In this document: positions 1-64,000 of the stretch, in pieces
Numbering within the stretch: the stretch's first letter is position 1
How the letters are laid out: the number at the start of each line of letters is the position of its first letter
DNA from: Dehalococcoidales bacterium
GTDB taxonomy: Bacteria; Chloroflexota; Dehalococcoidia; Dehalococcoidales; UBA1222
Assembly: GCA_016286345.1 (NCBI GenBank)
Contig: JAEESL010000001.1
Span: 50,219 to 114,218, forward strand
DNA: 64,000 bases
Direction: 5' to 3'
Notes under the pieces: generated by a model
What the model was told of the DNA's origin: nothing
What the model saw: the letters and a program-made list of their open reading frames with translations, nothing else
Databases searched by the model: none
Translations under genes and position numbers: made by a program

Positions 1-1
1 G

Positions 2-463
2 AAGAAACTCGCAAATATCGATACTGTCAAGGTAAAACATGACGAAATTAAGGCTGAGATGGAATTTGCTCTTGACCTTTACAATAAAACTTTTAAAGAT
101 TCAGAACTGTATATTGTTCATGGCGATCTTCATGCAAAAAATGTACTTGATGACGGCAAAACCATGTATGGAATCGATCCCAATGGTTTTATAGCTCCCA
201 TTGAGCTTGAATGTGTACGTTTTATCAGAAATGATGTCAGAGATCATGCGTCATTCGGATATAAAGCCAGATACGAACTGCTTCTTGATTACTTTGCTCG
301 TTTTGTCGATAAGAACAGACTCAACAAAATGTTCATAATTGACATGGCATTATGCACATTCAACAGCGTTTTTGAAAATGAGGATGATAAGGAAACCTGT
401 GTTGATCTTGAATTGATTCACATTGCCAAGGAGCATATGTTCTGTACAGAGGCAGTATGCTGA
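2..463 (+). CDS. Phosphotransferase-family kinase (APH/choline-kinase-like), C-terminal part; 5' end lies outside the window
   Basis: The frame stays open back to the window edge. Catalytic-loop-like HGDLHAKNVL followed by GIDPNG. Confidence 0.55.
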   Translation, partial: KKLANIDTVKVKHDEIKAEMEFALDLYNKTFKDSELYIVHGDLHAKNVLDDGKTMYGIDPNGFIAPIELECVRFIRNDVRDHASFGYKARYELLLDYFARFVDKNRLNKMFIIDMALCTFNSVFENEDDKETCVDLELIHIAKEHMFCTEAVC

Positions 464-1377
464 TTGATAGCCTTATTATCGGTCCGGTTTCACAGGACAT
501 CAACATTGATTGCCGCGATAACGAATATCGCGAGATTGGCGGTGCTGTTGTTGCTGCAGGCTATGCAGCTTCAGGATCAGGTTTTAAATCTGCTGTCCTT
601 ACCAAGTCTTCATTGCCGGATGACAGGGTGAAAAGAGTTTTCTCTGACTGCAATGTTGATCTTTATCATTTGAAATCTGAAACGACCTGTTCAATCGAAA
701 ATAAGTATTATGATGAAACCAAAGAGACACGCAGATGTACTTCATTGTCAGTCTGCGAGCCTTTTACTTTTGATGATATTGAAACCGTTCTCAGACAGGT
801 CACACCGAAAGTCCTGCATTTTGCCGGTCTTGTCTGGGGTGATTTTGATGAAAACCTGTTTGTGAAATGCAAGGATTACGGAAAGATTGCTGTTGATGTA
901 CAGTGTCTTCTCAGACACGTTGATGAAGACCGTTCCATGGATTTCCACGACTGGAAAAACAAAAAGGAATATCTGCCGTATATAGATTTCCTGAAAACCG
1001 ATGCAAAGGAAGCGGAAATACTTACCGGTACTTCAGACCGTTATGAGGCTGCCCGGATTCTTCATTCCTGGGGCTCACCTGAAATAATGATCACTCATAA
1101 CACTGAAGTAATCGTATATAATGGTGTGAAGTTCTATTCTTGTCCGATCAAAACACGCAGACTGGTCGGAAGGACCGGACGCGGTGACACCACATTCAGC
1201 GGATATATAAACAGCCGTTCATATTGCGGAACAGGTGAATCCCTGCTGTATGCGACTGCTCTTGTTTCATTGAAGATGGAAAAGGCTGGTCCTTTCAAGG
1301 GAACAAGAAAAGATGTACTGTCATACATTGATGAATTCTATTGCAAAGAAAAAAGTGAACTGATTGATAATGGCTAA
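457..1377 (+). CDS. PfkB/ribokinase-family carbohydrate kinase
   Basis: 306 aa. PfkB-type C-terminal signature GRTGRGDTTFSGY (compare DTxGAGD). Overlaps the upstream stop by 7 nt. Confidence 0.7.
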   Translation: MLIDSLIIGPVSQDINIDCRDNEYREIGGAVVAAGYAASGSGFKSAVLTKSSLPDDRVKRVFSDCNVDLYHLKSETTCSIENKYYDETKETRRCTSLSVCEPFTFDDIETVLRQVTPKVLHFAGLVWGDFDENLFVKCKDYGKIAVDVQCLLRHVDEDRSMDFHDWKNKKEYLPYIDFLKTDAKEAEILTGTSDRYEAARILHSWGSPEIMITHNTEVIVYNGVKFYSCPIKTRRLVGRTGRGDTTFSGYINSRSYCGTGESLLYATALVSLKMEKAGPFKGTRKDVLSYIDEFYCKEKSELIDNG

Positions 1378-2218
1378 GTATAAGATCAAAAGAATACTTA
1401 CAAGGATTTTCAAGCCTGTCTTCGGCGTGATCGTAGTACTTGTTACTGTTTTTCCGATCTACTGGCTTGTTGCCATGGCTATCAGACCCACTGATGAGAT
1501 GAAAGGTCATATCTCGCTGATTCCTCATACTCTGACACTGGAACATTTCATGCAGCTCTTCCAAGAAAAAGGATTCGGAACAGCTCTGGTCAACAGTCTT
1601 GAAGTCACACTGATCTCTCTGATTGTTTCTCTTGTTTTCGGATTATGTGCTGCTTATGTTCTTACAAGACAGAGATTTAAATTCGGATTGAAGAAACCTC
1701 TCAACACCTGGGTTCTTATTGTAAGAATCCTTCCTCCGATCGCTTTTACCATTCCTCTGTATACTATGTTTAACAGACTGGGGGTATTGAGTTCAAAGCT
1801 GCCTGTCATCATGGCATGTATCCTGATCAATATCCCGTTTATTATCTGGTTCATGGTCAGCTTCTTCCAGAACCTACCTGAAGATATGGAAAGAAGCGCA
1901 CGTGTTGACGGAGCCAACGAGTGGCAGCTGTTTACCAGGATCGTTTTGCCTTTGGTGCTTCCGGGTATAGCAGCTGTTGCAATGCTGAGCTTCATGTACG
2001 CCTGGAACGAATATACATACAGTATTATTTTCGTTCAGAGTCCTGCCAACTATACCATTCCGCTGAAACTGGCAACGCTCAATTCAGATGATGCGCTGAC
2101 TAATTTCGGTCTGGTTGCGGCCGGAGGCGTCGTGTCAGCCGTTCCAATACTTTTGTTTATTATTTTTGCACAAAACTATTTGATTGCAGGATTATCAAGT
2201 GGCGCTGTCAAAGAATAA
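1364..2218 (+). CDS. ABC transporter permease (MalG/UgpE-like)
   Basis: 284 aa with multiple hydrophobic segments. EAA-loop-like ERSARVDGANEWQLFTRIVLPLVLPG. Confidence 0.85.
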   Translation: MIMAKYKIKRILTRIFKPVFGVIVVLVTVFPIYWLVAMAIRPTDEMKGHISLIPHTLTLEHFMQLFQEKGFGTALVNSLEVTLISLIVSLVFGLCAAYVLTRQRFKFGLKKPLNTWVLIVRILPPIAFTIPLYTMFNRLGVLSSKLPVIMACILINIPFIIWFMVSFFQNLPEDMERSARVDGANEWQLFTRIVLPLVLPGIAAVAMLSFMYAWNEYTYSIIFVQSPANYTIPLKLATLNSDDALTNFGLVAAGGVVSAVPILLFIIFAQNYLIAGLSSGAVKE

Positions 2219-2246
2219 TAATTGAGAAATTAAAGAAGGAGATATT

Positions 2247-3476
2247 ATGAAGAAAAAATTATCACTGGTCTTATCCACTCTTTTGGCGTGTCTGATGATT
2301 TTTTCCGCTACAGCATGTGGCAAGAAAGAAGAATCAAACACACTCACTCTTGCATTACGCGCCGGTGCGTATGCAGATGCTATTAAAGCATGCCTGCCTA
2401 AATTCGAAGCAGATAATGGCATCAAATGCGAAGTACTCGAACTCAGCAATGATGATCTTCATCAGAAAGTTGCCCTTGATGCATCCAACAAAAAAGGTGC
2501 CTATGATCTTGTAATGGTTGATGCCTCATGGATGACTGAATACACTTCAAACGGTGTACTGGCCAACCTCAGTAAATTAGGTTATTCTTTCGACGATGAT
2601 ATTATTCCTGCAACCACCGCAATGAGTTACTATAAAGGCGATATTTATATTGCTCCTTATTACGGTAATGTTACCGTTCTTATGTACAACAAGGATATCG
2701 CTAAAGCAGCCGGCTACAACGGCGATGACATCGATTCAATTGATGATATGTACAAGATCTGCAAGGCAGCAAAAGAAGCAGGCAAGATCGGTTTCATCTA
2801 TCGTGGCGACAATGGTGACAACATCACTGTTGATTTCCTCTCAATCCTCCGTTCATATGGCGGCTGGGTCGTAGATGACGATTTCAATCCCACCATCGAT
2901 ACCCCGGAATTCAAAGCTGCATTATATGCATATCTCAAACTTATCGAAACTGGTTCTGCACAGGTCAAGAATGAACTTATTGCCTCAATCGGCGGTGAAG
3001 CAAACAATGGCGCAATGGCTATCGGATGGCCCGGATGGTATTCAAAGGACACCACCAATGCCGGACTGGCAGCAATTACCGGTAAAGCATCAGGTTCATC
3101 ACCTGCAAACAACGCCAATGTTTTCGGCGGATGGTGTCTTGGTATTGCAGCTAACTCACAAAACCAGAAAACTGCTGCAAAACTCCTCACTTACTTAATG
3201 GACAAAGACGTCCAGAAGTCCACCGTTCAGTATGGCGGTGTTCCTTGTCGATACTCATCACTCCGTGATGCTGAAGTACTGAAGACATATCCTCAGTATG
3301 AAGTTGTCTGCAAAGCTCTTGAAGGTTGTGTGTATCGACCCAGCATGGATAACTGGTTCGAATTCTCAACCACTCTCGGCAACAAACTCGGAGAAGTGAT
3401 CTCAGGTCAGAAAACTGTCGATCAGGGTATTACTGAAGCACAGGCTGAACTTGAAAAATTAATGAAGAACAACTAA
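2247..3476 (+). CDS. ABC transporter substrate-binding lipoprotein (carbohydrate-type family 1 SBP)
   Basis: 409 aa. Signal peptide with lipobox (MIFSATAC followed by GKK). Lies between the two permease genes. Confidence 0.8.
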   Translation: MKKKLSLVLSTLLACLMIFSATACGKKEESNTLTLALRAGAYADAIKACLPKFEADNGIKCEVLELSNDDLHQKVALDASNKKGAYDLVMVDASWMTEYTSNGVLANLSKLGYSFDDDIIPATTAMSYYKGDIYIAPYYGNVTVLMYNKDIAKAAGYNGDDIDSIDDMYKICKAAKEAGKIGFIYRGDNGDNITVDFLSILRSYGGWVVDDDFNPTIDTPEFKAALYAYLKLIETGSAQVKNELIASIGGEANNGAMAIGWPGWYSKDTTNAGLAAITGKASGSSPANNANVFGGWCLGIAANSQNQKTAAKLLTYLMDKDVQKSTVQYGGVPCRYSSLRDAEVLKTYPQYEVVCKALEGCVYRPSMDNWFEFSTTLGNKLGEVISGQKTVDQGITEAQAELEKLMKNN

Positions 3477-3483
3477 TCGGATC

Positions 3484-4437
3484 ATGGATAATAAAAGACC
3501 TGCTGTAACAACTGATAACTATCTGGAACAGTCCGGCTTTATGAAACTGCTGGGCAGGCTGGGTATGCGCAACAGCAGGTCTTTTGCCATAACCATGATG
3601 CTTCCGACACTTCTTTTCATGCTTTTTATGACAGTCTATCCTATGCTTTCGACTGTCTGGTATTCTCTGACTAATTTCCGTCTTCTCAAGGCAGAAACCG
3701 ATTTTATCGGTATCAACAATTTTATTCAGCTTTTCAGTAATGAGTATTTCAGAGACTCGATCTGGGTGACTGTCAAGTTCACATTGTTTTCTGTGTTTTT
3801 TGAAATGCTTCTGGGATTGCTGCTTGCATTGTATGTCAACAGCATCCAGCAGAAGATGATACAGAAAACGATGCGAATCACAATGCTCCTGCCGTATTTG
3901 TTTCCGACAGTTACCGTTTGTCTGAGCTGGACTATGATGCTGAGCGCCAACTATGGTGTGATCAATCAGTGGCTTAATGCTCTTTCTCTGCCTACGTATA
4001 ACTGGTTCGCTGATGTTCATACGGCATTTCCGATGCTGGTCATAATTGATGTGTGGCAGAATACTCCGTTTGTATTTCTTCTTATATATGCTGCTCTGCA
4101 GGCAATTCCCCAGGATCAGTACAAAGCAGCCAAGATAGACGGGGCAGGGGTCAGAAATACATTTTGGTATGTTACATTGCCTAATCTGAAAACCGCTCTC
4201 GCATTATGTGCAATGCTCAGAACAATAGATACTTTCCGTATTTTTGATAAGGTGAACCTTCTTACGGGCGGCGGTCCTTCAGGTGCTACTACAACGATTT
4301 CACAGTATATTTACAATTACGGTATTAAAACTCTTAAATTCGGACTTGGCAGTGCTGGTGCTCTTGTAATGACCATCATTGTCTTGATTCTTGCATCGAT
4401 TTATATTAAAAATGCATTGAGAAATAATAACGGGTAA
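3484..4437 (+). CDS. ABC transporter permease (MalF/UgpA-like)
   Basis: 317 aa, multi-TM. EAA loop YKAAKIDGAGVRNTFWYVTLPNL. Confidence 0.85.
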   Translation: MDNKRPAVTTDNYLEQSGFMKLLGRLGMRNSRSFAITMMLPTLLFMLFMTVYPMLSTVWYSLTNFRLLKAETDFIGINNFIQLFSNEYFRDSIWVTVKFTLFSVFFEMLLGLLLALYVNSIQQKMIQKTMRITMLLPYLFPTVTVCLSWTMMLSANYGVINQWLNALSLPTYNWFADVHTAFPMLVIIDVWQNTPFVFLLIYAALQAIPQDQYKAAKIDGAGVRNTFWYVTLPNLKTALALCAMLRTIDTFRIFDKVNLLTGGGPSGATTTISQYIYNYGIKTLKFGLGSAGALVMTIIVLILASIYIKNALRNNNG

Positions 4438-4442
4438 CTGAT

Positions 4443-5612
4443 ATGGCTGAAGTAATACTTAAACATGTTAAGAAGATATATCCGGTTGCTTCCAGGAAAG
4501 AGAGAGAATTCGAAGAGACCGAAAGCAACCTTCATGTAACAAATGAAGGTGTTGTTGCGGTTGAGGATTTCGATATGACGATTGCCGACAGGGAATTCAT
4601 TGTTCTAGTCGGACCTTCTGGATGCGGTAAATCAACTACTCTTAATATGATCGCCGGACTCGAGTCGATTACAAGCGGTGAACTGTATATTGACGGTGTC
4701 CTCATGAATAATGTCGAACCTCAGCACCGTGACATTGCCATGGTATTTCAGAGCTATGCTCTTTATCCTCATATGACTGTTTACGAAAACATGTCTTTCT
4801 CGTTGAAACTCAAAAAAGTTCCCAAGGATGAGATTGACAGACGGGTTAAAGAAGCAGCAGAAATACTTGATATCACTCAGTATCTGAACAGAAAGCCCAA
4901 GGATCTTTCCGGCGGACAGCGTCAGCGTGTTGCTATCGGACGTGCAATCGTACGACATCCCAAGGTATTCCTGATGGATGAACCCTTGTCAAACCTTGAT
5001 GCCAAACTTCGAAATCAGATGAGAGCTGAGATCATCAGCCTGAGACATAGGATCGATACGACTTTCGTTTATGTCACCCATGATCAGACCGAAGCCATGA
5101 CACTTGGTGACCGTATCGTTATCATGAAAGAAGGTGTGGTCCAGCAGATCGGTACCAGTCAGGAAGTCTTTGAAAAGCCTGTCAACACGTTTGTTGCCGG
5201 TTTTATCGGTACTCCCCAGATGAATTTCTTCAATGGAGAATTGAAGAGAGAAGGGGATTCCTATTCCATAAAGACCGAAGGTGTCGAGATAGCTCTCAGT
5301 TCTGATAAATGTGAAAGACTAATTAAGAATAATATAGGTTCACAGAAGATAACTATCGGTGTAAGACCCGAGCATATATCACTTTGCGATGAAGGAATTA
5401 ATTCAAAGGTAGAAGTTTCCGAAATGCTCGGAAGTACTATTCATGTTCATGTTTCCACAGATGGGAATGAGAAGGTCATACTTGTGATTCAGACAATGGA
5501 TCTCAATGAACCGACAAAGATGTTTGCATCCGGTAAACCTGTTACATTTACCTTCAATCCTAAACTGGTTCATCTGTTCGACAGTGAGACAGGACATAAC
5601 TTAGAGTACTGA
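4443..5612 (+). CDS. ABC transporter ATP-binding protein (MalK/UgpC/MsmX-like)
   Basis: Walker A GPSGCGKST, ABC signature LSGGQRQRV, Walker B VFLMDEPLS, plus a C-terminal regulatory-type domain. Confidence 0.9.
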   Translation: MAEVILKHVKKIYPVASRKEREFEETESNLHVTNEGVVAVEDFDMTIADREFIVLVGPSGCGKSTTLNMIAGLESITSGELYIDGVLMNNVEPQHRDIAMVFQSYALYPHMTVYENMSFSLKLKKVPKDEIDRRVKEAAEILDITQYLNRKPKDLSGGQRQRVAIGRAIVRHPKVFLMDEPLSNLDAKLRNQMRAEIISLRHRIDTTFVYVTHDQTEAMTLGDRIVIMKEGVVQQIGTSQEVFEKPVNTFVAGFIGTPQMNFFNGELKREGDSYSIKTEGVEIALSSDKCERLIKNNIGSQKITIGVRPEHISLCDEGINSKVEVSEMLGSTIHVHVSTDGNEKVILVIQTMDLNEPTKMFASGKPVTFTFNPKLVHLFDSETGHNLEY

Positions 5613-5613
5613 T

Positions 5614-6255
5614 ATGACTGTAATAACAGCACATTCTGGTTGTGACAAAACACCCGAAAACTCCCTCAGATACATCAGACATGCATTGAGTTGCCCCTTT
5701 GATGTCATTGAAATCGATATAAGACGCAGAAAAGACGGTGCTCTTGTTCTGTCACATAACGACGATAACCTTAATAAGAAAGTCCTCCTCGGTGATGCAT
5801 TCAAACGTATTTCAAAAAGTCCGATATATGTGAACTGCGATCTTAAAGAAAACGGTCTTGAAGATGATGTTATAAGAATCGCAAATGAAAATGAACTTGA
5901 GTTATACAGATTGATTTTTACGGGATCTGTGACTGAACCGGAAACTTTCATGAAGCGTTATAAGGATATTAAGGTCTTTATAAATCCGGAGGTTCTCATC
6001 GATGATTTTTACACAAGGGTCACCCGAAAAAAAGAAGATATTCTTGTGAATAAAGCACTTGAATACGGTTTCAAAGTTCTCAACGTGAATTACCGGATGT
6101 GCGATGAAAAGTTCTTTAAGATGTGCGACAAGGCCGGTATTCAGATATCAGCCTGGACAGTTGATGACAGGGATACATTTGACAGTCTTCGAAAACAGGG
6201 CATTCTGAATATCACAACAAATCATTCTGAATTCATCCTTCCCTTGATATACTGA
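5614..6255 (+). CDS. Glycerophosphodiester phosphodiesterase (GDPD) family protein
   Basis: 213 aa. N-terminal ITAHSG..ENSL and EIDIRRRKDG motifs. Starts 2 nt after the ATPase gene stop. Confidence 0.6.
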   Translation: MTVITAHSGCDKTPENSLRYIRHALSCPFDVIEIDIRRRKDGALVLSHNDDNLNKKVLLGDAFKRISKSPIYVNCDLKENGLEDDVIRIANENELELYRLIFTGSVTEPETFMKRYKDIKVFINPEVLIDDFYTRVTRKKEDILVNKALEYGFKVLNVNYRMCDEKFFKMCDKAGIQISAWTVDDRDTFDSLRKQGILNITTNHSEFILPLIY

Positions 6256-6335
6256 TTTCTTTCTGTAAAAAACACTTATATCTTTATGAACTTCCATACA
6301 TCGAAGTCATATCCTTCGTGTCCTTCCAAAAGAAT

Positions 6336-6734
6336 CTATTCGTCGTCATCATCGTCATCACCATCGTGATGATGATGACCGTACTCCGTATTATTCATTA
6401 TGCACTGGATCATTTGAAAGATGTGAGCCTGGTTCAGTTCCACGCCTTCGGTATTCATACTATGGAGTGCACTGATGATACTTGATATTGATTTTTCATT
6501 TTTTTCGTCAATATAGTACAGCGTAGTAGTATTCAGCACATCGACCCATGAAAGAAAATCATCTCTGGTGACTGTTCCGAATGAATATGCCATCAATGCA
6601 TCTGTAACATTCTTGGGTGTTATTTCAACACTTGCTCCGTCGCTGCCTGTCAGATCTTCTCCAAATGCTTCATCAAGTGCTTTGCGGCCAACTTTGAAAT
6701 TCAAAAAGTCATTTAACAGTTCGTTTTTATCCAT
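6336..6734 (-). CDS. Hypothetical protein with C-terminal His4/poly-Asp tail
   Basis: 132-aa ORF ending in GHHHHDGDDDDDDE. No family recognised. Confidence 0.5.
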   Translation of the reverse strand: MDKNELLNDFLNFKVGRKALDEAFGEDLTGSDGASVEITPKNVTDALMAYSFGTVTRDDFLSWVDVLNTTTLYYIDEKNEKSISSIISALHSMNTEGVELNQAHIFQMIQCIMNNTEYGHHHHDGDDDDDDE

Positions 6735-6835
6735 ATCGCGATCTCCATCTATTAAAAAGATATGAAATATTTGTTTTTATTTTCTCATAAATATAGCATG
6801 ACTGAATCAATCATATTCACAAATATTTTCTTCAG

Positions 6836-7987
6836 TTAACTATTCAAAAGTTTTTCTGCCTTGGCTGCTTCTTTCCTTTCTTTTCTTGATTCCAGCCAGG
6901 GGATGAAATTCTCTGTATACACAAAGCGTAAAACTACCATGGTCGGTATGGCGAGCAGGATTCCGATCATGCCGAAAAGTTTTCCTCCCAATATAAGGGC
7001 TATCATTGTCCAGACCGCAGGAAGTCCGAGCGAATTCTTGAAGATCCTTGGCTTGAGGACATTGGCATCCAGAAGCTGAGTTATGACTGTATAAATAATG
7101 AAAATCAATGCCTGGATAGGATTGACCAATAACAATATCACTCCTCCTATCACTCCGCCGATAAGCGGACCGAAGGAAGGAATCATATTGGTCAGCATCA
7201 TGACGACGGAAATCAATGGTATATAGGGCATTCTCATTATCAGCATGAATACGGCATTCGCAACACCGATGATAAAAGAATCTACAAGAGTGCAGATGAT
7301 GAACTGCTGAAAGACATCGTTGCATCTTACCAGGAAAACAGTATGACTTTCATAGTTTTTGTCTGAAATAATGGCCCTTCTGAGTTTTTTTATGCCATTG
7401 ATCATATTCTGTTTGTCCAACAGGAAGTAGATCGCCAGAATGATACCGATGACGATGTTTCCTATAGTGGAGCCGAAACCACTGATCCTGGAGATCACTG
7501 TACCGAGATTCTCTTTCAGGAAAGTCGTTGCCTGAGTGATCATGTCATTGATATAGTTGGTTATCCCATCGGACCCGATCTCTATACCGAAACGGCTGAG
7601 GAATTCCTTTACACTTGCGAAATAATTATCAGCGTTGTCAATAAGGGTTTTTGCACTGTCTCCTATTGCCGGGATGATCATTATGATGATCAGGGTAATG
7701 ATCAGGATTGCACAAACCATGGCCACCACAACAGATAAAGCCCTGCTTAAACTTTCACTTTTGATTTTTCTGAATAAAGTGCTTTCCAGTTTTTTGACAA
7801 AAGGATCGATAATATAGGCAATAACTATGCCTATTATGATAGGGCTCAGAATCCTGAACAGTGTTCTGAACCATTGAGCGATCGGTCCGGAAAGATGAGT
7901 CAGAAACAAGTACAGCAAGACGGCACTGCAGCAGCCGGCTATATTGGCAGCCCATCTGTTCCGTAAGAGTTTTTTCAACTTTTCCAT
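6836..7987 (-). CDS. AI-2E family transporter (PerM/YtvI-like, UPF0118)
   Basis: 383 aa with about 8 hydrophobic segments. C-terminal IPSFGPLIGGVIG and LLAIP regions are typical of the family. Confidence 0.7.
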   Translation of the reverse strand: MEKLKKLLRNRWAANIAGCCSAVLLYLFLTHLSGPIAQWFRTLFRILSPIIIGIVIAYIIDPFVKKLESTLFRKIKSESLSRALSVVVAMVCAILIITLIIIMIIPAIGDSAKTLIDNADNYFASVKEFLSRFGIEIGSDGITNYINDMITQATTFLKENLGTVISRISGFGSTIGNIVIGIILAIYFLLDKQNMINGIKKLRRAIISDKNYESHTVFLVRCNDVFQQFIICTLVDSFIIGVANAVFMLIMRMPYIPLISVVMMLTNMIPSFGPLIGGVIGGVILLLVNPIQALIFIIYTVITQLLDANVLKPRIFKNSLGLPAVWTMIALILGGKLFGMIGILLAIPTMVVLRFVYTENFIPWLESRKERKEAAKAEKLLNS

Positions 7988-8173
7988 AGTGATACTCCTG
8001 ACAGCTTATGCAGTGATGATTATAGATTATTCCTGAACTGCTTCCATATTCAAGGACGGAAGTATCGGACTGTTTCAGCTTTGTTTTACTTGACAGCAAA
8101 TCTGGTGGGTAATACACTAGCCATATCTGTACTTCTACAAGACAATGCATATTATTCGGAAGGAGACCGATAA

Positions 8174-8809
8174 ATGAAGAAATTCCTGTTTGTTGCCATT
8201 TCAGTTTTAATGATTGGCACCCTGACTTTATGCTCATGTGGTGGAAAGAGCAATCCGACTTCATCAACAAATACTCAGACTAGTACAAAAACAAGCACAA
8301 CGACTAGTCAGACCAGCACTACCAAACCTGAGATTAAAATTATTACAGACGGTTCCAAGCTTGGTTCATTACAGCTGCTGGATGAAAAAAATCAAACTAT
8401 TAGAGGTATCATCATCACAACCGGAAGCGCTCATCATGAATACAAGGACTATAGAAACATGACGAAAGATGATTTCGCTATGGGGACTGCCTACACTGAA
8501 TACGAAATGTACGAGTGGATCGACATCTGCATCGACTCAGGCGCTACCATTGAGACCGCCATCGTGAAAAACGACGAGAAAAAGGATTATTCAAAGATTT
8601 CCTATATCGAGTTTGCAGCGATGCGTGAAGCCATTCCAAACGGTGCACTCAGCGCAAAACCGGATTCTGATGATATGTATTATTACGGGTCATTTTATCT
8701 AGATCCCTATGAGTGTGATCCTGGTCTGTACAATCTCTTTTTTGCAAGTAATGGAAAAGTTATCGGTATGGTGCAGCTCTCATTTATTCCTGAACAAGGT
8801 AAGGAGTAG
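8174..8809 (+). CDS. Lipoprotein, function unknown
   Basis: Signal peptide with lipobox (LTLCSCGG), then a Ser/Thr-rich linker (TSSTNTQTSTKTSTTTSQTSTT). Confidence 0.6.
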   Translation: MKKFLFVAISVLMIGTLTLCSCGGKSNPTSSTNTQTSTKTSTTTSQTSTTKPEIKIITDGSKLGSLQLLDEKNQTIRGIIITTGSAHHEYKDYRNMTKDDFAMGTAYTEYEMYEWIDICIDSGATIETAIVKNDEKKDYSKISYIEFAAMREAIPNGALSAKPDSDDMYYYGSFYLDPYECDPGLYNLFFASNGKVIGMVQLSFIPEQGKE

Positions 8810-8868
8810 CTTTCATTAATTCCTGAACTTTAGGATTAATAGTAGGCATCTATTCTGAAACCAGAGAT

Positions 8869-8904
8869 AAAGACAGCCCCTTTCGAGAGAAAGGGGCTGT
8901 CTTT
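8869..8904. terminator. Bidirectional rho-independent terminator between convergent genes
   Basis: Perfect 16-bp stem aaagacagcccctttc / gaaaggggctgtcttt with loop gaga. The A/T runs form part of the stem ends. Confidence 0.75.
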
Positions 8905-8926
8905 ATTATGATAATAAATGAAAAAA

Positions 8927-9610
8927 TTAATTGGACGAGGTCGGGAGCATAGGTGAAATTCGGCTCACGAAGTCATTCATGGGCATGGTCTGCAGTGTGA
9001 TCCTGCCAGGACCGGTGAGAACCGTCAGGAATAATCCTTCTCCTCCGAAGAGTATGTTCTTAATACCTTTTACTGCTTTGACATCAATACTGCAGGTCTT
9101 GTCCATCATTGCAAGTGAACCTGTATCAACAAGCATCTGTTCACCTTCAGCAAGCTCATAACTGATTGCAGATCCGTCGATTTCCAGGAAAACGATTCCG
9201 TTTCCATAGACCTTCTGCATGATGAAACCTTCTCCGCCGAACAGACCTGCAGCAAATTTCTTGTTAAAGAAAACTTCAGTCTGAAGTCCCATTGTTGAAG
9301 CAAGGAAGGCTGTTTTCTGAATGATGATCGGATTGTCCTCGGTGACTTCGATGGCAATGATGTTGCCGGGGAATGAGGAAGAGAATGCAACCATTCCTGG
9401 ACCGTCCTGTGCCGTGTAGACATTACGGAATATTTTTTCTCCTGAGAAAGCTCGTCCGAGAGCCTTTCCGATTCCGCCGCCGCCTTCAGTCGTCATTTCC
9501 ATGTTGGGGCTCATCCATGCCATTGAACCGCCCTGGTTTGTCATGGATTCTCCGGCCTCAAGATGACAGATCACAACAGGAAGATTGTCGCCTTTGATTT
9601 CGTACTGCAT
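8927..9610 (-). CDS. AIM24/TIGR00266 (DUF124) family protein
   Basis: 227 aa. MQYEIKG..LPVV.C.L..GE....GGSMAWM pattern and Gly-rich beta-rich sequence, as I recall for this family. Confidence 0.6.
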   Translation of the reverse strand: MQYEIKGDNLPVVICHLEAGESMTNQGGSMAWMSPNMEMTTEGGGGIGKALGRAFSGEKIFRNVYTAQDGPGMVAFSSSFPGNIIAIEVTEDNPIIIQKTAFLASTMGLQTEVFFNKKFAAGLFGGEGFIMQKVYGNGIVFLEIDGSAISYELAEGEQMLVDTGSLAMMDKTCSIDVKAVKGIKNILFGGEGLFLTVLTGPGRITLQTMPMNDFVSRISPMLPTSSN

Positions 9611-9639
9611 AAAACCTCCAATATTTTTATTTTTTTTTG

Positions 9640-10041
9640 CTAATTGATTTTGAAACCGGTTGTTACCAGCTGTGCTATATCTTTTCCAAGATCATCAGTT
9701 ATATCGATGTTGAATATGGATAAAGATCTTCCGTTCTTTTTGCATACGGCTTTTGCGAACAGCTTATTTCCTTTCGTGCCGTTCAGGAAATTGATGCTCA
9801 TCTGCTGCCCGACCGTTACTCTGTGTATCTGGTTGGATGCTACGGCGAATGCAAAATCACCCAGGGTGAAAATGACTCCTCCCATGATCCCGCCGGTTGC
9901 GTTCCTGTGGTCGGGTCGGATATCCATACTGCAGATGCACCAGTCTTCGCCAAGTTCATCAATGACCATTCCGTTGCCGGTTGCGAATAAATCACCTTTG
10001 AAGAATGCTCTCGCTTCTTCGATGTCTTTGAATGTAGCCAT
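9640..10041 (-). CDS. PaaI-family (hotdog fold) thioesterase
   Basis: 133 aa. HRNATGGIMGGVIFTLGDFAFAVAS matches the hotdog thioesterase core. Confidence 0.65.
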   Translation of the reverse strand: MATFKDIEEARAFFKGDLFATGNGMVIDELGEDWCICSMDIRPDHRNATGGIMGGVIFTLGDFAFAVASNQIHRVTVGQQMSINFLNGTKGNKLFAKAVCKKNGRSLSIFNIDITDDLGKDIAQLVTTGFKIN

Positions 10042-10099
10042 CTGATTTATACCTTCTGGGAATAAATTCTACACAATTGTCTTTTTTGCTTTCAATATC

Positions 10100-10128
10100 T
10101 TGACAAACCCTGCCTGTAAACTGATAAT
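10100..10128 (+). promoter_or_regulatory. Sigma-70-type promoter of the riboflavin operon
   Basis: TTGACA (10100-10105), a 17-nt spacer, then GATAAT (10123-10128), directly upstream of the riboswitch. Confidence 0.6.
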
Positions 10129-10145
10129 CATAGTAATTGAATAAA

Positions 10146-10302
10146 GTCTTTAGGGCAGGGTGTAATTCCCGATCGGCGGTAGAGTCCGCGAGCATGAAAA
10201 TGCAAGATTTGGTGTGAGTCCAAAACCGACAGTATAGTCTGGATGGAAGAAGATTTTCTCCGTAACAACATATGCTCTGGGATATTATTCCGGAGCTTTT
10301 TT
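10146..10302 (+). promoter_or_regulatory. FMN riboswitch (RFN element) with intrinsic terminator expression platform
   Basis: Conserved RFN blocks: agggcagggtgtaattcccgatcggcggtagagtccgcgagc and gatttggtgtgagtccaaaaccgacagtatagtctggatggaagaag. Followed by the hairpin gctctgg/ccggagc (10274-10296) and a T6 run. Lies upstream of ribD. Confidence 0.88.
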
Positions 10303-10357
10303 CATCCTTCCTCTGCTTTGATGACATTTATTCCGGTCTGTTTTATGGGTTATCAGT

Positions 10358-11443
10358 ATGACTGACGAAGAATATATGAGTATTGCAATTGAAGAAGCAA
10401 AACGCGGTGCCGGATGGGTTGCCCCGAATCCTATGGTCGGAGCCGTCATAGTTAAAGACGGACAGATCATCGGAAAGGGTTATCATACCCGATACGGAGA
10501 TCTTCATGCGGAACGTGAAGCCATTGCTGCGAGCTGCGGTGATCTTCACGGGTCAACAATATATGTCACGCTTGAACCATGCTGTCATTACGGCAAACAG
10601 CCTCCATGCATCGATGCAATAACAGATGCCGGTATCAGCCGTGTGGTATTCGGTTCCTCTGATCCCAATCCTCTTGTAAACGGCAAAGGAGTATCTATCC
10701 TCAGAGAAAAAGGAATAACCGTTGTCTCCGGTGTTCTGAAAAATGAGTGCGATAAGATCAATAAGGCATTTTTCAGACATATACAGACAGGCCTTCCTTA
10801 TGTCACTTTGAAATATGCAATGACAATGGACGGAAAGATCGCATCCCATACCGGTCTTTCAAAATGGATAACAGGTGAGACTGCTCGCAGACATGTTCAT
10901 CAGGAACGTTCTGCCAGTCAGGCTATCATGGTCGGGATCGGGACTGTATTAAGCGATGATCCTCTGCTTACCTCTCGTATAGAAGGGGGCAGAAATCCCA
11001 TCAGAATCATATGCGATACAAATCTGAGAACTCCTCTTGACTCAAATATCGTGAAAACGGCAAAGGATGTCAGAACCATAATTGCCTGTTCCGTATCTGA
11101 TGAATCACGATACGTTTCATACACTGAAAAAGGCTGTGAAGTCATCTTTGTTGAAGCAGAAGACGGACATATTGATTTGAAGAAACTCATGTCCGTTCTC
11201 GGGACAAGACAGATAAACAGTATTCTGCTCGAGGGCGGCAGTCAGCTCAACTGGGCAGCCGTTAAAGCAGGAATAGTTAATAGGGTTCAGGCATATATTG
11301 CCCCCAAGATACTCGGAGGATCGGATGCCAAAACTCCTGTCGGAGGAATCGGAATGGATGATCCGGAGAATTGCCTGAAGCTTGTTAATCCGGAAATCAC
11401 CAGACTGGGTGATGACATCCTTATTGAAAGTGAGGTTGAATGA
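10358..11443 (+). CDS. ribD: Bifunctional riboflavin biosynthesis deaminase/reductase
   Basis: 361 aa. Deaminase zinc motifs HAERE and PCCHYGKQPPC, plus a C-terminal reductase domain. First gene after the FMN riboswitch. Confidence 0.9.
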   Translation: MTDEEYMSIAIEEAKRGAGWVAPNPMVGAVIVKDGQIIGKGYHTRYGDLHAEREAIAASCGDLHGSTIYVTLEPCCHYGKQPPCIDAITDAGISRVVFGSSDPNPLVNGKGVSILREKGITVVSGVLKNECDKINKAFFRHIQTGLPYVTLKYAMTMDGKIASHTGLSKWITGETARRHVHQERSASQAIMVGIGTVLSDDPLLTSRIEGGRNPIRIICDTNLRTPLDSNIVKTAKDVRTIIACSVSDESRYVSYTEKGCEVIFVEAEDGHIDLKKLMSVLGTRQINSILLEGGSQLNWAAVKAGIVNRVQAYIAPKILGGSDAKTPVGGIGMDDPENCLKLVNPEITRLGDDILIESEVE

Positions 11444-11444
11444 G

Positions 11445-12089
11445 ATGTTCACCGGTATTGTTGAAGAGATTGGCACGATTGAATCTATCCAGCATCTGAA
11501 GGATTCCGCAAGGATATCCATCAGGGCATCCAGAATAATGTCGGATATGCATGTCGGTGACAGCATAGCTGTGAATGGTATCTGTTTGACTGTAACTTCA
11601 TTTTCAGACAATGTTTTTTACGTTGATGCAATGCATGAAACACTGCGCAGATCTTCTCTTTCCGAAATGAGGAACGGAACACACGTGAATCTTGAAAGGG
11701 CAATGGCTTCCAACGGAAGATTCGGAGGTCATATTGTCAGCGGACATATCGACGGAACAGGAAGAATAAGGAATATCTACAAAGACGGAATAGCGGTATG
11801 GTACGAAATAAATGCTGACCCCTCAATCATTCATTACATTGTTAAGAAGGGATCAGTTGCTGTTGATGGTATCAGCCTGACTGTAGCGGCCGTTGGGACA
11901 GATTTCTTCTCTGTTTCAACAATTCCCCATACAAATGCTTTTACTACCCTGAATGAAAGAAAGAAGGGGGACACTGTCAATCTTGAGAATGATATCGTCG
12001 GAAAATATGTTGAGCATTTTCTGACTGATCAGAAACCCGAGAGTAAACAGGGTCTTACGGAAGAATTTCTGGCAAAATGCGGTTTTTAG
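11445..12089 (+). CDS. ribE: Riboflavin synthase alpha chain
   Basis: Canonical N-terminus MFTGIVEEIGT, with an internal duplicated lumazine-binding repeat. The ATG lies 1 nt after the ribD stop. The ORF-track start at 11382 is rejected. Confidence 0.9.
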   Translation: MFTGIVEEIGTIESIQHLKDSARISIRASRIMSDMHVGDSIAVNGICLTVTSFSDNVFYVDAMHETLRRSSLSEMRNGTHVNLERAMASNGRFGGHIVSGHIDGTGRIRNIYKDGIAVWYEINADPSIIHYIVKKGSVAVDGISLTVAAVGTDFFSVSTIPHTNAFTTLNERKKGDTVNLENDIVGKYVEHFLTDQKPESKQGLTEEFLAKCGF

Positions 12090-12095
12090 GAGGTA

Positions 12096-13298
12096 TTGGT
12101 GAATAAGTTTAATACAATTGATGAGGCACTTCAGGATCTCAGAAACGGCAGGATAATCCTTGTTACTGATGACCCTGACAGAGAGAATGAAGGGGATTTT
12201 ATCTGTGCTGCTGAATTTGCCACGACTGAAAATGTAAATTTCATGGCAACACACGGAAAAGGACTTATATGTATGCCTATGTCTGAGGAATTTGTTAAAA
12301 AACTGAGAATTCCTCAGATGGTAACGCAGAATACTGATAATCATGAAACAGCATTTACTGTTTCAATAGATCATGTTTCGACAACCACCGGTATTTCTGC
12401 TGCAGAACGTTCCGTCACTGCCATGAAATGCGTTGAAGACGGTGTGAAACCGGAAGATTTCAGACGGCCGGGACATATGTTTCCTTTGCTTGCAAGACGA
12501 AACGGAGTCCTCGAACGTAACGGACACACTGAGGCAACTGTGGATCTCTGCAGGCTTGCAGGACTGAAGGAATGCGGATTATGCTGCGAGATAATGAGGG
12601 ATGACGGCACCATGATGCGTACTCCTGAGCTGATGGAACTTGCAGAAAAATGGAATCTTAAATTCATTACTATCAAGGATCTTCAGCATTACAGAAAATA
12701 CCATGACAAGCTTGTGGAACGTGTTGCCGTGACTCATCTTCCCACAAAGTTCGGAGATTTTCAGGCATACGGTTACATAAATATTCTTAACGGAGAACAC
12801 CATATCGCACTTGTTAAAGGTGACATCGGTGACGGAAACAATATTCTCTGCCGCGTTCATTCAGAATGTCTTACAGGCGATACATTCGGATCACTGAGAT
12901 GTGACTGCGGACAGCAGCTTGCATCTGCCATGTCCCAGATCGAAAGGGAAGGCTGCGGTATTCTGCTTTATATGAGACAGGAAGGAAGAGGAATAGGTCT
13001 TATCAACAAACTTAAGGCTTATGAACTGCAGGAGAAAGGGCTCGACACTCTGGAGGCAAATATCGCACTGGGATTCAGAGGGGATCAGCGTGAGTACTAT
13101 ATCGGTGCACAGATACTGAAGGATCTCGGAGTGAACAGTCTCCGTCTGCTTACAAACAACCCTGATAAAGTCTATCAGCTTTCTGATTTCGGTCTGAATA
13201 TAACAGAAAGAGTTCCCATACAGATGACACCCACAGATTATGATCTTTTTTATCTTAAAACTAAACAGTCCCGAATGGGTCATTTAATGGATTTTTAA
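12096..13298 (+). CDS. ribBA: Bifunctional 3,4-dihydroxy-2-butanone-4-phosphate synthase / GTP cyclohydrolase II
   Basis: 400 aa. DHBP synthase motif DRENEGDFI; GCH II motif [27 protein letters not shown] at 12088-12093; the start is TTG 12096 or GTG 12099. Confidence 0.9.
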
Positions 13299-13309
13299 AG
13301 GAGAAAAAC

Positions 13310-13771
13310 ATGAACACATTAGAAGGAAAACTGGTTGCCAATGATATTAAGGTCGGAATTGTAGCATCACGTTTCAATGAATTCATTACATCCAAGCTTC
13401 TCAGCGGTGCATATGACGGACTTCTCAGACATGAAGTCAACGATGAAGATATCACAGTTGCTTGGGTTCCCGGCGCTTATGAGATTCCTCTGATCGCATC
13501 CAAGATGGCAAACACCCGTGATTATGATGTGATAATCTGTCTCGGTGCAGTGATAAGAGGAAGTACGGATCATTATGATTATGTCTGCAATGAAGTATCA
13601 AAAGGAATTGCCCAGGTCACACTTCAGACAGGAATTCCCGTAATGTTCGGTGTTCTTACAACCGATACCATTGAACAGGCAATCGAAAGAGCAGGCACCA
13701 AAGCAGGAAACAAAGGCTACGATTGTGCTCTCAGTGCAATTGAAATGGTCAATCTTATCAGAAAAATATAA
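13310..13771 (+). CDS. ribH: 6,7-dimethyl-8-ribityllumazine synthase
   Basis: 153 aa. [13 protein letters not shown] and VPGAYEIP motifs. Confidence 0.9.
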
Positions 13772-13873
13772 ATGAGATTACTATTCATTGCCGAACTGAG
13801 TGGAGGTCTTCAGCTGTTTACTGATCAGCTTTGATCCATGCATCATATAGTAAAATCCAATCGGGGGAATAAT

Positions 13874-14656
13874 ATGAACCAGGATGAACGAAGAATCTGG
13901 CTGATTAAGGAATTACTGGCTGAAAACAGTGAGTATAAAGGTGTCAGTATTCCATCCGATATCGACGGGCAGAAAAAACTTCTCAGAGGTCTGATGAATG
14001 TCAGAATGCCAAAGGAATTGAGCTCTGAGTTTACAAAGATTCAGGATGAATACCTGCAGTTGGAAAATAAAGCCAAGGGCATTACGGACTGCAATGATCT
14101 TCAGCCTGTTGCTTCAGATAACAGACTATTCATCTGGCAGGGTGATATAACCACATTAAAATGTGATGCAATAGTTAATGCGGCAAACGATAAACTCTTG
14201 GGATGTTTTGCTCCCAATCATCTCTGCATCGACAATTGTATTCATAGCGCAGCCGGACTTCAGTTAAGGAACTACTGCTGGGAAATAATGAAAAAGCAGG
14301 GACATGATGAATATACTGGGACAGCCAAGATAACTCCTGCATTCAATCTGCCATGCAGATATGTGATTCACACTGTCGGACCTATAGTTGATGGCGAACT
14401 GACTGAAAAACATAAAAACGATTTGGAATCCAGCTATACAGCTTGCCTTGATATCGCAATGAAAAACGATTGCAGAAGCATTGCTTTCTGCTGTATATCG
14501 ACCGGTGTTTTTGCTTTTCCTCAAAGAGAAGCGGCACAGATTGCTGTGGACACTGTGAAAAGGTGGAAGGAACAGAATCCATCTGATATCGCATGCATAT
14601 TCAATGTATTCACTGATGCAGACAGAAAAATCTATGATGATCTGCTTAACAGTTAA
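13874..14656 (+). CDS. Macrodomain protein (SirTM-linked protein-ADP-ribose hydrolase type)
   Basis: Macro core IWQGDITTLKCDAIVNAAN...GCF..IDNCIHSAAG, with an N-terminal helical extension. I prefer the ATG at 13874 (GGGGGA upstream) over the ORF-track start at 13838. Confidence 0.75.
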   Translation: MNQDERRIWLIKELLAENSEYKGVSIPSDIDGQKKLLRGLMNVRMPKELSSEFTKIQDEYLQLENKAKGITDCNDLQPVASDNRLFIWQGDITTLKCDAIVNAANDKLLGCFAPNHLCIDNCIHSAAGLQLRNYCWEIMKKQGHDEYTGTAKITPAFNLPCRYVIHTVGPIVDGELTEKHKNDLESSYTACLDIAMKNDCRSIAFCCISTGVFAFPQREAAQIAVDTVKRWKEQNPSDIACIFNVFTDADRKIYDDLLNS

Positions 14657-14664
14657 TTTCAGAA

Positions 14665-15675
14665 ATGATCAATGCATTTAACAACAATTACAAACAGGGT
14701 GATAAGTTCACTGATAAGATCATCAGATTAAAGAATGAAATAAATGGTGCTGATGCCATTATTATTGGGGCTGGTGCAGGTCTGTCCACATCGGCGGGAT
14801 ATGAGTATTCCGGCGACCGCTTCAAAAAGTATTTTCTGGATTTTTCAGGAAAATATGGATTTCAGGATGCGTATGCGGGAGGTTTTTATCCTTATTCAAC
14901 TCCTGAGGAAACATGGGCATTCTGGAGCCGTTATATCTTCATCAATCGTTATATGTGTATTCCGAAACCCGATGTATATACTGATCTTTTAAATCTTGTG
15001 AAAGACAAGGATTATTTTGTTATAACTACGAATGTTGACCATTGTTTCCAGCGTTCGGGATTTGATAAGAACAGACTTTTCTATACACAGGGTGACTATG
15101 GATTATTCCAGTGCTCTGAACCGTGTCACAGAAAAACATATGTGAATGATGAAACAGTCAGGAAAATGGTCATTTCACAAGGATACTCAATTAAAGGTGA
15201 TATTCTTGAACCGCCATCATCTGAAAACGGAGAAATTGCGTGGGATCATTTGAAGATGACTATCCCATCAGATTTAGTTCCGTTTTGTCCTGTTTGCGGT
15301 AAACCAATGAGTATGAATCTCAGAAGTGATGGTACATTCGTTGAGGATGAAGGTTGGCACGAGGCTGCAGGCCGTTATGGTGATTATCTTGCTTCTCATG
15401 GAATAAAGTCATTTGGTTATTTTACAAGTGATTCCGATGCTGAACTGTTCCGGGAATATAACGGAAAGATCCTTTTTTGGGAACTCGGTGTCGGTTTCAA
15501 TACACCCGGAATCATTAAATATCCTTTCTGGAAAATGACTAAAGACAGTAATAATTCTTTCTATGCATGTATCAATATGGATGAAGAATACATTCCAAAT
15601 GAAATATCTGACAGGTCCGTTTATTTGAATGGGGACATCGGAGAGATAATAAAAAGACTTGGCTCCATAGAATGA
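14665..15675 (+). CDS. SIR2-family protein, class M sirtuin (SirTM)-like
   Basis: 336 aa. NAD-binding IIIGAGAGLSTSAGYEY, the TTNVDHCF and QGDYG motifs, and Zn-ribbon cysteines CSEPC...CPVCG. Directly follows the macrodomain gene. Confidence 0.7.
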   Translation: MINAFNNNYKQGDKFTDKIIRLKNEINGADAIIIGAGAGLSTSAGYEYSGDRFKKYFLDFSGKYGFQDAYAGGFYPYSTPEETWAFWSRYIFINRYMCIPKPDVYTDLLNLVKDKDYFVITTNVDHCFQRSGFDKNRLFYTQGDYGLFQCSEPCHRKTYVNDETVRKMVISQGYSIKGDILEPPSSENGEIAWDHLKMTIPSDLVPFCPVCGKPMSMNLRSDGTFVEDEGWHEAAGRYGDYLASHGIKSFGYFTSDSDAELFREYNGKILFWELGVGFNTPGIIKYPFWKMTKDSNNSFYACINMDEEYIPNEISDRSVYLNGDIGEIIKRLGSIE

Positions 15676-15707
15676 AACCAAGTCTTTATCATCAGCAAAT
15701 AATCAGT

Positions 15708-16697
15708 TTATTTCTTCTTTGTTTTTGCTTCTTTTTTTGCCGGCTTATCAGCATTTTCCTCGAACATGCTCATGAATTTCTTTGTGAATATTTCTTTGTC
15801 GACTGATGTGATCACTTCGTCCTTGTATTCTTTGAGGGCAGGCATTGATTCATAAGTGCTGCCTTTCTTATAGAAAATGACCTGTCCGTATGCAGGGCCC
15901 TGAACATTGCAGCATTCGCAGTGAACTGCGCATCTTCCTGTGACTACTTCGGGCCAGATAGCAGTTGCCATTGCAACGGCATCAGGAAGATCTACCATGT
16001 GCTGACCGCGTGTCTTCTGGTTGAATTCAAGAAGAACTGATGTGGCATCATGAAGGAACTTTCCGGCCTTTGAGACCTGTTTGAGATATGAAAGTTCATA
16101 TTTATCGATTTCAATGTCACCGACACAGAGATCGAATCCTGCAATGGATACAGGGATTTCTGAACCGAGCATGAGAGCATATGCTTCAGCATCAATAAAT
16201 ACATTGAATTCTGATACAGGAGTGGCATTGCCGGGACCGAAGCCCGGAGTTCCCATTGACCAGATCCTCTTTACGTGGCTCATTGTTTCACGGTCCTGAA
16301 GGATTGCAAGAGCAATATTTGTAACAGGACCTGTTGCAATGATTTCAAGTTCACCGGGATATTTCTGTGCCATATCAAGTATAAAGTCGACAGCTCTTTT
16401 CTTGGCTGCCTTTTTCACAGGATGGATCAGATCTTTGTCGCCCATGCCGTCTTTTCCGTGAACGCTGATGGTTTCTTCTCTTTTGTGGAATAGAGGCTGT
16501 TTTGCACCAAGATACACATCGGTATCATTTCCGCAAACTTCCAGTGTCATAAGTGCATTATTGCCGGCCTGTTCCAGACTGACATTACCTGCCAGTACGG
16601 TGACACCGAGAAGCTCGATATCAGGACAGAAGGCTGCCATCATCAATGCAGCAGCATCATCTGAAGCGGTATCCGTATCGATTATTATTTTTCTCAT
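15708..16697 (-). CDS. Nucleoside hydrolase (IUNH family) with Lys-rich C-terminal tail
   Basis: N-terminal IIIDTDTASDDAAAL (DxDxxxDD fingerprint). Tail is ADKPAKKEAKTKKK. Confidence 0.8.
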   Translation of the reverse strand: MRKIIIDTDTASDDAAALMMAAFCPDIELLGVTVLAGNVSLEQAGNNALMTLEVCGNDTDVYLGAKQPLFHKREETISVHGKDGMGDKDLIHPVKKAAKKRAVDFILDMAQKYPGELEIIATGPVTNIALAILQDRETMSHVKRIWSMGTPGFGPGNATPVSEFNVFIDAEAYALMLGSEIPVSIAGFDLCVGDIEIDKYELSYLKQVSKAGKFLHDATSVLLEFNQKTRGQHMVDLPDAVAMATAIWPEVVTGRCAVHCECCNVQGPAYGQVIFYKKGSTYESMPALKEYKDEVITSVDKEIFTKKFMSMFEENADKPAKKEAKTKKK

Positions 16698-16926
16698 GTT
16701 TTTCTCCTTTTTATTTTTATATTTTTAATAAAAGAGTACACAGATATTTATTTATCAACTTTGGATATGTATTAACAATAGCGTATCAAACTGATTTAAG
16801 CCCTTCCCTGATATGAAGTTGTGCATGATCATTCCGATGATGAAACATCTTCAGTCTTCCAAACGAATTGACTAGATTATAAAGCATTTTATGAACTGTA
16901 TGTATAGGGTGAATTGACAATGACGG

Positions 16927-17970
16927 CTATTCCAGATTGCCTTCTGTATTGATGATGAGAATTACGGAATCTTTATCCATCTGCATTTCCGCCTGTTTCG
17001 AATCTTCAAATATCCTTCTCAGGAATCCGAGACTGACAGCTCCGCATTCTCCGCATGAAAAAACCGGATCAGAACCGATTGGTTTTCTTGAAAGCTCCAT
17101 TCCTTGCAATGCAATATCATCATCACATTGGATACACCATTCAGCACAGTGTTTGAGTATTGGCAGACTGATTATGTTCGGCTCTCCGCAGTTCAGTCCG
17201 GCCATGATCGTTTCAGGTTCTCCTCCGATACTGCAGAAACGGTTCTCTTTAATTGAGTTATAAATACACGGAACAGCTGATGATTCTATGATCCCGATAT
17301 GGGGAAGTGTATCCATTTTGTTCTGCAGATACCAGCATACGCCTCCGGCCAGTGAACCCACTCCTGCCTGAATAAAAACATGCGTCGGCTTTTCCTTCAT
17401 CCGTTCCAGAGCTTCTGCCATAAGTGTTGAATAACCGAGCATTATATTTTCAGGTATATCTGTGTATCCTTCGAAAGCCTGATCCTGAACCAGAATATAG
17501 TTGTTCTCATTAGCAAATCGACTGGCAAATCTGACCGTATCATCATAATTCAATTGCTTGACTATAACTTCAGCGCCATATTTCTTTATGGCATCAATCC
17601 TTCTTTGTTCTGCATTTCCCGGCATGAAAATATAACACTTATGATCGGTCAGATTTGAATACCATGCCAGAGCCTTGCCGTGATTGCCGTCTGTACATGA
17701 TACAAATACTGCATCCGGTGAATTTATTTTACTGACAGCATAACTGACACCGAGTCCTTTGAAAGCATTTAATCCGAAACGCTTGGATTCATCTTTTATA
17801 CAGAGATTTTTAATGCCATATTTTTCTGCAATATCATGTAATTCGAGTAATGGCGTTTCATTATAGAAGGGGAGACTTCTGTGAAAAGACAGAGCATCTT
17901 CAAAATTATCATTGAGATGAAATCTATTATCGTATTTTCTGTTTGTGTTTGTATAAATCCGGTATTTCAT
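16927..17970 (-). CDS. PLP-dependent enzyme, diaminopropionate ammonia-lyase-like (Trp-synthase beta superfamily)
   Basis: 347 aa. DESKRFGLNAFKGLGVSYAV with a PLP-lysine context, and a Gly-rich loop GVGSLAGG. Confidence 0.6.
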   Translation of the reverse strand: MKYRIYTNTNRKYDNRFHLNDNFEDALSFHRSLPFYNETPLLELHDIAEKYGIKNLCIKDESKRFGLNAFKGLGVSYAVSKINSPDAVFVSCTDGNHGKALAWYSNLTDHKCYIFMPGNAEQRRIDAIKKYGAEVIVKQLNYDDTVRFASRFANENNYILVQDQAFEGYTDIPENIMLGYSTLMAEALERMKEKPTHVFIQAGVGSLAGGVCWYLQNKMDTLPHIGIIESSAVPCIYNSIKENRFCSIGGEPETIMAGLNCGEPNIISLPILKHCAEWCIQCDDDIALQGMELSRKPIGSDPVFSCGECGAVSLGFLRRIFEDSKQAEMQMDKDSVILIINTEGNLE

Positions 17971-18147
17971 TCCATGTCAGATTATATCGTAAACTCAGAA
18001 TGAGATTATTATTGGTTTACAGGAATGAATGACACTCATATTCATCATAAATGTAACAAAGATGTTGCATGATTTCCGCTAATATGTGGTGGCTGTTATT
18101 CTTCTATTTGATAAAATGATTATTGAAAAATCCAGGGGAGATATAAC

Positions 18148-18591
18148 ATGAAACTGCCGGACAAAATATTTGCATTGCGAAAATCAAAGGGGTTGTCACA
18201 GGAAGATTTGGCTGAGAAGATGAATGTTTCAAGGCAAACCGTATCCCGTTGGGAGGTCGGTTCCGTATCCCCGGATGCTGACAATCTGAAACAACTCAGC
18301 AATATATTTGGCGTAACTGTAGATTATCTTCTTAATGATGAATATGAAACTAATGAAGATATTCATCAAGCCAAGGATGATAAAACATCTCCCTCGAAAA
18401 ATAAAAATATATCCCAAAAGGCTTTACTGATAACTGCTATTGCCTTCGGCGTTGCAGCCCTTGCATTTCTGATTAAGGCTATTGATCAATTGAATATCAT
18501 TTATGTGATACTGGCAGTTGTTGATGCGATCATGTCTTTGGTCTGGATCATCCTGTATGAACGAATAAAAAAACAGAGTAAAGATGTTTGA
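18148..18591 (+). CDS. XRE-family HTH regulator with C-terminal transmembrane segments
   Basis: LRKSKGLSQEDLAEKMNVSRQTVSRWE HTH, followed by two hydrophobic helices. Confidence 0.75.
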   Translation: MKLPDKIFALRKSKGLSQEDLAEKMNVSRQTVSRWEVGSVSPDADNLKQLSNIFGVTVDYLLNDEYETNEDIHQAKDDKTSPSKNKNISQKALLITAIAFGVAALAFLIKAIDQLNIIYVILAVVDAIMSLVWIILYERIKKQSKDV

Positions 18592-18692
18592 TTCTTATAT
18601 TTAAGTCATATGCAACTTAGGCCACTGGAGCATTTTACCATGCATTACCTGTTTCTTTTCTCTTGATTTTCTTCCTTACTCGGAATATGATT

Positions 18693-18722
18693 AAAACTAG
18701 TTAGCGTTGGCTAACTAGTTTT
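18693..18722. repeat. Perfect 13-bp inverted repeat (terminator and/or operator); contains AGTTAG-N6-CTAACT
   Basis: aaaactagttagc gttg gctaactagtttt. Lies between the XRE gene and the small HTH gene. Confidence 0.6.
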
Positions 18723-18753
18723 GTTCGACTTGTTTATAACGCAAACTATCAGC

Positions 18754-18978
18754 ATGAAGAGGTGCAGATTGAAAGGGTATTTATCAGTTAAGCAGACATC
18801 CGATAAATGGGGCGTCTCTATGCGCTGGGTGAATCAATATATACTGGAAGGGAGAATACCGGGATGCGAACGATTTGGACGTGTTTGGGTTGTCCCTGCA
18901 GATGCTATAAAGCCGGAACGGCTTAAACCTGGAGTGAAATCCAAGCTATCTTCTTCTCATAATGCTGAAAATATATGA
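18754..18978 (+). CDS. Small helix-turn-helix DNA-binding protein (excisionase/MerR-like HTH_17 type)
   Basis: LSVKQTSDKWGVSMRWVNQYILEGRIPG..WVVP pattern. I prefer the ATG at 18754 over the TTG at 18721. Confidence 0.55.
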   Translation: MKRCRLKGYLSVKQTSDKWGVSMRWVNQYILEGRIPGCERFGRVWVVPADAIKPERLKPGVKSKLSSSHNAENI

Positions 18979-18994
18979 TCTATTTTTATCGACC

Positions 18995-19011
18995 AGTTAG
19001 TCACGACTAAC
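18995..19011. promoter_or_regulatory. Second AGTTAG-N6-CTAAC palindrome, upstream of the HMA/ZIP genes
   Basis: agttag tcacga ctaac, with the same half-sites and spacing as the repeat at 18699-18716. Confidence 0.4.
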
Positions 19012-19101
19012 GAAGGGAGACTATATTTATCCATGATTTGGGAAGCAAGAGAATCCGCCTGTCCTGTGACTGCTGGTACAAAAAGAAAAAAGGATTGAAA
19101 C

Positions 19102-19356
19102 ATGATTAAAACAACAATAAATATTGACGGTATGATGTGCGGAATGTGTGAGGCACACATATGTGACGCAATTCGAAAGGCGGTCCCCTATGCGAAGCAT
19201 GTCACTGCTTCAAGAAGTAAAAAGGAAGCATCCTTCCTGACAGAGGCGGAAGTGGATAAAGACAGTTTAAAGACTGCCATCGATGCTACGGGGTATACCT
19301 GTCTGGGCATCAAATCGACTCCTTATGAAAAGAAGGGTTTGTTCGGTTGGAAATGA
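19102..19356 (+). CDS. Heavy-metal-associated (HMA) domain protein, CopZ-like
   Basis: 84 aa. The metal-binding motif GMMCGMCEAH is of the GMxCxxC type. Confidence 0.75.
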   Translation: MIKTTINIDGMMCGMCEAHICDAIRKAVPYAKHVTASRSKKEASFLTEAEVDKDSLKTAIDATGYTCLGIKSTPYEKKGLFGWK

Positions 19357-20141
19357 AAACGGTGATATGGGGGCTTCTGATCCCTTTTATCGGGACGGCA
19401 GCCGGGGCAGCATGCGTTTTCTTCCTGAAAAGGGATCTGAAGGCCGGAGTGCAGCGTGCACTGACCGGATTTGCAGCTGGTGTCATGGTGGCAGCTTCCA
19501 TCTGGAGCCTGATAGTTCCTGCCATTGAACAGTCTGCGGCGAAAGGACGATTGTCTTTCCTTCCCGCTTTTATCGGATTCTGGCTAGGGATCCTGTTCCT
19601 GCTTATTTTGGATCATGTGATCCCTCATTTGCACAGAAGCATCGACCGGGCGGATCAGCCGGAAGGACCAAAATCCAGCCTGAACAGAACGATCATGATG
19701 GTGCTGGCGGTGACACTGCACAACATCCCGGAGGGCATGGCTGTCGGTGTGGTCTATGCAGGACTGCTCGCCGGTTCGGCCAATATCACCGCAGGCGGTG
19801 CACTGGCCCTGGCACTGGGAATCGCGATCCAGAACTTTCCGGAAGGCGCAATCATATCCATGCCGCTCTTTGCGGAAGGGAAAAGCAAACAAAAGTCTTT
19901 CTGTCTGGGCGTTCTGTCCGGTGCAGTAGAACCGATTTTCGGCGGACTTACGGTTTTAATCGCCAGTCTGGTGATCCCGGCAATGCCATATCTCCTATCC
20001 TTCGCGGCCGGAGCCATGTTGTATGTGGTCGTAGAGGAGCTGATACCTGAAATGTCTTCCGGAGAACATTCCAATATAGGTGTCATTTTCTTTGCCGTAG
20101 GCTTCAGCCTGATGATGGCATTGGACGTGGCGCTGGGATGA
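19353..20141 (+). CDS. ZIP-family divalent metal transporter (ZupT-like)
   Basis: Multi-TM. Conserved HNIPEGMAVG and QNFPEGA motifs. The ATG at 19353 overlaps the HMA gene stop (ATGA); the ORF-track TTG start is at 19347. Confidence 0.8.
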   Translation: MKTVIWGLLIPFIGTAAGAACVFFLKRDLKAGVQRALTGFAAGVMVAASIWSLIVPAIEQSAAKGRLSFLPAFIGFWLGILFLLILDHVIPHLHRSIDRADQPEGPKSSLNRTIMMVLAVTLHNIPEGMAVGVVYAGLLAGSANITAGGALALALGIAIQNFPEGAIISMPLFAEGKSKQKSFCLGVLSGAVEPIFGGLTVLIASLVIPAMPYLLSFAAGAMLYVVVEELIPEMSSGEHSNIGVIFFAVGFSLMMALDVALG

Positions 20142-20289
20142 GGAATTCATGATGAGATATCACATTGCGAAAACACGGTGCAGGAGACGCTCGTTATCCC
20201 GCTGTTTGGGCGCCTGGTGTGTTATGAGCGCTTTCCGGAGGAATAAGCAGACATGAAAAAATATGAACCCAAACAGGTCCATATTGGTT

Positions 20290-21348
20290 TTACTCCTTCT
20301 CCCAGTTCCAAGTGTAGGAGGTATAGCGTCCTCCGCTGATCTTGATGATTTCCTCGTTTTTCAGCATCTCTGCTAATGCCCGCTCCACGGTCTTCTGACT
20401 GATATCCGGACACTGCCGCATGATCTGTGTCTTTGTGATCCGTCCTGTTGTGTTACGAATGATTTCCCGGACCCTGTCAGGTTTGGATAGTCTTCTTGTA
20501 ATCAGGATATCCACTCGGGACGCAAACTCCCGGTAGGCAGCGATCACAACACCCAACATATAACGGACGAAGGGGAGAGGATCGTTTGTTCCTTCATGCC
20601 ATCCGGTTGAGCTTTCTTGAAGAACGTCGTAATAGGTCTCTTTGCTGTCTGCTATTAATCTTTCGATACTTATATATTTTCCGACAAAATATCCTGAACG
20701 ATAAAGAAGAAGCAGTGTGAGTAGACGGCTCATACGGCCGTTTCCATCGTTGAAGGGGTGGATACAAAGGAAGTCTAGGATGAAAATCGGCATCAGTAGA
20801 AGGGGATCTAGTTCGGGATCCGTCATAGCCTCCTGAAGAGCGCTGCAAAGGGCATCCATGGCCTCTGTTGTTTCCCATGCCGGAACCGGTTGGAAACGAA
20901 TGCGCTTTGATCCGTCGGGCAGCTCCTCCGCGATGATGTTATCGGAGTTTTTGAAACTGCCTCCGATGGTAGTATTGCTGAATTTATAGAGGTCCCGGTG
21001 CAGTTGCAGGATCATGCTAGACCTGACGGGAATATAGTCATAGTTTTCGTGCACCGTTTTCAGCACATCACGGTAACCGGCAATCTCGCGTTCACTTCGC
21101 CCTTTGGGCATTGTTTTGTTCATTACGATCTGTTTCAGCCGGTCATCGGTGGTAATAATACCTTCAATACGGTTGGAAGCTTCAGTGCTCTGGATTTTCG
21201 CGATCTCCAGTAGCTTGGACAGGGTGTCCTTCTGCGCTTCAATAAACAGATTCTGCTGACCTTTCATTTCGTGGATCTGTGCCAGGTATGATACGATTTC
21301 GGGAGAGAGCAGTTTCTGGTATTCAGTTTTGTAATTCAGAGTTCTCAT
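20290..21348 (-). CDS. Fic-family protein (class II, with intramolecular inhibitory helix) and C-terminal winged-helix domain
   Basis: Fic motif HPFNDGNGRMSR. N-terminal inhibitory motif SNRIEG matches (S/T)xxxE(G/N). C-terminal HTH-like region TKTQIMRQCPDISQKTVERALAEML. Confidence 0.8.
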   Translation of the reverse strand: MRTLNYKTEYQKLLSPEIVSYLAQIHEMKGQQNLFIEAQKDTLSKLLEIAKIQSTEASNRIEGIITTDDRLKQIVMNKTMPKGRSEREIAGYRDVLKTVHENYDYIPVRSSMILQLHRDLYKFSNTTIGGSFKNSDNIIAEELPDGSKRIRFQPVPAWETTEAMDALCSALQEAMTDPELDPLLLMPIFILDFLCIHPFNDGNGRMSRLLTLLLLYRSGYFVGKYISIERLIADSKETYYDVLQESSTGWHEGTNDPLPFVRYMLGVVIAAYREFASRVDILITRRLSKPDRVREIIRNTTGRITKTQIMRQCPDISQKTVERALAEMLKNEEIIKISGGRYTSYTWNWEKE

Positions 21349-21376
21349 TCATTATCCTCTTTTCAGAGTTTAATAT

Positions 21377-21465
21377 AGTCATTTAAATCAAATATGACAT
21401 AATTGAATATTACTGTATACACTGTAAAAAGACAAGTAATAAAGTCATTTAAATCGCAAATGACT
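21377..21465. repeat. Two copies of AGTCATTTAAATC, each part of an imperfect palindrome, in the fic upstream region
   Basis: 13-mer at 21377-21389 and at 21443-21455. The second unit, agtcattt aaatcgc aaatgact, is a perfect 8-bp inverted repeat. Confidence 0.5.
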
Positions 21466-21578
21466 ATATTGATTTGCCTTTTGTTCTATAGAATAATCAG
21501 ATTTTGATTACTGTTGTCACGGACTAAACAAAATTGCTTGCAACTCACATAAATACCGGGTTTCTGAGAAACTCTGTA

Positions 21579-22559
21579 TTACTCCCACTCGATTGTTGCA
21601 ATTGGTTTAGGTGACAGATCGTAAAGTACTCTGTTTACACCTTTTACTTCATTGACAATTCTGTTTGTTATGACCTGCAGAAGTTCAAAAGGAATGTTCT
21701 CCACTGTAGCAGTCATGGCATCCTTGGTGTTCACAGCACGGATGACAACGAACCAGTCCCAGAGACGTTTTCCGTCTTTTACACCGGTTGATTTGTAATC
21801 AGGAACAATAGTGAAGTACTGCCAGACCTTATTCTGAAGACCAGCTTTTTTGAATTCTTCTCTCAAAATTGCATCAGACTCTCTTACTGCTTCAAGTCTG
21901 TCTCTTGTGATTGCACCAGTGCATCTTACACCGAGACCAGGGCCCGGGAACGGCTGTCTGTATACCATTTCATCAGGCAATCCGAGAGCTTTTCCTACCA
22001 TTCGTACTTCATCTTTGAAAAGCAATTTAACAGGTTCCACGAGCTGGAATTTAAGATCTTCGGGAAGACCGCCGACGTTATGGTGTGCCTTAACACCATT
22101 GCTTTCGAGAATATCAGGATAGATGGTTCCCTGACCGAGGAATGTGATTCCATCGAGCTTTCGTGCTTCTTCCTCAAAAACCTTGATGAATTCTGCGCCG
22201 ATGATCTTTCGCTTCTGTTCAGGATCGGCAACTCCGGCCAGCTTGTCAAGGAATCTGTCAGTTGCATCAATGTAAATCAGGTTGGCATTCATCTGGTTTC
22301 TGAATACCTCGATGACCTGTTCAGGTTCACCTTTTCTTAACAGACCATGGTTAACATGTATACAGGTCAGCTGTTTGCCGATTGCTTTGATCAGCAGGGC
22401 AGCACAGACTGAAGAGTCGACTCCTCCGCTGAGAGCCAGAAGTACTTTTTTGTCTCCTATCTGCTCACGAAGGATTTTGACCTGTTCATCAATAAATACT
22501 TGAGCGAGCTGTTCATTTTCGATTCTTATCATATCGCTTGGTCTTACATTGTTTTCCAT
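21579..22559 (-). CDS. guaA: GMP synthase, ATP-pyrophosphatase plus dimerisation domains only (no GATase domain)
   Basis: 326 aa. PP-loop LSGGVDSSV and the C-terminal end ...PIATIEWE. No glutamine amidotransferase domain in this ORF or in its neighbours. Confidence 0.88.
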
Positions 22560-22694
22560 GGCTTATCTCCATTTTTCAGATATCGAAAGATTATCACTTT
22601 GGACGATTATATGTCTATTGAATTACAGATTAAATAATCAGAAATATTTATTTTTTTTGTTATACAACAATGAAAAATCCTATAATTTATTAGT

Positions 22695-23729
22695 ATGCTG
22701 AAATCATATTCTAAAGCTGTTGAGTATTTTGAAAACGGTGTTGTTGTTTATCCGACAGATACTGTTTACGGGATCGGCTGTGTCTTTGATAACGATTCCT
22801 CAGTAAAAAGGATATATGATCTGAAAAACAGAGATCATTCAAAAGCACTGCCGTTACTGATATCTGATATTTCCCAGCTGAGAATGCTGACTGATGATGT
22901 AAGCGAATCAGCCCGAAAACTGATGGATGTTTTCTGGCCAGGGGCACTTACCCTGGTATTTAATCATAACGGGCATGTTTCGGATCTTATTACCGCAGGT
23001 AAGCCGACTGTTGCTGTCCGTATGCCTGATAATCCGGATCTGAGAGCAGTGATCGATAAACTGGGGAAGCCGATCATAGGAACCAGTGCCAATCTGAGCG
23101 GAGAACCGAGCATAACGTCGTACCGTGATGCGGCTAAACGTTTTGCAGGAACAGCAGACATGGTCATAAACGGAAAATGCCATGACAACATACCTTCCAC
23201 GATCGTGGATGTTACTGATGAATGTCCCGTTATCATAAGAAGAGGGTCAATAACCGAGGACGAAATAGAAAAAGTCATAAATGAAAGGGCTTGTAAAATG
23301 AAAATTGCTATCGGAAGTGATCACAGAGGAAGTACCCTGAGAAACAGTTTGATAGACCATCTTGTGTCTCTTAAATGTGAAGTCATTGATTGCGGAACAA
23401 GTGCCGATCATCCTGTTGATTATCCGGTCATTGCCAGGGATGTCGCGGAGAGAGTACAGAACGGTTCAGTGGACTACGGAATACTGATCTGCGGTACCGG
23501 TCTGGGAATGAGCATTGCATCGAATAAATTCAAGGGAATCCGTGCAGCTCTTTGCAACAGCACATTTATGGCTGAAAGAGCCAGGCTCCACAACAATGCA
23601 AACATTCTTTGTCTCGGTGCTGAATTTGATGTCGACCAGAATGCAATTGTTGATGTTTTCATTAAGCAGGAATATGAAGGCGGCCGTCATCAGAAACGGC
23701 TTGATATGATCGCTTCATTCGAGAAATGA
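22695..23729 (+). CDS. Fusion protein: L-threonylcarbamoyladenylate synthase (TsaC/YrdC/Sua5 domain) plus ribose-5-phosphate isomerase B
   Basis: aa 1-201 carry YPTDTVYGIGC and KALPLL (YrdC fold). aa 202-344 begin MKIAIGSDHRG and include ILICGTGLGMSIA (RpiB/LacAB). The frame is continuous across the junction at 23298. Confidence 0.8.
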   Translation: MLKSYSKAVEYFENGVVVYPTDTVYGIGCVFDNDSSVKRIYDLKNRDHSKALPLLISDISQLRMLTDDVSESARKLMDVFWPGALTLVFNHNGHVSDLITAGKPTVAVRMPDNPDLRAVIDKLGKPIIGTSANLSGEPSITSYRDAAKRFAGTADMVINGKCHDNIPSTIVDVTDECPVIIRRGSITEDEIEKVINERACKMKIAIGSDHRGSTLRNSLIDHLVSLKCEVIDCGTSADHPVDYPVIARDVAERVQNGSVDYGILICGTGLGMSIASNKFKGIRAALCNSTFMAERARLHNNANILCLGAEFDVDQNAIVDVFIKQEYEGGRHQKRLDMIASFEK

Positions 23730-23730
23730 A

Positions 23731-25047
23731 ATGGACCGAAAAGATATATATGCTGAAGAGCTTTCTGCTCTTATTCAATACAATACCGTGTCTCCCTGTT
23801 GTGAACTTGATATGGACCGTATCGATGCGTTTCATATCAAGCTCAGGGAAATGTTTCCGAATATCTTCAAGCTTGGAGATGTCAAAGAATTTGATGGTTC
23901 ATATCTGATCAGAATTGCCGGAAAGGATTCTGCCATGCTTCCGTGTATGCTGATGAGCCATCATGACGTTGTCGAGGCACTGGGCAACTGGAAGTATCCT
24001 CCGTTCAGCGGAACGATTGCAGACGGAAGAGTATGGGGCAGGGGCGCAATTGATAATAAAGCAATGTTCTGGGCTATCATGAGAACTGTCGATGATTATA
24101 TTGCCCAGGGCAACCGTACTGATGCTGATCTTTATATTGTTACTACCTGCAATGAAGAAAATCAGGGCGGCGGTTCTGTTGCCATAGCAGAATACCTGAA
24201 AAACAATGGCATCCGATTCAGATTTATTCTTGATGAAGGTTCTATGATCGTCCGTGATCTAATGCCCTGTATGACAGGATTGTTTGCCATGATCGGTGTC
24301 ACTGAAAAAAGCATATGTGACCTGAAGTTCATTGCCAGAGGAGCAGGCGGCCATGCCAGTGTACCGCCGAAAAACAATCCGCTGGCACGTCTTGCAGCCT
24401 TTATAAATGAAGTTGAAACGAATGATATTTATTCTTCATATATCACGGATACTGAATCTGAAATGCTCAGACGCATGGCTCCGTATATGACCGGAAAAAT
24501 GAAGGATCTGTGTCAGAATATTTCAGGCTTTCAGGATGAACTTATAAAAGAGCTGGATATCAATAACGCTTCATTCGCTGCCATGACTAGAACTACCATT
24601 GCGTTCACAATGGCCAATGGTTCAAATGCATCAAATGTCATTCCAACTGAGGCATATGTGATAGCCAATATGCGCTGTGCCAAACATATCTCAATAGATG
24701 AAAGTCTGGATACAATTGCAGGTATTGCACGGAAACATGACGTAGATATGGAAGTTCTGAACCGCGGAATCGATAATGCGGTAACAGATTATCATTCACC
24801 CGAGTTTAAATTGATTGAGAATGCTGTAAACAAGGTATTTCCGGGAGTTATCACAGTTCCTGTTCTTCTGAACGGAGGCACTGACAGCCGTAATTTTTCC
24901 TGTGTCTGTTCAAATATCATGCGTTTTACTGCTATTGTTGCCACTCCTGAACAGGAAAGAACTGAACACGGCATCGATGAGTTTATTGAGATTGATTCAT
25001 TGCCTTTGTTATATGATTTCATAAAAGAAGTGCTTATGAGCATCTGA
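23731..25047 (+). CDS. M20-family metallopeptidase / deacylase
   Basis: 438 aa. MSHHDVV, GRGAIDNK and CNEENQGG metal-ligand motifs. Confidence 0.75.
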   Translation: MDRKDIYAEELSALIQYNTVSPCCELDMDRIDAFHIKLREMFPNIFKLGDVKEFDGSYLIRIAGKDSAMLPCMLMSHHDVVEALGNWKYPPFSGTIADGRVWGRGAIDNKAMFWAIMRTVDDYIAQGNRTDADLYIVTTCNEENQGGGSVAIAEYLKNNGIRFRFILDEGSMIVRDLMPCMTGLFAMIGVTEKSICDLKFIARGAGGHASVPPKNNPLARLAAFINEVETNDIYSSYITDTESEMLRRMAPYMTGKMKDLCQNISGFQDELIKELDINNASFAAMTRTTIAFTMANGSNASNVIPTEAYVIANMRCAKHISIDESLDTIAGIARKHDVDMEVLNRGIDNAVTDYHSPEFKLIENAVNKVFPGVITVPVLLNGGTDSRNFSCVCSNIMRFTAIVATPEQERTEHGIDEFIEIDSLPLLYDFIKEVLMSI

Positions 25048-25079
25048 TACGATAAAATAAGCATTATTAGGAGAAGCTC

Positions 25080-26612
25080 ATGGAACGTATTTCTATTTTT
25101 GATACAACACTGAGAGACGGAGAACAGGCCGCCGGCGGTTCATTGAATGTCAAGGAAAAGATTGAAGTTGCAAAACAGCTCGAGAACCTTGGCGTTAATG
25201 TGATCGAGGCAGGTTTTCCTATCAGTTCAAAAGGTGATTTCGAATCCGTCAAAGCTATCGGTAAAGCCATTCGGAATCTTTCGGTATGCGGATTGGCAAG
25301 AGCAAATATCAAGGATATTGATGCATGCTGGGATGCACTGAAAGGTGCTGCCGATCCCAGACTGCATATTTTTATCTCAGCATCACCCGTCCAGATGAAG
25401 TATCAGCTTAATAAAACTCCTGAACAGGTGCTGGATTATGCTGTCAAAGCTGTCGCGCATGCACACAAGTATCTTTCAAATATCGAGTTTTCTCCGATGG
25501 ATGCAACACGTGCAGATAAGGAATTTCTGTATAAACTGATCGAAGCAGTCATTGATAAAGGTGCATCAGTCATCAATATCCCTGATACAGTCGGTTATTC
25601 TGTACCTGCTGAATACGGAAAATTGATTAAGGATCTGAGAAAGAATGTTCCGAACATAGATAAGGCTGTTATCAGTGTGCATTGTCATAACGATATGGGC
25701 CTCGCTGTTGCAAATTCGATTGAAGCCATAAGCAACGGTGCACGTCAGGTCGAATGTACTGTTAACGGTATCGGTGAAAGAGCAGGCAATGCCTCTCTTG
25801 AAGAAATCGTCATGATCCTGAAAACCAGAAAAGATTTCTTCAAAAAATATGAAACTTCGATCAACTCTGAACTGATTTATCCAACTTCACGAATGGTTTC
25901 AGAAATGACCGGTTTCCCGATTCCTGTCAATAAAGCGATTGTGGGTGCCAATGCATTCCGACACGAATCCGGTATCCATCAGGATGGAGTCATTAAGAAT
26001 TCCTCGACGTTTGAGATCATCAATCCGAGAAATGTCGGTGTTCCTTCATCCAGTCTTGTTATGGGGAAACTTTCCGGAAGCCATGCCCTGAAAGAAAGAC
26101 TTGCAGAACTGGGATATTCCCTCAGTGAGACCGATTTCCAGGGAGTTTTTAATGCATTCAAGGAAATTGCCGACCGTAAGAAAGAAGTCGAAGATAAGGA
26201 TATTGAAGAATTAGTCGCTGAGTATCAGAGAAATCTTAATTATTCGTATATCCTGAAGAGGATCCAGGTCAGCTGCGGAGATAAAGGTCTTCCTACTGCA
26301 TCCATCATCCTCCAGAGCCCAGACGGTACTGAGTATGCAAATGCAGAGATAGGATCAGGCCCGATCGATGCTGTGTATAAGGCGATCGACAATATCGTTA
26401 AGGTCCCGAACACTCTTACGGAATTCAGCGTTAATTCCATCACTCATGGTATTGATGCCATCGGATCCGTAATTGTCAGAATCGAAAACAACAATACTGT
26501 ATATACAGGCAGAGGCGCTGATGTTGATATTATCGTTGCCAGTGCTAAAGCATATCTGAATGCATTGAACCGTCTGATCGCCAGCAATAAAACAGTCACC
26601 GACGAAAAATAA
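25080..26612 (+). CDS. leuA: 2-isopropylmalate synthase (LeuA/CimA family)
   Basis: 510 aa. TTLRDGEQ and HCHNDMGLAVAN motifs, plus a C-terminal LeuA-dimer regulatory domain. Citramalate synthase cannot be excluded. Confidence 0.8.
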   Translation: MERISIFDTTLRDGEQAAGGSLNVKEKIEVAKQLENLGVNVIEAGFPISSKGDFESVKAIGKAIRNLSVCGLARANIKDIDACWDALKGAADPRLHIFISASPVQMKYQLNKTPEQVLDYAVKAVAHAHKYLSNIEFSPMDATRADKEFLYKLIEAVIDKGASVINIPDTVGYSVPAEYGKLIKDLRKNVPNIDKAVISVHCHNDMGLAVANSIEAISNGARQVECTVNGIGERAGNASLEEIVMILKTRKDFFKKYETSINSELIYPTSRMVSEMTGFPIPVNKAIVGANAFRHESGIHQDGVIKNSSTFEIINPRNVGVPSSSLVMGKLSGSHALKERLAELGYSLSETDFQGVFNAFKEIADRKKEVEDKDIEELVAEYQRNLNYSYILKRIQVSCGDKGLPTASIILQSPDGTEYANAEIGSGPIDAVYKAIDNIVKVPNTLTEFSVNSITHGIDAIGSVIVRIENNNTVYTGRGADVDIIVASAKAYLNALNRLIASNKTVTDEK

Positions 26613-26631
26613 TCTGTTTAAGGGAATAACA

Positions 26632-27222
26632 ATGAGCGAAATTAAGAGTGCTTTTGAGATTGCCATGGAGCGCATCAATAAGATGGGCGAAGCTACTGAA
26701 GAAGACAAACTGAAGTGGAAATATGAGCCTGTCGGTCAGCAGTTGGCAATGAAATTTGTTAAGGGTGAAGCTGATCTTTCGGAAGAACTTGAATCTGTAG
26801 ATCCGAAAGGTCTTGTATATGTAAGAAAAGCAGTTCAGGAAGTGCTTGGCGGTCTGGTTGTATTGCCTGTAAAGGACGTTGTTCCCAAACAGCTAGATAA
26901 AGCACTTGAAGGGCTTGTTATTATCAAAGAGGATAAAGCAACAGCAAATCAGATAGCATCCCAGATCAGACAGCTGATGGAACAATATGTTACAAATGGT
27001 GCGGCACAGCGAAAACAGGCTTCTGAGATGCTGAAACAGACATTTTCCCAGAAACTCCGTTCTGCTGCATCACAGATGAGCAAATCAATTGATACCGATT
27101 CACTTGATGTGGAAGCTCTTCCCCAGTACAGGGAACAGCTTGCGGAGCTCAACGGAAAGATCAGTGAACAATATCAGATGTATCTGACAGATTTTAAAAA
27201 CCAATTATTTGCTCTGGAATAA
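26632..27222 (+). CDS. Hypothetical protein (helical, charged)
   Basis: 196-aa ORF placed 19 nt after leuA. No family recognised. Confidence 0.5.
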   Translation: MSEIKSAFEIAMERINKMGEATEEDKLKWKYEPVGQQLAMKFVKGEADLSEELESVDPKGLVYVRKAVQEVLGGLVVLPVKDVVPKQLDKALEGLVIIKEDKATANQIASQIRQLMEQYVTNGAAQRKQASEMLKQTFSQKLRSAASQMSKSIDTDSLDVEALPQYREQLAELNGKISEQYQMYLTDFKNQLFALE

Positions 27223-27225
27223 TCC

Positions 27226-27903
27226 ATGGAAGATGAAGAACTCGTAAAACTGGCGGTAAGAAGTACCTTCGTTCTAAGATATCCGACACAGACACTTGAG
27301 ACATTCGGTGTTACAAATATCGAATACTTTATTCTGACAAAACCCGTTTATGATACAGATGAAGAGAAACATGAAACTGTGATAAGGACAGGACATGTTA
27401 TTGCTTCCAAGCCCCAGATTATTACTCCATATTACATGGCGAAGGCTGAAAGCTTCAGTGAGGAAGCTATCAATTATCTGAAGACACAGAAACAGGTGCT
27501 TGCCAGTCTGCTGTACACATATAAGAATGAACCCGGAGAACTTCAGATTGTGGACGGAACAGTTTCAACGGTTGCTGCAAGGATAGCTGCAGACCTTGAT
27601 AACAAGAATGCCAGACTGAGTGCCATAATCACCGGTGAGGATACCCACTGGGATCTCTCCCTGATGAAATTCATTGTCGATTACACCCGTGATTCAATTC
27701 CGAACAATGTCAATGAACTGAATAAAAGACATCTCATAGATATTGATCACAGAGGTGTTCCCAGATCTGCACGTATTGATATCGAGCGAATGTTTGAGGA
27801 AGTGCAGGGCGGCAGTTTGGATCCTGACGAACTGAAAACCGAACTGGATAACTGGGATCTCTTTGATGAATATGAAGATCGTTTCTATGATCTGTTCAGA
27901 TAA
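27226..27903 (+). CDS. Hypothetical protein
   Basis: 225-aa ORF placed 3 nt after the preceding gene. No family recognised. Confidence 0.5.
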   Translation: MEDEELVKLAVRSTFVLRYPTQTLETFGVTNIEYFILTKPVYDTDEEKHETVIRTGHVIASKPQIITPYYMAKAESFSEEAINYLKTQKQVLASLLYTYKNEPGELQIVDGTVSTVAARIAADLDNKNARLSAIITGEDTHWDLSLMKFIVDYTRDSIPNNVNELNKRHLIDIDHRGVPRSARIDIERMFEEVQGGSLDPDELKTELDNWDLFDEYEDRFYDLFR

Positions 27904-27940
27904 TTTGTTGATTTTTCCGACAGGTTGCTATTATTAAATC

Positions 27941-28432
27941 ATGAACAGAGATTTTTCTTTTAAAGCAATACTTATAGCCCTTGCAGTTGTGCTTTGCATA
28001 GGTGTGACTGTGACTTTTATTTTTTCGGATAATTCATCAAAACCGGGTGGTAAGGATCCGGAGACTACTGTTACCACAAAAACAACCACCACTGATAAAA
28101 CAACAAAAACAAGTGATGATCCTGCTACCACGACAACTTCTGATGAACCGACAGTTACTCCGCCTGCAAAGACGATCAATGATTCACTCGTTGAAAACAG
28201 ATTTGTCAACGTTAATATGGCGGACAACTATTTTGAATTCAGTGCTGATAAGACAGTCAAGGAATTCTATAACGGAAGGGCATACGCCGGTTCATGGTCC
28301 ATTAACGGAACAACACTTACTATCAGAGATGATTCTTCCGGCAATTCCAAGGATTATGTACTGAAGACTGAAGGAATAAATATCCTCAGTTTCTCATACC
28401 TGACCAATACTTTTGAGGCACAGGCAAAATAG
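27941..28432 (+). CDS. Membrane-anchored protein with Thr-rich linker
   Basis: N-terminal TM helix (ILIALAVVLCIGVTVTFIF), a Thr-rich stretch, then a ~90-aa globular domain. Confidence 0.5.
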   Translation: MNRDFSFKAILIALAVVLCIGVTVTFIFSDNSSKPGGKDPETTVTTKTTTTDKTTKTSDDPATTTTSDEPTVTPPAKTINDSLVENRFVNVNMADNYFEFSADKTVKEFYNGRAYAGSWSINGTTLTIRDDSSGNSKDYVLKTEGINILSFSYLTNTFEAQAK

Positions 28433-28475
28433 ATTTTACCTGTTGATGCTCTGACTATCCGGCTTTAATACGGCT

Positions 28476-29306
28476 TCAGTATTTCCATAAATTGTTGAAG
28501 ATGCTGTCTTTTTCCTCTGACTCAGAACTGTCTGTTGAATTGCTGTCTGAGGACGACGTCTCACTGTCAGAAGAGGATATATCACTGAATGAAGAGAACG
28601 TATCACCGAAAGAAAAACTGAATGTATTTTCCGGTTCTTTGTCATTGCTCTTATTCTCTGCTTCTTTCTCGTTGTTCTTATTCTCAGTTTCTTTTTCTTT
28701 GCTCTTATTTTCAGCTTCTTTTTCTTTCGCTTTTTCAGCTCTTTTTTCCTTGAAAGATCTGAATGCAGAAGTGCTGAATATGACCAGTGATGTCACAAAG
28801 TCGATAACTGCACTGACTACCAAACCGATACCGAGTACTTTTATCTGAGTATCGAGTGCGATAAGAGGGTTCTCCTTGCGCATTTGTATCATCATCATTG
28901 CGATACCGAAAACAATGTTGAGGGTTGCAACAACCAAGAGTGTCTGGGGAGTGAATATTTTGAGTCTTTTGATTTTGATGGCATTCTGCATCTCTCTCAG
29001 ACCGTTGATGGTGATCAGTAATGCGAGAATGAAGGTCATGAACTGGGCTACATAGGATTTTCTTATTAGAAATGCAATGCCGACAATAAGAATAATTGAT
29101 CCGTATACCAAACTGTTGCTGGCGATGGTTTGCTTGGGTGAACTAGCGAAGAATCTGATGATATCCAGAATTCCGATGCAGATTATTCCTATACTGATTA
29201 TCATACTGATAGTTTCAAATGCATCAGCCCCTCTGAAAAATGTATAGATACCGATTATCACATATACAACAGGAGCGATCAGCGACAGCAACATTTCTTT
29301 TTTCAT
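28476..29306 (-). CDS. HdeD/DUF308-like membrane protein with repetitive Lys/Glu-rich and Ser-rich C-terminal tail
   Basis: About 6 TM segments with a repeated small-helix pattern. The tail contains 9-aa repeats KEKEAENKS / KEKETENKN / NEKEAENKS. Confidence 0.5.
   Translation of the reverse strand: MKKEMLLSLIAPVVYVIIGIYTFFRGADAFETISMIISIGIICIGILDIIRFFASSPKQTIASNSLVYGSIILIVGIAFLIRKSYVAQFMTFILALLITINGLREMQNAIKIKRLKIFTPQTLLVVATLNIVFGIAMMMIQMRKENPLIALDTQIKVLGIGLVVSAVIDFVTSLVIFSTSAFRSFKEKRAEKAKEKEAENKSKEKETENKNNEKEAENKSNDKEPENTFSFSFGDTFSSFSDISSSDSETSSSDSNSTDSSESEEKDSIFNNLWKY
28618..28727. repeat. 27-nt (9-codon) imperfect tandem repeats inside the HdeD-like gene
   Basis: Units ttgctcttattctctgcttctttctcg, ttgttcttattctcagtttctttttct and ttgctcttattttcagcttctttttct, plus a degenerate flanking copy. 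Confidence 0.7.
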
Positions 29307-29374
29307 TTCACATTCCTCTAAAAAGTGATGACAAAATAATAACTCAATCAGACAAATAATTCAGCTAATTATTT

Positions 29375-30943
29375 TTAAGTGCGGGAATAGACGCATTTGC
29401 CGTTAAGATATGTGGCAGATAAGGTTATTTTATGAATTGATTCGTGTCTGGAATTAAACGGATTATCATCCAGTATCACAAAATCAGCCAGATAGTTTTC
29501 TTTTATCTTTCCTTTGATTTTCTCATCAAAACTGCTCTCGGCACTTCTGATCGTAAAACTATCGATTGCCTCGCTGACGGAGTATCTCTGATTGGGAAGG
29601 TAAGGGTTCTTATCATAATCCGAACATCTTGTGACCGCATATTCTATTCCCCTGAGAATGTCAGGTTTCTCAACAGGGCAGTCGGTTCCGTTTGAAACGC
29701 TTACCCCCATGTCAAGCAGAGTCTTCCAGTTGTAACTTGTTTCTGAAAGATCCGGAGCCACAAGCTTCCTTACTGCCGGAATATCCAAATTCAGAAATAC
29801 AGACTGTGCATATACGTGCAGGTGAAGCTTTTTTATTCTTTCAAGCTGGTCCTTCCGTGTGATCTGACAATGAACTATCCCGTGTCGGTGGTCTTTTTCG
29901 GGCTCATTGCCAAGAACACTTTCATATGCGTCCAGCGCTTCATCAAGACATTTGTCACCAATCGCATGTACTGCGATCTGCATTCCATGTTCATTGGCAT
30001 ATTCGATCATCTGGTTCAATGTCTTCTGATCATATAACGAATGTCCGTAATTGTTTTCGTCATCAAGATAATGCTCTGATAAATGTGCTGTTCTTGAACC
30101 CAGCGCACCGTCTCCGATCAGTTTGAGCGGACCTATACGGAACATGTCAGTACCTTTGCCCGTGACATTTCCACCCTCAATGAATTCTTTCAGAGAATTA
30201 AGATCCTGTAGATTGCATTGTTCATATATTCTGACCGTCAGTCGGTTCTCATTTTCCAGCTCTTTATATGCCTGATTTATGACGCCTGTCGGAATGCACC
30301 TGTAAATACAGTAATCATCGGTCTGAACACTTGTGATACCTTTGCTGTTCAGAATTTTGCAGGCCTCATATATCATATTCTTAATTGTCTGCTTGTCAGG
30401 AACAGGTTCATATTTATCCAGTTCCTTCATTTCATCATCGTTAAGGCAGCCTGTTTCGTTCTGAAGTCCCGCAATTTTGAGGAGTTTGGAATTCACTACG
30501 CAGCAGTGACCTGATACGTGGTTTATCATTATCGGAATGTCTTCTGATACTTTGTCCAGATCGTAACGGGTGGGCATTCTCTTATCACCGTGGAATTTAT
30601 CCTGAGTCCAGCCCCATCCTGTCAGCCATTGACCGTCAGTATAAGTTGATTCAGCCAGTTTTGAAGAAAGACAGGAAACAATATCTGCAATACTGTCAGT
30701 ATGTTCAGTCAGATCCACTGCCATCAGTTCTTTGCTGTAACCGAGAAGATGCATATGTGAATCGTTGAAACCAGCACATACGAACTTGTTCTTAAGATCT
30801 ATCAGAATGTCTCCGGGCTTATATGAACTGAGTACTGTTTCATTGTCACCGACATATGAAAAACGCCCGTCTTCAACAGAGAATGCCTGCTTTATCCCTG
30901 GATCTCCGGTATACACATATCCGTTGTAAAATAAAGTTCTCAT
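29375..30943 (-). CDS. Amidohydrolase-family metal-dependent hydrolase (YtcJ-like)
   Basis: 522 aa. GFNDSHMHL (HxH motif), a later HAIGD, and GTDCP. Confidence 0.75.
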   Translation of the reverse strand: MRTLFYNGYVYTGDPGIKQAFSVEDGRFSYVGDNETVLSSYKPGDILIDLKNKFVCAGFNDSHMHLLGYSKELMAVDLTEHTDSIADIVSCLSSKLAESTYTDGQWLTGWGWTQDKFHGDKRMPTRYDLDKVSEDIPIMINHVSGHCCVVNSKLLKIAGLQNETGCLNDDEMKELDKYEPVPDKQTIKNMIYEACKILNSKGITSVQTDDYCIYRCIPTGVINQAYKELENENRLTVRIYEQCNLQDLNSLKEFIEGGNVTGKGTDMFRIGPLKLIGDGALGSRTAHLSEHYLDDENNYGHSLYDQKTLNQMIEYANEHGMQIAVHAIGDKCLDEALDAYESVLGNEPEKDHRHGIVHCQITRKDQLERIKKLHLHVYAQSVFLNLDIPAVRKLVAPDLSETSYNWKTLLDMGVSVSNGTDCPVEKPDILRGIEYAVTRCSDYDKNPYLPNQRYSVSEAIDSFTIRSAESSFDEKIKGKIKENYLADFVILDDNPFNSRHESIHKITLSATYLNGKCVYSRT

Positions 30944-32433
30944 AATGGTTTCTGTTCGTTTATATCTTCGTAGAACGGCTTGAAGTCGCTGTCGGCTATT
31001 CCTTTATGCATATATCTTGCCTTGTAATCTTTAAGCAATCTGAAATAATCGCCTGACAGGATTATAAGGACTGCCACGTTGATAAACGTCGGGATTGCGG
31101 ATGTTATATCGACAACTGTCCAAATAAATCCCTGATTGTTTGTTTTAACCAGATAGATCGTCCATAAAAGACCGGGAAGAAGACGGCTCCAGTAGAATGC
31201 CTTCATGAGGATCTTTTTCCATAGCGCATTGCTGTTTCCAAGGTGTTCAAGCAGGGCAATGTAATATGTGAACCATCCGCCTGATGTAGTTATCGTAAAA
31301 ATAAACATGACAAGAGCAAGAAGGTACCCGCCTATCTGGCCGAGCCCATGGTAAAATGATGTAAGCGCAAGAGTGCCGCCGTTAGTGCCGTCTGTCCAGG
31401 CACCGCTTATTATTACCGCAAGGGCAGTGATTGTACAGATAATGAATGTATCAAAGAATACTTCAAATGATCCCCATAAACCCTGTTCAATAGGGTGGAT
31501 GGTTTTTGCCGATGAATGAACCATCGGAGAGGTTCCCCAGCCGGCTTCATTCGAATATACAGCCCTCGACATGCCGACCCTGATCATCTGACTAACGGCG
31601 CATCCTGCAAACCCTCCGACAGCAGCTGTTCCTGTGAAAGCATTGGAGAATATTGCGCCGAAGGCAGACGGAACTGCTTTGATGTTGAGAAGGATTATTA
31701 GAATTCCCATTGCAATGTAAAGAAGGCTCATTGCAGGAACTACCTTTTTGAATGCTGAAGCGATTCCTTTTGTTCCTCCTGCGGTGATTATAAATGTGAT
31801 AACTGCCATCACCAGAGCCACTATGATAATGTTCTCAATTGTTATGCTTCCGATATGGATATCTCTTATGGGAAGTGCTCCGGCTATGACCTGAGATGAA
31901 GTCAGAGTGGCTGATGTTACAAAGAATGTTGAGAATATTCCCAATGCAAATACTATTGCAGGAATATGCCATAGTTTTCCCCAGTGTCTCTTTTCTCCAA
32001 GACCCAGTTCCATATAGTATGTTGGACCGCCGAAGGTATCTCCATTCTGCTTATGACGTCTGTAATAAAGACCAAGCGATACTTCGACCTGTTTGAGTAT
32101 CATGCCCAGTGTTGCCGTTGCCCACATCCAGAAAACTGCTCCGGGGCCGCCGGCCGCTACTGCTGTTGCCACACCGGCTATATTGCCGAATCCGACTGTT
32201 CCGCCTATTGCAGTGGCGATTGCCTCGATTGGACTGATCATGCCCTTTATATTTGATTCTGTTGATTCTTCCTTTTTAAACAATGAACCGATCGTATGCT
32301 TCCAGATATAACCGAAGTATCTGAACTGAAAAAATCCAGATCTAACCGTGAAATATAAGCCGGCAGCAACAATGAGGATTATTAGGGGCAATCCCCACAA
32401 AAGACTATCCAGATTGTACAGAAAATCTATCAT
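30940..32433 (-). CDS. Alanine/glycine:cation symporter (AGCS family)
   Basis: 497 aa, multi-TM. Family signature GGPGAVFWMW. Overlaps the amidohydrolase gene start by 4 nt. Confidence 0.85.
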   Translation of the reverse strand: MIDFLYNLDSLLWGLPLIILIVAAGLYFTVRSGFFQFRYFGYIWKHTIGSLFKKEESTESNIKGMISPIEAIATAIGGTVGFGNIAGVATAVAAGGPGAVFWMWATATLGMILKQVEVSLGLYYRRHKQNGDTFGGPTYYMELGLGEKRHWGKLWHIPAIVFALGIFSTFFVTSATLTSSQVIAGALPIRDIHIGSITIENIIIVALVMAVITFIITAGGTKGIASAFKKVVPAMSLLYIAMGILIILLNIKAVPSAFGAIFSNAFTGTAAVGGFAGCAVSQMIRVGMSRAVYSNEAGWGTSPMVHSSAKTIHPIEQGLWGSFEVFFDTFIICTITALAVIISGAWTDGTNGGTLALTSFYHGLGQIGGYLLALVMFIFTITTSGGWFTYYIALLEHLGNSNALWKKILMKAFYWSRLLPGLLWTIYLVKTNNQGFIWTVVDITSAIPTFINVAVLIILSGDYFRLLKDYKARYMHKGIADSDFKPFYEDINEQKPL

Positions 32434-32465
32434 CTGTTACTCTTAATTCTCTTTTAATTCATATG

Positions 32466-32496
32466 TAAAAAAAGAGGAACCACCAATGGTTCCTCT
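32466..32496 (-). terminator. Rho-independent terminator of the nuo operon
   Basis: Stem agaggaacca / tggttcctct with loop ccaa. The T-run is on the minus strand (A-run at 32467-32472 on the plus strand). Confidence 0.75.
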
Positions 32497-32517
32497 TTCT
32501 ATATCACTCGGTTAAGC

Positions 32518-33951
32518 TTAAATATAATTGAAACCAAACAGTCCAATACCGATTACGAGTGTTGCAGCTACAACCATAACTGTAAGAGGAAGCCATGATG
32601 CTTCGATCTTGCCTTTGTATTCGTTTTCTCCGGTCCACATGACTCTGATTACATTCAAATAGTATGCAGCGGAGATAACACTGTTCAAAACACCGATGAT
32701 GATCAGCACTGTATTATGAGTCGATGCAAAGACCTCAAACTTACCGATGAAGCCTGCTGTTGCAGGAAGACCCATAAGGGAAAGCAGGGCAATTGTTATA
32801 ACAACTGCGGCAAACGGTGCTTGTTTGGCAATACCGCGGTAGTTTTCGATCTTATCGCTTTTGATATGGTCGGATATAGTGATCACACCGGTGAATGCTG
32901 CTGCTTCTGCCAGGGCAAAAGCGACTGCAAATGTTATCAGACCAATGAATATCTCATAGTTTGAGACAGAAGCATCAGCAGCGTTCAGACAGAATGCTGC
33001 CAGTGCAAGCATCATGTAACCTGTCTGACTGATACCTGAGAATGCAAGCATCTTTTTAATGTTGGTCTGTCTGATTGCCCCGATATTACCGACAAGCATG
33101 CTGAGAACACTTAAGACTGCGATAACTATTGCAAGCTTAGGTGCAAGTACTGTAGGTGAACCATAGCTTACGATCTCTATTAGTCTTGCAAGGGTTGCCA
33201 TTCCGGCAAGTTTTGATGCTGTTGATAAGAACAGGGTTATTGTTGTCGGTGAACCGTCATAAACATCAGGTGCCCATGAATGGAACGGTACTGCTGCTGT
33301 CTTGAAACTGAATCCGGCGATAATCATTGCGATACCCAGAATCAGTCCGATCTCGGGATCAGCGGTACCCATGATTGAGAAGAAGATATCGTCGATGTTT
33401 ATTGATCCGGTATAGCCGAATACAAGTGACATACCGAATAGTAAAATTGCGGAGTTGATACCGCCAAGCAGAATATACTTCATACCTGCTTCAGCTGACT
33501 GTTTCGTATTCATTAGAGAAGTCAGTGCATAGAAAGACAGGGCCATAAGCTCAAGGGATGCGAACATTGAAATGAGGTTATATGATGATACCAGTAATGT
33601 CATGCCAAGCAGAGCAAGATTGATAAGAACAAGATATTCAGGATACTTGCTTTCAAAATTCTTCGCGTAATCCTGGCTTGCCATTACGACGAGAAGTGCA
33701 ATAACCGCGAAGAGCATTCTGAAATAGAATGAGGTCATATCAATACAAAGTAAACCCGAGGCATAAACAATACCGTGGCTCATTGGATCATACTGATAGA
33801 TTACAGTCAGTACGGCAGATGCGATGATACCGATGCAGCTGATTGCCGTAAGCACGTTTCTGTTTTTGATAAACAGACCTGAGATCAGGATGATAATTGC
33901 TGTCAGGGCAATACAAATTTCAGGTAAGAAAAAAGTAATTGTTTCTAGCAT
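32518..33951 (-). CDS. nuoN: NADH-quinone oxidoreductase subunit N
   Basis: 477 aa, about 14 TM, antiporter-like. Last gene of the nuo cluster. Confidence 0.85.
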   Translation of the reverse strand: MLETITFFLPEICIALTAIIILISGLFIKNRNVLTAISCIGIIASAVLTVIYQYDPMSHGIVYASGLLCIDMTSFYFRMLFAVIALLVVMASQDYAKNFESKYPEYLVLINLALLGMTLLVSSYNLISMFASLELMALSFYALTSLMNTKQSAEAGMKYILLGGINSAILLFGMSLVFGYTGSINIDDIFFSIMGTADPEIGLILGIAMIIAGFSFKTAAVPFHSWAPDVYDGSPTTITLFLSTASKLAGMATLARLIEIVSYGSPTVLAPKLAIVIAVLSVLSMLVGNIGAIRQTNIKKMLAFSGISQTGYMMLALAAFCLNAADASVSNYEIFIGLITFAVAFALAEAAAFTGVITISDHIKSDKIENYRGIAKQAPFAAVVITIALLSLMGLPATAGFIGKFEVFASTHNTVLIIIGVLNSVISAAYYLNVIRVMWTGENEYKGKIEASWLPLTVMVVAATLVIGIGLFGFNYI

Positions 33952-33966
33952 TCTTGTATCTCCTCC

Positions 33967-35436
33967 TTACAGCATGGCCAGAACAGCCGATACTCCACCC
34001 TTTATTAGACTTGTCATGAAATCCGGATAGAGACCTATTGTGAAAATCAGGATGACAAACAGAATGCAGTAGAACATTTCAAGGTTGTTTGCATCTTCCA
34101 TTTCATTGTAGATATCCAGTTTCGGTCCGAAGAACACTCTCTGTACTGTCCAGAGCATATATCCCGCACCGATAAGAAGTCCGAGCAGAGCGATCATAAC
34201 GATCGGATGAGTGCCTGCTACAACAGTAGATGAATATGTGCCGGTCATTATTGAGAATTCAGCGGCAAATCCGCTTGTAGTTGGTAATCCGATTGCACCG
34301 AGTGATGCAATAATGAAAAGTGTAGCAATCTTAGGCGTAGTCTGTCCGAGACCGCCGAGTTTTGCAATGTTTCTTTCATGAGCATTGTGCATTACAAGTC
34401 CTGCAACTGCGAACAGCAGACCGGTGGTGAGACCATGGCTGACCATCTGCAGTGTTGCACCGGTCATGCCGATTTCACTGAGCGAGAAGATACCAAGCAG
34501 AACAAAGCCCATATGGCTTACTGAGGAGTAGGCGATGAGTCTCTTGATATCAGTCTGTCTTAATGTGATGGCACCGCCGTAAATAATGCCGATGACTGCG
34601 AGTATTTCAAATAACAGGGCATAATGCTGTGCCATATCCGGCATACATGTGACACACAATCTCATAATTCCATAGCCGCCCATTTTGATCAGAGCACCTG
34701 CAAGCATGACACTGGCTGCTGTGGGGGCATCAGTGTGTGCATCAGGGAGCCATGTATGTAACGGGACAACAGGAAGTTTTACACAGAAACCGAGAATAAG
34801 CAGGAAGAACAGCAATGGAGCATAGCTTACTGCTGACAGTATTCCGCTTGAAGCAAGACTGACCATATCAAGCGTATTGGTCGAGACATAAACACAGACA
34901 ATACCCGCAAGCATGAAAGCACTTCCGAATAAAGTGTAGATAACATACTTTAATGCGGAATACTCTTTTCGTCCGCTTCCCCAGATCGAGATAAGGAAGT
35001 ACATAGGAATGACTTCGATTTCCCAGAACAGGAAGAACAGGACAAGGTCAAGAGCACAGAAAACACCGAGTATACTGCCTTCAAGAATAAGCAGCCATAC
35101 AAAGAACTCTCTTACTCTGAGATGTTCTTTCCATGAGATCAGTACTGCAACCATTCCAAGGAATGATGTGAGGATAACCATCGGCATGCTGAGTCCGTCG
35201 ACACCGACATGGTATGTGGCGCCGAAAGCATGGATCCAGTCATGTACGGCTTCAAACTGAATCGTATTTGAAGCTGATCTGTCGAATACGATGAACAGAT
35301 AGACAGACAGGGCAAACGGGACCATAGCGAAGAACAAAGCCATGTATTTATAGATCTTGTCTTCAACTTTTGGCATTAAAGCCAGAATTATAGCGCCAAT
35401 GATGGGGATAAAAATGATTAATGATAATATGCTCAT
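33967..35436 (-). CDS. nuoM: NADH-quinone oxidoreductase subunit M
   Basis: 489 aa antiporter-like subunit. Motifs WLPDAHTDAPTAASV and SVSHMGF. Confidence 0.88.
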   Translation of the reverse strand: MSILSLIIFIPIIGAIILALMPKVEDKIYKYMALFFAMVPFALSVYLFIVFDRSASNTIQFEAVHDWIHAFGATYHVGVDGLSMPMVILTSFLGMVAVLISWKEHLRVREFFVWLLILEGSILGVFCALDLVLFFLFWEIEVIPMYFLISIWGSGRKEYSALKYVIYTLFGSAFMLAGIVCVYVSTNTLDMVSLASSGILSAVSYAPLLFFLLILGFCVKLPVVPLHTWLPDAHTDAPTAASVMLAGALIKMGGYGIMRLCVTCMPDMAQHYALLFEILAVIGIIYGGAITLRQTDIKRLIAYSSVSHMGFVLLGIFSLSEIGMTGATLQMVSHGLTTGLLFAVAGLVMHNAHERNIAKLGGLGQTTPKIATLFIIASLGAIGLPTTSGFAAEFSIMTGTYSSTVVAGTHPIVMIALLGLLIGAGYMLWTVQRVFFGPKLDIYNEMEDANNLEMFYCILFVILIFTIGLYPDFMTSLIKGGVSAVLAML

Positions 35437-35437
35437 C

Positions 35438-37309
35438 TTATTTCACCACCATCATCAAAATTACAATTACGACAAGACCGATTACAGAGAGCAATCCGTA
35501 ACTCGGGATTCTGCCGTTCTGAACTGATCTGATAAGACCGCCGATTCCTTTGACTGCTTTGGCTACGGCGTTTACCAGTCCGTCGATTACATGTTTATCA
35601 AAGAATGCAAAAAATCTGAACAGTCCGTTTAGAAGTGCATCCTTGTTAATTCTGTCCTGAATGAGTTCATCCATATAGTATTTTCTGCTGAGAAGATTGT
35701 ATGTTTTCGGCAGTGCAGCAGATACTTTTTCGGCTGATATTTTCTTGAATTTATAAATTGTAAATGCAAGAAGAATACCAAAGGCAGCTGCAAGCAGTGA
35801 ACCCCAGGCAAGAGGATGAGCAAGTGCACCGACAAGCCCGGTTACAAATGACTGCGATTCTCCGCCGTCTACAAACACTGTGAATGCGTTGCTGCAGTTG
35901 ATCCATCCGACGAAAATGGCAAGGAATGCCAGAACGAACAGAGGGATGATCATGACATTCGGTGATTCATGGAGATGCTTGTCGCCTTTGTATTCACCGA
36001 AGAATACTTTGAATATGACTCGGAACATATAGAATGCTGTCAGACCTGCTGTTACAAGAAGGATTACAAATAATACAGGCTGAGCGCTCACTGCTGATCC
36101 GAGGATTCCTTCCTTGGAGAAGAAACCTGAAAGCGGCCATATTCCGGCAAGACTGAGAGAACCGATAAGGAATGTCCAGTAGGTCTTGGGCATAGCTTTC
36201 TTCAGTCCGCCCATTTTCCTCATGTCAAAGCTGTCTACAGCATGACTGATTGAACCGGCACCGAGGAAGAGCAGAGCTTTAAAGAATGCATGTGTGAAAA
36301 GATGGAACATACCGACGCTTACTCCGCCCAGTGCCAGACCGACAAACATATAACCGAGCTGGCTGATAGTGGAATAGGCAAGTACTTTTTTGATGTCCTG
36401 CATGACCAGTGCAATAGTTGCAGCAAATATTGCTGTTATGCCGCCAACCCAGGCAACAACTGTAAGGGTCTGGGGTGCAGCTTCGAACAGCGGGTACATT
36501 CTTGCAATCAGGAATACACCGGCTGCGACCATTGTGGCAGCATGGATCAGAGCACTGACAGGTGTAGGACCTTCCATGGCATCCGGAAGCCAGATGTGAA
36601 GAGGGAACTGGGCTGACTTACCCATTGAACCCAGGAACAGTCCCAGACATGACCATGTAAGAACGGCTGAACCTATGGCACCTGCGGCTGCAAGTCCGTG
36701 CAGTTCTGAAATAGTAAATGTACCGGTTGCATTGAACAGCATTATGAGTGCTGCCAGAATGCCGAGATCACCGATTCTGGTGATAAGGAATGCTTTCTTA
36801 GCTGCAGAGGCGGCTGATGGTTTGAAGAACCAGAATCCGATGAGCAGATAGGAACATAAACCGACGAGTTCCCAGCACATGAAAAGCATCAGCAAACTGT
36901 CAGCCAGTACAAGACCGAGCATCGAGAATGTGAATAATGCAACGAAACTGAAATAACGTCTGTATCCGTGATCACCGTGCATATATCCCATTGAGAATAT
37001 CTGTACCATCAGTGAAACGGTGTTGACGACCATCAGCATGACAGTCGATAACGGGTTCAGCTCGAGAGCAAATTTAACATTCAGTGCTCCGATGTTGAGC
37101 CATTGTACGGATGAAGTTGTGATATTTCCATCTGTGAATACATTTATCAAAGCCCACAGTGATAATAACCATGAGGCTGTTGTTGCAATAATTACATAAG
37201 GGGCTGAAGGGGAGTCTTTTTTGATCCAGCCGATTATCCATGTCAGAGCAAAAGCTGCCAGAGGAAGGAGCCATATTAACCAAATACAAATTTCAGGTAT
37301 TGTCATCAT
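35438..37309 (-). CDS. nuoL: NADH-quinone oxidoreductase subunit L
   Basis: 623 aa. WLPDAMEGPTPVSALIHAATMV, plus a C-terminal lateral-helix extension. Confidence 0.9.
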   Translation of the reverse strand: MMTIPEICIWLIWLLPLAAFALTWIIGWIKKDSPSAPYVIIATTASWLLSLWALINVFTDGNITTSSVQWLNIGALNVKFALELNPLSTVMLMVVNTVSLMVQIFSMGYMHGDHGYRRYFSFVALFTFSMLGLVLADSLLMLFMCWELVGLCSYLLIGFWFFKPSAASAAKKAFLITRIGDLGILAALIMLFNATGTFTISELHGLAAAGAIGSAVLTWSCLGLFLGSMGKSAQFPLHIWLPDAMEGPTPVSALIHAATMVAAGVFLIARMYPLFEAAPQTLTVVAWVGGITAIFAATIALVMQDIKKVLAYSTISQLGYMFVGLALGGVSVGMFHLFTHAFFKALLFLGAGSISHAVDSFDMRKMGGLKKAMPKTYWTFLIGSLSLAGIWPLSGFFSKEGILGSAVSAQPVLFVILLVTAGLTAFYMFRVIFKVFFGEYKGDKHLHESPNVMIIPLFVLAFLAIFVGWINCSNAFTVFVDGGESQSFVTGLVGALAHPLAWGSLLAAAFGILLAFTIYKFKKISAEKVSAALPKTYNLLSRKYYMDELIQDRINKDALLNGLFRFFAFFDKHVIDGLVNAVAKAVKGIGGLIRSVQNGRIPSYGLLSVIGLVVIVILMMVVK

Positions 37310-37316
37310 CTTACTA

Positions 37317-37619
37317 TCACTTCAATAAATTAATATCGTTGGTATCAATATCTTCAAAGTGACGGAAGATAGCCAGTACGATTGCAAGACCAATCGTGAC
37401 TTCAGCGGCAGCAACCACCATACTAAAGATAGTGAAAATATGACCATATGCCGTTGCAATTGCAGAAAACTTGGAGAAAGCAACAAGAGAAATGTTTACT
37501 GCATTCAGCATGATTTCAATACTGATGAAAATCATGATGGCGCTTCTTCGACTAAAAGCTCCATACAGACCTATGGCAAACAGAAGAAATGCGAGAATAA
37601 TATAATACTCAAGTGTCAT
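37317..37619 (-). CDS. nuoK: NADH-quinone oxidoreductase subunit K
   Basis: 100 aa with 3 TM helices and conserved membrane Glu residues (SIEIMLNA, AAAEVTIGLA). Confidence 0.88.
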   Translation of the reverse strand: MTLEYYIILAFLLFAIGLYGAFSRRSAIMIFISIEIMLNAVNISLVAFSKFSAIATAYGHIFTIFSMVVAAAEVTIGLAIVLAIFRHFEDIDTNDINLLK

Positions 37620-37621
37620 GA

Positions 37622-38107
37622 TTATTTCTCCCTCGCAACAGTTATTGCACCGACAATTGCTGTGAGAATAATCAGTGCTGCAATTATTACAAGAAGCACA
37701 TATCCGCTCTGATCAAACAGGGTGACTCCCAGTACATCGGTTTCTGTGCCGATCGGTGATGTGGTTCCGCTGAATTTTGAAGTCAATGCAGTGTAGCATC
37801 CCAGTGCGGCTACACATAATGCACCGATGATCGCAGGTATCTTCAATTTGTTTGATTTGTTTCCTGCTTCATTCTGTTTTGTCATCATCACTGTCATGAT
37901 GATGAGAACAGCAACTGCACCGATATAAACCATTACCTGAATTATTGCCAGGAATTCAGCACTAAGTGTGATGAATATTCCGGCAACTGAAAGGAAACAT
38001 ATGATCAGAGAGAATGCTGATCTGATCACTGATTTAGCCTGAATTGCATATATTGCTGATCCCAGCAGTACAAGGGAGAGAATATAGAATGCAATCTTTA
38101 ATCCCAT
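37622..38107 (-). CDS. nuoJ: NADH-quinone oxidoreductase subunit J
   Basis: 161 aa with 5 hydrophobic helices. Its start overlaps the nuoI stop by 1 nt. Confidence 0.8.
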   Translation of the reverse strand: MGLKIAFYILSLVLLGSAIYAIQAKSVIRSAFSLIICFLSVAGIFITLSAEFLAIIQVMVYIGAVAVLIIMTVMMTKQNEAGNKSNKLKIPAIIGALCVAALGCYTALTSKFSGTTSPIGTETDVLGVTLFDQSGYVLLVIIAALIILTAIVGAITVAREK

Positions 38108-40044
38108 TATTTCTCCTCCTTTACTGATTCCTCAGTCTTTTTCTCTTCTTCTTTTTTCTTCTTTTTGTCTGATTCTTCTTTATCGATATCAAGAAGCAAT
38201 GACTGATCAGGTAATTCTGAATCTAATTCCGAATGATAATATGAGCTTTTAGGAGCATCTATGAGGTGTTCCTTGTGAAGTACCTGATCTTCTGTCGTAT
38301 ATGTGGCTCGTTCATATTCGGAGCTTGAGAAAAGTGCACCGAACGGACAGGATTCAACACATAATCCGCAATATACACACTGTCCGCCTTTGAGATCATA
38401 ATGCGTGACTTCATACTGAAGATCACATCTGAGACATCTGTTTGCTTCAGCCTCAGCTGTTTCCTGATCCCAGCATTCCTCAACACATTCAAAATTGGTT
38501 ATTCTCGTATCAACGTCCGTGTACACGGAATCATGAACATTATCGGGATTGGGTCTTCCAGGTCGTAAAGGAAGAGGCATTTCGTTATGAAGTACTTCTG
38601 TGATATTGCCGTCTCCGCCAAGATATGTATCGATTGATTTGGCTGCAGTCTTGGCCTGGGCAACTGCCTGGATCACAGTTGATGAACCGAGTACATTGTC
38701 TCCTGCAGCATATATTCCGGGAATATCTGTGGCCATGGCACGGTCAACAATGATCCTGCTGTTGCTTTCATTCTTTTTAACTCCGAATGATTCGGGGACA
38801 ATGGGATACTGTGATGATGCGGAAATAACAGTGTCCACATCGATAATATATTCTGATCCCTCAATGGGAACAGGGGATCTTCGTCCTGATGCATCCACCG
38901 GACCAAGCTCCATTTTTTTACATTCTACTTTGAGCTGGCCGTTTTCCTCGAAGACTCGTACAGGAGAGGCAAGGTATTGCATATCAACACCTTCCTCAAT
39001 AGCCATATCTATTTCTTCGCTGTCTGCAGGCATTTCATTACGTGTTCTTCTGTACAGAACGAATACATTCTTTGCACCAAGTCTGACTGCGGTCCTGCAG
39101 CAGTCCATGGCAGTGTTTCCGCCGCCTACGATGACAACATTGTTGCCGATCTCGATTTTCTTGCCGAGAGCGACATCTTTGAGGAAGTAAACTCCTCCGA
39201 GAACGTGTTCGTTGTCTTCTCCGGGTATTCCAAGCTTTGCTGCTTCATGAGCACCTGTTGCAAGAAGAACTGAATCGAATCCGTTTCCGAGAAGGCTCTT
39301 CGGATCTTCAACTCTTGTATTGAATTTGAACTCACAGCCCATATCTTCAATCACTTTGACATCATGCATAAGTGCATCTTCAGGAAGTCTGAATCTGGGA
39401 ATACCGACAAGCATCATGCCTCCTGCCTTAGGAAGCTCATCGAATACTGTGACTTTATGACCTTTTCTGAGCAGATAATATGCTGCAGTCAGTCCGGCAG
39501 GACCTGCACCGATGATTGCAACGCTTTTACCTGTCGGTTCTGCTTGTTTTACATTTTTCATCCATCGTCCGTCATCATGTTCAACTGCATATCTCTTCAG
39601 TTTTCTGATGGCGACAGGATTATCAACCGTCTTTCTTGTACATGCTGATTCACAGGGATGGGCACAGACATAAGCACATGCAGACGGAAGAGGGAGCTGT
39701 TCTCTTATGATCGATAATGCTTCTTCAGGATTTCCTGTTGCGATTGCCCTGACGTATTTTGCCGCTTCAACTTTTGCGGGACACTTCATGATACAGGGAA
39801 GAAGCTTTCTCAGCTGTTTGGGCTGTTCACTTGTCTCGATGTGAATACTGTGATGAGGACAGGCATCTTCACATGTATAGCATCCGATACATTTTTCTGG
39901 ATTCCATGCAAGTGAAATACCTCGTTCTCTCTTTGCTAGGTTCAGCTTTTCTTCAGGATACTGAACCGTAATCGGTCCTCTCACAAGATTTTTGAGAGTG
40001 ACCTTCATTCCTTTTATGATACCTTGTCCGTAATGTCTACTCAT
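38107..40044 (-). CDS. nuoI: NuoI (2x[4Fe-4S] subunit) interrupted by a GltD/NfnB-like FAD/NAD(P)H oxidoreductase module; K/E-rich tail
   Basis: 645 aa.
- aa 1-75 are NuoI-like (ITVQYPEE, CIGCYTCEDACP).
- aa ~80-540 are GltD-like (CIMKCP..CAYVCAHPCESAC, VAIIGAGPAGLTAAYY, VVIVGGGNTAMDC, IYAAGD).
- aa 556-567 carry CVYCGLCVESCP, followed by a NuoI-type C-terminus.
- The tail is DKKKKKEEEKKTEESVKEEK. Confidence 0.85.
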   Translation of the reverse strand: MSRHYGQGIIKGMKVTLKNLVRGPITVQYPEEKLNLAKRERGISLAWNPEKCIGCYTCEDACPHHSIHIETSEQPKQLRKLLPCIMKCPAKVEAAKYVRAIATGNPEEALSIIREQLPLPSACAYVCAHPCESACTRKTVDNPVAIRKLKRYAVEHDDGRWMKNVKQAEPTGKSVAIIGAGPAGLTAAYYLLRKGHKVTVFDELPKAGGMMLVGIPRFRLPEDALMHDVKVIEDMGCEFKFNTRVEDPKSLLGNGFDSVLLATGAHEAAKLGIPGEDNEHVLGGVYFLKDVALGKKIEIGNNVVIVGGGNTAMDCCRTAVRLGAKNVFVLYRRTRNEMPADSEEIDMAIEEGVDMQYLASPVRVFEENGQLKVECKKMELGPVDASGRRSPVPIEGSEYIIDVDTVISASSQYPIVPESFGVKKNESNSRIIVDRAMATDIPGIYAAGDNVLGSSTVIQAVAQAKTAAKSIDTYLGGDGNITEVLHNEMPLPLRPGRPNPDNVHDSVYTDVDTRITNFECVEECWDQETAEAEANRCLRCDLQYEVTHYDLKGGQCVYCGLCVESCPFGALFSSSEYERATYTTEDQVLHKEHLIDAPKSSYYHSELDSELPDQSLLLDIDKEESDKKKKKEEEKKTEESVKEEK

Positions 40045-41101
40045 GCTGAAGCTCTCTTCCTGGTTTATATAGACCTGACCAGAGATAAATAATTAAGACT
40101 GTCATTACAATGGAGACCAGAACGACGATCCACTGAGCAAGATCCGGGAAGAAAGTGATTCTGACTGCAGTGAAAAGCAGATTGAATAATGCCAGAGGGA
40201 GAAGGAATTTCCAGCATAATGACATTGATTTTTCAACCGTTAAACGCGGGAGTGTGGCTCTTATCCATAAAATGAACAGGAAAACAATAACCATCTTGAT
40301 GAGCAGTGGAATGGGACCGTCTATGAATATTCCTTTGTAACCTCCGAGGAAAAGTGTCGCAACCAATGTTGACATTACAACTGCTTCACCATATTCGACA
40401 AGGTATAACATTGCGAATTTCATGCCGGAATACTCAATATTGAAACCTGCAACGATTTCACTGTCACATTCCATGACATCAAACGGAGTTCTGTTTATTT
40501 CTGCAAGTGATGAAATGAAATAGCATACAAATGCCAGCGGCATAAAGATGATATTCGGCAGAGACTGTGCGGCAACGATGCCGTTAACCGACATTGTTCC
40601 GCTGGAGATAACCAGGCTGATTAAAACGAGAAGCATGGGGATCTCATAACTGATGAACTGTGCAAGTCCTCGCATACCGCCGATGAGACCGTATTTGTTG
40701 TTGCATGCATAACCGCAGAGAAAAACACCGACAGAACTGATCGAACTGACTGCTGCGATGTAAATAATTCCGACATTGAGATCAACCAGCTGGAATCCCT
40801 TGGAGAAAGGAATTACGGCCAGGATCATCATTACCGGTACGAACGCCATTAAAGGAGATAGCCAGAACAGAATCTTGTCTGTTTTATTGGGAACAATGTC
40901 TTCCTTCAGCATTACTTTGATTACGTCGGCAATGCCCTGGAACAGTCCCAGTGGACCGATTCTGTTGGGACCTCTTCTGATCTGGAAAAAGCCGATCACT
41001 CTTCGCTCTGTCCAAATGAACATGACTATGAAGAAAAAGAAGTATGCGATCAGAATAACTGCGGCTATGACCAGATGCCACCAGAAATTTTCATACCACA
41101 T
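40037..41101 (-). CDS. nuoH: NADH-quinone oxidoreductase subunit H
   Basis: 354 aa, 8 TM. ERRVIGFFQIRRGPNRIGP and PFDVMECDSEIVAGFNIEYSG motifs. Confidence 0.9.
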   Translation of the reverse strand: MWYENFWWHLVIAAVILIAYFFFFIVMFIWTERRVIGFFQIRRGPNRIGPLGLFQGIADVIKVMLKEDIVPNKTDKILFWLSPLMAFVPVMMILAVIPFSKGFQLVDLNVGIIYIAAVSSISSVGVFLCGYACNNKYGLIGGMRGLAQFISYEIPMLLVLISLVISSGTMSVNGIVAAQSLPNIIFMPLAFVCYFISSLAEINRTPFDVMECDSEIVAGFNIEYSGMKFAMLYLVEYGEAVVMSTLVATLFLGGYKGIFIDGPIPLLIKMVIVFLFILWIRATLPRLTVEKSMSLCWKFLLPLALFNLLFTAVRITFFPDLAQWIVVLVSIVMTVLIIYLWSGLYKPGRELQHE

Positions 41102-42207
41102 TATCTATCGACCTCCCCCATGGATAGGTCGACACTGCCAAATGTGATGATGGCGTCGGAAAGAGTCTGACCGACCATTAATTTTTTCAATGCTGTTAAA
41201 TTAATAAATGCGGGGGCTCTGAAATGACATCTGTAAGGTTTATCAGAGCCATCGGATTCAAGGTAACATCCCAGGATACCTCTGGGTGATTCGATTCGTT
41301 TGTAAGTTTTACCTTCAGGAACGTGCAATACAACAGGTACTTTTGTCTGATACTTGCCTTCGGCCGGCATCATATCAAGAGCCTGTTCTATGATTGAAGC
41401 GCTTTGTTTCATTTCTTCCATTCGGATCCAAACTCTGTCATATACATCACCATTTTTGCCGACAGGTACATCAAACTTGAACTTGTTATAAATGGAGTAG
41501 GGAAGATCACGTCTGACATCAAAATCAACACCGGCACTTCGGAGTACGGGACCGCTTGTAGAAATATTAATTGCGTCTTCCCTGGTTAAAATTCCTACAC
41601 CTTTTGTTCTGGAAAGGTAGATTTCGTTATCGTACAAAAGATCTTCATATTCCTTCATGTATTTAGGGAATATTCTCAGGAATTTTCTGAGAAGAGGTAC
41701 GAATTCCTTGGGGAAGTCCTGAGACACGCCGCCGAAACGCATGTAGTTATACATCATTCGCTGACCCGTTACCATTTCCATCAGGTCGGTAAGCTTTTCT
41801 CTTTCACGGAACATATACATGAATACCGTGTAGAATGAGCCCATATCGTTCATCTGGGAACCGACCGCAAGATAATGTGATGAGATTCTCTGCATTTCGG
41901 CCATGATTACTCGCATATATTCGGCTTTTTCAGGTACTTCAATTCCTGCTAATTCTTCAACTGCCATAACATACGGCCAGTTATTATTGATCGCAGACAC
42001 GTAATCCAGACGATCTGTCATGGGAATGCCCTGCTTGTATGTACGCATTTCCATGAGTTTTTCCACACCTCTGTGCAGATAACCGAAAATAGGTTCAACG
42101 TCTTTGACTATTTCACCATCGAGAGTGATTCGCATTCTGAACACACCATGTGTGCTTGGATGCTGGGGACCGACATTAAGTACATATTCTTCAGTTTTAA
42201 ATGACAT
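41101..42207 (-). CDS. nuoD: NADH-quinone oxidoreductase subunit D
   Basis: NVGPQHPSTHGVFR motif and C-terminal ITFGSVDLSMGEVDR. I prefer the ATG at 42207 (GAAAGGA upstream) over the ORF-track TTG at 42240. Confidence 0.88.
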   Translation of the reverse strand: MSFKTEEYVLNVGPQHPSTHGVFRMRITLDGEIVKDVEPIFGYLHRGVEKLMEMRTYKQGIPMTDRLDYVSAINNNWPYVMAVEELAGIEVPEKAEYMRVIMAEMQRISSHYLAVGSQMNDMGSFYTVFMYMFREREKLTDLMEMVTGQRMMYNYMRFGGVSQDFPKEFVPLLRKFLRIFPKYMKEYEDLLYDNEIYLSRTKGVGILTREDAINISTSGPVLRSAGVDFDVRRDLPYSIYNKFKFDVPVGKNGDVYDRVWIRMEEMKQSASIIEQALDMMPAEGKYQTKVPVVLHVPEGKTYKRIESPRGILGCYLESDGSDKPYRCHFRAPAFINLTALKKLMVGQTLSDAIITFGSVDLSMGEVDR

Positions 42208-42610
42208 CTTTGAAGTCCTTTCGTTGAGGATGACCTTCAAAGCCGTCCCATAACACGATTCTCTTCAGATTCTTATGGCCTTTAAATACAATTCCCATAA
42301 GATCGAAAATCTCTCTTTCCTGAAAATCCGCCCCGGTCCATATATTTGACAGGGAGTCGATCTCAGGCTTTTCCCTTGGAACTGATGTTCTGATGATTAT
42401 GTCGGTCTTATCAACTACGTTTATTAATGTATATACAAGTAAGAATTTTTCATTATGATCTGAGGCTGTAATCATCTCCAGATAATCATATCCTGCTTCA
42501 TTTTTCAGCCATTCAGTGCATTCAAGAATATTTTCGGACGGAATCTCTGCAAATCCGTTTCCGGTTTTTACGTATTCAAACTGTTTGGAAAGAGCATCAT
42601 ATGTTTTCAT
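42197..42610 (-). CDS. nuoC: NADH-quinone oxidoreductase subunit C
   Basis: The WTGADFQEREIFDLMGIVFKGH motif is typical of NuoC. The ATG at 42610 overlaps the nuoB stop (ATGA); the ORF-track start is at 42634. Confidence 0.85.
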   Translation of the reverse strand: MKTYDALSKQFEYVKTGNGFAEIPSENILECTEWLKNEAGYDYLEMITASDHNEKFLLVYTLINVVDKTDIIIRTSVPREKPEIDSLSNIWTGADFQEREIFDLMGIVFKGHKNLKRIVLWDGFEGHPQRKDFKDVI

Positions 42611-43221
42611 TTTGATTTCTTTTCCCATTCGCATTTGTCATGATCGATTTTCTTTCGAAGTGTCTCAAGTCCATAAAGCAGAGTTTCTGGTCTTGGAGGA
42701 CAACCCGGGATATATACATCGACCGGAATAATATGGTTGTATCCGGGAACAACAGCATAGGAATCCTGGAATATTCCTCCGGATACAGCACATGCTCCCA
42801 TGGCGATTACCCATTTTGGTTCAGCCATCTGTTCATAAATTCGTTTGATCTGAGGCGCCATCTTCCAGGTCAGTGTTCCTCCGCATACAAGGAGATCTGC
42901 CTGTCTGGGGGATGGCCTGAGTACTTCCATTCCGAATCTTGCAATATCGAATCTGGACATGGAAGTGGCAATAAACTCAAATGTGCAGCAGGCAGTAAAA
43001 CATGTAACCGGCCATAATGATGCTTTGTGCGCCCAGTTTATTGCATCATCAAGTGTTGTAAGGATTATGTTTTTGTTTAATTCCTTGACAGTTTCATCAG
43101 ACCAGTCCATATCATCAGGGATAACTGCCTGACTGTCATGCCGAAGGTTCTTTATTTCACTGCCTTCATAAAAATCTGCTTCATTCAAAGAAGGGATGAA
43201 GGGCTGTTCAGCTATTTCCAT
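42607..43221 (-). CDS. nuoB: NADH-quinone oxidoreductase subunit B, with a ~55-aa N-terminal extension
   Basis: N2-cluster ligands are present (TACCTFEF, MGACAVSGG, GCPPRPE). The ATG at 43221 is preceded by AAGGAG; the ORF-track start is at 43242. Confidence 0.88.
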   Translation of the reverse strand: MEIAEQPFIPSLNEADFYEGSEIKNLRHDSQAVIPDDMDWSDETVKELNKNIILTTLDDAINWAHKASLWPVTCFTACCTFEFIATSMSRFDIARFGMEVLRPSPRQADLLVCGGTLTWKMAPQIKRIYEQMAEPKWVIAMGACAVSGGIFQDSYAVVPGYNHIIPVDVYIPGCPPRPETLLYGLETLRKKIDHDKCEWEKKSK

Positions 43222-43592
43222 TGCAACACTCCTTTCTTCCATGCATAAAAGAATCCACAGGCAATAATTGCCACGAATATAATGCCTGACCAGAATATAC
43301 TGACGGAATAAATACCGATATTCTTTAATGCGAGGCCCCAGAGGATAAGGAATATCAGTGAAGTATCCATTGCAGAAAGCATTAATGCATAGTAGTAGTA
43401 ATGAGGATTGAATCGGACCCAGCTGCGGTCAATTGTGACCAGACCACACTCGTAAGTGTTGTATTTGACATCTGATGGGTTCTTTTTCTCGAATTTAATA
43501 AACTCAAGAACCTGAGGCATGTAAGCGATAAAGGCGGAGAATGCCAAGCAAATAACCAAATACAATGCGATATAACCGTAATCAGTTAACAT
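43212..43592 (-). CDS. nuoA: NADH-quinone oxidoreductase subunit A
   Basis: 126 aa, 3 TM, YECG motif (YNTYECGLV). Confidence 0.85.
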   Translation of the reverse strand: MLTDYGYIALYLVICLAFSAFIAYMPQVLEFIKFEKKNPSDVKYNTYECGLVTIDRSWVRFNPHYYYYALMLSAMDTSLIFLILWGLALKNIGIYSVSIFWSGIIFVAIIACGFFYAWKKGVLQWK

Positions 43593-43681
43593 AGGCTTTT
43601 CCTATAAAAAAAACGATAAAAAAGATTTTATCAGCCTATTTTATATAGTGTCAAAGGACTATCGGTCATATTTGTCAATTC

Positions 43682-44146
43682 TTACAGATTTTTTTCACGT
43701 TTTATGATTGTACAGACCTTATCTGATACGTCTTCTACGAATGATATGCACTGTTTTTTTCTTTCAGGTGAATTGAATATCAAATCTTTTGACAGTATTC
43801 TGCAGCATATTGCACGATGGTCTGCTCTGAATGCATCGTGCAGTTCCTTTCCAAGATTTTTTGCAACAGTTCCTTTCGGATCAAATGCCTGATGACGTCC
43901 GAAAATCATTCCGAGCACCATTACTCCGCCGGCCACAGCACCGCAGGTACACCCGGCACCACCCATGCCTGCTGAGAAGCCTGAAGACAATGCAATTACT
44001 TCTTCCGGAATGTCAATATGTAATTCTTCCACAAATGCTCTGAGAACTGATTCTCCGCATCCGAATGATCCTGATGAATACAGTTCGGCGGCTCTTTTCT
44101 TTATTGCTTCAGTATCGATTGTTTGCACATTGATTTCGTATGACAT
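43682..44146 (-). CDS. C_GCAxxG_C_C family (putative redox-active) protein
   Basis: 154 aa. Motifs FGCGESVLRAF, GGAGCTCGAVAGG and ICCRIL. Same strand as nuoA and 89 bp upstream of it. Confidence 0.7.
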   Translation of the reverse strand: MSYEINVQTIDTEAIKKRAAELYSSGSFGCGESVLRAFVEELHIDIPEEVIALSSGFSAGMGGAGCTCGAVAGGVMVLGMIFGRHQAFDPKGTVAKNLGKELHDAFRADHRAICCRILSKDLIFNSPERKKQCISFVEDVSDKVCTIIKREKNL

Positions 44147-44290
44147 TTCTTTATCCTGTTTTCCTTAATATATATTCCGATGATATTTTATCTACCTTAT
44201 TTATTATATGTCATGACTTCACTGTATAGGTCTGATCAATAATCCAAAATGTTTATACTGTTTTCTTTCATTATTATAATATGAACTGAA

Positions 44291-45367
44291 ATGAACACAG
44301 AAATTAACAATGCATTTAATAAATTGGAGTATATTAAAGATCTGAATTTCGATTGTATTGAAATGATGAGTTCTTATCTTACTAATAATCCGCGTTTTAT
44401 AACGGAAGACATGATAAGAGATTTGAAAAAGTCTCTTTCTCTGAAAGATAAGGATGCATTCCTTTTTCTGTTTGCTGCAGCCTGTGACATGGATGTAGAG
44501 AACAACCCACGACATAAAGAATTATTCGGCAAATATTTCAGAGAATCAGTTGCTGAACTTAGTATGAGAGAATTCAGTCAGAATCAATATTATCAGATGA
44601 TAGATTTTCCCGATGTCTCGATGGGTGACTGGACCTTCCAGCACAATGTATTTCAACCTTATGAGGCATTTATATACGACGATATCAAAGTCTTTGATGA
44701 CTACAGGGAAGTTCCGAAGCTTGGTTTTTTCACGGAGGAATTCCGCTATCCGGCTGTTCTTGAGAATAACAACGAATGGATGATGATTACACCAGAAGAA
44801 ACGATGACTATCAAAAAGGCTATCTCTAAGGCGGCAGGGGATGTGATCACATTCGGGCTCGGACTGGGTTATTATCCATTCATGGTCAGTCAGAAAAACA
44901 ATGTCAGCAGTGTAACTGTCATTGAAAAAGATCCTACTGTAATTGAATTGTTCAGAAAATATATTCTTCCTCAGTTTCCCAATAAGGAAAAAGTACACGT
45001 GATTGAAGCTGACGGATTTGAATATGCAGAAAATGAATTAATCAAAAACAATTTCAGTTTTTCATTTGTAGATATGTGGCATGATGCTTCTGATGGTCTA
45101 AGTATGTACATAAGAATGAAAGCATTTGAAAAGTACAATCCGAATATTACTTATGATTACTGGATCGAAGATACCCTTATTTCAAGACTGCGATGGTTTG
45201 TGTTTGATACTCTTAAGGATAGTTATTTCGATAAACGAAATGATCATTTCGATATTCCTGGTACGGACAATCTTAAAAACGATACGGATCTTTATGCATG
45301 TCTAAGTGATGGTTTTCTTAAACAGATGTCTTCTGTGATCTCTCCACTTTTGCTTGACAATGTGTAG
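44291..45367 (+). CDS. Hypothetical protein with a class I SAM-MTase / spermidine-synthase-like C-terminal fold
   Basis: 358 aa. GDVITFGLGLGYYP (GxGxG), VIEKDPTVIELF and FVDMWHD motifs. The N-terminal ~150 aa are unrecognised. Confidence 0.5.
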   Translation: MNTEINNAFNKLEYIKDLNFDCIEMMSSYLTNNPRFITEDMIRDLKKSLSLKDKDAFLFLFAAACDMDVENNPRHKELFGKYFRESVAELSMREFSQNQYYQMIDFPDVSMGDWTFQHNVFQPYEAFIYDDIKVFDDYREVPKLGFFTEEFRYPAVLENNNEWMMITPEETMTIKKAISKAAGDVITFGLGLGYYPFMVSQKNNVSSVTVIEKDPTVIELFRKYILPQFPNKEKVHVIEADGFEYAENELIKNNFSFSFVDMWHDASDGLSMYIRMKAFEKYNPNITYDYWIEDTLISRLRWFVFDTLKDSYFDKRNDHFDIPGTDNLKNDTDLYACLSDGFLKQMSSVISPLLLDNV

Positions 45368-45689
45368 TTTTTCTTTTCCTGATATCGGAACATTAATAAT
45401 TATTTGTCGAATAATAAAAACAATTTATTAATCAACAAATAAATTCGACCAATTCTTTTGTATGTATAAAAGTTGACTATTTTGTATTTAAGTCCAAATT
45501 TAGATATAAATGTAAAATATCTATTATAAAAATGCAGAATTAGATTCAAAATATTCAACAACAAGCAATAAATATTTTTAATTTATTGCTTTATTATCTA
45601 ACAATAGTAGATTCGATTAACTTTCTAAAGGAGGTGCTGCAGGAAATTAATTTTGCTGGTTCTTCTCAAAAATACAAGGAGGTTAATTA

Positions 45690-46376
45690 ATGTCAAAAGA
45701 GACAAACTTGGTTTCCCGACGAGAGTTTCTTAAAGATGCCGGACTTGTAGTTGGCGGTGCAACTGTAGGTTCTGCGGCATTACTCTCTGCTTGTAAAAAC
45801 AATGGCAAGAGCGGCAGTGTAACCAAATATGTATGTCCGCTCGATTCCAAGGAATTCGATTCATTACAGGCTTTAAAAGATCACTATGCATCAGCTCATG
45901 AAGGAGTTGCCTTACCTGATTTCAAGACATTGAACATCAATGGTGTTGATTATTCATTAATTATCAATGATTATTGGTCTCTTGCATGGGTATTACGTGA
46001 AACATTAGGACTTTATGGTACCAAAGTTGGTTGCGACATGGGTCAGTGCGGTGCTTGTACAGTCATCGTTGATGACAAACCTATGTATGCCTGTTTACTT
46101 TTCGCATGCGAAATGGAAGGAAAGAAGATCCGAACTGTTGAAGGTTTGGCTGACTATGGCAATAAGTTAAACAAAGTCCAGCAGGCTTTCCATGATGCTA
46201 ATGCTACACAGTGCGGTTTCTGTACTTCAGGCTTCTTGATGGCTGCTCAGGCTCTTATTGAACGCAATTCAAGCCCAAGTGAAGATGAAGTAAGACACGC
46301 ATTATCAGGACATCTCTGCATGTGCCAGAACTTTAAGAAGACAATCGAAGCGGTTGTCGCAGCAGGAGGTAAATAA
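45690..46376 (+). CDS. XDH/aldehyde-oxidoreductase family [2Fe-2S] small subunit with Tat signal and lipobox (module 1)
   Basis: SRREFLK twin-arginine motif, then LLSAC. 2Fe-2S motifs GCDMGQCGACTV and CGFCTSGF...CMC. Confidence 0.85.
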   Translation: MSKETNLVSRREFLKDAGLVVGGATVGSAALLSACKNNGKSGSVTKYVCPLDSKEFDSLQALKDHYASAHEGVALPDFKTLNINGVDYSLIINDYWSLAWVLRETLGLYGTKVGCDMGQCGACTVIVDDKPMYACLLFACEMEGKKIRTVEGLADYGNKLNKVQQAFHDANATQCGFCTSGFLMAAQALIERNSSPSEDEVRHALSGHLCMCQNFKKTIEAVVAAGGK

Positions 46377-48700
46377 TGGCTCTTCCTGAAATGAAAGTAA
46401 TGGGTTTAGGAACCCCGGGTAATGACAAAATCAGATCATTCTTTATGGATGACCTTTTGACTGGTAAACCTCGATTTGTCGGTGACCGACATTTCGCTGG
46501 TCAGCTTTATGCAGTTGCTAAGCATGCAACAGTAGATCATGCTAACATCACTAAAATTGACGCATCAGAAGCTCTCAAAGTTCCCGGCGTCGTTAAAGTT
46601 CTTACATATGATACCAACCCTGAATGGGCACGAACTGCCCCGATTCTTTACAAGACAGTACCTTTCTATGGCGCTCCTATTGCCCTGATTATCGCGACTG
46701 ACTGGTATATTGCACAGCGTGCAGTCAATCTTGTAAAGGTTGATTATGAAGTCCTTCCTGCCGTCATCAAGACAACTGATGTCATGGCTGATGATGAAGC
46801 AATGACCAGAGATACTTCAGCTCCTTTGAGCGGTAGATTTGCTGATTCCAACTTCCAGTCATCTGGTGTTACCAACCGAGGTGATGTTGATGCTGCCTTG
46901 AAGTCTGCTGCATACACCAGGACAATCAGTGATATGCCTTGGACTACACGATATCAGCATCAGCCTCTTGAACAGTATGAAGCACTTGCTTACTGGTCTG
47001 GTGATGAAGTTTATGTTTATATCGCTTCACAGAACATTCATGGTCATCATCGATCCCTTCACAATTGGACCGGAATTCCTTTGAATAAACTTCATGTCTA
47101 TTCTCCCGGCTGCGGTGGCGGTCTCGGTACACGACTTAACAACCCTGAAGCATTAATGGCAGTATTTGCATCCAAGGAAGTTGACGGACGACCTGTTCTT
47201 TACAAATGCACCAAGAAACATTCAATGCTTTTCGGCGGACGACAGTTTGATGCACGATCAGTTATCACTATCGGTTGTGATAAGGACGGCAAACTGGTCG
47301 CTCTGGATGTCAAATATGTCTGCAACGGCTATGGTGCAGGTATTACTCCTATCTTCTCCAAGACCTTAACTATCCCTAACATGAGATATGAAGGCACCAG
47401 ACTTTATCTTAATGATCAGGACCGATGTGCATGGCGTTGTGTTAATGATCCTCCTACTGGTTATCATTTCACTCATGCTCTTGATCTTGTTGCTGAAGAT
47501 CTCAACATGCGACCTGATGAAATCCGATTGAAGAATATCATGGGTGAACATGATGTTGATCAGGATTCAGGTCTTCCTTTCGGTACTAAGGAAGTCAATG
47601 CATGTCTTGATAAAGTACTTCAGGAGAGCGGATTCGCTTCCAAGTGGCACAAGCCCGGTACTAAGAAACTGGCAGATGGCCGACTCCATGGTATCGGTGT
47701 CCATTGTCATCATGATAGCCATGGCCGAATCGCTGGTTCTGACCGTGCTACTATCGTTCTTATGCTTCAGGATGGTACTGCAGCAGTTCTCGATGGTGGT
47801 TCTGCACCTCACAACCAGATGACTGAACAGGCTATCGTTGCAGCAGAAGTCCTCGGTCTTAAGATCGATGATGTCAAGACTCCTGTCTATGGTAACAGTG
47901 ATGCAACCCTCAACGGCGGTATGCATGGCGGTTCATCATTCACTGGTTCTACCGGTGGTGCTACCATGAAAGCAGCTGAACAGTGCCGAAAGCAGGTCTT
48001 TGAAGCTGCATGCAAGAATGCAACATTCTCTGCAGTAAATGCAAAACCTGAAGATCTTGATTCAAAAGATAGTGTTATCTTCCTTAAGAGAGATCCTTCA
48101 GTCAAAGCAACATTCGCTGCAATTTGTTCATCGGCTCTCAATCCTATCGGTGGCATTGGACACGGCTGGAACAACGTTGATGCAGACGGCACCGGCGGTT
48201 TACAGAGACCTAAGGATGGTTTCGAAGTCGGTCACAATACTGAAATGGGTTCTGCCTGCGCAGATGTCTGCGAAGTCGCAGTTGATCCTGAAACTGGCGA
48301 AGTAGAAATTCTCGAACACTGGAATGCAGTCGGTACCGGACGTGTTATCTACACCGACGGTGTACTTCAGCAGATGGGTTCAGGTACTGAACTTCAGGTC
48401 AACATGGCCCTCTACTATGGTGATATCAAAGATATTCCTACCGGTAATATTATCGGTACCCAGTACACTGAATCACAGATGATAACAACCCTCGACTGCA
48501 ACCCTTCACGATATCATCTGTATCCTATTGAAGGTGATAACCATACCGGTCCTCTCGGTGCTCATGGTATCGGTGAACCTTGTGTTGGTGGTTACTGCTG
48601 TATTCTCTCAGCAATCTATAACGCAATTGGTAAGTGGGTCGACACTGACCATGGTGCTTGTAACCCTGATAGAGTTCTCAAGGCTCTTGGAAAGGCATAG
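46376..48700 (+). CDS. XDH/aldehyde-oxidoreductase family molybdopterin-binding large subunit (module 1)
   Basis: 774 aa. GCGGGLGTR (compare GGGFGGK) and C-terminal GAHGIGEP, which holds the catalytic Glu context. Start overlaps the small-subunit stop (ATAATG). Confidence 0.85.
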   Translation: MALPEMKVMGLGTPGNDKIRSFFMDDLLTGKPRFVGDRHFAGQLYAVAKHATVDHANITKIDASEALKVPGVVKVLTYDTNPEWARTAPILYKTVPFYGAPIALIIATDWYIAQRAVNLVKVDYEVLPAVIKTTDVMADDEAMTRDTSAPLSGRFADSNFQSSGVTNRGDVDAALKSAAYTRTISDMPWTTRYQHQPLEQYEALAYWSGDEVYVYIASQNIHGHHRSLHNWTGIPLNKLHVYSPGCGGGLGTRLNNPEALMAVFASKEVDGRPVLYKCTKKHSMLFGGRQFDARSVITIGCDKDGKLVALDVKYVCNGYGAGITPIFSKTLTIPNMRYEGTRLYLNDQDRCAWRCVNDPPTGYHFTHALDLVAEDLNMRPDEIRLKNIMGEHDVDQDSGLPFGTKEVNACLDKVLQESGFASKWHKPGTKKLADGRLHGIGVHCHHDSHGRIAGSDRATIVLMLQDGTAAVLDGGSAPHNQMTEQAIVAAEVLGLKIDDVKTPVYGNSDATLNGGMHGGSSFTGSTGGATMKAAEQCRKQVFEAACKNATFSAVNAKPEDLDSKDSVIFLKRDPSVKATFAAICSSALNPIGGIGHGWNNVDADGTGGLQRPKDGFEVGHNTEMGSACADVCEVAVDPETGEVEILEHWNAVGTGRVIYTDGVLQQMGSGTELQVNMALYYGDIKDIPTGNIIGTQYTESQMITTLDCNPSRYHLYPIEGDNHTGPLGAHGIGEPCVGGYCCILSAIYNAIGKWVDTDHGACNPDRVLKALGKA

Positions 48701-48714
48701 TTTAGGAGGATACT

Positions 48715-49650
48715 ATGGATAACATTAAACATTATGAAGCTACATCTTTAGACGATGCTGTTTCCATCCTGGCCAAAGGCAAGGGAGCAGTTTGTGCCGG
48801 CGGTTCTGACCTGATGACTTACCTTAAGGGTTTCATCGTTGCTGATCCTCCGACAAACATTGTCGACATCAAACGAATTTCAGGTCTTTCTTACATTAAG
48901 AAAGATGGCGATACCCTCAAAATCGGTGCCTTGACTACATTGTATGAAATTGCAAACAGTGATGATGTAAAGAACAACTGTCCTGCACTTGCAGAAGCAG
49001 CCGGTTTAGTCGCTTCTCCTGAAATCAGATTCCAGGGAACTATTGGTGGTAATATCTGCCAGAAGCCTCGATGTATTTATTATCGAAACGAATTTGATGA
49101 TTATCCCTGCAAACGAAAGGGTGAATCCAGCATGTGCTATGCTGTTGCAGGTGTAAACAGATATCATTCAATTTTCGGTTTGAAAGACACCTGCATGGCA
49201 GTATGTCCTTCCGACACTGCACCTGTACTGGTAGCAGTTGGTGCTAAGATCGTTACCACTAAGAAAACATGGGATGCCAAGGACTTCTTCGTAATTAAAG
49301 GCGAACAGATCAACTCAATCGATGCTGACGAAATCGTCAAAGAGATCCAGGTTCCTGCAGCCAAGAAGAGTGTTTACAAGAAGTTTGCATTCCGAAAATC
49401 AATCGACTTCCCGTTGGTAAGCGTTGCAGTAGCACAGACAGGCAGCTCAGCAAAAGTAATCCTCGGAGCTTGCTTCAATGAACCTTATGAAATTGATGCA
49501 GCAGAAATCGCCGGTGGTAACTTCTCTGAAGCCAACGCTGAAGCAATTGCAGCCAAAGTCGATGCAAAAGCAAAGACAACAGCTCAGAATAAATACAAGG
49601 TTCAGATTGCAAAGACTCTTATCAAGAGAGCAATTCTTTCACTGGCCTAA
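48715..49650 (+). CDS. XDH family FAD-binding medium subunit (CoxM/PaoB-like) (module 1)
   Basis: 311 aa. AGGSDLM and TIGGNICQ motifs. Confidence 0.8.
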   Translation: MDNIKHYEATSLDDAVSILAKGKGAVCAGGSDLMTYLKGFIVADPPTNIVDIKRISGLSYIKKDGDTLKIGALTTLYEIANSDDVKNNCPALAEAAGLVASPEIRFQGTIGGNICQKPRCIYYRNEFDDYPCKRKGESSMCYAVAGVNRYHSIFGLKDTCMAVCPSDTAPVLVAVGAKIVTTKKTWDAKDFFVIKGEQINSIDADEIVKEIQVPAAKKSVYKKFAFRKSIDFPLVSVAVAQTGSSAKVILGACFNEPYEIDAAEIAGGNFSEANAEAIAAKVDAKAKTTAQNKYKVQIAKTLIKRAILSLA

Positions 49651-49684
49651 TTTAATAATTTATTCTAAGTAAGGTATAATTAAT

Positions 49685-49711
49685 GGAGGAGGCGGGTTAA
49701 CTGCCTCCTCC
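49685..49711 (+). terminator. GC-rich hairpin after molybdoenzyme operon 1 (weak or absent T-run)
   Basis: ggaggaggc gggttaact gcctcctcc, a 9-bp perfect stem. Confidence 0.45.
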
Positions 49712-49730
49712 TTGACTATAAGTAGAGTGA

Positions 49731-50387
49731 ATGAATATGAGTGCAGCAGAAAAGATCGGATCATTTATTAAGAACAATAAACTGAAAATTATATTCTTTG
49801 TAGTTGTTATATGTCTGTTTCCAACAGCTATGATCAAAGTTAAATGTCCTATTTGTTCTAATTCCGGTCAGCTTGAGACCAGTAAACTGTCTTCTGTCGA
49901 CATCCGTAATCTTGATGCAACAGTAGGGGGAGCATATTTTGCTGTCTGTGCGTCATACCGTGTTTATATAACGGATGTTACTGTTAAGCTTGTTAATCAG
50001 GCAACTGAACAGGCAAATGGGTATTTGAGTTTGTCTCTTATTGATTATGTGTCCGGACGAACACTGGATACTCAGTATGTCGTTGTTGATATTCCTCCAA
50101 AGAAGGAAATGAATGCTACATACCATTTGTTCTTCCAGACACAGGTCGATGATCCCAAAACGATTAAGATCAGTGCCAGACTTACCCATAATATGGCGGA
50201 AGACAAGGCATGTCACGGAACTGGTTATGTGAAGCTTAATGAATGGCCTTTGTGCTTTGCAATGAAGAAGAGTATTACTGAAGCTCAGAAGGTAGAAGTC
50301 TCAGAACCTGCATTTATTCCTCTGTTTGTTGCTCCTGAAGATTGGGATATTACTCAGCCTTTTGAACTGGATTCATATAATTTTTAA
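49731..50387 (+). CDS. Membrane-anchored hypothetical protein with split CxxC / CxGxG zinc-knuckle-like motifs
   Basis: 218 aa. TM helix IIFFVVVICLFPTAMI. CPICSNSG at aa ~39 and DKACHGTG at aa ~158. Confidence 0.55.
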   Translation: MNMSAAEKIGSFIKNNKLKIIFFVVVICLFPTAMIKVKCPICSNSGQLETSKLSSVDIRNLDATVGGAYFAVCASYRVYITDVTVKLVNQATEQANGYLSLSLIDYVSGRTLDTQYVVVDIPPKKEMNATYHLFFQTQVDDPKTIKISARLTHNMAEDKACHGTGYVKLNEWPLCFAMKKSITEAQKVEVSEPAFIPLFVAPEDWDITQPFELDSYNF

Positions 50388-50404
50388 GCTACTTTCAACT
50401 AAAC

Positions 50405-50434
50405 AAAAATGCCGGTATCACTACCGGCATTTTT
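50405..50434. terminator. Bidirectional rho-independent terminator
   Basis: aaaaatgccggta tcac taccggcattttt, a perfect 13-bp stem, between convergent genes. Confidence 0.75.
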
Positions 50435-50453
50435 ATTGCTGTTCGGGTTGATA

Positions 50454-51848
50454 TTATTCTGGTTTTACAATTTCAAGCAATTGATTAATGACAGGATCGA
50501 GCATGGATAAGTCATAACCGACTTTAATGGGTTTGATTGTCATTTCTGGTTCATACTCTACCACAGGTTCTTCTGCTGGCTCTTCGGTAACTTCTGATTC
50601 GTTGTCTTCGGAAACGGATTCAGTCTCTTCTGCTTCAGCTGCAGGGTCTTCAACTGCTTCATTATCTTCCACATTAACGTAAGCTGATATTTCATTATTG
50701 TCATTTATTATTGCAACTGAAGGAACATCATTGTCATTCTGTTCAATTGTACTGAGTTCTGTTTCAGGTATTTCATCGATTACAATCATGTTGACTGGCT
50801 TCGCCATTGTTTCAGGATCAATTTGTTCAGGTTTAAGATTTTCCTTAATACGTTCAGAATCAAATGCATCTCTGCTTAGAATATAAGTGCAGTATCGTGG
50901 TTCAAGAATGGCAGAGTGTCGCTTGATGGATTTAACACCTTTCTTGTTAAACCAGTCTGTTTCTTCTTCTACCTCAATGGCAATATCTGGTCTGCACATT
51001 CTGGTGTAGTCTGCAATAAGATTGATGTCATTGTAATCTTCTGCTGTGATGATAAAGATGTCAGGCCAGAGATTTGTTTCTCCCCATTTGTCTTTAATAT
51101 GATCGGTATTCAGCCATTCCTGATTGCGTGGAACTGACTGTGCCCTGAAGCATGGTCGGTGAAATTCACAGCGTATGCCTATCATCTTGGCCCAGTCTTT
51201 TTTCTTCAGAATGATTTTCGGTGTCAGAAGATTGCAATCTGCATCTTCTTCAAAAAGGATCTTGTTCGTGATTCTCGGCTGCGGAACTTTTTGTTCTTCA
51301 CCGCCGGTCGAATTGACTTCGAGATCAGTGCCTGATTTTGCACTGTTGAATGATTCCACGGAAAACATCTTTTCCGGGGCAAGTTTATTGACAATGCATA
51401 AAGTCAAAAAGTACTTGTATCCTTTTTCAAAGTAATCGGCACACTGCATTTTGACTTTTTCTCTTGCTTCTTTTTCATAATCATCTATTGTTTTATTGCC
51501 CTTGAATACATCGATAAGGGTAGTGTACAGCCCTTCAGAAATGAAATGTCTCGGACCGTCCAGGAAGTATCCGATTGATTTCTCCATCACGATTCCTTCG
51601 GGAGCAATCGTTGATGTTATTTCATTCTTTACTTTTTGCCAGTTAACGGATAGCTCTTCTGCGTCGGCTATTTCATCAGGAATTGTAGTATCGACAATAA
51701 TATCGTTGATTTTGTCGAATCTCTTGTAGAATTCTTGTCTGTAACCATCAGCCAGCATAGTGGAATTTTTTGTGAATTTGATATGATCGGGATTTTCTTC
51801 AACATACTTTACCAAATCTGAATAAATCTCGCGCCATTCCTCAGTCAT
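50454..51848 (-). CDS. Hypothetical protein (orphan family A) with acidic low-complexity C-terminal region
   Basis: 464-aa ORF convergent on molybdoenzyme operon 1. No motif recognised. Weak similarity, judged by eye, to the 427-aa ORF at 59042-60325. Confidence 0.6.
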   Translation of the reverse strand: MTEEWREIYSDLVKYVEENPDHIKFTKNSTMLADGYRQEFYKRFDKINDIIVDTTIPDEIADAEELSVNWQKVKNEITSTIAPEGIVMEKSIGYFLDGPRHFISEGLYTTLIDVFKGNKTIDDYEKEAREKVKMQCADYFEKGYKYFLTLCIVNKLAPEKMFSVESFNSAKSGTDLEVNSTGGEEQKVPQPRITNKILFEEDADCNLLTPKIILKKKDWAKMIGIRCEFHRPCFRAQSVPRNQEWLNTDHIKDKWGETNLWPDIFIITAEDYNDINLIADYTRMCRPDIAIEVEEETDWFNKKGVKSIKRHSAILEPRYCTYILSRDAFDSERIKENLKPEQIDPETMAKPVNMIVIDEIPETELSTIEQNDNDVPSVAIINDNNEISAYVNVEDNEAVEDPAAEAEETESVSEDNESEVTEEPAEEPVVEYEPEMTIKPIKVGYDLSMLDPVINQLLEIVKPE

Positions 51849-51997
51849 AACTTAATAACCCCCATTTTTTTTATAACTAAGTAATACAATAACTACCTTA
51901 TATTATATTATCAGTTTTATTTAAGAATATATAAATAAATTAATGTTTTTTGCCCGTTGACATCAATAAATCATATATAGTATGACTTTAAAACCCC

Positions 51998-53931
51998 GTT
52001 TTTGACAGTTTTGATTGATAAAAACAGCCCGATTCGTGCCTAAAACGGCCGTTTTCCGGGCTTTAAAAACCACTTCGTTTTGTGGTAATTTCTTTTACTT
52101 TTTGGTCTTTGTACAGATCTTTTTCATTTCCCTGTTGCTGATTATCTGCCTGTCTGTCCTGAACCCGAACACTTCATGTAAGTCATCTGTCAGGTCTGTT
52201 CTGGTATACGCGGGTATGTATCCTTCTCCTTTCGCATCCAGCATCATCATCTTCCTGAGTGTCCCGATCAGCTCTTCACAGGTGTATTTTTCTCCCAGCT
52301 TCTTCTCTAATATCCTGTATATGATCATCGCCATAAAGCACGTCATAAAGTGTGCAGTTATCCTGTCTTTCCTGCTCATATATACAGGTCTTGATTTGAA
52401 CTCTTTCTTCATTATCCTGAAGCACTCTTTTATCTCCCACCTCTTCTTGTTGACCTCTATGATCGACTCAACTTCGTCTTCAAGGTTGGTGCATACCGCA
52501 TAAAAGCCGTCATATCTTTCTTCCTGATCTATCTTCTTGTTGTTTATGCCTCTTATCTTCTTTTCAGCCACTTCTCCGTTATCAGTACAGTACGTATCTT
52601 CGATAAAGCGCTTATAGTCGTTGGCTCTCATGTGATCCCTGTTTCCTGATACCGTCTTTATTGCTCTCTCAACCTGATTGTTCCTTACGTTTCTCTGGTA
52701 TTCCTGATACTTGAGTGAGTAGGAGACTATCAGCCTCTGCTCCAACCCGTCTTCATTTATCCATCTTTCCTTATAGAATACTTTGTCATAATCAGTGTTC
52801 GCATTGAGATCATTAAGGTTATATTCCTTCCTGGAGCCTTTGAGATGCCATCCTTCAGGACTTAAACAGTATTTCTGTAAATGACTTTTCATTTTCTTGA
52901 CCGACTGTACGGTTATAAAGCCTCTGTCTGCTACATCATTGAACCTGCGGTTGACTGTCGATGACAGTCCCGCATCAGTACATACTACGAACCTGCTCAT
53001 CCCGAAGTCAGATATCATCTTCTTCTCAAGAGGGGTCATCGTTGTCTGTTCGTTGGCATTTCCATTGAAGACGGTAAATGACAACGGTACACCGTCAGCA
53101 TCCATAAATAATCCCATCTGTACTATTGGGTTGGGCCTGTTTTCTTTGGAGTGTCCGTACTTCCTGAAGTCATCCTCTTCTTCTATCTCGAAGTAGAAGT
53201 TGGTGCAGTCATAATACAGGATTCCTTTCTTTCTGTTTATGACCTTAAGTGAGTTCTTATACAGTTCAGACTGTATATAATCGTTCTCCTTGCATAAGAC
53301 CTCCAGTCCTCTGTAAACATGCTGCAGTCTGAAAGTTTTCTTTTCCAGGTATCTGTCTGCTTCTTCATATGTCCTGAGCTTGGAGGCCGGATCAAGTATC
53401 CTGGAGTAGATGAGTCTGGAAAGGATATTATTCAGGTCATACTTGCACCTGTATTTTTCCATTATCTTCTCACATATCTTATCGAGTCCCAGTTGATAAT
53501 AGATATCCTGCAGAAAGAGATAACCGATGTTATATAATCGTTGTTCATTCTTCTCGAGTTGTCTGGTAGGAGAGTACTTGATGATGATATCCGCATTTTC
53601 CTCTTTTTCCTTACGAGTACACTCTATGGCATATTGTTTTGCCCATTCGTAAGGATCCATATCTCCGGCACGCTTTTTGACATCCTCAAGGGAACCCAGC
53701 TTTTCCACTGTCTTGGTAAAAGTCTTGGCACCGACTCTGACTGTTCTGGTGAGATAGAAATGCACTGTATTTTTGGTTCTTGTAATGTTTATCTTCATAT
53801 AGCACCTCTCATAGAAGTATTATACCATAAAAAATCACAAAACACCACAATAAATTAGAGAAAATTTGCATAAAAAAACAGGCTTTTTGTACCTGAATTC
53901 AAAAAAAGTCTATTTCCTAACTGTCAAAAAC
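51998..53931 (-). mobile_element. IS1634-family insertion sequence (approximate ends)
   Basis: 13-bp terminal inverted repeats GTTTTTGACAGTT (51998-52010) and AACTGTCAAAAAC (53919-53931) flank a 567-aa transposase gene. No clear target-site duplication seen. Confidence 0.65.
52095..53798 (-). CDS. IS1634-family DDE transposase
   Basis: 567 aa. N-terminus MKINITRTKN..YLTR..R.G.K, and DDE-region blocks YYDCTNFYFE, VVCTDAGL and RWEIKECFRIMK. Confidence 0.8.
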   Translation of the reverse strand: MKINITRTKNTVHFYLTRTVRVGAKTFTKTVEKLGSLEDVKKRAGDMDPYEWAKQYAIECTRKEKEENADIIIKYSPTRQLEKNEQRLYNIGYLFLQDIYYQLGLDKICEKIMEKYRCKYDLNNILSRLIYSRILDPASKLRTYEEADRYLEKKTFRLQHVYRGLEVLCKENDYIQSELYKNSLKVINRKKGILYYDCTNFYFEIEEEDDFRKYGHSKENRPNPIVQMGLFMDADGVPLSFTVFNGNANEQTTMTPLEKKMISDFGMSRFVVCTDAGLSSTVNRRFNDVADRGFITVQSVKKMKSHLQKYCLSPEGWHLKGSRKEYNLNDLNANTDYDKVFYKERWINEDGLEQRLIVSYSLKYQEYQRNVRNNQVERAIKTVSGNRDHMRANDYKRFIEDTYCTDNGEVAEKKIRGINNKKIDQEERYDGFYAVCTNLEDEVESIIEVNKKRWEIKECFRIMKKEFKSRPVYMSRKDRITAHFMTCFMAMIIYRILEKKLGEKYTCEELIGTLRKMMMLDAKGEGYIPAYTRTDLTDDLHEVFGFRTDRQIISNREMKKICTKTKK

Positions 53932-54468
53932 CCGTATCCAGAAGCAGGTCCATGTCTTTTCCTCCGCGACAGGTAAACTAACATGCTTTTAATTAATGAT
54001 AATGGATTATGAAGATAGATAAAAAGGTCCCTGTCGATCAATATGCCTAAATTGATATTCCTATATACATGAATGATCCATACAAATGATTAATCACCAA
54101 AATAGAACCTTTATACTCCGCTGACCTGCATTTTCATACTGAAATCAAAATAATTCCGATAATACCGATTATTATTTCTGATTAATAAATAATATTTTTA
54201 TTTTAGATAAGTTTTTATTATCGAGTCCAATAAAATACAGTTTTCGTCAATGGTCGCAAAAAGTGACTTTTATTACTTTTTGTAACTTTCGTGTCACTTT
54301 TTTTCATACGATAATCAACTTGACTCCAAGTCTTGCAACTTAACAATCCGCCTTACAAATTTAATTGAAGGACCACCTTTATCAAATGATAAATAAAAAA
54401 AATAATCATAAAAGGAGGTAGCTGAAAAGAAACATATTCTTTTTTCCCGGAATTATTAAGGAGGATTT

Positions 54469-55167
54469 ATGAAAGATAAAGACGAAGAAAAGGCGGTACT
54501 GTCAAGACGTCAATTTCTTAAGGACGCCGGTATCGTTCTGGGCACCTCAGCAGTCGGTTCAGCTGCTCTTCTTTCCGCATGCGGAACCAATGAAATAACC
54601 AAGACTGACACAGTCACAAAAACATCGACCGTGACCAAAAACGTCACGACTACCGTGGTAGAAAAAGAAACTCTGCCCCTGCCTATCGAAACAGAAAATG
54701 GCAGACTTCTGATCTCATTCACAGTCAATGGCAAGAAATTCGATGCCACAGTCGAACCCAGAGAAACCCTGCATCATCTGCTTCATGAACAGCTCGGATT
54801 CAAATCCGTAAAGACGTTCTGCAGCAGAGGCGGATGCGGTTCATGCAGCGTTCTTCTTGACGGAAGACCTGTTTTATCTTGCATGACTTTTGCATCATCA
54901 GTCGGAGGAAAAGATATCTGGACATCCGACGGCATCGGCAAGGAAATGCCTGAACTGATCGAAGCTTATATCGACAACGAATGTATGCAGTGCGGTTACT
55001 GCACTCCCGGTTTCATCGTAACTGCAGCTGCTCTTTTGAAACGTAATGGCAATCCTTCAACAGATGAAATAAGAGAGGCATTGGCAGGGAACTTATGCAG
55101 ATGCGGTACATATCCCGTCCACATCAAAGCAGTTCACGAAGCTGCCTCAGCAATGGGAGGTAAATAG
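54469..55167 (+). CDS. XDH/aldehyde-oxidoreductase family [2Fe-2S] small subunit with Tat signal and lipobox (module 2)
   Basis: SRRQFLK, then LLSAC, then a Thr-rich linker. 2Fe-2S motifs CSRGGCGSCSV and CGYCTPGF...CRCG. Confidence 0.85.
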   Translation: MKDKDEEKAVLSRRQFLKDAGIVLGTSAVGSAALLSACGTNEITKTDTVTKTSTVTKNVTTTVVEKETLPLPIETENGRLLISFTVNGKKFDATVEPRETLHHLLHEQLGFKSVKTFCSRGGCGSCSVLLDGRPVLSCMTFASSVGGKDIWTSDGIGKEMPELIEAYIDNECMQCGYCTPGFIVTAAALLKRNGNPSTDEIREALAGNLCRCGTYPVHIKAVHEAASAMGGK

Positions 55168-55169
55168 AG

Positions 55170-57581
55170 ATGGCTGATGAGTATAAAGACGATTTCTTAT
55201 ATGTAGGAAAAGATTACAGAAGAAAAGACGGCCCGGAAAAGGCGATGGGCACGGCGATCTATGCGTCTGATATCACACTTCCCAACTCACTGTTCGCAAA
55301 GGTCATGACCTGTCCCTGGGCTCACGCCAAGATCAAGAAGATGGACACATCCAAAGCTGAGAAGATCGAAGGCGTTGTCGACATCATAAGATATGATGAC
55401 CCTAGGATCAAAGATACCAAACTGATGTCATCATGGAACCATCCGTTTACTGCATATCTGACAGAAAACGTTGAAGAACTCAAGGATTTTCTTCCTTCCG
55501 AAGGCTTCTATGACGGCGAAGAAATGGGTGTGATCATCGTTGCAGAAAGCGAAGATATCTGCGAAGAAGCCATGAACGCAGTTGAAGTCGAATGGGAACA
55601 GCTTCCTTTTGTGCTCGATCCTGAAGATTCCATCAAAAAAGATGCTCCTATCTATTATCCCGGTAGAGAGACTATGATCGGCAATGGCAACGAGATCCCT
55701 GGATGTGAATTCTCCATGGGCGATGTTGACAAAGCATTCAAAGAATCCGATGAAGTTTGGACCGTACCAGTAGCAGAACCTATGATCAACTGGGTCGGTG
55801 CCGAAATGCCGCAGGTCACCTGTAATTGGGAGGGCGAAGACGTTGTTGTTTATGCCCACACCCAGCAGCCGTATGACCTGAGCCTTTATACTGCAGCCAA
55901 CCTCGGCCTCAAACAGTGCCAGGTCAAGGTCATCACACCATATTCAGGCGGTACCTTCGGTGAACGTGCTTTCGTCCAGCATTTCAATGATCAGGGCATC
56001 ACATACATTGCCGCAATGGTTGCCAAACAGCACAAGCGACCATGTAAATGCTTTATCAACCGGGCTGACCAGTTCCGGTCCGCCAGATCCCAGTGTTACA
56101 TGCATGGAGAGATCAAGATCGGTGCCAATAAGAATGGTAAGATCAATGCTGTCAGCATCAAGAACTTCACGTCCCACCAGAGAGCCGGTCTGTGGATCAC
56201 CGGCAGCGCATATTCCGGTTATGACCACTTCACAGACAATACCTGTGTCCAGAACATCAAGATGGAAGATCACTGTGCCGTAACATCCCAGCCGCCCGGA
56301 TGGTGGTTCAGATGTGAACAGAATATCGGTTCATACAACCTGGGTATCGTTAACAGTGAAGTTGCACATAAATTCGGACTCGATCCGACTGATGTCGCTA
56401 TCCTGAACAACGGTTATGAAGGCCACGATGTCGATTATCTGTACAACATCGCTAAAGAACACGGTCTTCCGACCCGAGACAGCCTCAAAGCCTGTATCGA
56501 GACCGGTAAGAAAGCTTTTGGCTGGGACAGCAAGTTCCATGCCGACGGAGCCAAGAAGCTGCCTAACGGCAGATATCATGGTGTAGGTTTCATCTGGGAT
56601 CATGCCTGGAATGACAATGTCAACACCATTACCGTCGGTCTCAGCCTCAACCAGGACGGTTCTGTCAACATCCTGGGACAGAGAGACGACCTCGGAACAA
56701 ATGATAAGACGACATATTCTCAGATAGCTGCCGAATGTATCGGTATCCCATATGAAATGGTGAACTACCGATGCGGAGATTCTACAGCTCCTTTCCAGTT
56801 AAAGAACCCCGGCGGTTCAATGGGTGTCATCTCACAGTCCAGAGGTATCATGAGAGCTGCAAAGAAACTGCGAACTGCGATCTTTGATAAGGCTCTTACC
56901 CTCAATCTTCCTGAATTCAAGGATGCAGTCGTCGATGACCTCGATCTCAAAGAAGGATATGTATTCAAGAAATCCGCACCGAATGCAAAAGTACATATTT
57001 CCGACATCGCAGCCACCTGTCTTCCTTATGCAACACAGCCTTGGGGCATTTCCTGCAAGGGAGTCATCATGGTCTACGATACGAACGTGACCAAACGAAA
57101 GTGGGGATATCCTGACGGCGGCACCCGACCGCGATTCGCACGACAGTGCCATTTCATTGAAGTCGAAGTAGATCCCGATACCGGTGAGATATTCATGACT
57201 AATATCAACAATGTTGTTGATGTCGGTGTTGTTATCTCTCCGAAATCCTGCAGAGGCCAGGCATATGGCGGTGCCATGCAGGGCTTAGGCCGAGCATATT
57301 CGGAAGAGTACATCTACGATAAGACCTATGGCGTGATCCTCAATCCTGATCTCCAGGAATACAAGATCGTAACTATGCTTGATTTTGAAACTGCCGAAGC
57401 AGAACTTGAAGAATCCCACAACGCCGGTGGTGAATGGGGCTGCGGTGGTATCGGCGAAGATGTCGCTACTCTTATCCCGGCAATTTTATCTGATGCTGTC
57501 AGAAATGCAATCGGCGTAAGCATCACAGAACAGCCGATCACCCCTGACAAGATCATCATGGCACTCAAGGATAAGAAGTAG
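55170..57581 (+). CDS. XDH/aldehyde-oxidoreductase family molybdopterin-binding large subunit (module 2)
   Basis: 803 aa. YSGGTFGER and a C-terminal GCGGIGED context. Collinear with the module-1 large subunit. Confidence 0.85.
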   Translation: MADEYKDDFLYVGKDYRRKDGPEKAMGTAIYASDITLPNSLFAKVMTCPWAHAKIKKMDTSKAEKIEGVVDIIRYDDPRIKDTKLMSSWNHPFTAYLTENVEELKDFLPSEGFYDGEEMGVIIVAESEDICEEAMNAVEVEWEQLPFVLDPEDSIKKDAPIYYPGRETMIGNGNEIPGCEFSMGDVDKAFKESDEVWTVPVAEPMINWVGAEMPQVTCNWEGEDVVVYAHTQQPYDLSLYTAANLGLKQCQVKVITPYSGGTFGERAFVQHFNDQGITYIAAMVAKQHKRPCKCFINRADQFRSARSQCYMHGEIKIGANKNGKINAVSIKNFTSHQRAGLWITGSAYSGYDHFTDNTCVQNIKMEDHCAVTSQPPGWWFRCEQNIGSYNLGIVNSEVAHKFGLDPTDVAILNNGYEGHDVDYLYNIAKEHGLPTRDSLKACIETGKKAFGWDSKFHADGAKKLPNGRYHGVGFIWDHAWNDNVNTITVGLSLNQDGSVNILGQRDDLGTNDKTTYSQIAAECIGIPYEMVNYRCGDSTAPFQLKNPGGSMGVISQSRGIMRAAKKLRTAIFDKALTLNLPEFKDAVVDDLDLKEGYVFKKSAPNAKVHISDIAATCLPYATQPWGISCKGVIMVYDTNVTKRKWGYPDGGTRPRFARQCHFIEVEVDPDTGEIFMTNINNVVDVGVVISPKSCRGQAYGGAMQGLGRAYSEEYIYDKTYGVILNPDLQEYKIVTMLDFETAEAELEESHNAGGEWGCGGIGEDVATLIPAILSDAVRNAIGVSITEQPITPDKIIMALKDKK

Positions 57582-57597
57582 GAGGGGGAAATAGACA

Positions 57598-58560
57598 ATG
57601 AAAAACTTTAAACAATATTATCCGACCACTGTTGATGAAGCAGCGAAATACCTGAAAGAAAATCCGAAGGATACCTATATTGTCGGCGGCGGCACTGATG
57701 TCATCGGTGCCATGAAGGATTTCATCTTACCTACTTATCCGGTCGCTTTGGTAAGCCTCGATAAGATCCCCGGTCTCACCGGGATCAAAGAGGAAGGCGA
57801 TTACCTTATCATCGGAGCCATGACTAAAGTTGAAGACCTTGCAATGAGTGATCTTCTGAAATCAAAGTACACATGTCTGGCTGAAGCAGCATCAAGAACG
57901 GCCTCTCCCCATCTGCGGGAATCAGGTACTGTCGGAGGCAACCTTTGCCAGATGACACGATGCTGGTACTTCCGACACAACAACAACCAGTTCGATTGTG
58001 TCCGAAAAGGCGGAAGCACCTGTTACGCTTTGACCGGTGAAACACGTTTCCACTCCATCTTCGGTCTGACCAAAATGTGTGCTGCAGTCAATCCTTCCGA
58101 CCTTGCTCCCGCAATGGTCGCACTCAATGCAGTTGCCGTTACCAACAAGAAGGAGATCCCCATCGAAAAACTGTGGTCATTTGCAGTCCCCGGTTCAACG
58201 ACTCTTGACCATGACGAGATCATCACATCATTCAAGATCCCCAAGTTCACCGGAAAGAGCTGTTTCTACAAAGCATCAGTCCGACGAACCATCGACTTCC
58301 CGATCGTAAACGGCGCATGTGCGATCGATGCATCCGGAAACGCAAGGATCTGCCTGAACGCAGTCGCGATGACACCTCACCGATGCACTGAAGCAGAAGA
58401 AACGATCAAAGGTAAATCGATCACAGAATCTCTTGCTGCAGAAGCCGGTGCAGCAGCAGTACAAAAGGCCAAGGCGATTCCAGGAACCGGTACCAGCAAT
58501 GAGTACAAGATCGAGATCGCCAAGGGTGTTATCAAGAAAGTAATACTCGGTTGTAAATAA
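57598..58560 (+). CDS. XDH family FAD-binding medium subunit (module 2)
   Basis: 320 aa. GGGTDVIG and TVGGNLCQ motifs. Confidence 0.8.
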   Translation: MKNFKQYYPTTVDEAAKYLKENPKDTYIVGGGTDVIGAMKDFILPTYPVALVSLDKIPGLTGIKEEGDYLIIGAMTKVEDLAMSDLLKSKYTCLAEAASRTASPHLRESGTVGGNLCQMTRCWYFRHNNNQFDCVRKGGSTCYALTGETRFHSIFGLTKMCAAVNPSDLAPAMVALNAVAVTNKKEIPIEKLWSFAVPGSTTLDHDEIITSFKIPKFTGKSCFYKASVRRTIDFPIVNGACAIDASGNARICLNAVAMTPHRCTEAEETIKGKSITESLAAEAGAAAVQKAKAIPGTGTSNEYKIEIAKGVIKKVILGCK

Positions 58561-58584
58561 CGATACCTCCATTTTTCATAATAA

Positions 58585-58620
58585 GAAAAGCTCTCTCCGG
58601 TGTGAGAGGGCTTTTCGTTT
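58585..58620 (+). terminator. Rho-independent terminator after molybdoenzyme operon 2
   Basis: gaaaagctctctc cggtgt gagagggcttttc, a 13-bp stem with one G.U pair, followed by gttt. Confidence 0.65.
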
Positions 58621-58645
58621 ATGCTGTTCCGTTATTAAGAATGGA

Positions 58646-59026
58646 TCAGCTTTCAGTTTTTTTCTCTTCTGCCTGGATCTCCGCAGACAGTTTATGCGCA
58701 AATTTGATATAACACTCCAGCATGGAATCGGTTTCCCACTGTTTTGCAAGTTCGGAATCTGCCGGTATATCTTCTTTCATATCGAGCATATGCAACAGAT
58801 GCTCTTCTTCTGTCTCATTGAGAGGGCAGTCTATCGCAAGACAATGTTCACGGCCATGACATATCCCGTCTTCAATGATCGTGTGTTTCACCAATGCCTG
58901 TCTCAGATAATCATCATAAAACGCCATATGTCTGACTTTATTGTTATAACCACAGACAGCAGCAAAGAACTGCTGTCCTGTCGGTAGATTCAGCTTTTTC
59001 CAATCCACATCATATATTTCTTTCAT
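58646..59026 (-). CDS. Hypothetical Cys/His-containing small protein
   Basis: 126-aa ORF placed 15 nt downstream of the 427-aa gene on the same strand. Contains the CHGREHCLAIDCP segment. Confidence 0.5.
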   Translation of the reverse strand: MKEIYDVDWKKLNLPTGQQFFAAVCGYNNKVRHMAFYDDYLRQALVKHTIIEDGICHGREHCLAIDCPLNETEEEHLLHMLDMKEDIPADSELAKQWETDSMLECYIKFAHKLSAEIQAEEKKTES

Positions 59027-59041
59027 CGATGATCCCTCTTG

Positions 59042-60325
59042 CTATTTTTCAGCGATGCAGTTCTGAGCGATCTGTCTGACCGGAGAACTGTCAAAGGCAC
59101 AGTTGATTATTCTGAGATTGTTGGAAGGTGTCGGAAGATCCAGGTTTTCACCGCCGGGTTCAGGAGGGATGAACACAACAAAATTACTGATCTGGGAAGT
59201 ATATTCATCGATCCATGCCGGAAGAGTGTTATAGAATCCGGCGATCTTCTTTCCGACTCCGATAACACTGTTGGGGATCCAGTGGCTGTCATGATCGGCA
59301 ACATGGATAGCATCCAATGCATTGCTATTCTTATAAAGCAGTATGGGATTCGCTTCCAGGACCGCTGCAGCCTTGCGGTACTCGACCTTTTTCAAAGATT
59401 CATTTGTAAATAAATACATCTCCTGCGGGACATAATTGATGGTCTGGACGCCGAAAAACTTTTTGTAATGTATGGATTCGCCCATGATATTGCAGAAAGC
59501 AACGGAATAAGGATACTGCGACTGCGAAAAATCGATCTCGTTATTCTCGGCAGGGATAGGTCCCGGGATCCTGTTGAACTTGACTGAGATCGACTGCTTA
59601 AGGTATTCCTTTCCGTCCATATTTTTCATTATCATCGAATAATACTGGGATATCTTGAACTCGTTGAGAAGAGTCATGACGATCCAGTTGCGATAGACAG
59701 CATCAAAAACGGTCTTGTATTTTTCCAGAATATTGCTGACAGCAGAATCCCTGAAAGCATTGAAATCATATTTTCCGACAAGCAGCATAAAAAGTATTTC
59801 ATAGCTGATATTATTCAGATATTGCATGGGGGCATGCGCCATCAGGTACTCTTCTGCCTTGGTATATATCAATTTTGCCTTAGGTTTTGAACCGGAAAGG
59901 TCATATCTCAGACGCTTCATAAAACCGGGCGTAGAATTGAAATCCTTGTAGAACTGTTCAAATTCATCTTCACTCACATCGATATCTTCAGAAATATTTA
60001 TCTTTGAATATGCGTCATAATGAAGACTGGAACGGCCATTGGGATTCCATTCAAATACCGGATGAAGGGGTTTCTCTGCGGCAGAGAGACTGCTGTCAGA
60101 TATCTTTTTCTCTGCATCGATGTAAACATCTCTCATATTCATAAGCAACGACAACATATCAGAACATTCCTCTGATATGAATGCCGAAAGGAACGAATCG
60201 CATACAGCGTAAAAATCCTTCTGCAGAGTCCTGGGGATCGACCGTGACTTCTCTGTGATCTTTATTTCGCTGTTAGCTTTGATAAAATCCTCAAGCGGAT
60301 CGAGTTTTTCCTGCCAATTAGCCAT
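59042..60325 (-). CDS. Hypothetical protein (orphan family A paralogue)
   Basis: 427-aa ORF convergent on molybdoenzyme operon 2. The N-terminus resembles the 464-aa ORF (M..W.E...L....N...IK.T..S.......FY..D). Confidence 0.6.
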   Translation of the reverse strand: MANWQEKLDPLEDFIKANSEIKITEKSRSIPRTLQKDFYAVCDSFLSAFISEECSDMLSLLMNMRDVYIDAEKKISDSSLSAAEKPLHPVFEWNPNGRSSLHYDAYSKINISEDIDVSEDEFEQFYKDFNSTPGFMKRLRYDLSGSKPKAKLIYTKAEEYLMAHAPMQYLNNISYEILFMLLVGKYDFNAFRDSAVSNILEKYKTVFDAVYRNWIVMTLLNEFKISQYYSMIMKNMDGKEYLKQSISVKFNRIPGPIPAENNEIDFSQSQYPYSVAFCNIMGESIHYKKFFGVQTINYVPQEMYLFTNESLKKVEYRKAAAVLEANPILLYKNSNALDAIHVADHDSHWIPNSVIGVGKKIAGFYNTLPAWIDEYTSQISNFVVFIPPEPGGENLDLPTPSNNLRIINCAFDSSPVRQIAQNCIAEK

Positions 60326-60384
60326 ATCGATAATTCTCTTTCAGTCATGAAATTCAGCATTCAGCTGACAGCAGACCGAACTGT

Positions 60385-61656
60385 TCAGCCGGAAAGTTCA
60401 TCTGCTTTTTTGATATATTCAGCTAAAGTCATCACTTTGCTGTTTTCGGTTTCTGATCTTGAGGTGAACGGGAAATTGATAATAAAGTTTTTCAGTCTCA
60501 ATTCATTCGGTTTCAATTCACTGTCCCTTTTTGAATACAGATAGATATGATATTTATACTCAGTCGGGATGATCGGTATGACCTTCAATAAACCGCCGAG
60601 CGTATCGATACCATGATCAGACGTCAGTGCAACATATGACTTGGAATGCAACAGAAATGAAAATGAAGGTGCAAATTCGGAGATGATCACATTGTTGCCG
60701 ATGCCATATTTATCAAGTATCGGTTCGAGCAGTCTGTACTCTTTGAAATTTCGCAACAGGATGGTACTGGATTTAAAATCAGAGATCTTTATATGCTCTT
60801 TTTCCGCAAGGGGATTGTCTGCAGACATGACATAACTTGCCGTATTCCCATACAGGAGGATCCTTTCATCAAACCTGTATTCTTCTTCGGATGAAGATAT
60901 TTTCAGATTGACTTCCTTGAGTCTTTCGGAATAAAGTTTTCCGATCTTCAACGCATATATTGAAACATCGGGATTCTTACCCATGTAATCAAAAATCAGC
61001 GAGGTCATCATATCCTTGTCGATATCGATCCCTGCACCCAGTATGACTCTCTTTTCAGTGAATTTTGATATGCCGCCTTTTACAGGTGAAGAAAAAGCCG
61101 TGTACAAACCGACGGGGATCGCCGAACAGAGTTTTTTCCCTAATTCGATATAACAATCCTTGTCACACTCCTTTTCGATCGAATCAAAGAAGACCTGCAC
61201 TGTCGTCAGTGAAAACATTTTCACGTCAAAAAGCATCTGGTCTTCTTTTTCTTTTTCTTCCCAATATGAAAGAGCGATGGACTTATAGTATCTTTCGATG
61301 TAGTTATAAAAATAAGTTCTGAAACAGTTCTGTCCCTGATATGTACTTATCGATTTATAGAATTTCTTGTCATTGGAAAAAATATTCGGGAGCAATTTTG
61401 TAACGAATTCCATCGGAGTCACAGTACTGATCTTTTCTTCGACATCATGAAAAAACACATAATTGAATAACGCATATTTGTCAGGGAAATAACGGTAGAA
61501 AGTCTGCCTGGAAGTCAGACTTCCGTCCATGATCATCTTAACCGTGATATCTTCGGCTGGATACTTACTGCACAATGATTTGGCAGTGTCGCAGAAACTG
61601 CGAAGCGTGACATTGAATTTAACCTGCTCAACATTATTAGCACACATGTTCACCAC
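60385..61656 (-). CDS. Transcriptional regulator: TetR/DhaS-like N-terminal HTH domain fused to a LysR-substrate-binding-like C-terminal domain
   Basis: HTH region ITVKMIMDGSLTSRQTFYRYFPDKYALFNYVF. The C-terminal ~220 aa show a PBP2/LysR_substrate-like pattern. The likely ATG start is at 61647; the ORF-track GTG start is at 61656. Confidence 0.6.
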   Translation of the reverse strand: MVNMCANNVEQVKFNVTLRSFCDTAKSLCSKYPAEDITVKMIMDGSLTSRQTFYRYFPDKYALFNYVFFHDVEEKISTVTPMEFVTKLLPNIFSNDKKFYKSISTYQGQNCFRTYFYNYIERYYKSIALSYWEEKEKEDQMLFDVKMFSLTTVQVFFDSIEKECDKDCYIELGKKLCSAIPVGLYTAFSSPVKGGISKFTEKRVILGAGIDIDKDMMTSLIFDYMGKNPDVSIYALKIGKLYSERLKEVNLKISSSEEEYRFDERILLYGNTASYVMSADNPLAEKEHIKISDFKSSTILLRNFKEYRLLEPILDKYGIGNNVIISEFAPSFSFLLHSKSYVALTSDHGIDTLGGLLKVIPIIPTEYKYHIYLYSKRDSELKPNELRLKNFIINFPFTSRSETENSKVMTLAEYIKKADELSG

Positions 61657-61738
61657 CTCTGATTACATGAGCTTAGAACAAAATCGTCGTGTCACATTAT
61701 GGTCATCTTTTATTGAGATAATTGTAACTGAAAAAGAA

Positions 61739-61786
61739 TTGTCACGCGAAGTGACAAATATGACCTGTTTGTCACTTACTGTGACA
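61739..61786. promoter_or_regulatory. Two TGTCAC-N5-GTGACA palindromic operator candidates in the divergent promoter region
   Basis: ttgtcac gcgaa gtgacaa (61739-61757) and ttgtcac ttact gtgaca (61769-61786), with centres about 30 bp apart. Confidence 0.5.
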
Positions 61787-61882
61787 TCATATGATAACTG
61801 TATCGTTCGTTTCAGATTGATTCTCTGTAAAATTAAACTACCAACCTGCTATCGCAGAAAATCATTCGACAGGAGATGCAAA

Positions 61883-62587
61883 ATGTTTGAATATCCTCTT
61901 CGTATCTTTGACAGAGTCCCGGTCATTGAACTGACAGGAGAGAAATTCATTATCGGGTTCGGCTGTCCTAAATCCTTCGGTTATCACGGTGTGAATCTGT
62001 GTGGAAAAAAAGTTGAAGTATATTCAAATGAAGACCTCACTGATGAGATAATCGAAAAAATGTGGACACTGCTCGGAGTCGGCAATGGCCTAACCGCCCT
62101 GATCGGCACAGATTTCCTTGCTGACTACGCAGTTGTGATGGATTACGCAAACAACAAGATCCAGTTCTGTGAAGAAGCTCCTGATTTTGAAGGAACAAAA
62201 ACAAACCTCGAGATGAAAGAAGGATATCCTGTTGCAGAATTCGTCATCAACGGAAATCCCGAGAAAATGATCATCGATTCCGCAGCCAAATTCTCCTGCC
62301 TCAACAGTGAACTGACCGCTGAATGTGAACAGATAACCACTAAGCAGAATTTTTTCATGAGATACAACTGTTTCAAGACTCATGTCACACCTATCTACAA
62401 TATCCCGGTGACAATAGACGAAGATACCGAAGATTATCAGTTCGGCATCTCATCACAGTATTCAAGGGAGATCTGCGATGAGATCGAGACCACCGGGATC
62501 ATCGGTTATGAATTCTTCAATAACTACAAGGTCTTGATCGACATGAAGAATGGTGTTTTAGGATACAGCAAAACACAGGCAGAATAG
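61883..62587 (+). CDS. Tandem retropepsin-like (clan AA aspartic-protease fold) protein, probably only one catalytic-type motif
   Basis: 234 aa from the ATG at 61883 (AGGAG 7 nt upstream). Two lobes end in ALIGTDFLADYAVVMDYANNKIQF and GIIGYEFFNNYKVLIDMKNGVLGY. Lobe 2 has IIDSAA; lobe 1 has IIGFGC. Confidence 0.55.
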   Translation: MFEYPLRIFDRVPVIELTGEKFIIGFGCPKSFGYHGVNLCGKKVEVYSNEDLTDEIIEKMWTLLGVGNGLTALIGTDFLADYAVVMDYANNKIQFCEEAPDFEGTKTNLEMKEGYPVAEFVINGNPEKMIIDSAAKFSCLNSELTAECEQITTKQNFFMRYNCFKTHVTPIYNIPVTIDEDTEDYQFGISSQYSREICDEIETTGIIGYEFFNNYKVLIDMKNGVLGYSKTQAE

Positions 62588-62608
62588 TATCCCTGTTTGT
62601 TTTAAGTT

Positions 62609-62648
62609 AAAAAACCGATCCGGGATGGGGTGCTTGGACCGGTTTTTT
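62609..62648. terminator. Bidirectional rho-independent terminator
   Basis: aaaaaaccgatcc ... ggaccggtttttt, a stem with one mismatch, between convergent genes. Confidence 0.65.
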
Positions 62649-62692
62649 GTATATGTATCTAAGGCAAGACACATGATGTCCCGCATGCAGGA

Positions 62693-63940
62693 TCATTCTT
62701 CATCCGTCTTTTTTTCTGAAGTCCATTGGAGTATAAAGCAAAACACGCAGCATACTGCAAGCGCAGCGGCAGAGGTCCAGAATATCATCTGATAACCGTT
62801 TTCAGGATGCGTATCGATAACGTTTCCGCCTACTTTATAGTAAAAAGCATCGGGAGCATATCCCATGAAACTTATCAGCCCGGCTGCACTTCCCATCTGC
62901 CTGATACTCAGCCCGGATTCAACAGCACTTGCCATCGAAATGGTCCGCATCCCATGGACCAGCAGCCATGTAACAAAAGTACATGCCACGATAGGCACCA
63001 CGAGCGACACATTATTGGACAGACAGATCAGGATCAGTAAGAAAACAACTCCTATCGCGCCGTATGCGATCATTATCTTTTTTGAAGAGAAATATTTGTC
63101 TGCTATCCATCCCGTAAATACAGTGAAAGGAATACTCAGTATCGTCCCGCGCAGGAAATTCAACCATATGACATTCGACTGGGAAATACCCAGTATCTCA
63201 TTCATATAAGGAGTGTAATATGTCGATCCCGATACCACGATGTAGCTGGAGAATAAGATCATCCCGACCAGCCATACCCGCTTATCAGATATAGTCTTCT
63301 TAATGTGTAACAGCGGATCAGAAGTCGATCTGGACATTTCAATATAACGGTCATATAGATGTGATTTACTGCAGAAGATAATAAGCATCACCAGCATCAG
63401 ACCGACATACAGGATGATCAATGCCCTGAACGCCAGTCTGGGATCATATTCGAGCCATTCGGCGAGAAGCACCGAAAGAAAAGTAATGATACAAAGAGAT
63501 CCGGCCTGTATCGCGCTTGCGATACTGAAGGACGATGCCCTTCCCATGTCAGTACCTATCGAGGCAGTGAGCTTCGTTCCAACCGGATAGAAAGTCATGA
63601 TCGATACGATACCGAACAATGCAAAAACCACCACCAAGACAGGGAAGGACGGTATGAAAGCCAGTATGCATCCAAGCAACACAGTACCGATGAATGAAAA
63701 GATAATGAGTTTTTTCGGATCGATGAAATCGGCGATCCACCCTCCGATCAGATATGAGACCATTGCAACGATCCCATATACGCTCCACATCATCCCCAGT
63801 TGTTCATGAGTCAGTCCCAATGCAGACTGGATAAGCGTATAAAAGGTTGTCCTCATATAAATGAAGTTATACAGAGTTGCGTTTGCAACTGCCAGCAACA
63901 GAAGCGCAAGGAAATCTTTATGTTTTCTGACGCTTACCAC
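62693..63940 (-). CDS. MFS transporter
   Basis: 415 aa with about 12 hydrophobic segments in a 6+6 arrangement around a central loop. Confidence 0.75.
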   Translation of the reverse strand: MVSVRKHKDFLALLLLAVANATLYNFIYMRTTFYTLIQSALGLTHEQLGMMWSVYGIVAMVSYLIGGWIADFIDPKKLIIFSFIGTVLLGCILAFIPSFPVLVVVFALFGIVSIMTFYPVGTKLTASIGTDMGRASSFSIASAIQAGSLCIITFLSVLLAEWLEYDPRLAFRALIILYVGLMLVMLIIFCSKSHLYDRYIEMSRSTSDPLLHIKKTISDKRVWLVGMILFSSYIVVSGSTYYTPYMNEILGISQSNVIWLNFLRGTILSIPFTVFTGWIADKYFSSKKIMIAYGAIGVVFLLILICLSNNVSLVVPIVACTFVTWLLVHGMRTISMASAVESGLSIRQMGSAAGLISFMGYAPDAFYYKVGGNVIDTHPENGYQMIFWTSAAALAVCCVFCFILQWTSEKKTDEE

Positions 63941-64000
63941 AGGCCAATTCTCTTTATTGCATCATTGATTGTCAATAAAAGAATAACTTAATAACCCCCA

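Follow-up and report, generated by a model that had tools for sequence, protein, structure and literature searches.

The electron donor of the NuoEFG-less 11-subunit complex I present in many anaerobes is an unresolved question. Alternative inputs for such a core are offered by FpoF/FqoF of the archaeal F420H2 dehydrogenases and by the NdhS/V/O ferredoxin site of NDH-1, which are separate subunits with other folds and substrates (F420H2, ferredoxin) and involve no insertion in NuoI. Papers on marine Dehalococcoidia have pointed out that the N-module is missing, and FpoF or unknown partners have been suggested.

The closest described relatives of the arrangement reported here come from other enzymes. 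In StnC of the Sporomusa ovata StnABC (PDB 8oh5) and in NfnA of NfnABC (9bov, 9n5u), a circularly permuted GltD-type cassette with the order PC..CP ... FAD ... NADPH ... RCLxC lies inside a host Fe-S protein, a soluble NuoG-like subunit. In StnC, FAD and NADPH are bound by the GltD domain, which does not bifurcate and passes its electrons singly through two [4Fe-4S] clusters to a NuoG-like chain; K170 is among the cluster ligands, and activity depends on R239 (PMC10482914). A related wire has been solved for DPD: electrons from NADPH enter at FAD, cross two GltD-type [4Fe-4S] clusters and then the [4Fe-4S] pair of an 8Fe-ferredoxin fold, and end at the acceptor; GltD-type clusters are of very low potential (PMC8097209). 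In this line, a GltD-related flavoprotein, with NAD(P)(H) as proposed substrate, has been noticed at the NuoI position of mbx-like clusters (Degli Esposti 2015, PMC4758237). No description of a NuoI with a built-in NADPH-flavin cassette was found in the searchable literature.

A complex I operon without an N-module

The window, that is, the whole 64-kb stretch of Dehalococcoidales DNA analysed here, contains an operon with the gene order nuoA, B, C, D, H, I*, J, K, L, M, N (Pfam assignments), where I* is the fused NuoI. The genes flanking I* are as follows:

43212-43592, minus strand: nuoA (Pfam)
42607-43242, minus strand: nuoB (Pfam; TACCTFEF, GACAVSGG, PGCPP)
42197-42634, minus strand: nuoC (Pfam)
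41101-42240, minus strand: nuoD (Pfam; GPQHPSTHG, RTYKQ..DRLDY)
40037-41101, minus strand: nuoH (Pfam)
40037..43592, minus strand: nuoA-nuoH block, Q-module and membrane-arm connection
37622-38107, minus strand: nuoJ (Pfam; Oxidored_q3 / Oxidored_q2 / Proton_antipo_M/N set for nuoJ-N)
37317-37619, minus strand: nuoK (Pfam, membrane-arm set)
35438-37309, minus strand: nuoL (Pfam, membrane-arm set)
33967-35436, minus strand: nuoM (Pfam, membrane-arm set)
32518-33951, minus strand: nuoN (Pfam, membrane-arm set)
32518..38107, minus strand: nuoJ-nuoN block, proton-pumping membrane arm

The fused gene is the sole nuoI of the operon and sits between nuoH and nuoJ, its coding region overlapping the former by 8 nt and the latter by 1 nt. 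As an earlier note on this DNA had claimed, nuoEFG are absent from the operon, and no NuoE, NuoF or NuoG domain was detected in any ORF scanned over the whole window. Moreover, nuoE/F/G were not found in any related locus inspected (the rest of the genome was outside the scope), so that the locus, within this scope, does not qualify as canonical 14-subunit complex I. Neither a HydB/NuoF-like or HydC/NuoE-like partner nor a NuoG-like host was seen in the operon or window.

The quinone-site His/Tyr motifs are kept in NuoD, where no hydrogenase Cys pair was found, and the tandem-Cys N2 motif is kept in NuoB. The identity of these residues was judged by motifs that we take to be those of Thermus thermophilus Nqo4 and Nqo6, without structural alignment. 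With this reservation, and with all membrane subunits encoded, the operon fits the profile of a complex-I-type, quinone-reducing core rather than that of Mbx/Mbh/Ehr. The mbx-like clusters are different in this regard, being of the Mbx/Mrp type with NuoD homologues that bear vestigial hydrogenase cysteines and are thought to be quinone-unreactive. Assignment of the locus to an mbx-like complex with a gltD-type subunit was consequently rejected, given its true nuoA-N operon, the quinone-site motifs of NuoD and the lack of the hydrogenase Cys pair.

A NuoI split at its hairpin

The fused NuoI is encoded by a single and uninterrupted ORF of 645 aa on the minus strand (38107..40044, ORF listing of the window). 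The motifs that the earlier note had read in it, including its NuoI-like start and end, could all be located: ITVQYPEE (aa 25-32), the first 4Fe-4S motif CIGCYTCEDACP (aa 52-63), CIMKCP (aa 84-89) and CAYVCAHPCESAC (aa 123-135) in the Cys-rich part of the cassette, VAIIGAGPAGLTAAYY (aa 175-190) and VVIVGGGNTAMDC (aa 302-314) further inside it, IYAAGD (aa 444-449), the second 4Fe-4S motif CVYCGLCVESCP (aa 556-567) and the C-terminal Lys/Glu tail (aa 621-645). Profile searches with Pfam placed the domain borders at aa 47-67 for Fer4, 83-156 for Fer4_20 (7.6e-17) and 174-464 for Pyr_redox_2 (1.1e-32), with a second Fer4 match at about aa 555-579. NuoI models of NCBIfam (E 1e-19 to 1e-22) were split in two, aa 9-79 matching model positions 16-90 and aa 541-597 positions 87-143 of 162, and aa 83-543 were covered by GltD-type models (E 9e-139). 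The resulting parts are:

39808..40044, minus strand: aa 1-79, NuoI N-terminal arm (TVQYPEE...RERG), CIGCYTCEDACP and outgoing hairpin strand (NCBIfam NuoI models, aa 9-79)
39565..39798, minus strand: aa 83-160, cassette Fe-S domain (Fer4_20; aligned to StnC 103-180)
38611..39531, minus strand: aa 172-478, cassette FAD and NADPH domains (Pyr_redox_2, 1.1e-32; motifs invariant)
38422..38532, minus strand: aa 505-541, permuted cassette segment, RITNFECVEE...EANRCLRC, with Cys537 and Cys540 (aligned to the NfnB N-terminus)
38185..38421, minus strand: aa 542-620, returning hairpin strand, CVYCGLCVESCP and NuoI C-terminal arm with LP.Q.LL motif (NCBIfam NuoI models, aa 541-597)
38110..38184, minus strand: aa 621-645, Lys/Glu-rich low-complexity tail (last 25 residues 76% K/E)

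In the structure model, the strands of the hairpin stalk correspond to aa 67-77 and 542-552, and the FAD/NADPH domains have pLDDT values mostly of 84-98. The LP.Q.LL motif is common to the fused NuoI and the canonical NuoI of Dehalococcoidia. The Lys/Glu tail is missing from the other family members and from canonical NuoI, and is thus a peculiarity of one strain outside the conserved device.

When residues 80-541 were deleted in silico, the remaining protein gave one collinear alignment to solved NuoI/TYKY chains (E 1e-21 to 8e-23) with a 3-residue gap at the junction, and it wholly covered the TIGR01971 NuoI model (1-121 of 121). The cut-off of this model (113.05 bits) was reached neither by the unspliced protein (75-79 bits) nor by the spliced one (97.5 bits); the NuoI of this lineage is divergent and below the cut-off, so its orthology rests on synteny and collinearity. 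The closest NuoI relatives are 165-202 aa long and 45-50% identical, the named ones coming from Dehalococcoidia/Chloroflexi MAGs, and an HMM of canonical Dehalococcoidia NuoI matches the family members at positions 2-75 and then 77-16x. Moreover, the cysteines of the two NuoI 4Fe-4S motifs (N6a/N6b), C52/C55/C58/C62 and C556/C559/C562/C566, are invariant in the fused family. The 645-aa protein is confirmed to be a genuine NuoI in which a GltD-type cassette of ~460 aa caps the hairpin that links the two CxxCxxCxxxCP motifs. A match of 454 bits to the 'NAD(P)-binding protein' PRK12771 over aa 70-577 fell under the cut-off of 516 (NCBIfam). In PRK12771 and related soluble proteins (P0299, P0266, P0217) the cassette is likewise fused to 2x[4Fe-4S] ferredoxin motifs, in P0266 with the same split-ferredoxin topology, but these uncharacterised proteins have no NuoI N- and C-terminal arms.

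Recurrence of the fusion

More than 100 relatives of the long NuoI, 42-68% identical to it and with the same two junctions, were found, and sequences with these junctions in NCBI, ENA, JGI and Logan span 42-100% identity; where named, the relatives belong to Dehalococcoidia/Chloroflexota MAGs. Sequences with this hairpin insertion (type A) fall into ~80 clusters when grouped at 90% identity, and the set analysed comprised 110 of these sequences, down to 42% identity. Every carrier is a MAG or a metagenome contig, and the evidence is purely sequence-level, without expression or activity data. At every locus examined (L001-L006 and L011; ENA, NCBI, JGI, Logan), the fused gene occupies the nuoI slot of an EFG-less nuo context. 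The placement between nuoH and nuoJ is seen in the window and in L002-L006, and L011 begins at the fusion gene, with only nuoJ-N visible downstream. A syntenic Dehalococcoidia operon, L012, has an ordinary 181-aa NuoI in the same slot; it has flanking genes and a 60-aa ORF in common with the fused operon L004, and their subunits are 46-67% identical, which makes the insert the main difference between these two operons.

These data bear on whether the ORF could stem from a chimeric assembly or from two genes joined by a frameshift, a reading whose likelihood is close to nil. The same two junctions occur throughout those sequences and in four assembly sources, the operon context is identical at every locus examined, the cassette ligands C537 and C540 run straight into the NuoI strand, and GC content is even across the region. 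Since the architecture recurs at the nuoI position in independent assemblies, it is neither a chimera nor a frameshift merge; nothing was found in favour of such an origin, which is refuted for practical purposes. By the same comparisons, the fused architecture is judged to be recurrent and under selection.

A cassette of the StnC/NfnABC type

The insert had been called GltD/NfnB-like in the earlier note. It is indeed a GltD-type flavoprotein, but alignment assigns it to the circularly permuted StnC/NfnABC type instead of the NfnB type. Its residues 83-542 can be aligned over their whole length with StnC 103-567 (E 1.6e-101) and with NfnABC (9bov_A, E 1.5e-114; also 9n5u_A), and the top Foldseek matches of the model are NfnABC, StnC, NfnI, GltD and DPD. 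NfnB aligns as two swapped pieces, aa 505-541 with NfnB 14-43 and the remaining cassette with NfnB 46-464, the 'NF.EV...RCLxC' element coming after the flavoprotein body and not before it; StnC and 9bov are collinear.

That the insert holds FAD/NAD(P)-binding domains is supported by the Pyr_redox_2 match (1.1e-32) and by the conserved motifs of both folds: GAGPAG (179-184), R219, GGGNTA (307-312), YRR (331-333) and GD (448-449). The segment YRRT..EMPA is common to the cassette, the NADPH-binding StnC and NfnB. Candidate ligands for two [4Fe-4S] clusters are Cys84, 88, 123, 127, 131, 135, 537 and 540 together with Lys150, all of them conserved. K150 aligns with StnC K170 and is invariant in the 110 type A sequences and in 41/42 of a second fusion type described below (type B); R219 aligns with StnC R239 and is invariant. 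Considering both types (110 + 42 sequences), 16 Cys and the GxGxxG, GGGxxA, YRR and GD motifs are invariant or nearly so, and a set of 409 cassettes shows no variation at R536, C537 or C540. Position 123 is Cys in the cassette and NfnB and Ile in StnC. In 11/110 type A sequences YRR is replaced by C-L-E, which may point to a switch to NADH in this subgroup. From homology, we infer a cassette of the NADPH type (YRR) that is, like StnC, non-bifurcating (Lys ligand); its nucleotide specificity, its binding of FAD and NADPH and its oxidation of NADPH are likewise inferences.

As in StnC and NfnABC, the cassette lies within a host Fe-S protein and keeps the Lys ligand, the conserved Arg and the YRR segment, and as in Stn it would be a non-bifurcating NADPH entry feeding a chain of Fe-S clusters. 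The host here is, in contrast, the NuoI of a membrane-bound complex I, and the bifurcating partners StnA/StnB (HydC/HydB-like) are missing from the operon. Membership of the StnABC/NfnABC (Bfu-type) transhydrogenases was rejected on these grounds, the partner genes being absent from operon and window and the host being NuoI. DPD has the same predicted cofactor order up to the NuoI clusters and offers a precedent for the relay, but there the ferredoxin domain is contributed by the other subunit of a soluble homodimer, the acceptor is FMN/uracil and the cassette is unpermuted.

A second fusion of NuoI

In a second kind of fused NuoI (type B), the cassette is found 30 residues upstream of the type A site, ahead of the first cluster motif (positions 44/49 of the NuoI HMM versus 75/77 in type A). 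Its hosts are Actinomycetota and Bacillota (named MAGs) and marine-sediment contigs, in nuo operons without EFG. The type A and type B cassettes fall in different clades; type B acquired its cassette separately, and NuoI fusion is a case of convergent evolution. This second fusion is new in this analysis.

Proposed electron path

The reading that we favour, with a probability of about 0.68, is that the NuoI of this 11-gene complex I, with its embedded StnC-type NADPH-FAD cassette, makes the complex a proton-translocating NADPH:quinone oxidoreductase, with one domain standing in for NuoE, NuoF and NuoG. The pump would thus probably be fed by NADPH and dispense with the three subunits of the ordinary NADH module. 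NADPH would bind at the second Rossmann fold (GGGNTA...YRR) and pass a hydride to FAD, from which electrons would go one by one to a proximal [4Fe-4S] (Cys88/127/131 + Lys150) and then to a distal one (Cys537/540/84/135) at the NuoI junction. The distal cluster would reduce N6a/N6b of NuoI and, through N2 in NuoB, the quinone at the NuoD/NuoH site, with quinone reduction driving proton pumping by NuoH/J/K/L/M/N. With the His/Tyr motifs of NuoD and the tandem-Cys N2 motif of NuoB retained, a proton-pumping and reversible NADPH:quinone oxidoreductase is the best reading, and the enzyme should be able to work in reverse, with NADP+ reduction driven by pmf.

The built-in NAD(P)H input module for a NuoEFG-less complex I, as originally proposed in the earlier note, is supported by every computational test run (conserved folds and ligands, recurrence, StnC homology, second fusion), activity being inferred. 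The assignment of cysteines to clusters, electron transfer across the junction, NADPH specificity and the physiological direction are inferences as well. The hairpin stalk could keep the cassette too distant from N6a/N6b, and some electron-transfer steps would be uphill given the very low potential of GltD-type clusters. The proposed likeness to the N-module is functional, a nicotinamide nucleotide being oxidised at a flavin and single electrons reaching N6a/N6b. The fold is unrelated: FAD in an adrenodoxin-reductase-like domain stands against FMN in NuoF, two relay clusters against a longer chain, one inserted domain against three subunits, and an NADPH-type signature against an NADH-type one.

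Alternative roles of the cassette

Ferredoxin is oxidised at NuoI by photosynthetic NDH-1, Fpo-like and Mbx-type enzymes, and its use has often been proposed for 11-subunit Nuo complexes. The cassette might then be an output module that reduces NADP+ with electrons from ferredoxin oxidised at NuoI, the complex being an ion-pumping ferredoxin:NADP+ oxidoreductase, whether quinone takes part or not. The gltD-related subunit of the mbx-like operons has been read as a site of NAD(P)+ reduction (PMC4758237), and both GltD-like modules (PMC8097209) and the Stn reaction (PMC10482914) are reversible. We nevertheless consider this role unlikely, since the quinone-ligand His/Tyr of NuoD, the complex-I tandem-Cys N2 of NuoB and the presence of NuoH, NuoA, NuoJ and NuoK, unlike Mbx, speak against it, the operon showed no subunit for ferredoxin docking, and transfer from ferredoxin to NADP+ via NuoI alone would bypass quinone reduction, where complex I couples energy. 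A bifurcating or confurcating cassette, whose FAD would, in the NfnB manner, divide electron pairs between the NuoI/quinone chain and a low-potential partner such as ferredoxin or combine electrons from both, could claim homology to bifurcating NfnB, including the Arg equivalent to NfnB R201, and the Cys123 it has in common with NfnB and not with StnC. The Lys (K150) at the proximal cluster is, however, that of non-bifurcating StnC and not the Glu of NfnB, the operon offers neither an NfnA-like [2Fe-2S]/FAD partner nor a HydBC/StnAB-like module, and the two [4Fe-4S] clusters, which form the low-potential branch in NfnB, lead here to the high-potential quinone path, which leaves bifurcation very improbable.

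Finally, the cassette might play an auxiliary or regulatory part, be it as a side entry, in redox sensing or in structure, with NuoEFG or another donor encoded elsewhere as the true input. The genome beyond the window was not inspected for nuoEFG, a related Chloroflexi genome has been reported to keep nuoEFG in an operon apart from that of its 11-subunit nuo genes (PMC5736913), and NuoE-/NuoF-like genes are present in Dehalococcoidia contigs. Those seen (L013) nevertheless sit away from nuo in a Wood-Ljungdahl and formate-dehydrogenase cluster, and the conservation of every catalytic and ligand residue in 152 sequences, along with the fact that NuoI acquired the cassette twice independently, argues for a catalytic role in electron transfer at precisely this subunit; judging from canonical complex I, a domain of 460 aa attached to NuoI may also clash with the docking surface of NuoG. 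An accessory function of this kind seems quite unlikely.

Significance

Taken as an input module, the fused NuoI would define an unrecognised class of complex I in which an NADPH-FAD-[4Fe-4S]2 cassette in NuoI replaces the N-module, evolved at least twice, and works as NADPH:quinone oxidoreductase or in reverse, with the C-L-E subgroup possibly using NADH, a wider proposal to which we give slightly better than even odds. In these lineages, the operon appears to bring its own donor site, in the form of an NADPH-type flavoprotein built into NuoI. The fused genes currently bear names such as 'FAD-dependent oxidoreductase' and 'glutamate synthase beta subunit-like', so automated pathway calls report nuoI as missing, and genome annotation would gain from recognising the fused form. 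With two independent insertions at different NuoI sites, nature has provided an experiment on how much geometric change the wiring for electron transfer tolerates. If the proposal is true, the complex would serve as a minimal system for electron entry into the N6a/N6b-N2 chain, and the input end of complex I would prove so modular that one domain suffices to rebuild it. The long-standing donor question for 'headless' 11-subunit complex I would then be settled in these lineages, a proton-pumping NADPH:quinone oxidoreductase would join the list of respiratory enzymes, and the anabolic NADPH pool would be tied directly to the membrane potential in both directions.

A NuoI subunit interrupted by a flavoprotein

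The ORF listing of the window gives, at 38107..40044 on the minus strand, a single unbroken frame of 645 codons, whose product (hereafter NuoI*) had been proposed in an earlier note to be a NuoI split by a FAD-NAD(P)H module. The proposal was confirmed by the ORF itself, by Pfam and NCBIfam profiles and by recurrence, and every motif that had been named was found in its place in the translation. Pfam marks a Fer4 domain (aa 47-67), Fer4_20 (83-156), Pyr_redox_2 (174-464) and a second Fer4 (~555-579). NCBIfam NuoI models hit the protein twice, aa 9-79 matching model positions 16-90 and aa 541-597 matching 87-143 of 162, and GltD-type models span aa 83-543 (E 9e-139), so that the profile searches place FAD/NAD(P)-type domains inside the insert.

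Once residues 80-541 are deleted, 183 aa are left that give one collinear alignment to solved NuoI/TYKY chains; residues 8-149 of the spliced form align to 8b9z_I 39-179 (E 2.5e-21), with a gap of just 3 residues at the junction, located at the hairpin turn between the two CxxCxxCxxxCP motifs. The spliced form also covers positions 1-121 of 121 of TIGR01971 (NuoI) in one stretch, scoring 97.5 bits, under the 113-bit cut-off, and its top database relatives are ordinary NuoI proteins of 165-202 aa (45-50% identity over 96% of the query), the named ones from Dehalococcoidia and Chloroflexi MAGs. A canonical NuoI HMM built from these ordinary relatives has 189 positions, with its cluster motifs at 53 and 92. 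In members of the family of the window protein, here called type A, the N-terminal part fits positions 2-75 of this HMM and the C-terminal part 77-16x, so the insert lies between 75 and 77. Judged from its sequence, the window protein is a true NuoI in which the insert occupies the tip of the hairpin.

The operon runs nuoA-B-C-D-H-I*-J-K-L-M-N, with this gene in sixth place and its coding region sharing 8 nt with nuoH and 1 nt with nuoJ, and the GC content of the region is even (~0.40-0.46). Pfam scans of the remaining ORFs in the 64 kb showed no domains of the N-module subunits NuoE, NuoF and NuoG. The suggestion that this complex I lacks NuoE/F/G stands for the operon, the window and related loci, the genome beyond the window being outside the scope of the analysis. 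Other features of the window are listed below.

Features of the window
38110-38184, minus strand: Lys/Glu tail of NuoI* (aa 621-645, 76% K/E)
43682-44146, minus strand: 154-aa C_GCAxxG_C_C 'putative redox-active protein' gene, immediately upstream of nuoA and in the same orientation; not conserved at that place in the related loci inspected
45690-49650 and 54469-58560, plus strand: paralogous three-gene xanthine-dehydrogenase/CO-dehydrogenase-type molybdo-flavoenzyme operons, both with 2Fe-2S, Mo-cofactor and FAD subunits
52095-53798, minus strand: DDE transposase gene separating these two operons
10358-13771, plus strand: complete riboflavin biosynthesis cluster (ribD, ribE, ribBA, ribH)

The Lys/Glu tail is restricted to the 90% cluster of the window protein itself, being weaker or partial in its 68% relative. 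Fused and canonical Dehalococcoidia NuoI otherwise show a C-terminal PSGY.(R/H)PE..LP.Q.LL followed by short variable charged ends, and a function of the tail in ferredoxin docking was rejected because this different ending is what canonical NuoI and the rest of the family have.

A cassette of the StnC/NfnABC type

In sequence searches, residues 83-542 match three solved chains end to end: 9bov_A, the NfnABC of Caldicellulosiruptor saccharolyticus (103-568, E 1.5e-114), 8oh5_C, the StnC of Sporomusa ovata (103-567, E 1.6e-101), and 9n5u_A, the NfnABC of Thermococcus sibiricus. Foldseek, run with an AlphaFold model of NuoI* (mean pLDDT 83, cassette mostly 84-98), ranked these chains at the top as well. 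The insert had been described as GltD/NfnB-like, of which the GltD-type flavoprotein holds. A plain NfnB or GltD was rejected, since in HMMER alignments StnC and NfnABC are collinear with the cassette whereas NfnB (4ylf_B) aligns as two swapped pieces, query 83-480 with NfnB 46-464 and query 512-541, which reads ..RITNFECVEE..EANRCLRC, with NfnB 14-43. The cassette is thus circularly permuted with respect to GltD, NfnB and DPD, in the manner of StnC. It now begins and ends with the cysteine elements PCxxxCP and RCLxC, neighbours in unpermuted proteins, so the termini should meet at an Fe-S cluster, a geometry that should be well suited to placing the cassette within a loop of a different Fe-S protein.

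Cryo-EM of StnC revealed a GltD-like domain (102-565) within a NuoG-like protein, with FAD and NADPH bound and two [4Fe-4S] clusters, C7 and C6, where bifurcation has been lost and electrons go sequentially into the cluster chain of the host; K170 is a ligand of the FAD-proximal cluster and R239 is required for activity (PMC10482914). These two residues align with K150 and R219 of NuoI*, which are invariant or nearly so in 110 type A sequences, as are C84, C88, C123, C127, C131, C135, C537 and C540, and also G179/181/184, G307/309/A312 and G448/D449. The eight cysteines of the cassette and the eight of NuoI make 16 conserved residues, enough for four [4Fe-4S] clusters. Which cysteines hold which cluster of the cassette is presumed here by analogy with DPD and NfnB. 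DPD offers the solved precedent of a GltD-type module relaying to a ferredoxin-fold cluster pair (PMC8097209).

A preference for NADPH is inferred, without binding data, from the segment YRRT..EMPA common to the NADPH-binding StnC and NfnB. Y331-R332-R333 are found in 99/110 type A sequences, C-L-E replacing them in the other 11 (P0192 group, ~10%), at a site after the second Rossmann strand, and the NAD(P)-binding subdomain of these proteins diverges as well; the P0192 cluster has 46 members. Speculatively, the acidic residue in C-L-E may entail the use of NADH rather than NADPH. The same change occurs in P0265, a Chloroflexota protein without the NuoI QYP arm and with a predicted C-terminal transmembrane helix.

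Recurrence and origin of the fusion

Protein searches recovered ~80 clusters (90% identity) of 612-648 aa, with 94-99% query coverage and 44-68% identity, the named ones being Dehalococcoidia, Dehalococcoidales or Chloroflexota 'FAD-dependent oxidoreductase'. The taxonomy of the carriers, all of them uncultured, follows the names attached to database clusters. A misassembled chimera, or two genes merged by a frameshift, would have refuted the fusion, but this objection was not borne out: cluster members drawn from NCBI, ENA, JGI and Logan assemblies share the junctions, and recurrence of junctions and operon context in independent assemblies rules it out. Both junctions are kept across a 40-sequence alignment, in which the N-side linker (aa 72-82) is variable in sequence and length and, on the C side, the cassette motif RCL(R/K)C passes straight into the NuoI strand. 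As for the context, five loci (L002-L006) have a complete nuoABCDH-I*-JKLMN without E/F/G, another (L011) starts at the fusion gene with I*-JKLMN visible, and a Dehalococcoidales rumen MAG (L001) carries a 68% identical copy.

The locus L012 of a Dehalococcoidia MAG, which carries a canonical NuoI of 181 aa, resembles the fused locus L004 in three respects: the genes upstream are shared, an ORF of 60-64 aa separates nuoK from nuoL in both, and the Nuo subunits are 46-67% identical; after splicing, L004 NuoI shows 52% identity to that of L012. This shared context indicates that the cassette entered the lineage's own nuoI, in an operon already without EFG.

The small ORF of the nuoK-nuoL gap (L004 12771-12953, L006 12692-12874, L012 6252-6446) has no Pfam hit, and its L004 and L012 versions share 54% identity. 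Some Dehalococcoidia nuo operons, of the fused as of the canonical kind, contain this conserved ORF; the window does not, only 7 nt lying between its nuoK and nuoL. A gene for NAD kinase, the enzyme producing NADP+, is found after nuoN in the same orientation in L011 (11095-11934; fused NuoI, a few genes further) and in L012 (11477-12301; canonical NuoI, adjoining nuoN), and its position may be a coincidence.

A second fusion

A profile search over 1.84 billion representatives retrieved another topology, type B (P0204, P0273), laid out as a NuoI N-arm, the cassette and then a full two-motif NuoI core, with the insert between canonical HMM positions 44 and 49, just upstream of the first cluster motif. 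About 40 clusters of 616-680 aa belong to it, the named ones from Actinobacteria/Actinomycetota plus one Firmicutes MAG, and the cofactor residues are all invariant here too.

Type B proteins and loci
P0204, P0273, P0367-P0404, P0474: type B proteins
L007, 10001-11962: type B gene between nuoH and nuoJ
L008, 1082-2947: type B gene on a short contig, only nuoH seen, upstream
L009, 10001-11851: type B gene between nuoH and nuoJ
L010, 10001-11923: type B gene between nuoH and nuoJ

The operons of L007, L009 and L010 are EFG-less. Carriers of type B operons are Actinomycetota, one Bacillota MAG and contigs from marine sediment. In L009, which is actinobacterial, and in L007, from marine sediment, extra antiporter-like subunits bring the number of these to five, and there is a 107-108-aa ORF without Pfam hit.

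Descent of both types from a single ancestral event was weighed in a comparison of 409 cassettes, with a tree made only by neighbour-joining on identity distances. Type A cassettes are closer to their best non-NuoI relative (mean identity 0.65) than to type B (0.50), their nearest cassettes being those of NuoF-cassette and FrdB-like-cassette fusions, and type B cassettes likewise (0.57 vs 0.52 to type A). In the tree, one clade holds 39/42 type B cassettes and does not fall within the 150-leaf clade that holds 98 type A sequences. With insertion sites ~30 NuoI positions apart and separate clades, the single event was rejected; different sites and different cassette lineages indicate convergent acquisition, the putative single-domain NADPH-type input module of complex I having arisen at least two times.

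Other proteins carrying the cassette

NuoF-like proteins of ~1013 aa (P0104, P0105, P0114) carry a fused cassette whose identity to type A cassettes reaches 73%. One such gene, at locus L013 (region 5550-11776), belongs to a Wood-Ljungdahl cluster with CODH/ACS and MTHFR and adjoins a NuoE-like and a FdhA/NuoG-like gene, an arrangement suggestive of a formate dehydrogenase or transhydrogenase of the Bfu type, linked to NADPH. Such Dehalococcoidia NuoE/F-like genes were considered as the missing N-module and rejected, on this one example in a Wood-Ljungdahl and formate-dehydrogenase cluster. P0193, read by eye, has an N half like the iron-sulfur subunit of succinate dehydrogenase/fumarate reductase followed by the cassette, and may be an NADPH-linked FrdB-type protein; P0194, P0199 and P0202 match the profile over similar ranges, all four having 690-700 aa, and in the neighbour-joining tree the cassettes of P0193 and P0194 belong to the clade with most type A cassettes. 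In many soluble proteins, among them P0266, P0217, P0299 and NCBIfam PRK12771, the cassette is fused to, or splits, a 2x[4Fe-4S] ferredoxin, so that the pairing of a GltD-type module with ferredoxin-fold clusters known from DPD is met there again.

Proposed electron path and precedents

The window operon has the complete set of NuoA, H, J, K, L, M and N, and its NuoB keeps the cluster N2 motifs TACCTFEF (with the tandem Cys), GACAVSGG and PGCPP. NuoD contains GPQHPSTHG and RTYKQGIPMTDRLDY, which we take to be the motifs holding the quinone-ligand His38 and Tyr87 of T. thermophilus Nqo4. On these motifs alone, the core is a quinone-type complex I, not a Mbx- or hydrogenase-type one.

Electrons from NADPH would pass to FAD, to the proximal [4Fe-4S] and to the distal [4Fe-4S] at the junction, and from there through N6a/N6b and N2 to quinone, the membrane arm then pumping protons; the path would run reversibly. 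It is conceivable in principle that the stalk formed by the hairpin strands 67-77 and 542-552 keeps the cassette away from the NuoI clusters, and the model gave no distances, nor are there activity data. The NADPH-to-quinone path is nevertheless the best supported. That the cassette is a catalytic entry or exit for NAD(P)H wired to the NuoI clusters we hold to be probable (about 0.68), catalysis being inferred. The idea of a built-in input for a NuoEFG-less complex I is accordingly supported on computational grounds only, by StnC homology and the conserved cofactor residues.

The Nuo of marine Dehalococcoidia has been described as an 11-subunit complex that has no N-module and whose donor is unknown or of the FpoF type (PMC4959651, PMC5736913). 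No description of a NuoI-GltD fusion was found in the full-text literature searched, which omits most subscription-journal papers. The only precedent there, and the nearest published statement, is a remark by Degli Esposti (2015) that a gltD-related flavoprotein, interpreted as a NAD(P)+-reducing site, replaces NuoI in the mbx-like operons found in Thermotoga and in certain proteobacteria (PMC4758237); those complexes are thought not to reduce quinone, unlike the quinone-type core predicted for the window operon. Complex I itself and a gltD-type subunit in mbx-like operons were thus already known, and what is new is a complex I with a single-domain, putatively NADPH-type input module.

Follow-up and report, generated by a model that had tools for sequence, protein, structure and literature searches.

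The locus described here lies on a contig of a Dehalococcoidales bacterium, of which we analysed a stretch of 64,000 nt, referred to as the window in the following. Three genes on the minus strand, encoding a TetR-family regulator, a soluble protein of 427 aa and an acidic Cys4His4 protein of 126 aa, converge there on a molybdoenzyme operon (operon 2; Table 1). A previous sequence-only reading had delimited the three open reading frames at 60385-61656, 59042-60325 and 58646-59026, with spacings of 59 and 15 nt, all of which could be confirmed from the sequence. Its statement that no hairpin terminator separates the genes agrees with our terminator scan, in which both gaps were free of terminator-like hairpins and the sole internal match (60179-60155) turned out to be a weak 3-GC stem within the 427-aa ORF. 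The terminator that had been placed near the end of the unit exists as a hairpin with a 13-bp stem, recovered by the terminator scan and from the sequence, and is probably bidirectional; its distance needed correction, since it lies 24 nt, not 25, from the operon-2 stop codon, and 29 nt from that of the 126-aa gene. Public gene calls place the start of the regulator at ATG 61647 (420 aa), the alternative being GTG 61656; as the ATG is also preceded by a Shine-Dalgarno-like run (AGAGGTGGTG), we consider it the more likely start.

Table 1 Features of the three-gene locus and of the two molybdoenzyme operons in the window
Feature	Position	Strand	Remarks
Molybdoenzyme operon 1	45690..49650	plus	FeS/Mo/FAD layout as operon 2; FeS subunit with Tat signal and lipobox
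218-aa protein	49731..50387	plus	N-terminal transmembrane segment; between operon-1 FAD subunit and 464-aa paralogue
464-aa paralogue of the 427-aa protein	50454..51848	minus	converges on operon 1; highly acidic C-terminal tail
One-mismatch palindrome copy GTCGCAAAAAGTGAC	54253..54267	.	~200 bp upstream of first gene of operon 2
Molybdoenzyme operon 2 (FeS/Mo/FAD)	54469..58560	plus	Pfam families on all three subunits
Operon 2 FeS subunit	54469-55167	plus	Tat signal and lipobox
Operon 2 Mo subunit	55170-57581	plus	
Operon 2 FAD subunit	57598-58560	plus	4-HBCR/PaoB-like Cys insert
Hairpin, 13-bp stem	58585-58616	.	between convergent operon 2 and 126-aa gene
126-aa gene	58646..59026	minus	acidic Cys4His4 protein, partner of 427-aa gene
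427-aa gene	59042..60325	minus	soluble protein; unnamed family linked to XDH-type molybdoenzyme operons
Regulator gene	60385..61647 (alternative start 61656)	minus	TetR-family, 420 aa from ATG 61647
Two perfect 15-bp palindromes GTCAC-N5-GTGAC	61741-61755, 61771-61785	.	candidate TetR operators

Results and discussion

Operon 2 encodes an enzyme of the XDH/aldehyde oxidoreductase type, as judged from the Pfam families Fer2_2, Ald_Xan_dh_C/MoCoBD and FAD_binding_5/CO_deh_flav_C; the NCBIfam matches of its subunits are to XDH-family models (E = 1e-37 to 1e-90), all below the equivalog cut-offs. The sequence SRRQFLK...LLSAC forms the N-terminus of the FeS subunit. With its three subunits (2x[2Fe-2S], FAD, Moco) the enzyme resembles PaoABC and 4-hydroxybenzoyl-CoA reductase (4-HBCR): the Tat signal on the FeS subunit is shared with PaoA of the E. 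coli periplasmic aldehyde oxidoreductase, and the FAD subunit, with its Cys-rich insert, has 4-HBCR beta as best match. In contrast to both systems, the gene order is FeS-Mo-FAD, the lipobox is combined with a Thr-rich linker, and the NCBIfam scores stay far under the equivalog cut-offs. For the 218-aa protein next to operon 1, homologues occupy the same position at two other loci (L052 and L066). A search of the window for homologues of XdhC, YqeB and YqeC gave none.

The 427-aa protein had been regarded as an orphan, a label that has to be dropped. A word-index homology search returned identical copies only, which is misleading since an exhaustive HMMER search found a family of 97 distant relatives, and the 464-aa protein beside operon 1, in which D and E account for 98 of the 464 residues, is a paralogue (hhalign probability 100%, E = 7.8e-39 against the family profile). 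The window contains two family paralogues adjoining two molybdoenzyme operons, and two of its 'hypothetical' genes thereby turn out to be paralogues with a clear genomic logic. ORF 44291-45367, which encodes 358 aa and precedes operon 1, was considered as a third member and rejected (hhalign probability 0.2%). An open frame of 427 codons in DNA of ~41% GC is far beyond chance, and both the 427-aa and the 126-aa protein are conserved at the protein level in other organisms. A description of the 427-aa family was searched for in the literature and none was found.

Neither Pfam, NCBIfam nor PDB gave a match for the 427-aa protein, and 40 family members run against Pfam and NCBIfam at E-values up to 5 pointed to no consistent family. 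Profile searches of the PDB with the 427-aa and 126-aa families produced nothing credible, the best match being an arylalkylamine N-acetyltransferase (E = 8.6e-4 over 58 profile positions). No signal peptide and no transmembrane segment were predicted in the 427-aa protein. Its AF2 model (pLDDT 82, pTM 0.82) displays a mixed helical plus alpha/beta architecture with the alpha/beta domain at the C-terminus. The sequence-only reading had proposed searches with predicted structures; run with each of the two proteins alone, Foldseek found no significant match in the PDB (best E = 0.33 for the 427-aa model).

Below significance, some 10 of the 50 best Foldseek matches are XPF/ERCC1/Hef or BsaWI nuclease domains (E-values 2.6-7), and the order of secondary-structure elements in residues 316-385 of the model is compatible with an alpha-beta-beta-beta-alpha-beta core. 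The family might thus adopt a restriction-endonuclease fold (PD-(D/E)XK-like) and act on nucleic acid, either as a nuclease or by binding DNA to regulate the adjacent operon, instead of being a maturation factor. Across 102 family members, D344 and P351 are each present in 97, D352 in 90 and E312 in 61, with an acidic residue at position 356 in 57 and K/R at 358 in 40, a spacing that fits E...D-x11-(E/D)xK. However, this motif is far from invariant, and the window protein, which keeps D344, carries K312, N352, G356 and G358 and hence no catalytic D...(D/E)xK. Besides the lack of a significant Foldseek match, a Pfam PDDEXK or HTH family was matched by none of 40 members at E-values up to 5, and a nuclease would leave unexplained why family members pair one-to-one with enzymes and adjoin XdhC/YqeC (see below). 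We consider this explanation unlikely. The partly conserved E...D...(E/D)xK pattern of the C-terminal domain and the weak nuclease-fold matches hint at a different ancestry or activity. Only Y211 and D344 are invariant polar residues in an alignment of 40 family sequences; this small number, together with fast evolution, is more in line with a binding protein than with an enzyme.

In the 126-aa protein, the Cys/His cluster noted earlier (CHGREHCLAIDCP) is present at residues 56-68. The protein had been called otherwise unrecognisable; the small ORF is, however, conserved, with homologues in other organisms at 30-57% identity that share invariant C25, H33, C56, H61, C62, C67, H76 and H79, and it may bind metal. 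The family is unnamed, and no family or fold match was obtained with Pfam, NCBIfam, PDB profiles or Foldseek of the AF2 model. At five independent places a 126-aa-type gene directly follows a member of the 427-aa family; loci with this order include L007/L008, L027, L031 and L037. On two other contigs it stands by itself between ruvX and yceG, and the 427-aa family is not represented in the vicinity.

The genomic neighbourhood of the 427-aa family was counted over 32 metagenomic loci with 1 kb or more of upstream sequence, the locus scans being based on narrower family alignments. In 21 of these 32 loci, the immediate upstream neighbour of the family member is the FAD subunit of an FeS/Mo/FAD operon, encoded on the same strand at a distance of 32-813 nt; the same arrangement is found in L009/10 and L011-13. 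A Tat signal (S/T-R-R-x-F-L) is carried by 19/21 of the adjacent FeS subunits, and the operon at L035 has none. Four loci on short contigs have XdhC directly upstream of the family member instead, accompanied by YqeC in two and by a YqeB-like gene in one (recognised by eye; no Pfam match), and no structural enzyme genes were detected on these contigs. The XdhC at L058 is a genuine one, scoring E = 1.5e-45 in the same Pfam library. Further family members were found beside a reductive dehalogenase (RdhA) with Tat signal and beside a GcvH with Tat signal plus lipobox, together with LipA. These observations show a large family linked to XDH-type operons, XdhC and Tat substrates. The tie to the adjacent molybdoenzyme that the sequence-only reading had considered is thus strong for the 427-aa gene, which shows it in most loci examined, and weaker for the 126-aa gene.

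As an alternative, the 427-aa protein might belong to the enzyme as a non-catalytic fourth subunit or be its physiological partner. It could then be co-exported by Tat 'hitch-hiking', as the Mo and FAD subunits are, or could act as an adaptor for docking or electron transfer. In most loci the gene takes the last operon position after a short gap, and there is one copy per enzyme: where two copies were found (L029, L035 and contig PVBE011328469.1), each lies beside its own operon, and L031 and L043, two paralogues from one genome, each segregate together with their own enzyme. The trees of the family and of the FAD subunit are congruent, the pairwise distances correlating with r = 0.50, a value reached by 5 of 2000 Mantel permutations. 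Yet the 427-aa protein evolves far faster than the enzyme (35% identity versus 81% for the Mo subunit), its family has no conserved Cys/His cofactor motif, and members accompany XdhC/YqeC on the four short contigs without detected enzyme genes as well as RdhA and GcvH. In the window and in L007 the gene is, moreover, transcribed separately from the enzyme. We thus regard a fourth subunit as improbable.

L007, a locus of a rumen Dehalococcoidales MAG, encodes an enzyme with 81% (Mo), 77% (FAD) and 69% (FeS) identity to that of operon 2. It retains counterparts of the 427-aa and 126-aa genes (35% and 44% identity), which are oriented differently and lack the regulator; a two-component system lies nearby instead. 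The pair lies outside the enzyme operon in both cases, convergent in the window and divergent in L007. The assumption of a conserved three-gene unit could not be upheld, as the regulator has no detectable relatives and is missing at this orthologous locus; only the 427-aa and 126-aa genes form a conserved pair, with the regulator outside. From the convergent orientation, the palindromes upstream of the unit's own regulator and the housekeeping neighbourhoods of the small protein elsewhere, one might conclude that the three genes constitute a unit of their own under control of the regulator, with a function that has nothing to do with the molybdoenzyme and a position beside it that is incidental. 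The comparative data largely refute this: XDH-type linkage recurs over dozens of divergent loci, the pair is kept beside an orthologous enzyme, and this conservation does not extend to the regulator, which makes an incidental adjacency highly improbable.

Because the two families repeatedly adjoin exported XDH-type enzymes in Dehalococcoidia-like bacteria, the pair are probably enzyme-specific helpers. We tentatively propose, with a probability of roughly 45%, that the 427-aa and 126-aa proteins act as a cytoplasmic accessory pair for assembly or export of the adjacent Tat-exported, lipid-anchored XDH-family enzyme. In favour of this speak the operon positions, the one-to-one pairing with enzymes, the pair kept in L007, the recurrent Tat signals, and the lack of a signal peptide or transmembrane segment in the 427-aa protein. 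The 427-aa protein would be an enzyme-specific assembly or 'holding' factor that binds, in the cytoplasm, either the enzyme in its apo form or the FeS subunit with its Tat signal, retains this client during subunit assembly and the insertion of FAD, FeS clusters and Moco, the last delivered by XdhC-type factors, and then releases it for Tat export. In some lineages, the 126-aa Cys4His4 protein would be its metal-binding partner. Several observations count against a helper role: neither sequence nor fold resembles any known chaperone such as XdhC, TorD/DmsD/NarJ or NapD, the L035 operon is devoid of a Tat signal, the pair stands outside the enzyme operon in the window and L007, the C-terminal domain shows the nuclease-like features described above, and the 126-aa-type protein also turns up at sites remote from such enzymes.

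XdhC is a known Moco chaperone, typically encoded by the final gene of xdh operons, and PaoD (YagQ) serves a Tat-exported periplasmic enzyme of the XDH family (PMC10609526). Like these cytoplasmic, enzyme-specific accessory proteins, the 427-aa family takes the last position in the enzyme operon. Unlike XdhC, it matches neither PF02625 (XdhC_CoxI) nor PF13478 (XdhC_C), searched with the 427-aa, 464-aa and 126-aa proteins at E<=0.1 and with 40 members at E<=5, and no Rossmann-type Moco-binding domain is evident. Since a member adjoins genuine XdhC in four loci, the family appears to complement XdhC and not to replace it. Redox enzyme maturation proteins (TorD/DmsD/NarJ, NapD) are proofreading chaperones that bind Tat signal peptides (PMC3316669, PMC4464133). 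The 427-aa family is comparable to them in being cytoplasmic, with one dedicated copy per Tat-exported cofactor enzyme, and in adjoining Tat substrates of various cofactor types; binding of the signal peptide is putative, with the Tat motifs on 19 of 21 neighbouring FeS subunits as indirect evidence. In contrast to these all-helical proteins of ~200 aa, the 427-aa protein is about double in size with a C-terminal alpha/beta domain, there is no homology (the TorD-like Pfam family Nitrate_red_del was not matched), and an operon associated with the family, at L035, has no Tat signal.

Exported redox enzymes of Dehalococcoidia are hard to study. Maturation in the XDH family is not known to require chaperones other than those of the XdhC type; no Tat-proofreading factor is known for this family, and redox enzyme maturation proteins have been described for Mo-bisPGD enzymes but not for the XDH family. 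The 427-aa family, widespread and unnamed, offers a concrete candidate for a novel factor that assists assembly or export in Dehalococcoidia. It may even represent a chaperone class of its own, centred on Dehalococcoidia and devoted to the maturation or proofreading of specific Tat substrates, with XDH-type molybdo-flavoenzymes, RdhA and exported lipoyl-GcvH, which differ in their cofactors, as clients and the Cys4His4 protein as metal-dependent co-factor, an extension that we consider rather doubtful. If it were true, such chaperones could be a missing ingredient for obtaining active exported redox enzymes of Dehalococcoidia in heterologous hosts.

The regulator had been described as a fused protein, of which the N-terminal TetR-type HTH is supported: it matches Pfam TetR_N (PF00440; E = 1.7e-5, 24.9 bits with a gathering cut-off of 24, residues 23-66), whereas TetR_C_8 stays under its cut-off. 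The N-terminal 170 residues resemble DhaS-type TetR proteins, with matches to TetR_N, to the DhaS model and to PDB entries 4mk6 and 2iu5; all PDB matches are DhaS-type and cover residues 13-101 only. Unlike DhaS, the protein scores below the equivalog cut-off (TIGR02366; 60.9 bits, cut-off 129), has no detectable close relatives and carries an extra C-terminal domain of ~240 aa with uncertain fold, possibly LysR-substrate-like. The notion of a fusion is weakly supported in this half, since LysR_substrate (PF03466, residues 269-389, E = 0.008) reaches 16 bits against a cut-off of 28 and no PDB match was obtained. A word-index search of 5.8 billion proteins gave no homologues of the regulator beyond identical copies, and judged by this search it is lineage-specific.

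Two perfect palindromes, the only perfect matches to GTCAC-N5-GTGAC in the window, lie upstream of the regulator with their centres 30 bp apart, in a divergent intergenic region of 235 bp where GTCAC half-sites form their densest cluster in the window. Owing to the short gaps, the absence of a terminator and these operator-like palindromes, co-transcription of the pair with the regulator, and its control by the regulator, as previously suggested, appear plausible. The TetR-type regulator would probably regulate its own expression via these 15-bp palindromes, with operon 2 as a possible further target. A search for the palindrome in the intergenic region of L007 found no copy. Upstream of operon 2, the one-mismatch copy is accompanied by a further GTGTCAC half-site at 54291. 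Shuffled sequences lead to an expectation of 1.38 palindromes with at most one mismatch per 64 kb, and we estimate ~0.014 for the 670-bp intergenic region in front of operon 2. As a lead only, the copy at 54253-54267 might be a shared operator.

Results and discussion

The 427-aa protein, which the sequence-only reading had taken for an orphan, belongs to a family with a second member in the window. A word-index search returned the query alone; an exhaustive HMMER search recovered 97 proteins at E-values up to 1e-3. P0009, from locus L007 of a rumen Dehalococcoidales MAG, is 35% identical to the 427-aa protein over the full length, and the other relatives, mostly 350-400 aa long, are 20-42% identical. 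A 464-aa ORF was assigned to the family by hhalign (probability 100%, E 7.8e-39), so that there are two paralogues in the window, and each of them converges on its own FeS/Mo/FAD operon (the 464-aa protein on operon 1). Family members are annotated as 'hypothetical protein' in their sources; no consistent Pfam match was found among 40 aligned members, no credible match of the family profile to PDB sequences, and no description of the family in the sequence libraries, structures or literature searched. The C-terminal tail of the 464-aa paralogue is extremely acidic (98 D+E in 464 residues), and its long-tailed relatives occur at GcvH/LipA-type loci (L054, L056, L057 and L068).

The FeS, Mo and FAD subunits of both window operons are of the XDH family and all score below every NCBIfam equivalog cut-off; the nearest match of the FAD subunit is 4-hydroxybenzoyl-CoA reductase beta. 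At L007, the family member is divergent from such an operon, and the gene behind it encodes a 119-aa protein homologous to the 126-aa one. On one strand, the operon is followed by a 187-aa gene and then the family member P0010 (L009/L010), or by the family member P0012 (L011-L013). A metagenome scan added 53 further loci. Among the 32 metagenomic loci with at least 1 kb of upstream sequence, the FAD subunit lies directly upstream on the same strand in 21 (gaps of 32-813 nt), and XDH-family subunits are present in 23 overall.

Selenium-dependent molybdenum hydroxylases have XdhC, YqeC and YqeB as accessory genes. XdhC was found directly 5' of the family member in four contexts (L058, L067, L061, L069). 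In L058 and L067 the family member is preceded by YqeC too, which in L058 is a fusion with a methyltransferase domain, and in L058 also by a YqeB-like gene, recognised by eye and without a Pfam hit. The 64-kb window itself contains no XdhC, YqeB or YqeC homologue. We consider the functional link of the family (427-aa and 464-aa proteins) to XDH-type molybdoenzymes and their maturation genes robust, which, for the 427-aa gene, bears out the possible tie to the molybdoenzyme proposed earlier for the three-gene unit; set against these counts, an incidental adjacency appears highly improbable.

The family is associated more widely with Tat substrates. The FeS subunits of operons 1 and 2 start with a Tat motif, followed by a lipobox and a Thr-rich linker, which predicts export and lipid anchoring of the enzymes, on the pattern of a PaoABC-type periplasmic enzyme. 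An S/T-R-R-x-F-L motif is present in 19 of 21 complete FeS subunits adjoining family members, many of which also carry a lipobox; the L035 operon lacks a Tat signal. At L051, L054, L056, L057 and L068, genes for a GcvH-like protein with Tat signal and lipobox and for LipA precede the family member, which is followed by a Cys-rich 374-aa protein; export of a lipoylated H-protein would be unusual. At L065 and L060, the family member sits between a Carb_kinase-like gene and, directly downstream, the gene for a reductive dehalogenase with a Tat signal (RdhA); L040 resembles them but lacks RdhA. A 218-aa protein beside operon 1 carries Cys motifs and an N-terminal transmembrane segment, and homologues are placed likewise in two metagenomic loci; it may serve as one more accessory or anchoring component.

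Two family members each adjoin their own operon in the window, in L029, in L035 and on contig PVBE011328469.1 (loci L031 and L043). Pairwise identities of family members and adjacent FAD subunits correlate over 15 pairs (r = 0.50, reached by 5 of 2000 Mantel permutations), a correlation that is supportive only, because shared species history contributes to it. For the same-genome paralogues L031 and L043, nearest neighbours agree in both data sets. Operon 2, rather than operon 1, encodes the orthologue of the L007 enzyme: the Mo, FAD and FeS subunits at L007 are 81%, 77% and 69% identical to operon 2 vs 26%, 40% and 38% to operon 1. The L007 pair lies divergently upstream of its enzyme, whereas the window pair lies convergently downstream; the linkage of pair and enzyme was thus kept through rearrangement. 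With identities of 35% and 44% for the 427-aa and 126-aa proteins, compared to 69-81% for the enzyme, the accessory genes thus evolve much faster than the enzyme. Another reading of such pairing, which we hold to be unlikely, is that the family supplies the enzyme with an additional subunit or a partner.

An AlphaFold2 model of the 427-aa protein, built with a 40-sequence alignment, was confident (pLDDT 82, pTM 0.82). From the N-terminus, it consists of a helical domain (residues 1-75), a disordered insert (89-132) that only the 427-aa/P0009 branch has, a helical region (134-223) and an alpha/beta domain (227-427). The structure search urged by the sequence-only reading (Foldseek against the PDB) gave nothing better than E 0.33. 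The very weak matches include several XPF/ERCC1/Hef/BsaWI nuclease-fold domains, and in a 102-member alignment D344 (97 members), P351 (97), D352 (90), an acidic residue at 356 (57), K/R at 358 (40) and E at 312 (61) resemble a decaying E...D...(E/D)xK motif. A nucleic-acid-directed protein of restriction-endonuclease fold would account for this pattern; however, the window's 427-aa protein retains D344 alone, and we judge this explanation improbable as well.

What, then, could such a protein do for its enzyme? The 427-aa protein has neither a transmembrane segment nor a signal peptide. The most economical mechanism, to which we assign a probability of roughly 45%, is that each family member helps its particular enzyme to assemble, or holds it, in the cytoplasm. 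In this role, analogous to that of REMPs, the Tat-proofreading factors (PMC3316669, PMC4464133), it would act together with XdhC-type proteins, which are Moco chaperones (PMC10609526). What probability this mechanism and its three rivals leave falls to functions of other kinds. If the mechanism holds, this would be a new protein family with a known kind of job, system-specific enzyme maturation. The family overturns nothing, but offers a clear, testable lead to specialists who study how molybdoenzymes mature or the physiology of Dehalococcoidia.

The 126-aa protein had been called unrecognisable apart from its CHGREHCLAIDCP cluster. The cluster was found at residues 56-68, and ten homologues share eight invariant residues (C25, H33, C56, H61, C62, C67, H76, H79), which would suffice for two Zn sites or an Fe-S centre; its AF2 model was modest (pLDDT 70) and matched no known fold. 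A homologue directly follows the family member in the window, L007/L008, L027, L031 and L037, but in just 3 of 38 metagenomic loci whose downstream sequence is long enough. Two other contigs carry it alone between ruvX and yceG, a housekeeping neighbourhood, in one case with no XDH-family gene within 10 kb; a third, short contig also has no adjacent family member.

Coordinates of features in the window and of family contexts at other loci
Feature	Coordinates	Strand	Remark
Regulator ORF	60385-61656	minus	423 aa from GTG
427-aa ORF	59042-60325	minus	59-nt gap to regulator ORF
126-aa ORF	58646-59026	minus	15-nt gap to 427-aa ORF
Hairpin	58585-58616		13-bp stem; between 126-aa gene and convergent operon 2; consensus scan
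Perfect GTCAC-N5-GTGAC palindromes	61741-61755; 61771-61785		upstream of regulator; centres 30 bp apart
One-mismatch palindrome copy	54253-54267		~200 bp upstream of operon 2
One-mismatch copy with half-site	54253-54297		upstream of operon 2
234-aa gene	61883-62587	plus	divergent from regulator
464-aa paralogue	50454-51848	minus
218-aa gene	49731-50387	plus	between operon-1 FAD subunit and family member
DDE_Tnp_1 transposase (IS element)	52095-53798	minus	567 aa; between 464-aa paralogue and operon 2
645-aa protein	38107-40044	minus	in nuo operon
XdhC-type contexts	L058:717-5204; L067:3-2636
GcvH/LipA context	L054:4172-9589
RdhA contexts	L065:5534-8320; L060:7001-9856
218-aa homologues	L052:85-666; L066:6363-6833

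The three minus-strand ORFs and their spacing were present as first described, and a consensus scan likewise detected no terminator-like hairpin in either the 59-nt or the 15-nt gap. A hairpin does separate the unit from operon 2, leaving 29 nt to the stop of the 126-aa gene and 24 nt to that of operon 2, where the earlier figure was 25 bp. In public annotations of identical contigs, the regulator begins at ATG 61647 (420 aa), which a AGAGGTGGTG run precedes. A three-gene operon under a TetR-like regulator is plausible in this organism from the gene layout; the trio is not a conserved unit. The regulator's N-terminal ~170 residues form a DhaS-like TetR domain (TetR_N barely above the Pfam cut-off; NCBIfam DhaS model 60.9 bits, cut-off 129; PDB matches 4mk6 and 2iu5). 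Its designation as a fused regulator holds tentatively, because the remaining ~240 residues match LysR_substrate weakly (16 bits, cut-off 28). No relative was detectable in a 5.8-billion-protein index.

The two perfect palindromes (longer form TTGTCAC-N5-GTGACA), the only ones in the window, sit in the 235-bp divergent region 5' of the regulator, which is also the window's densest cluster of the half-site. Together with the sites upstream of operon 2, they are candidate operators. By our estimate, about 0.014 hits are expected by chance in the operon-2 intergenic region (from 1.38 hits per 64 kb in shuffles); the one-mismatch copy there is a lead, not evidence, for control shared with the regulator region. 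The divergent 234-aa gene weakly matches a retropepsin-like aspartyl protease (E 0.004, below cut-off); in an ORF listing it runs to 352 aa and overlaps the regulator gene.

Several rumen-type metagenome assemblies (JGI 3300041004; GCA_016648615.1, GCA_016295205.1 and others) contain identical DNA, with rpoB and rpoC just past the MFS transporter gene, and the closest relative of the 427-aa/126-aa gene pair is in 'MAG: Dehalococcoidales bacterium Tb.RUG.278'. The window probably stems from a related member of the Chloroflexota. The IS element may have contributed to the window's unusual convergent gene arrangement. The window also contains an 11-subunit-type nuo operon, whose 645-aa protein, an unusual complex I module, fuses Fer4 (NuoI-like) domains to a pyridine-nucleotide-disulfide oxidoreductase/NAD-binding domain.
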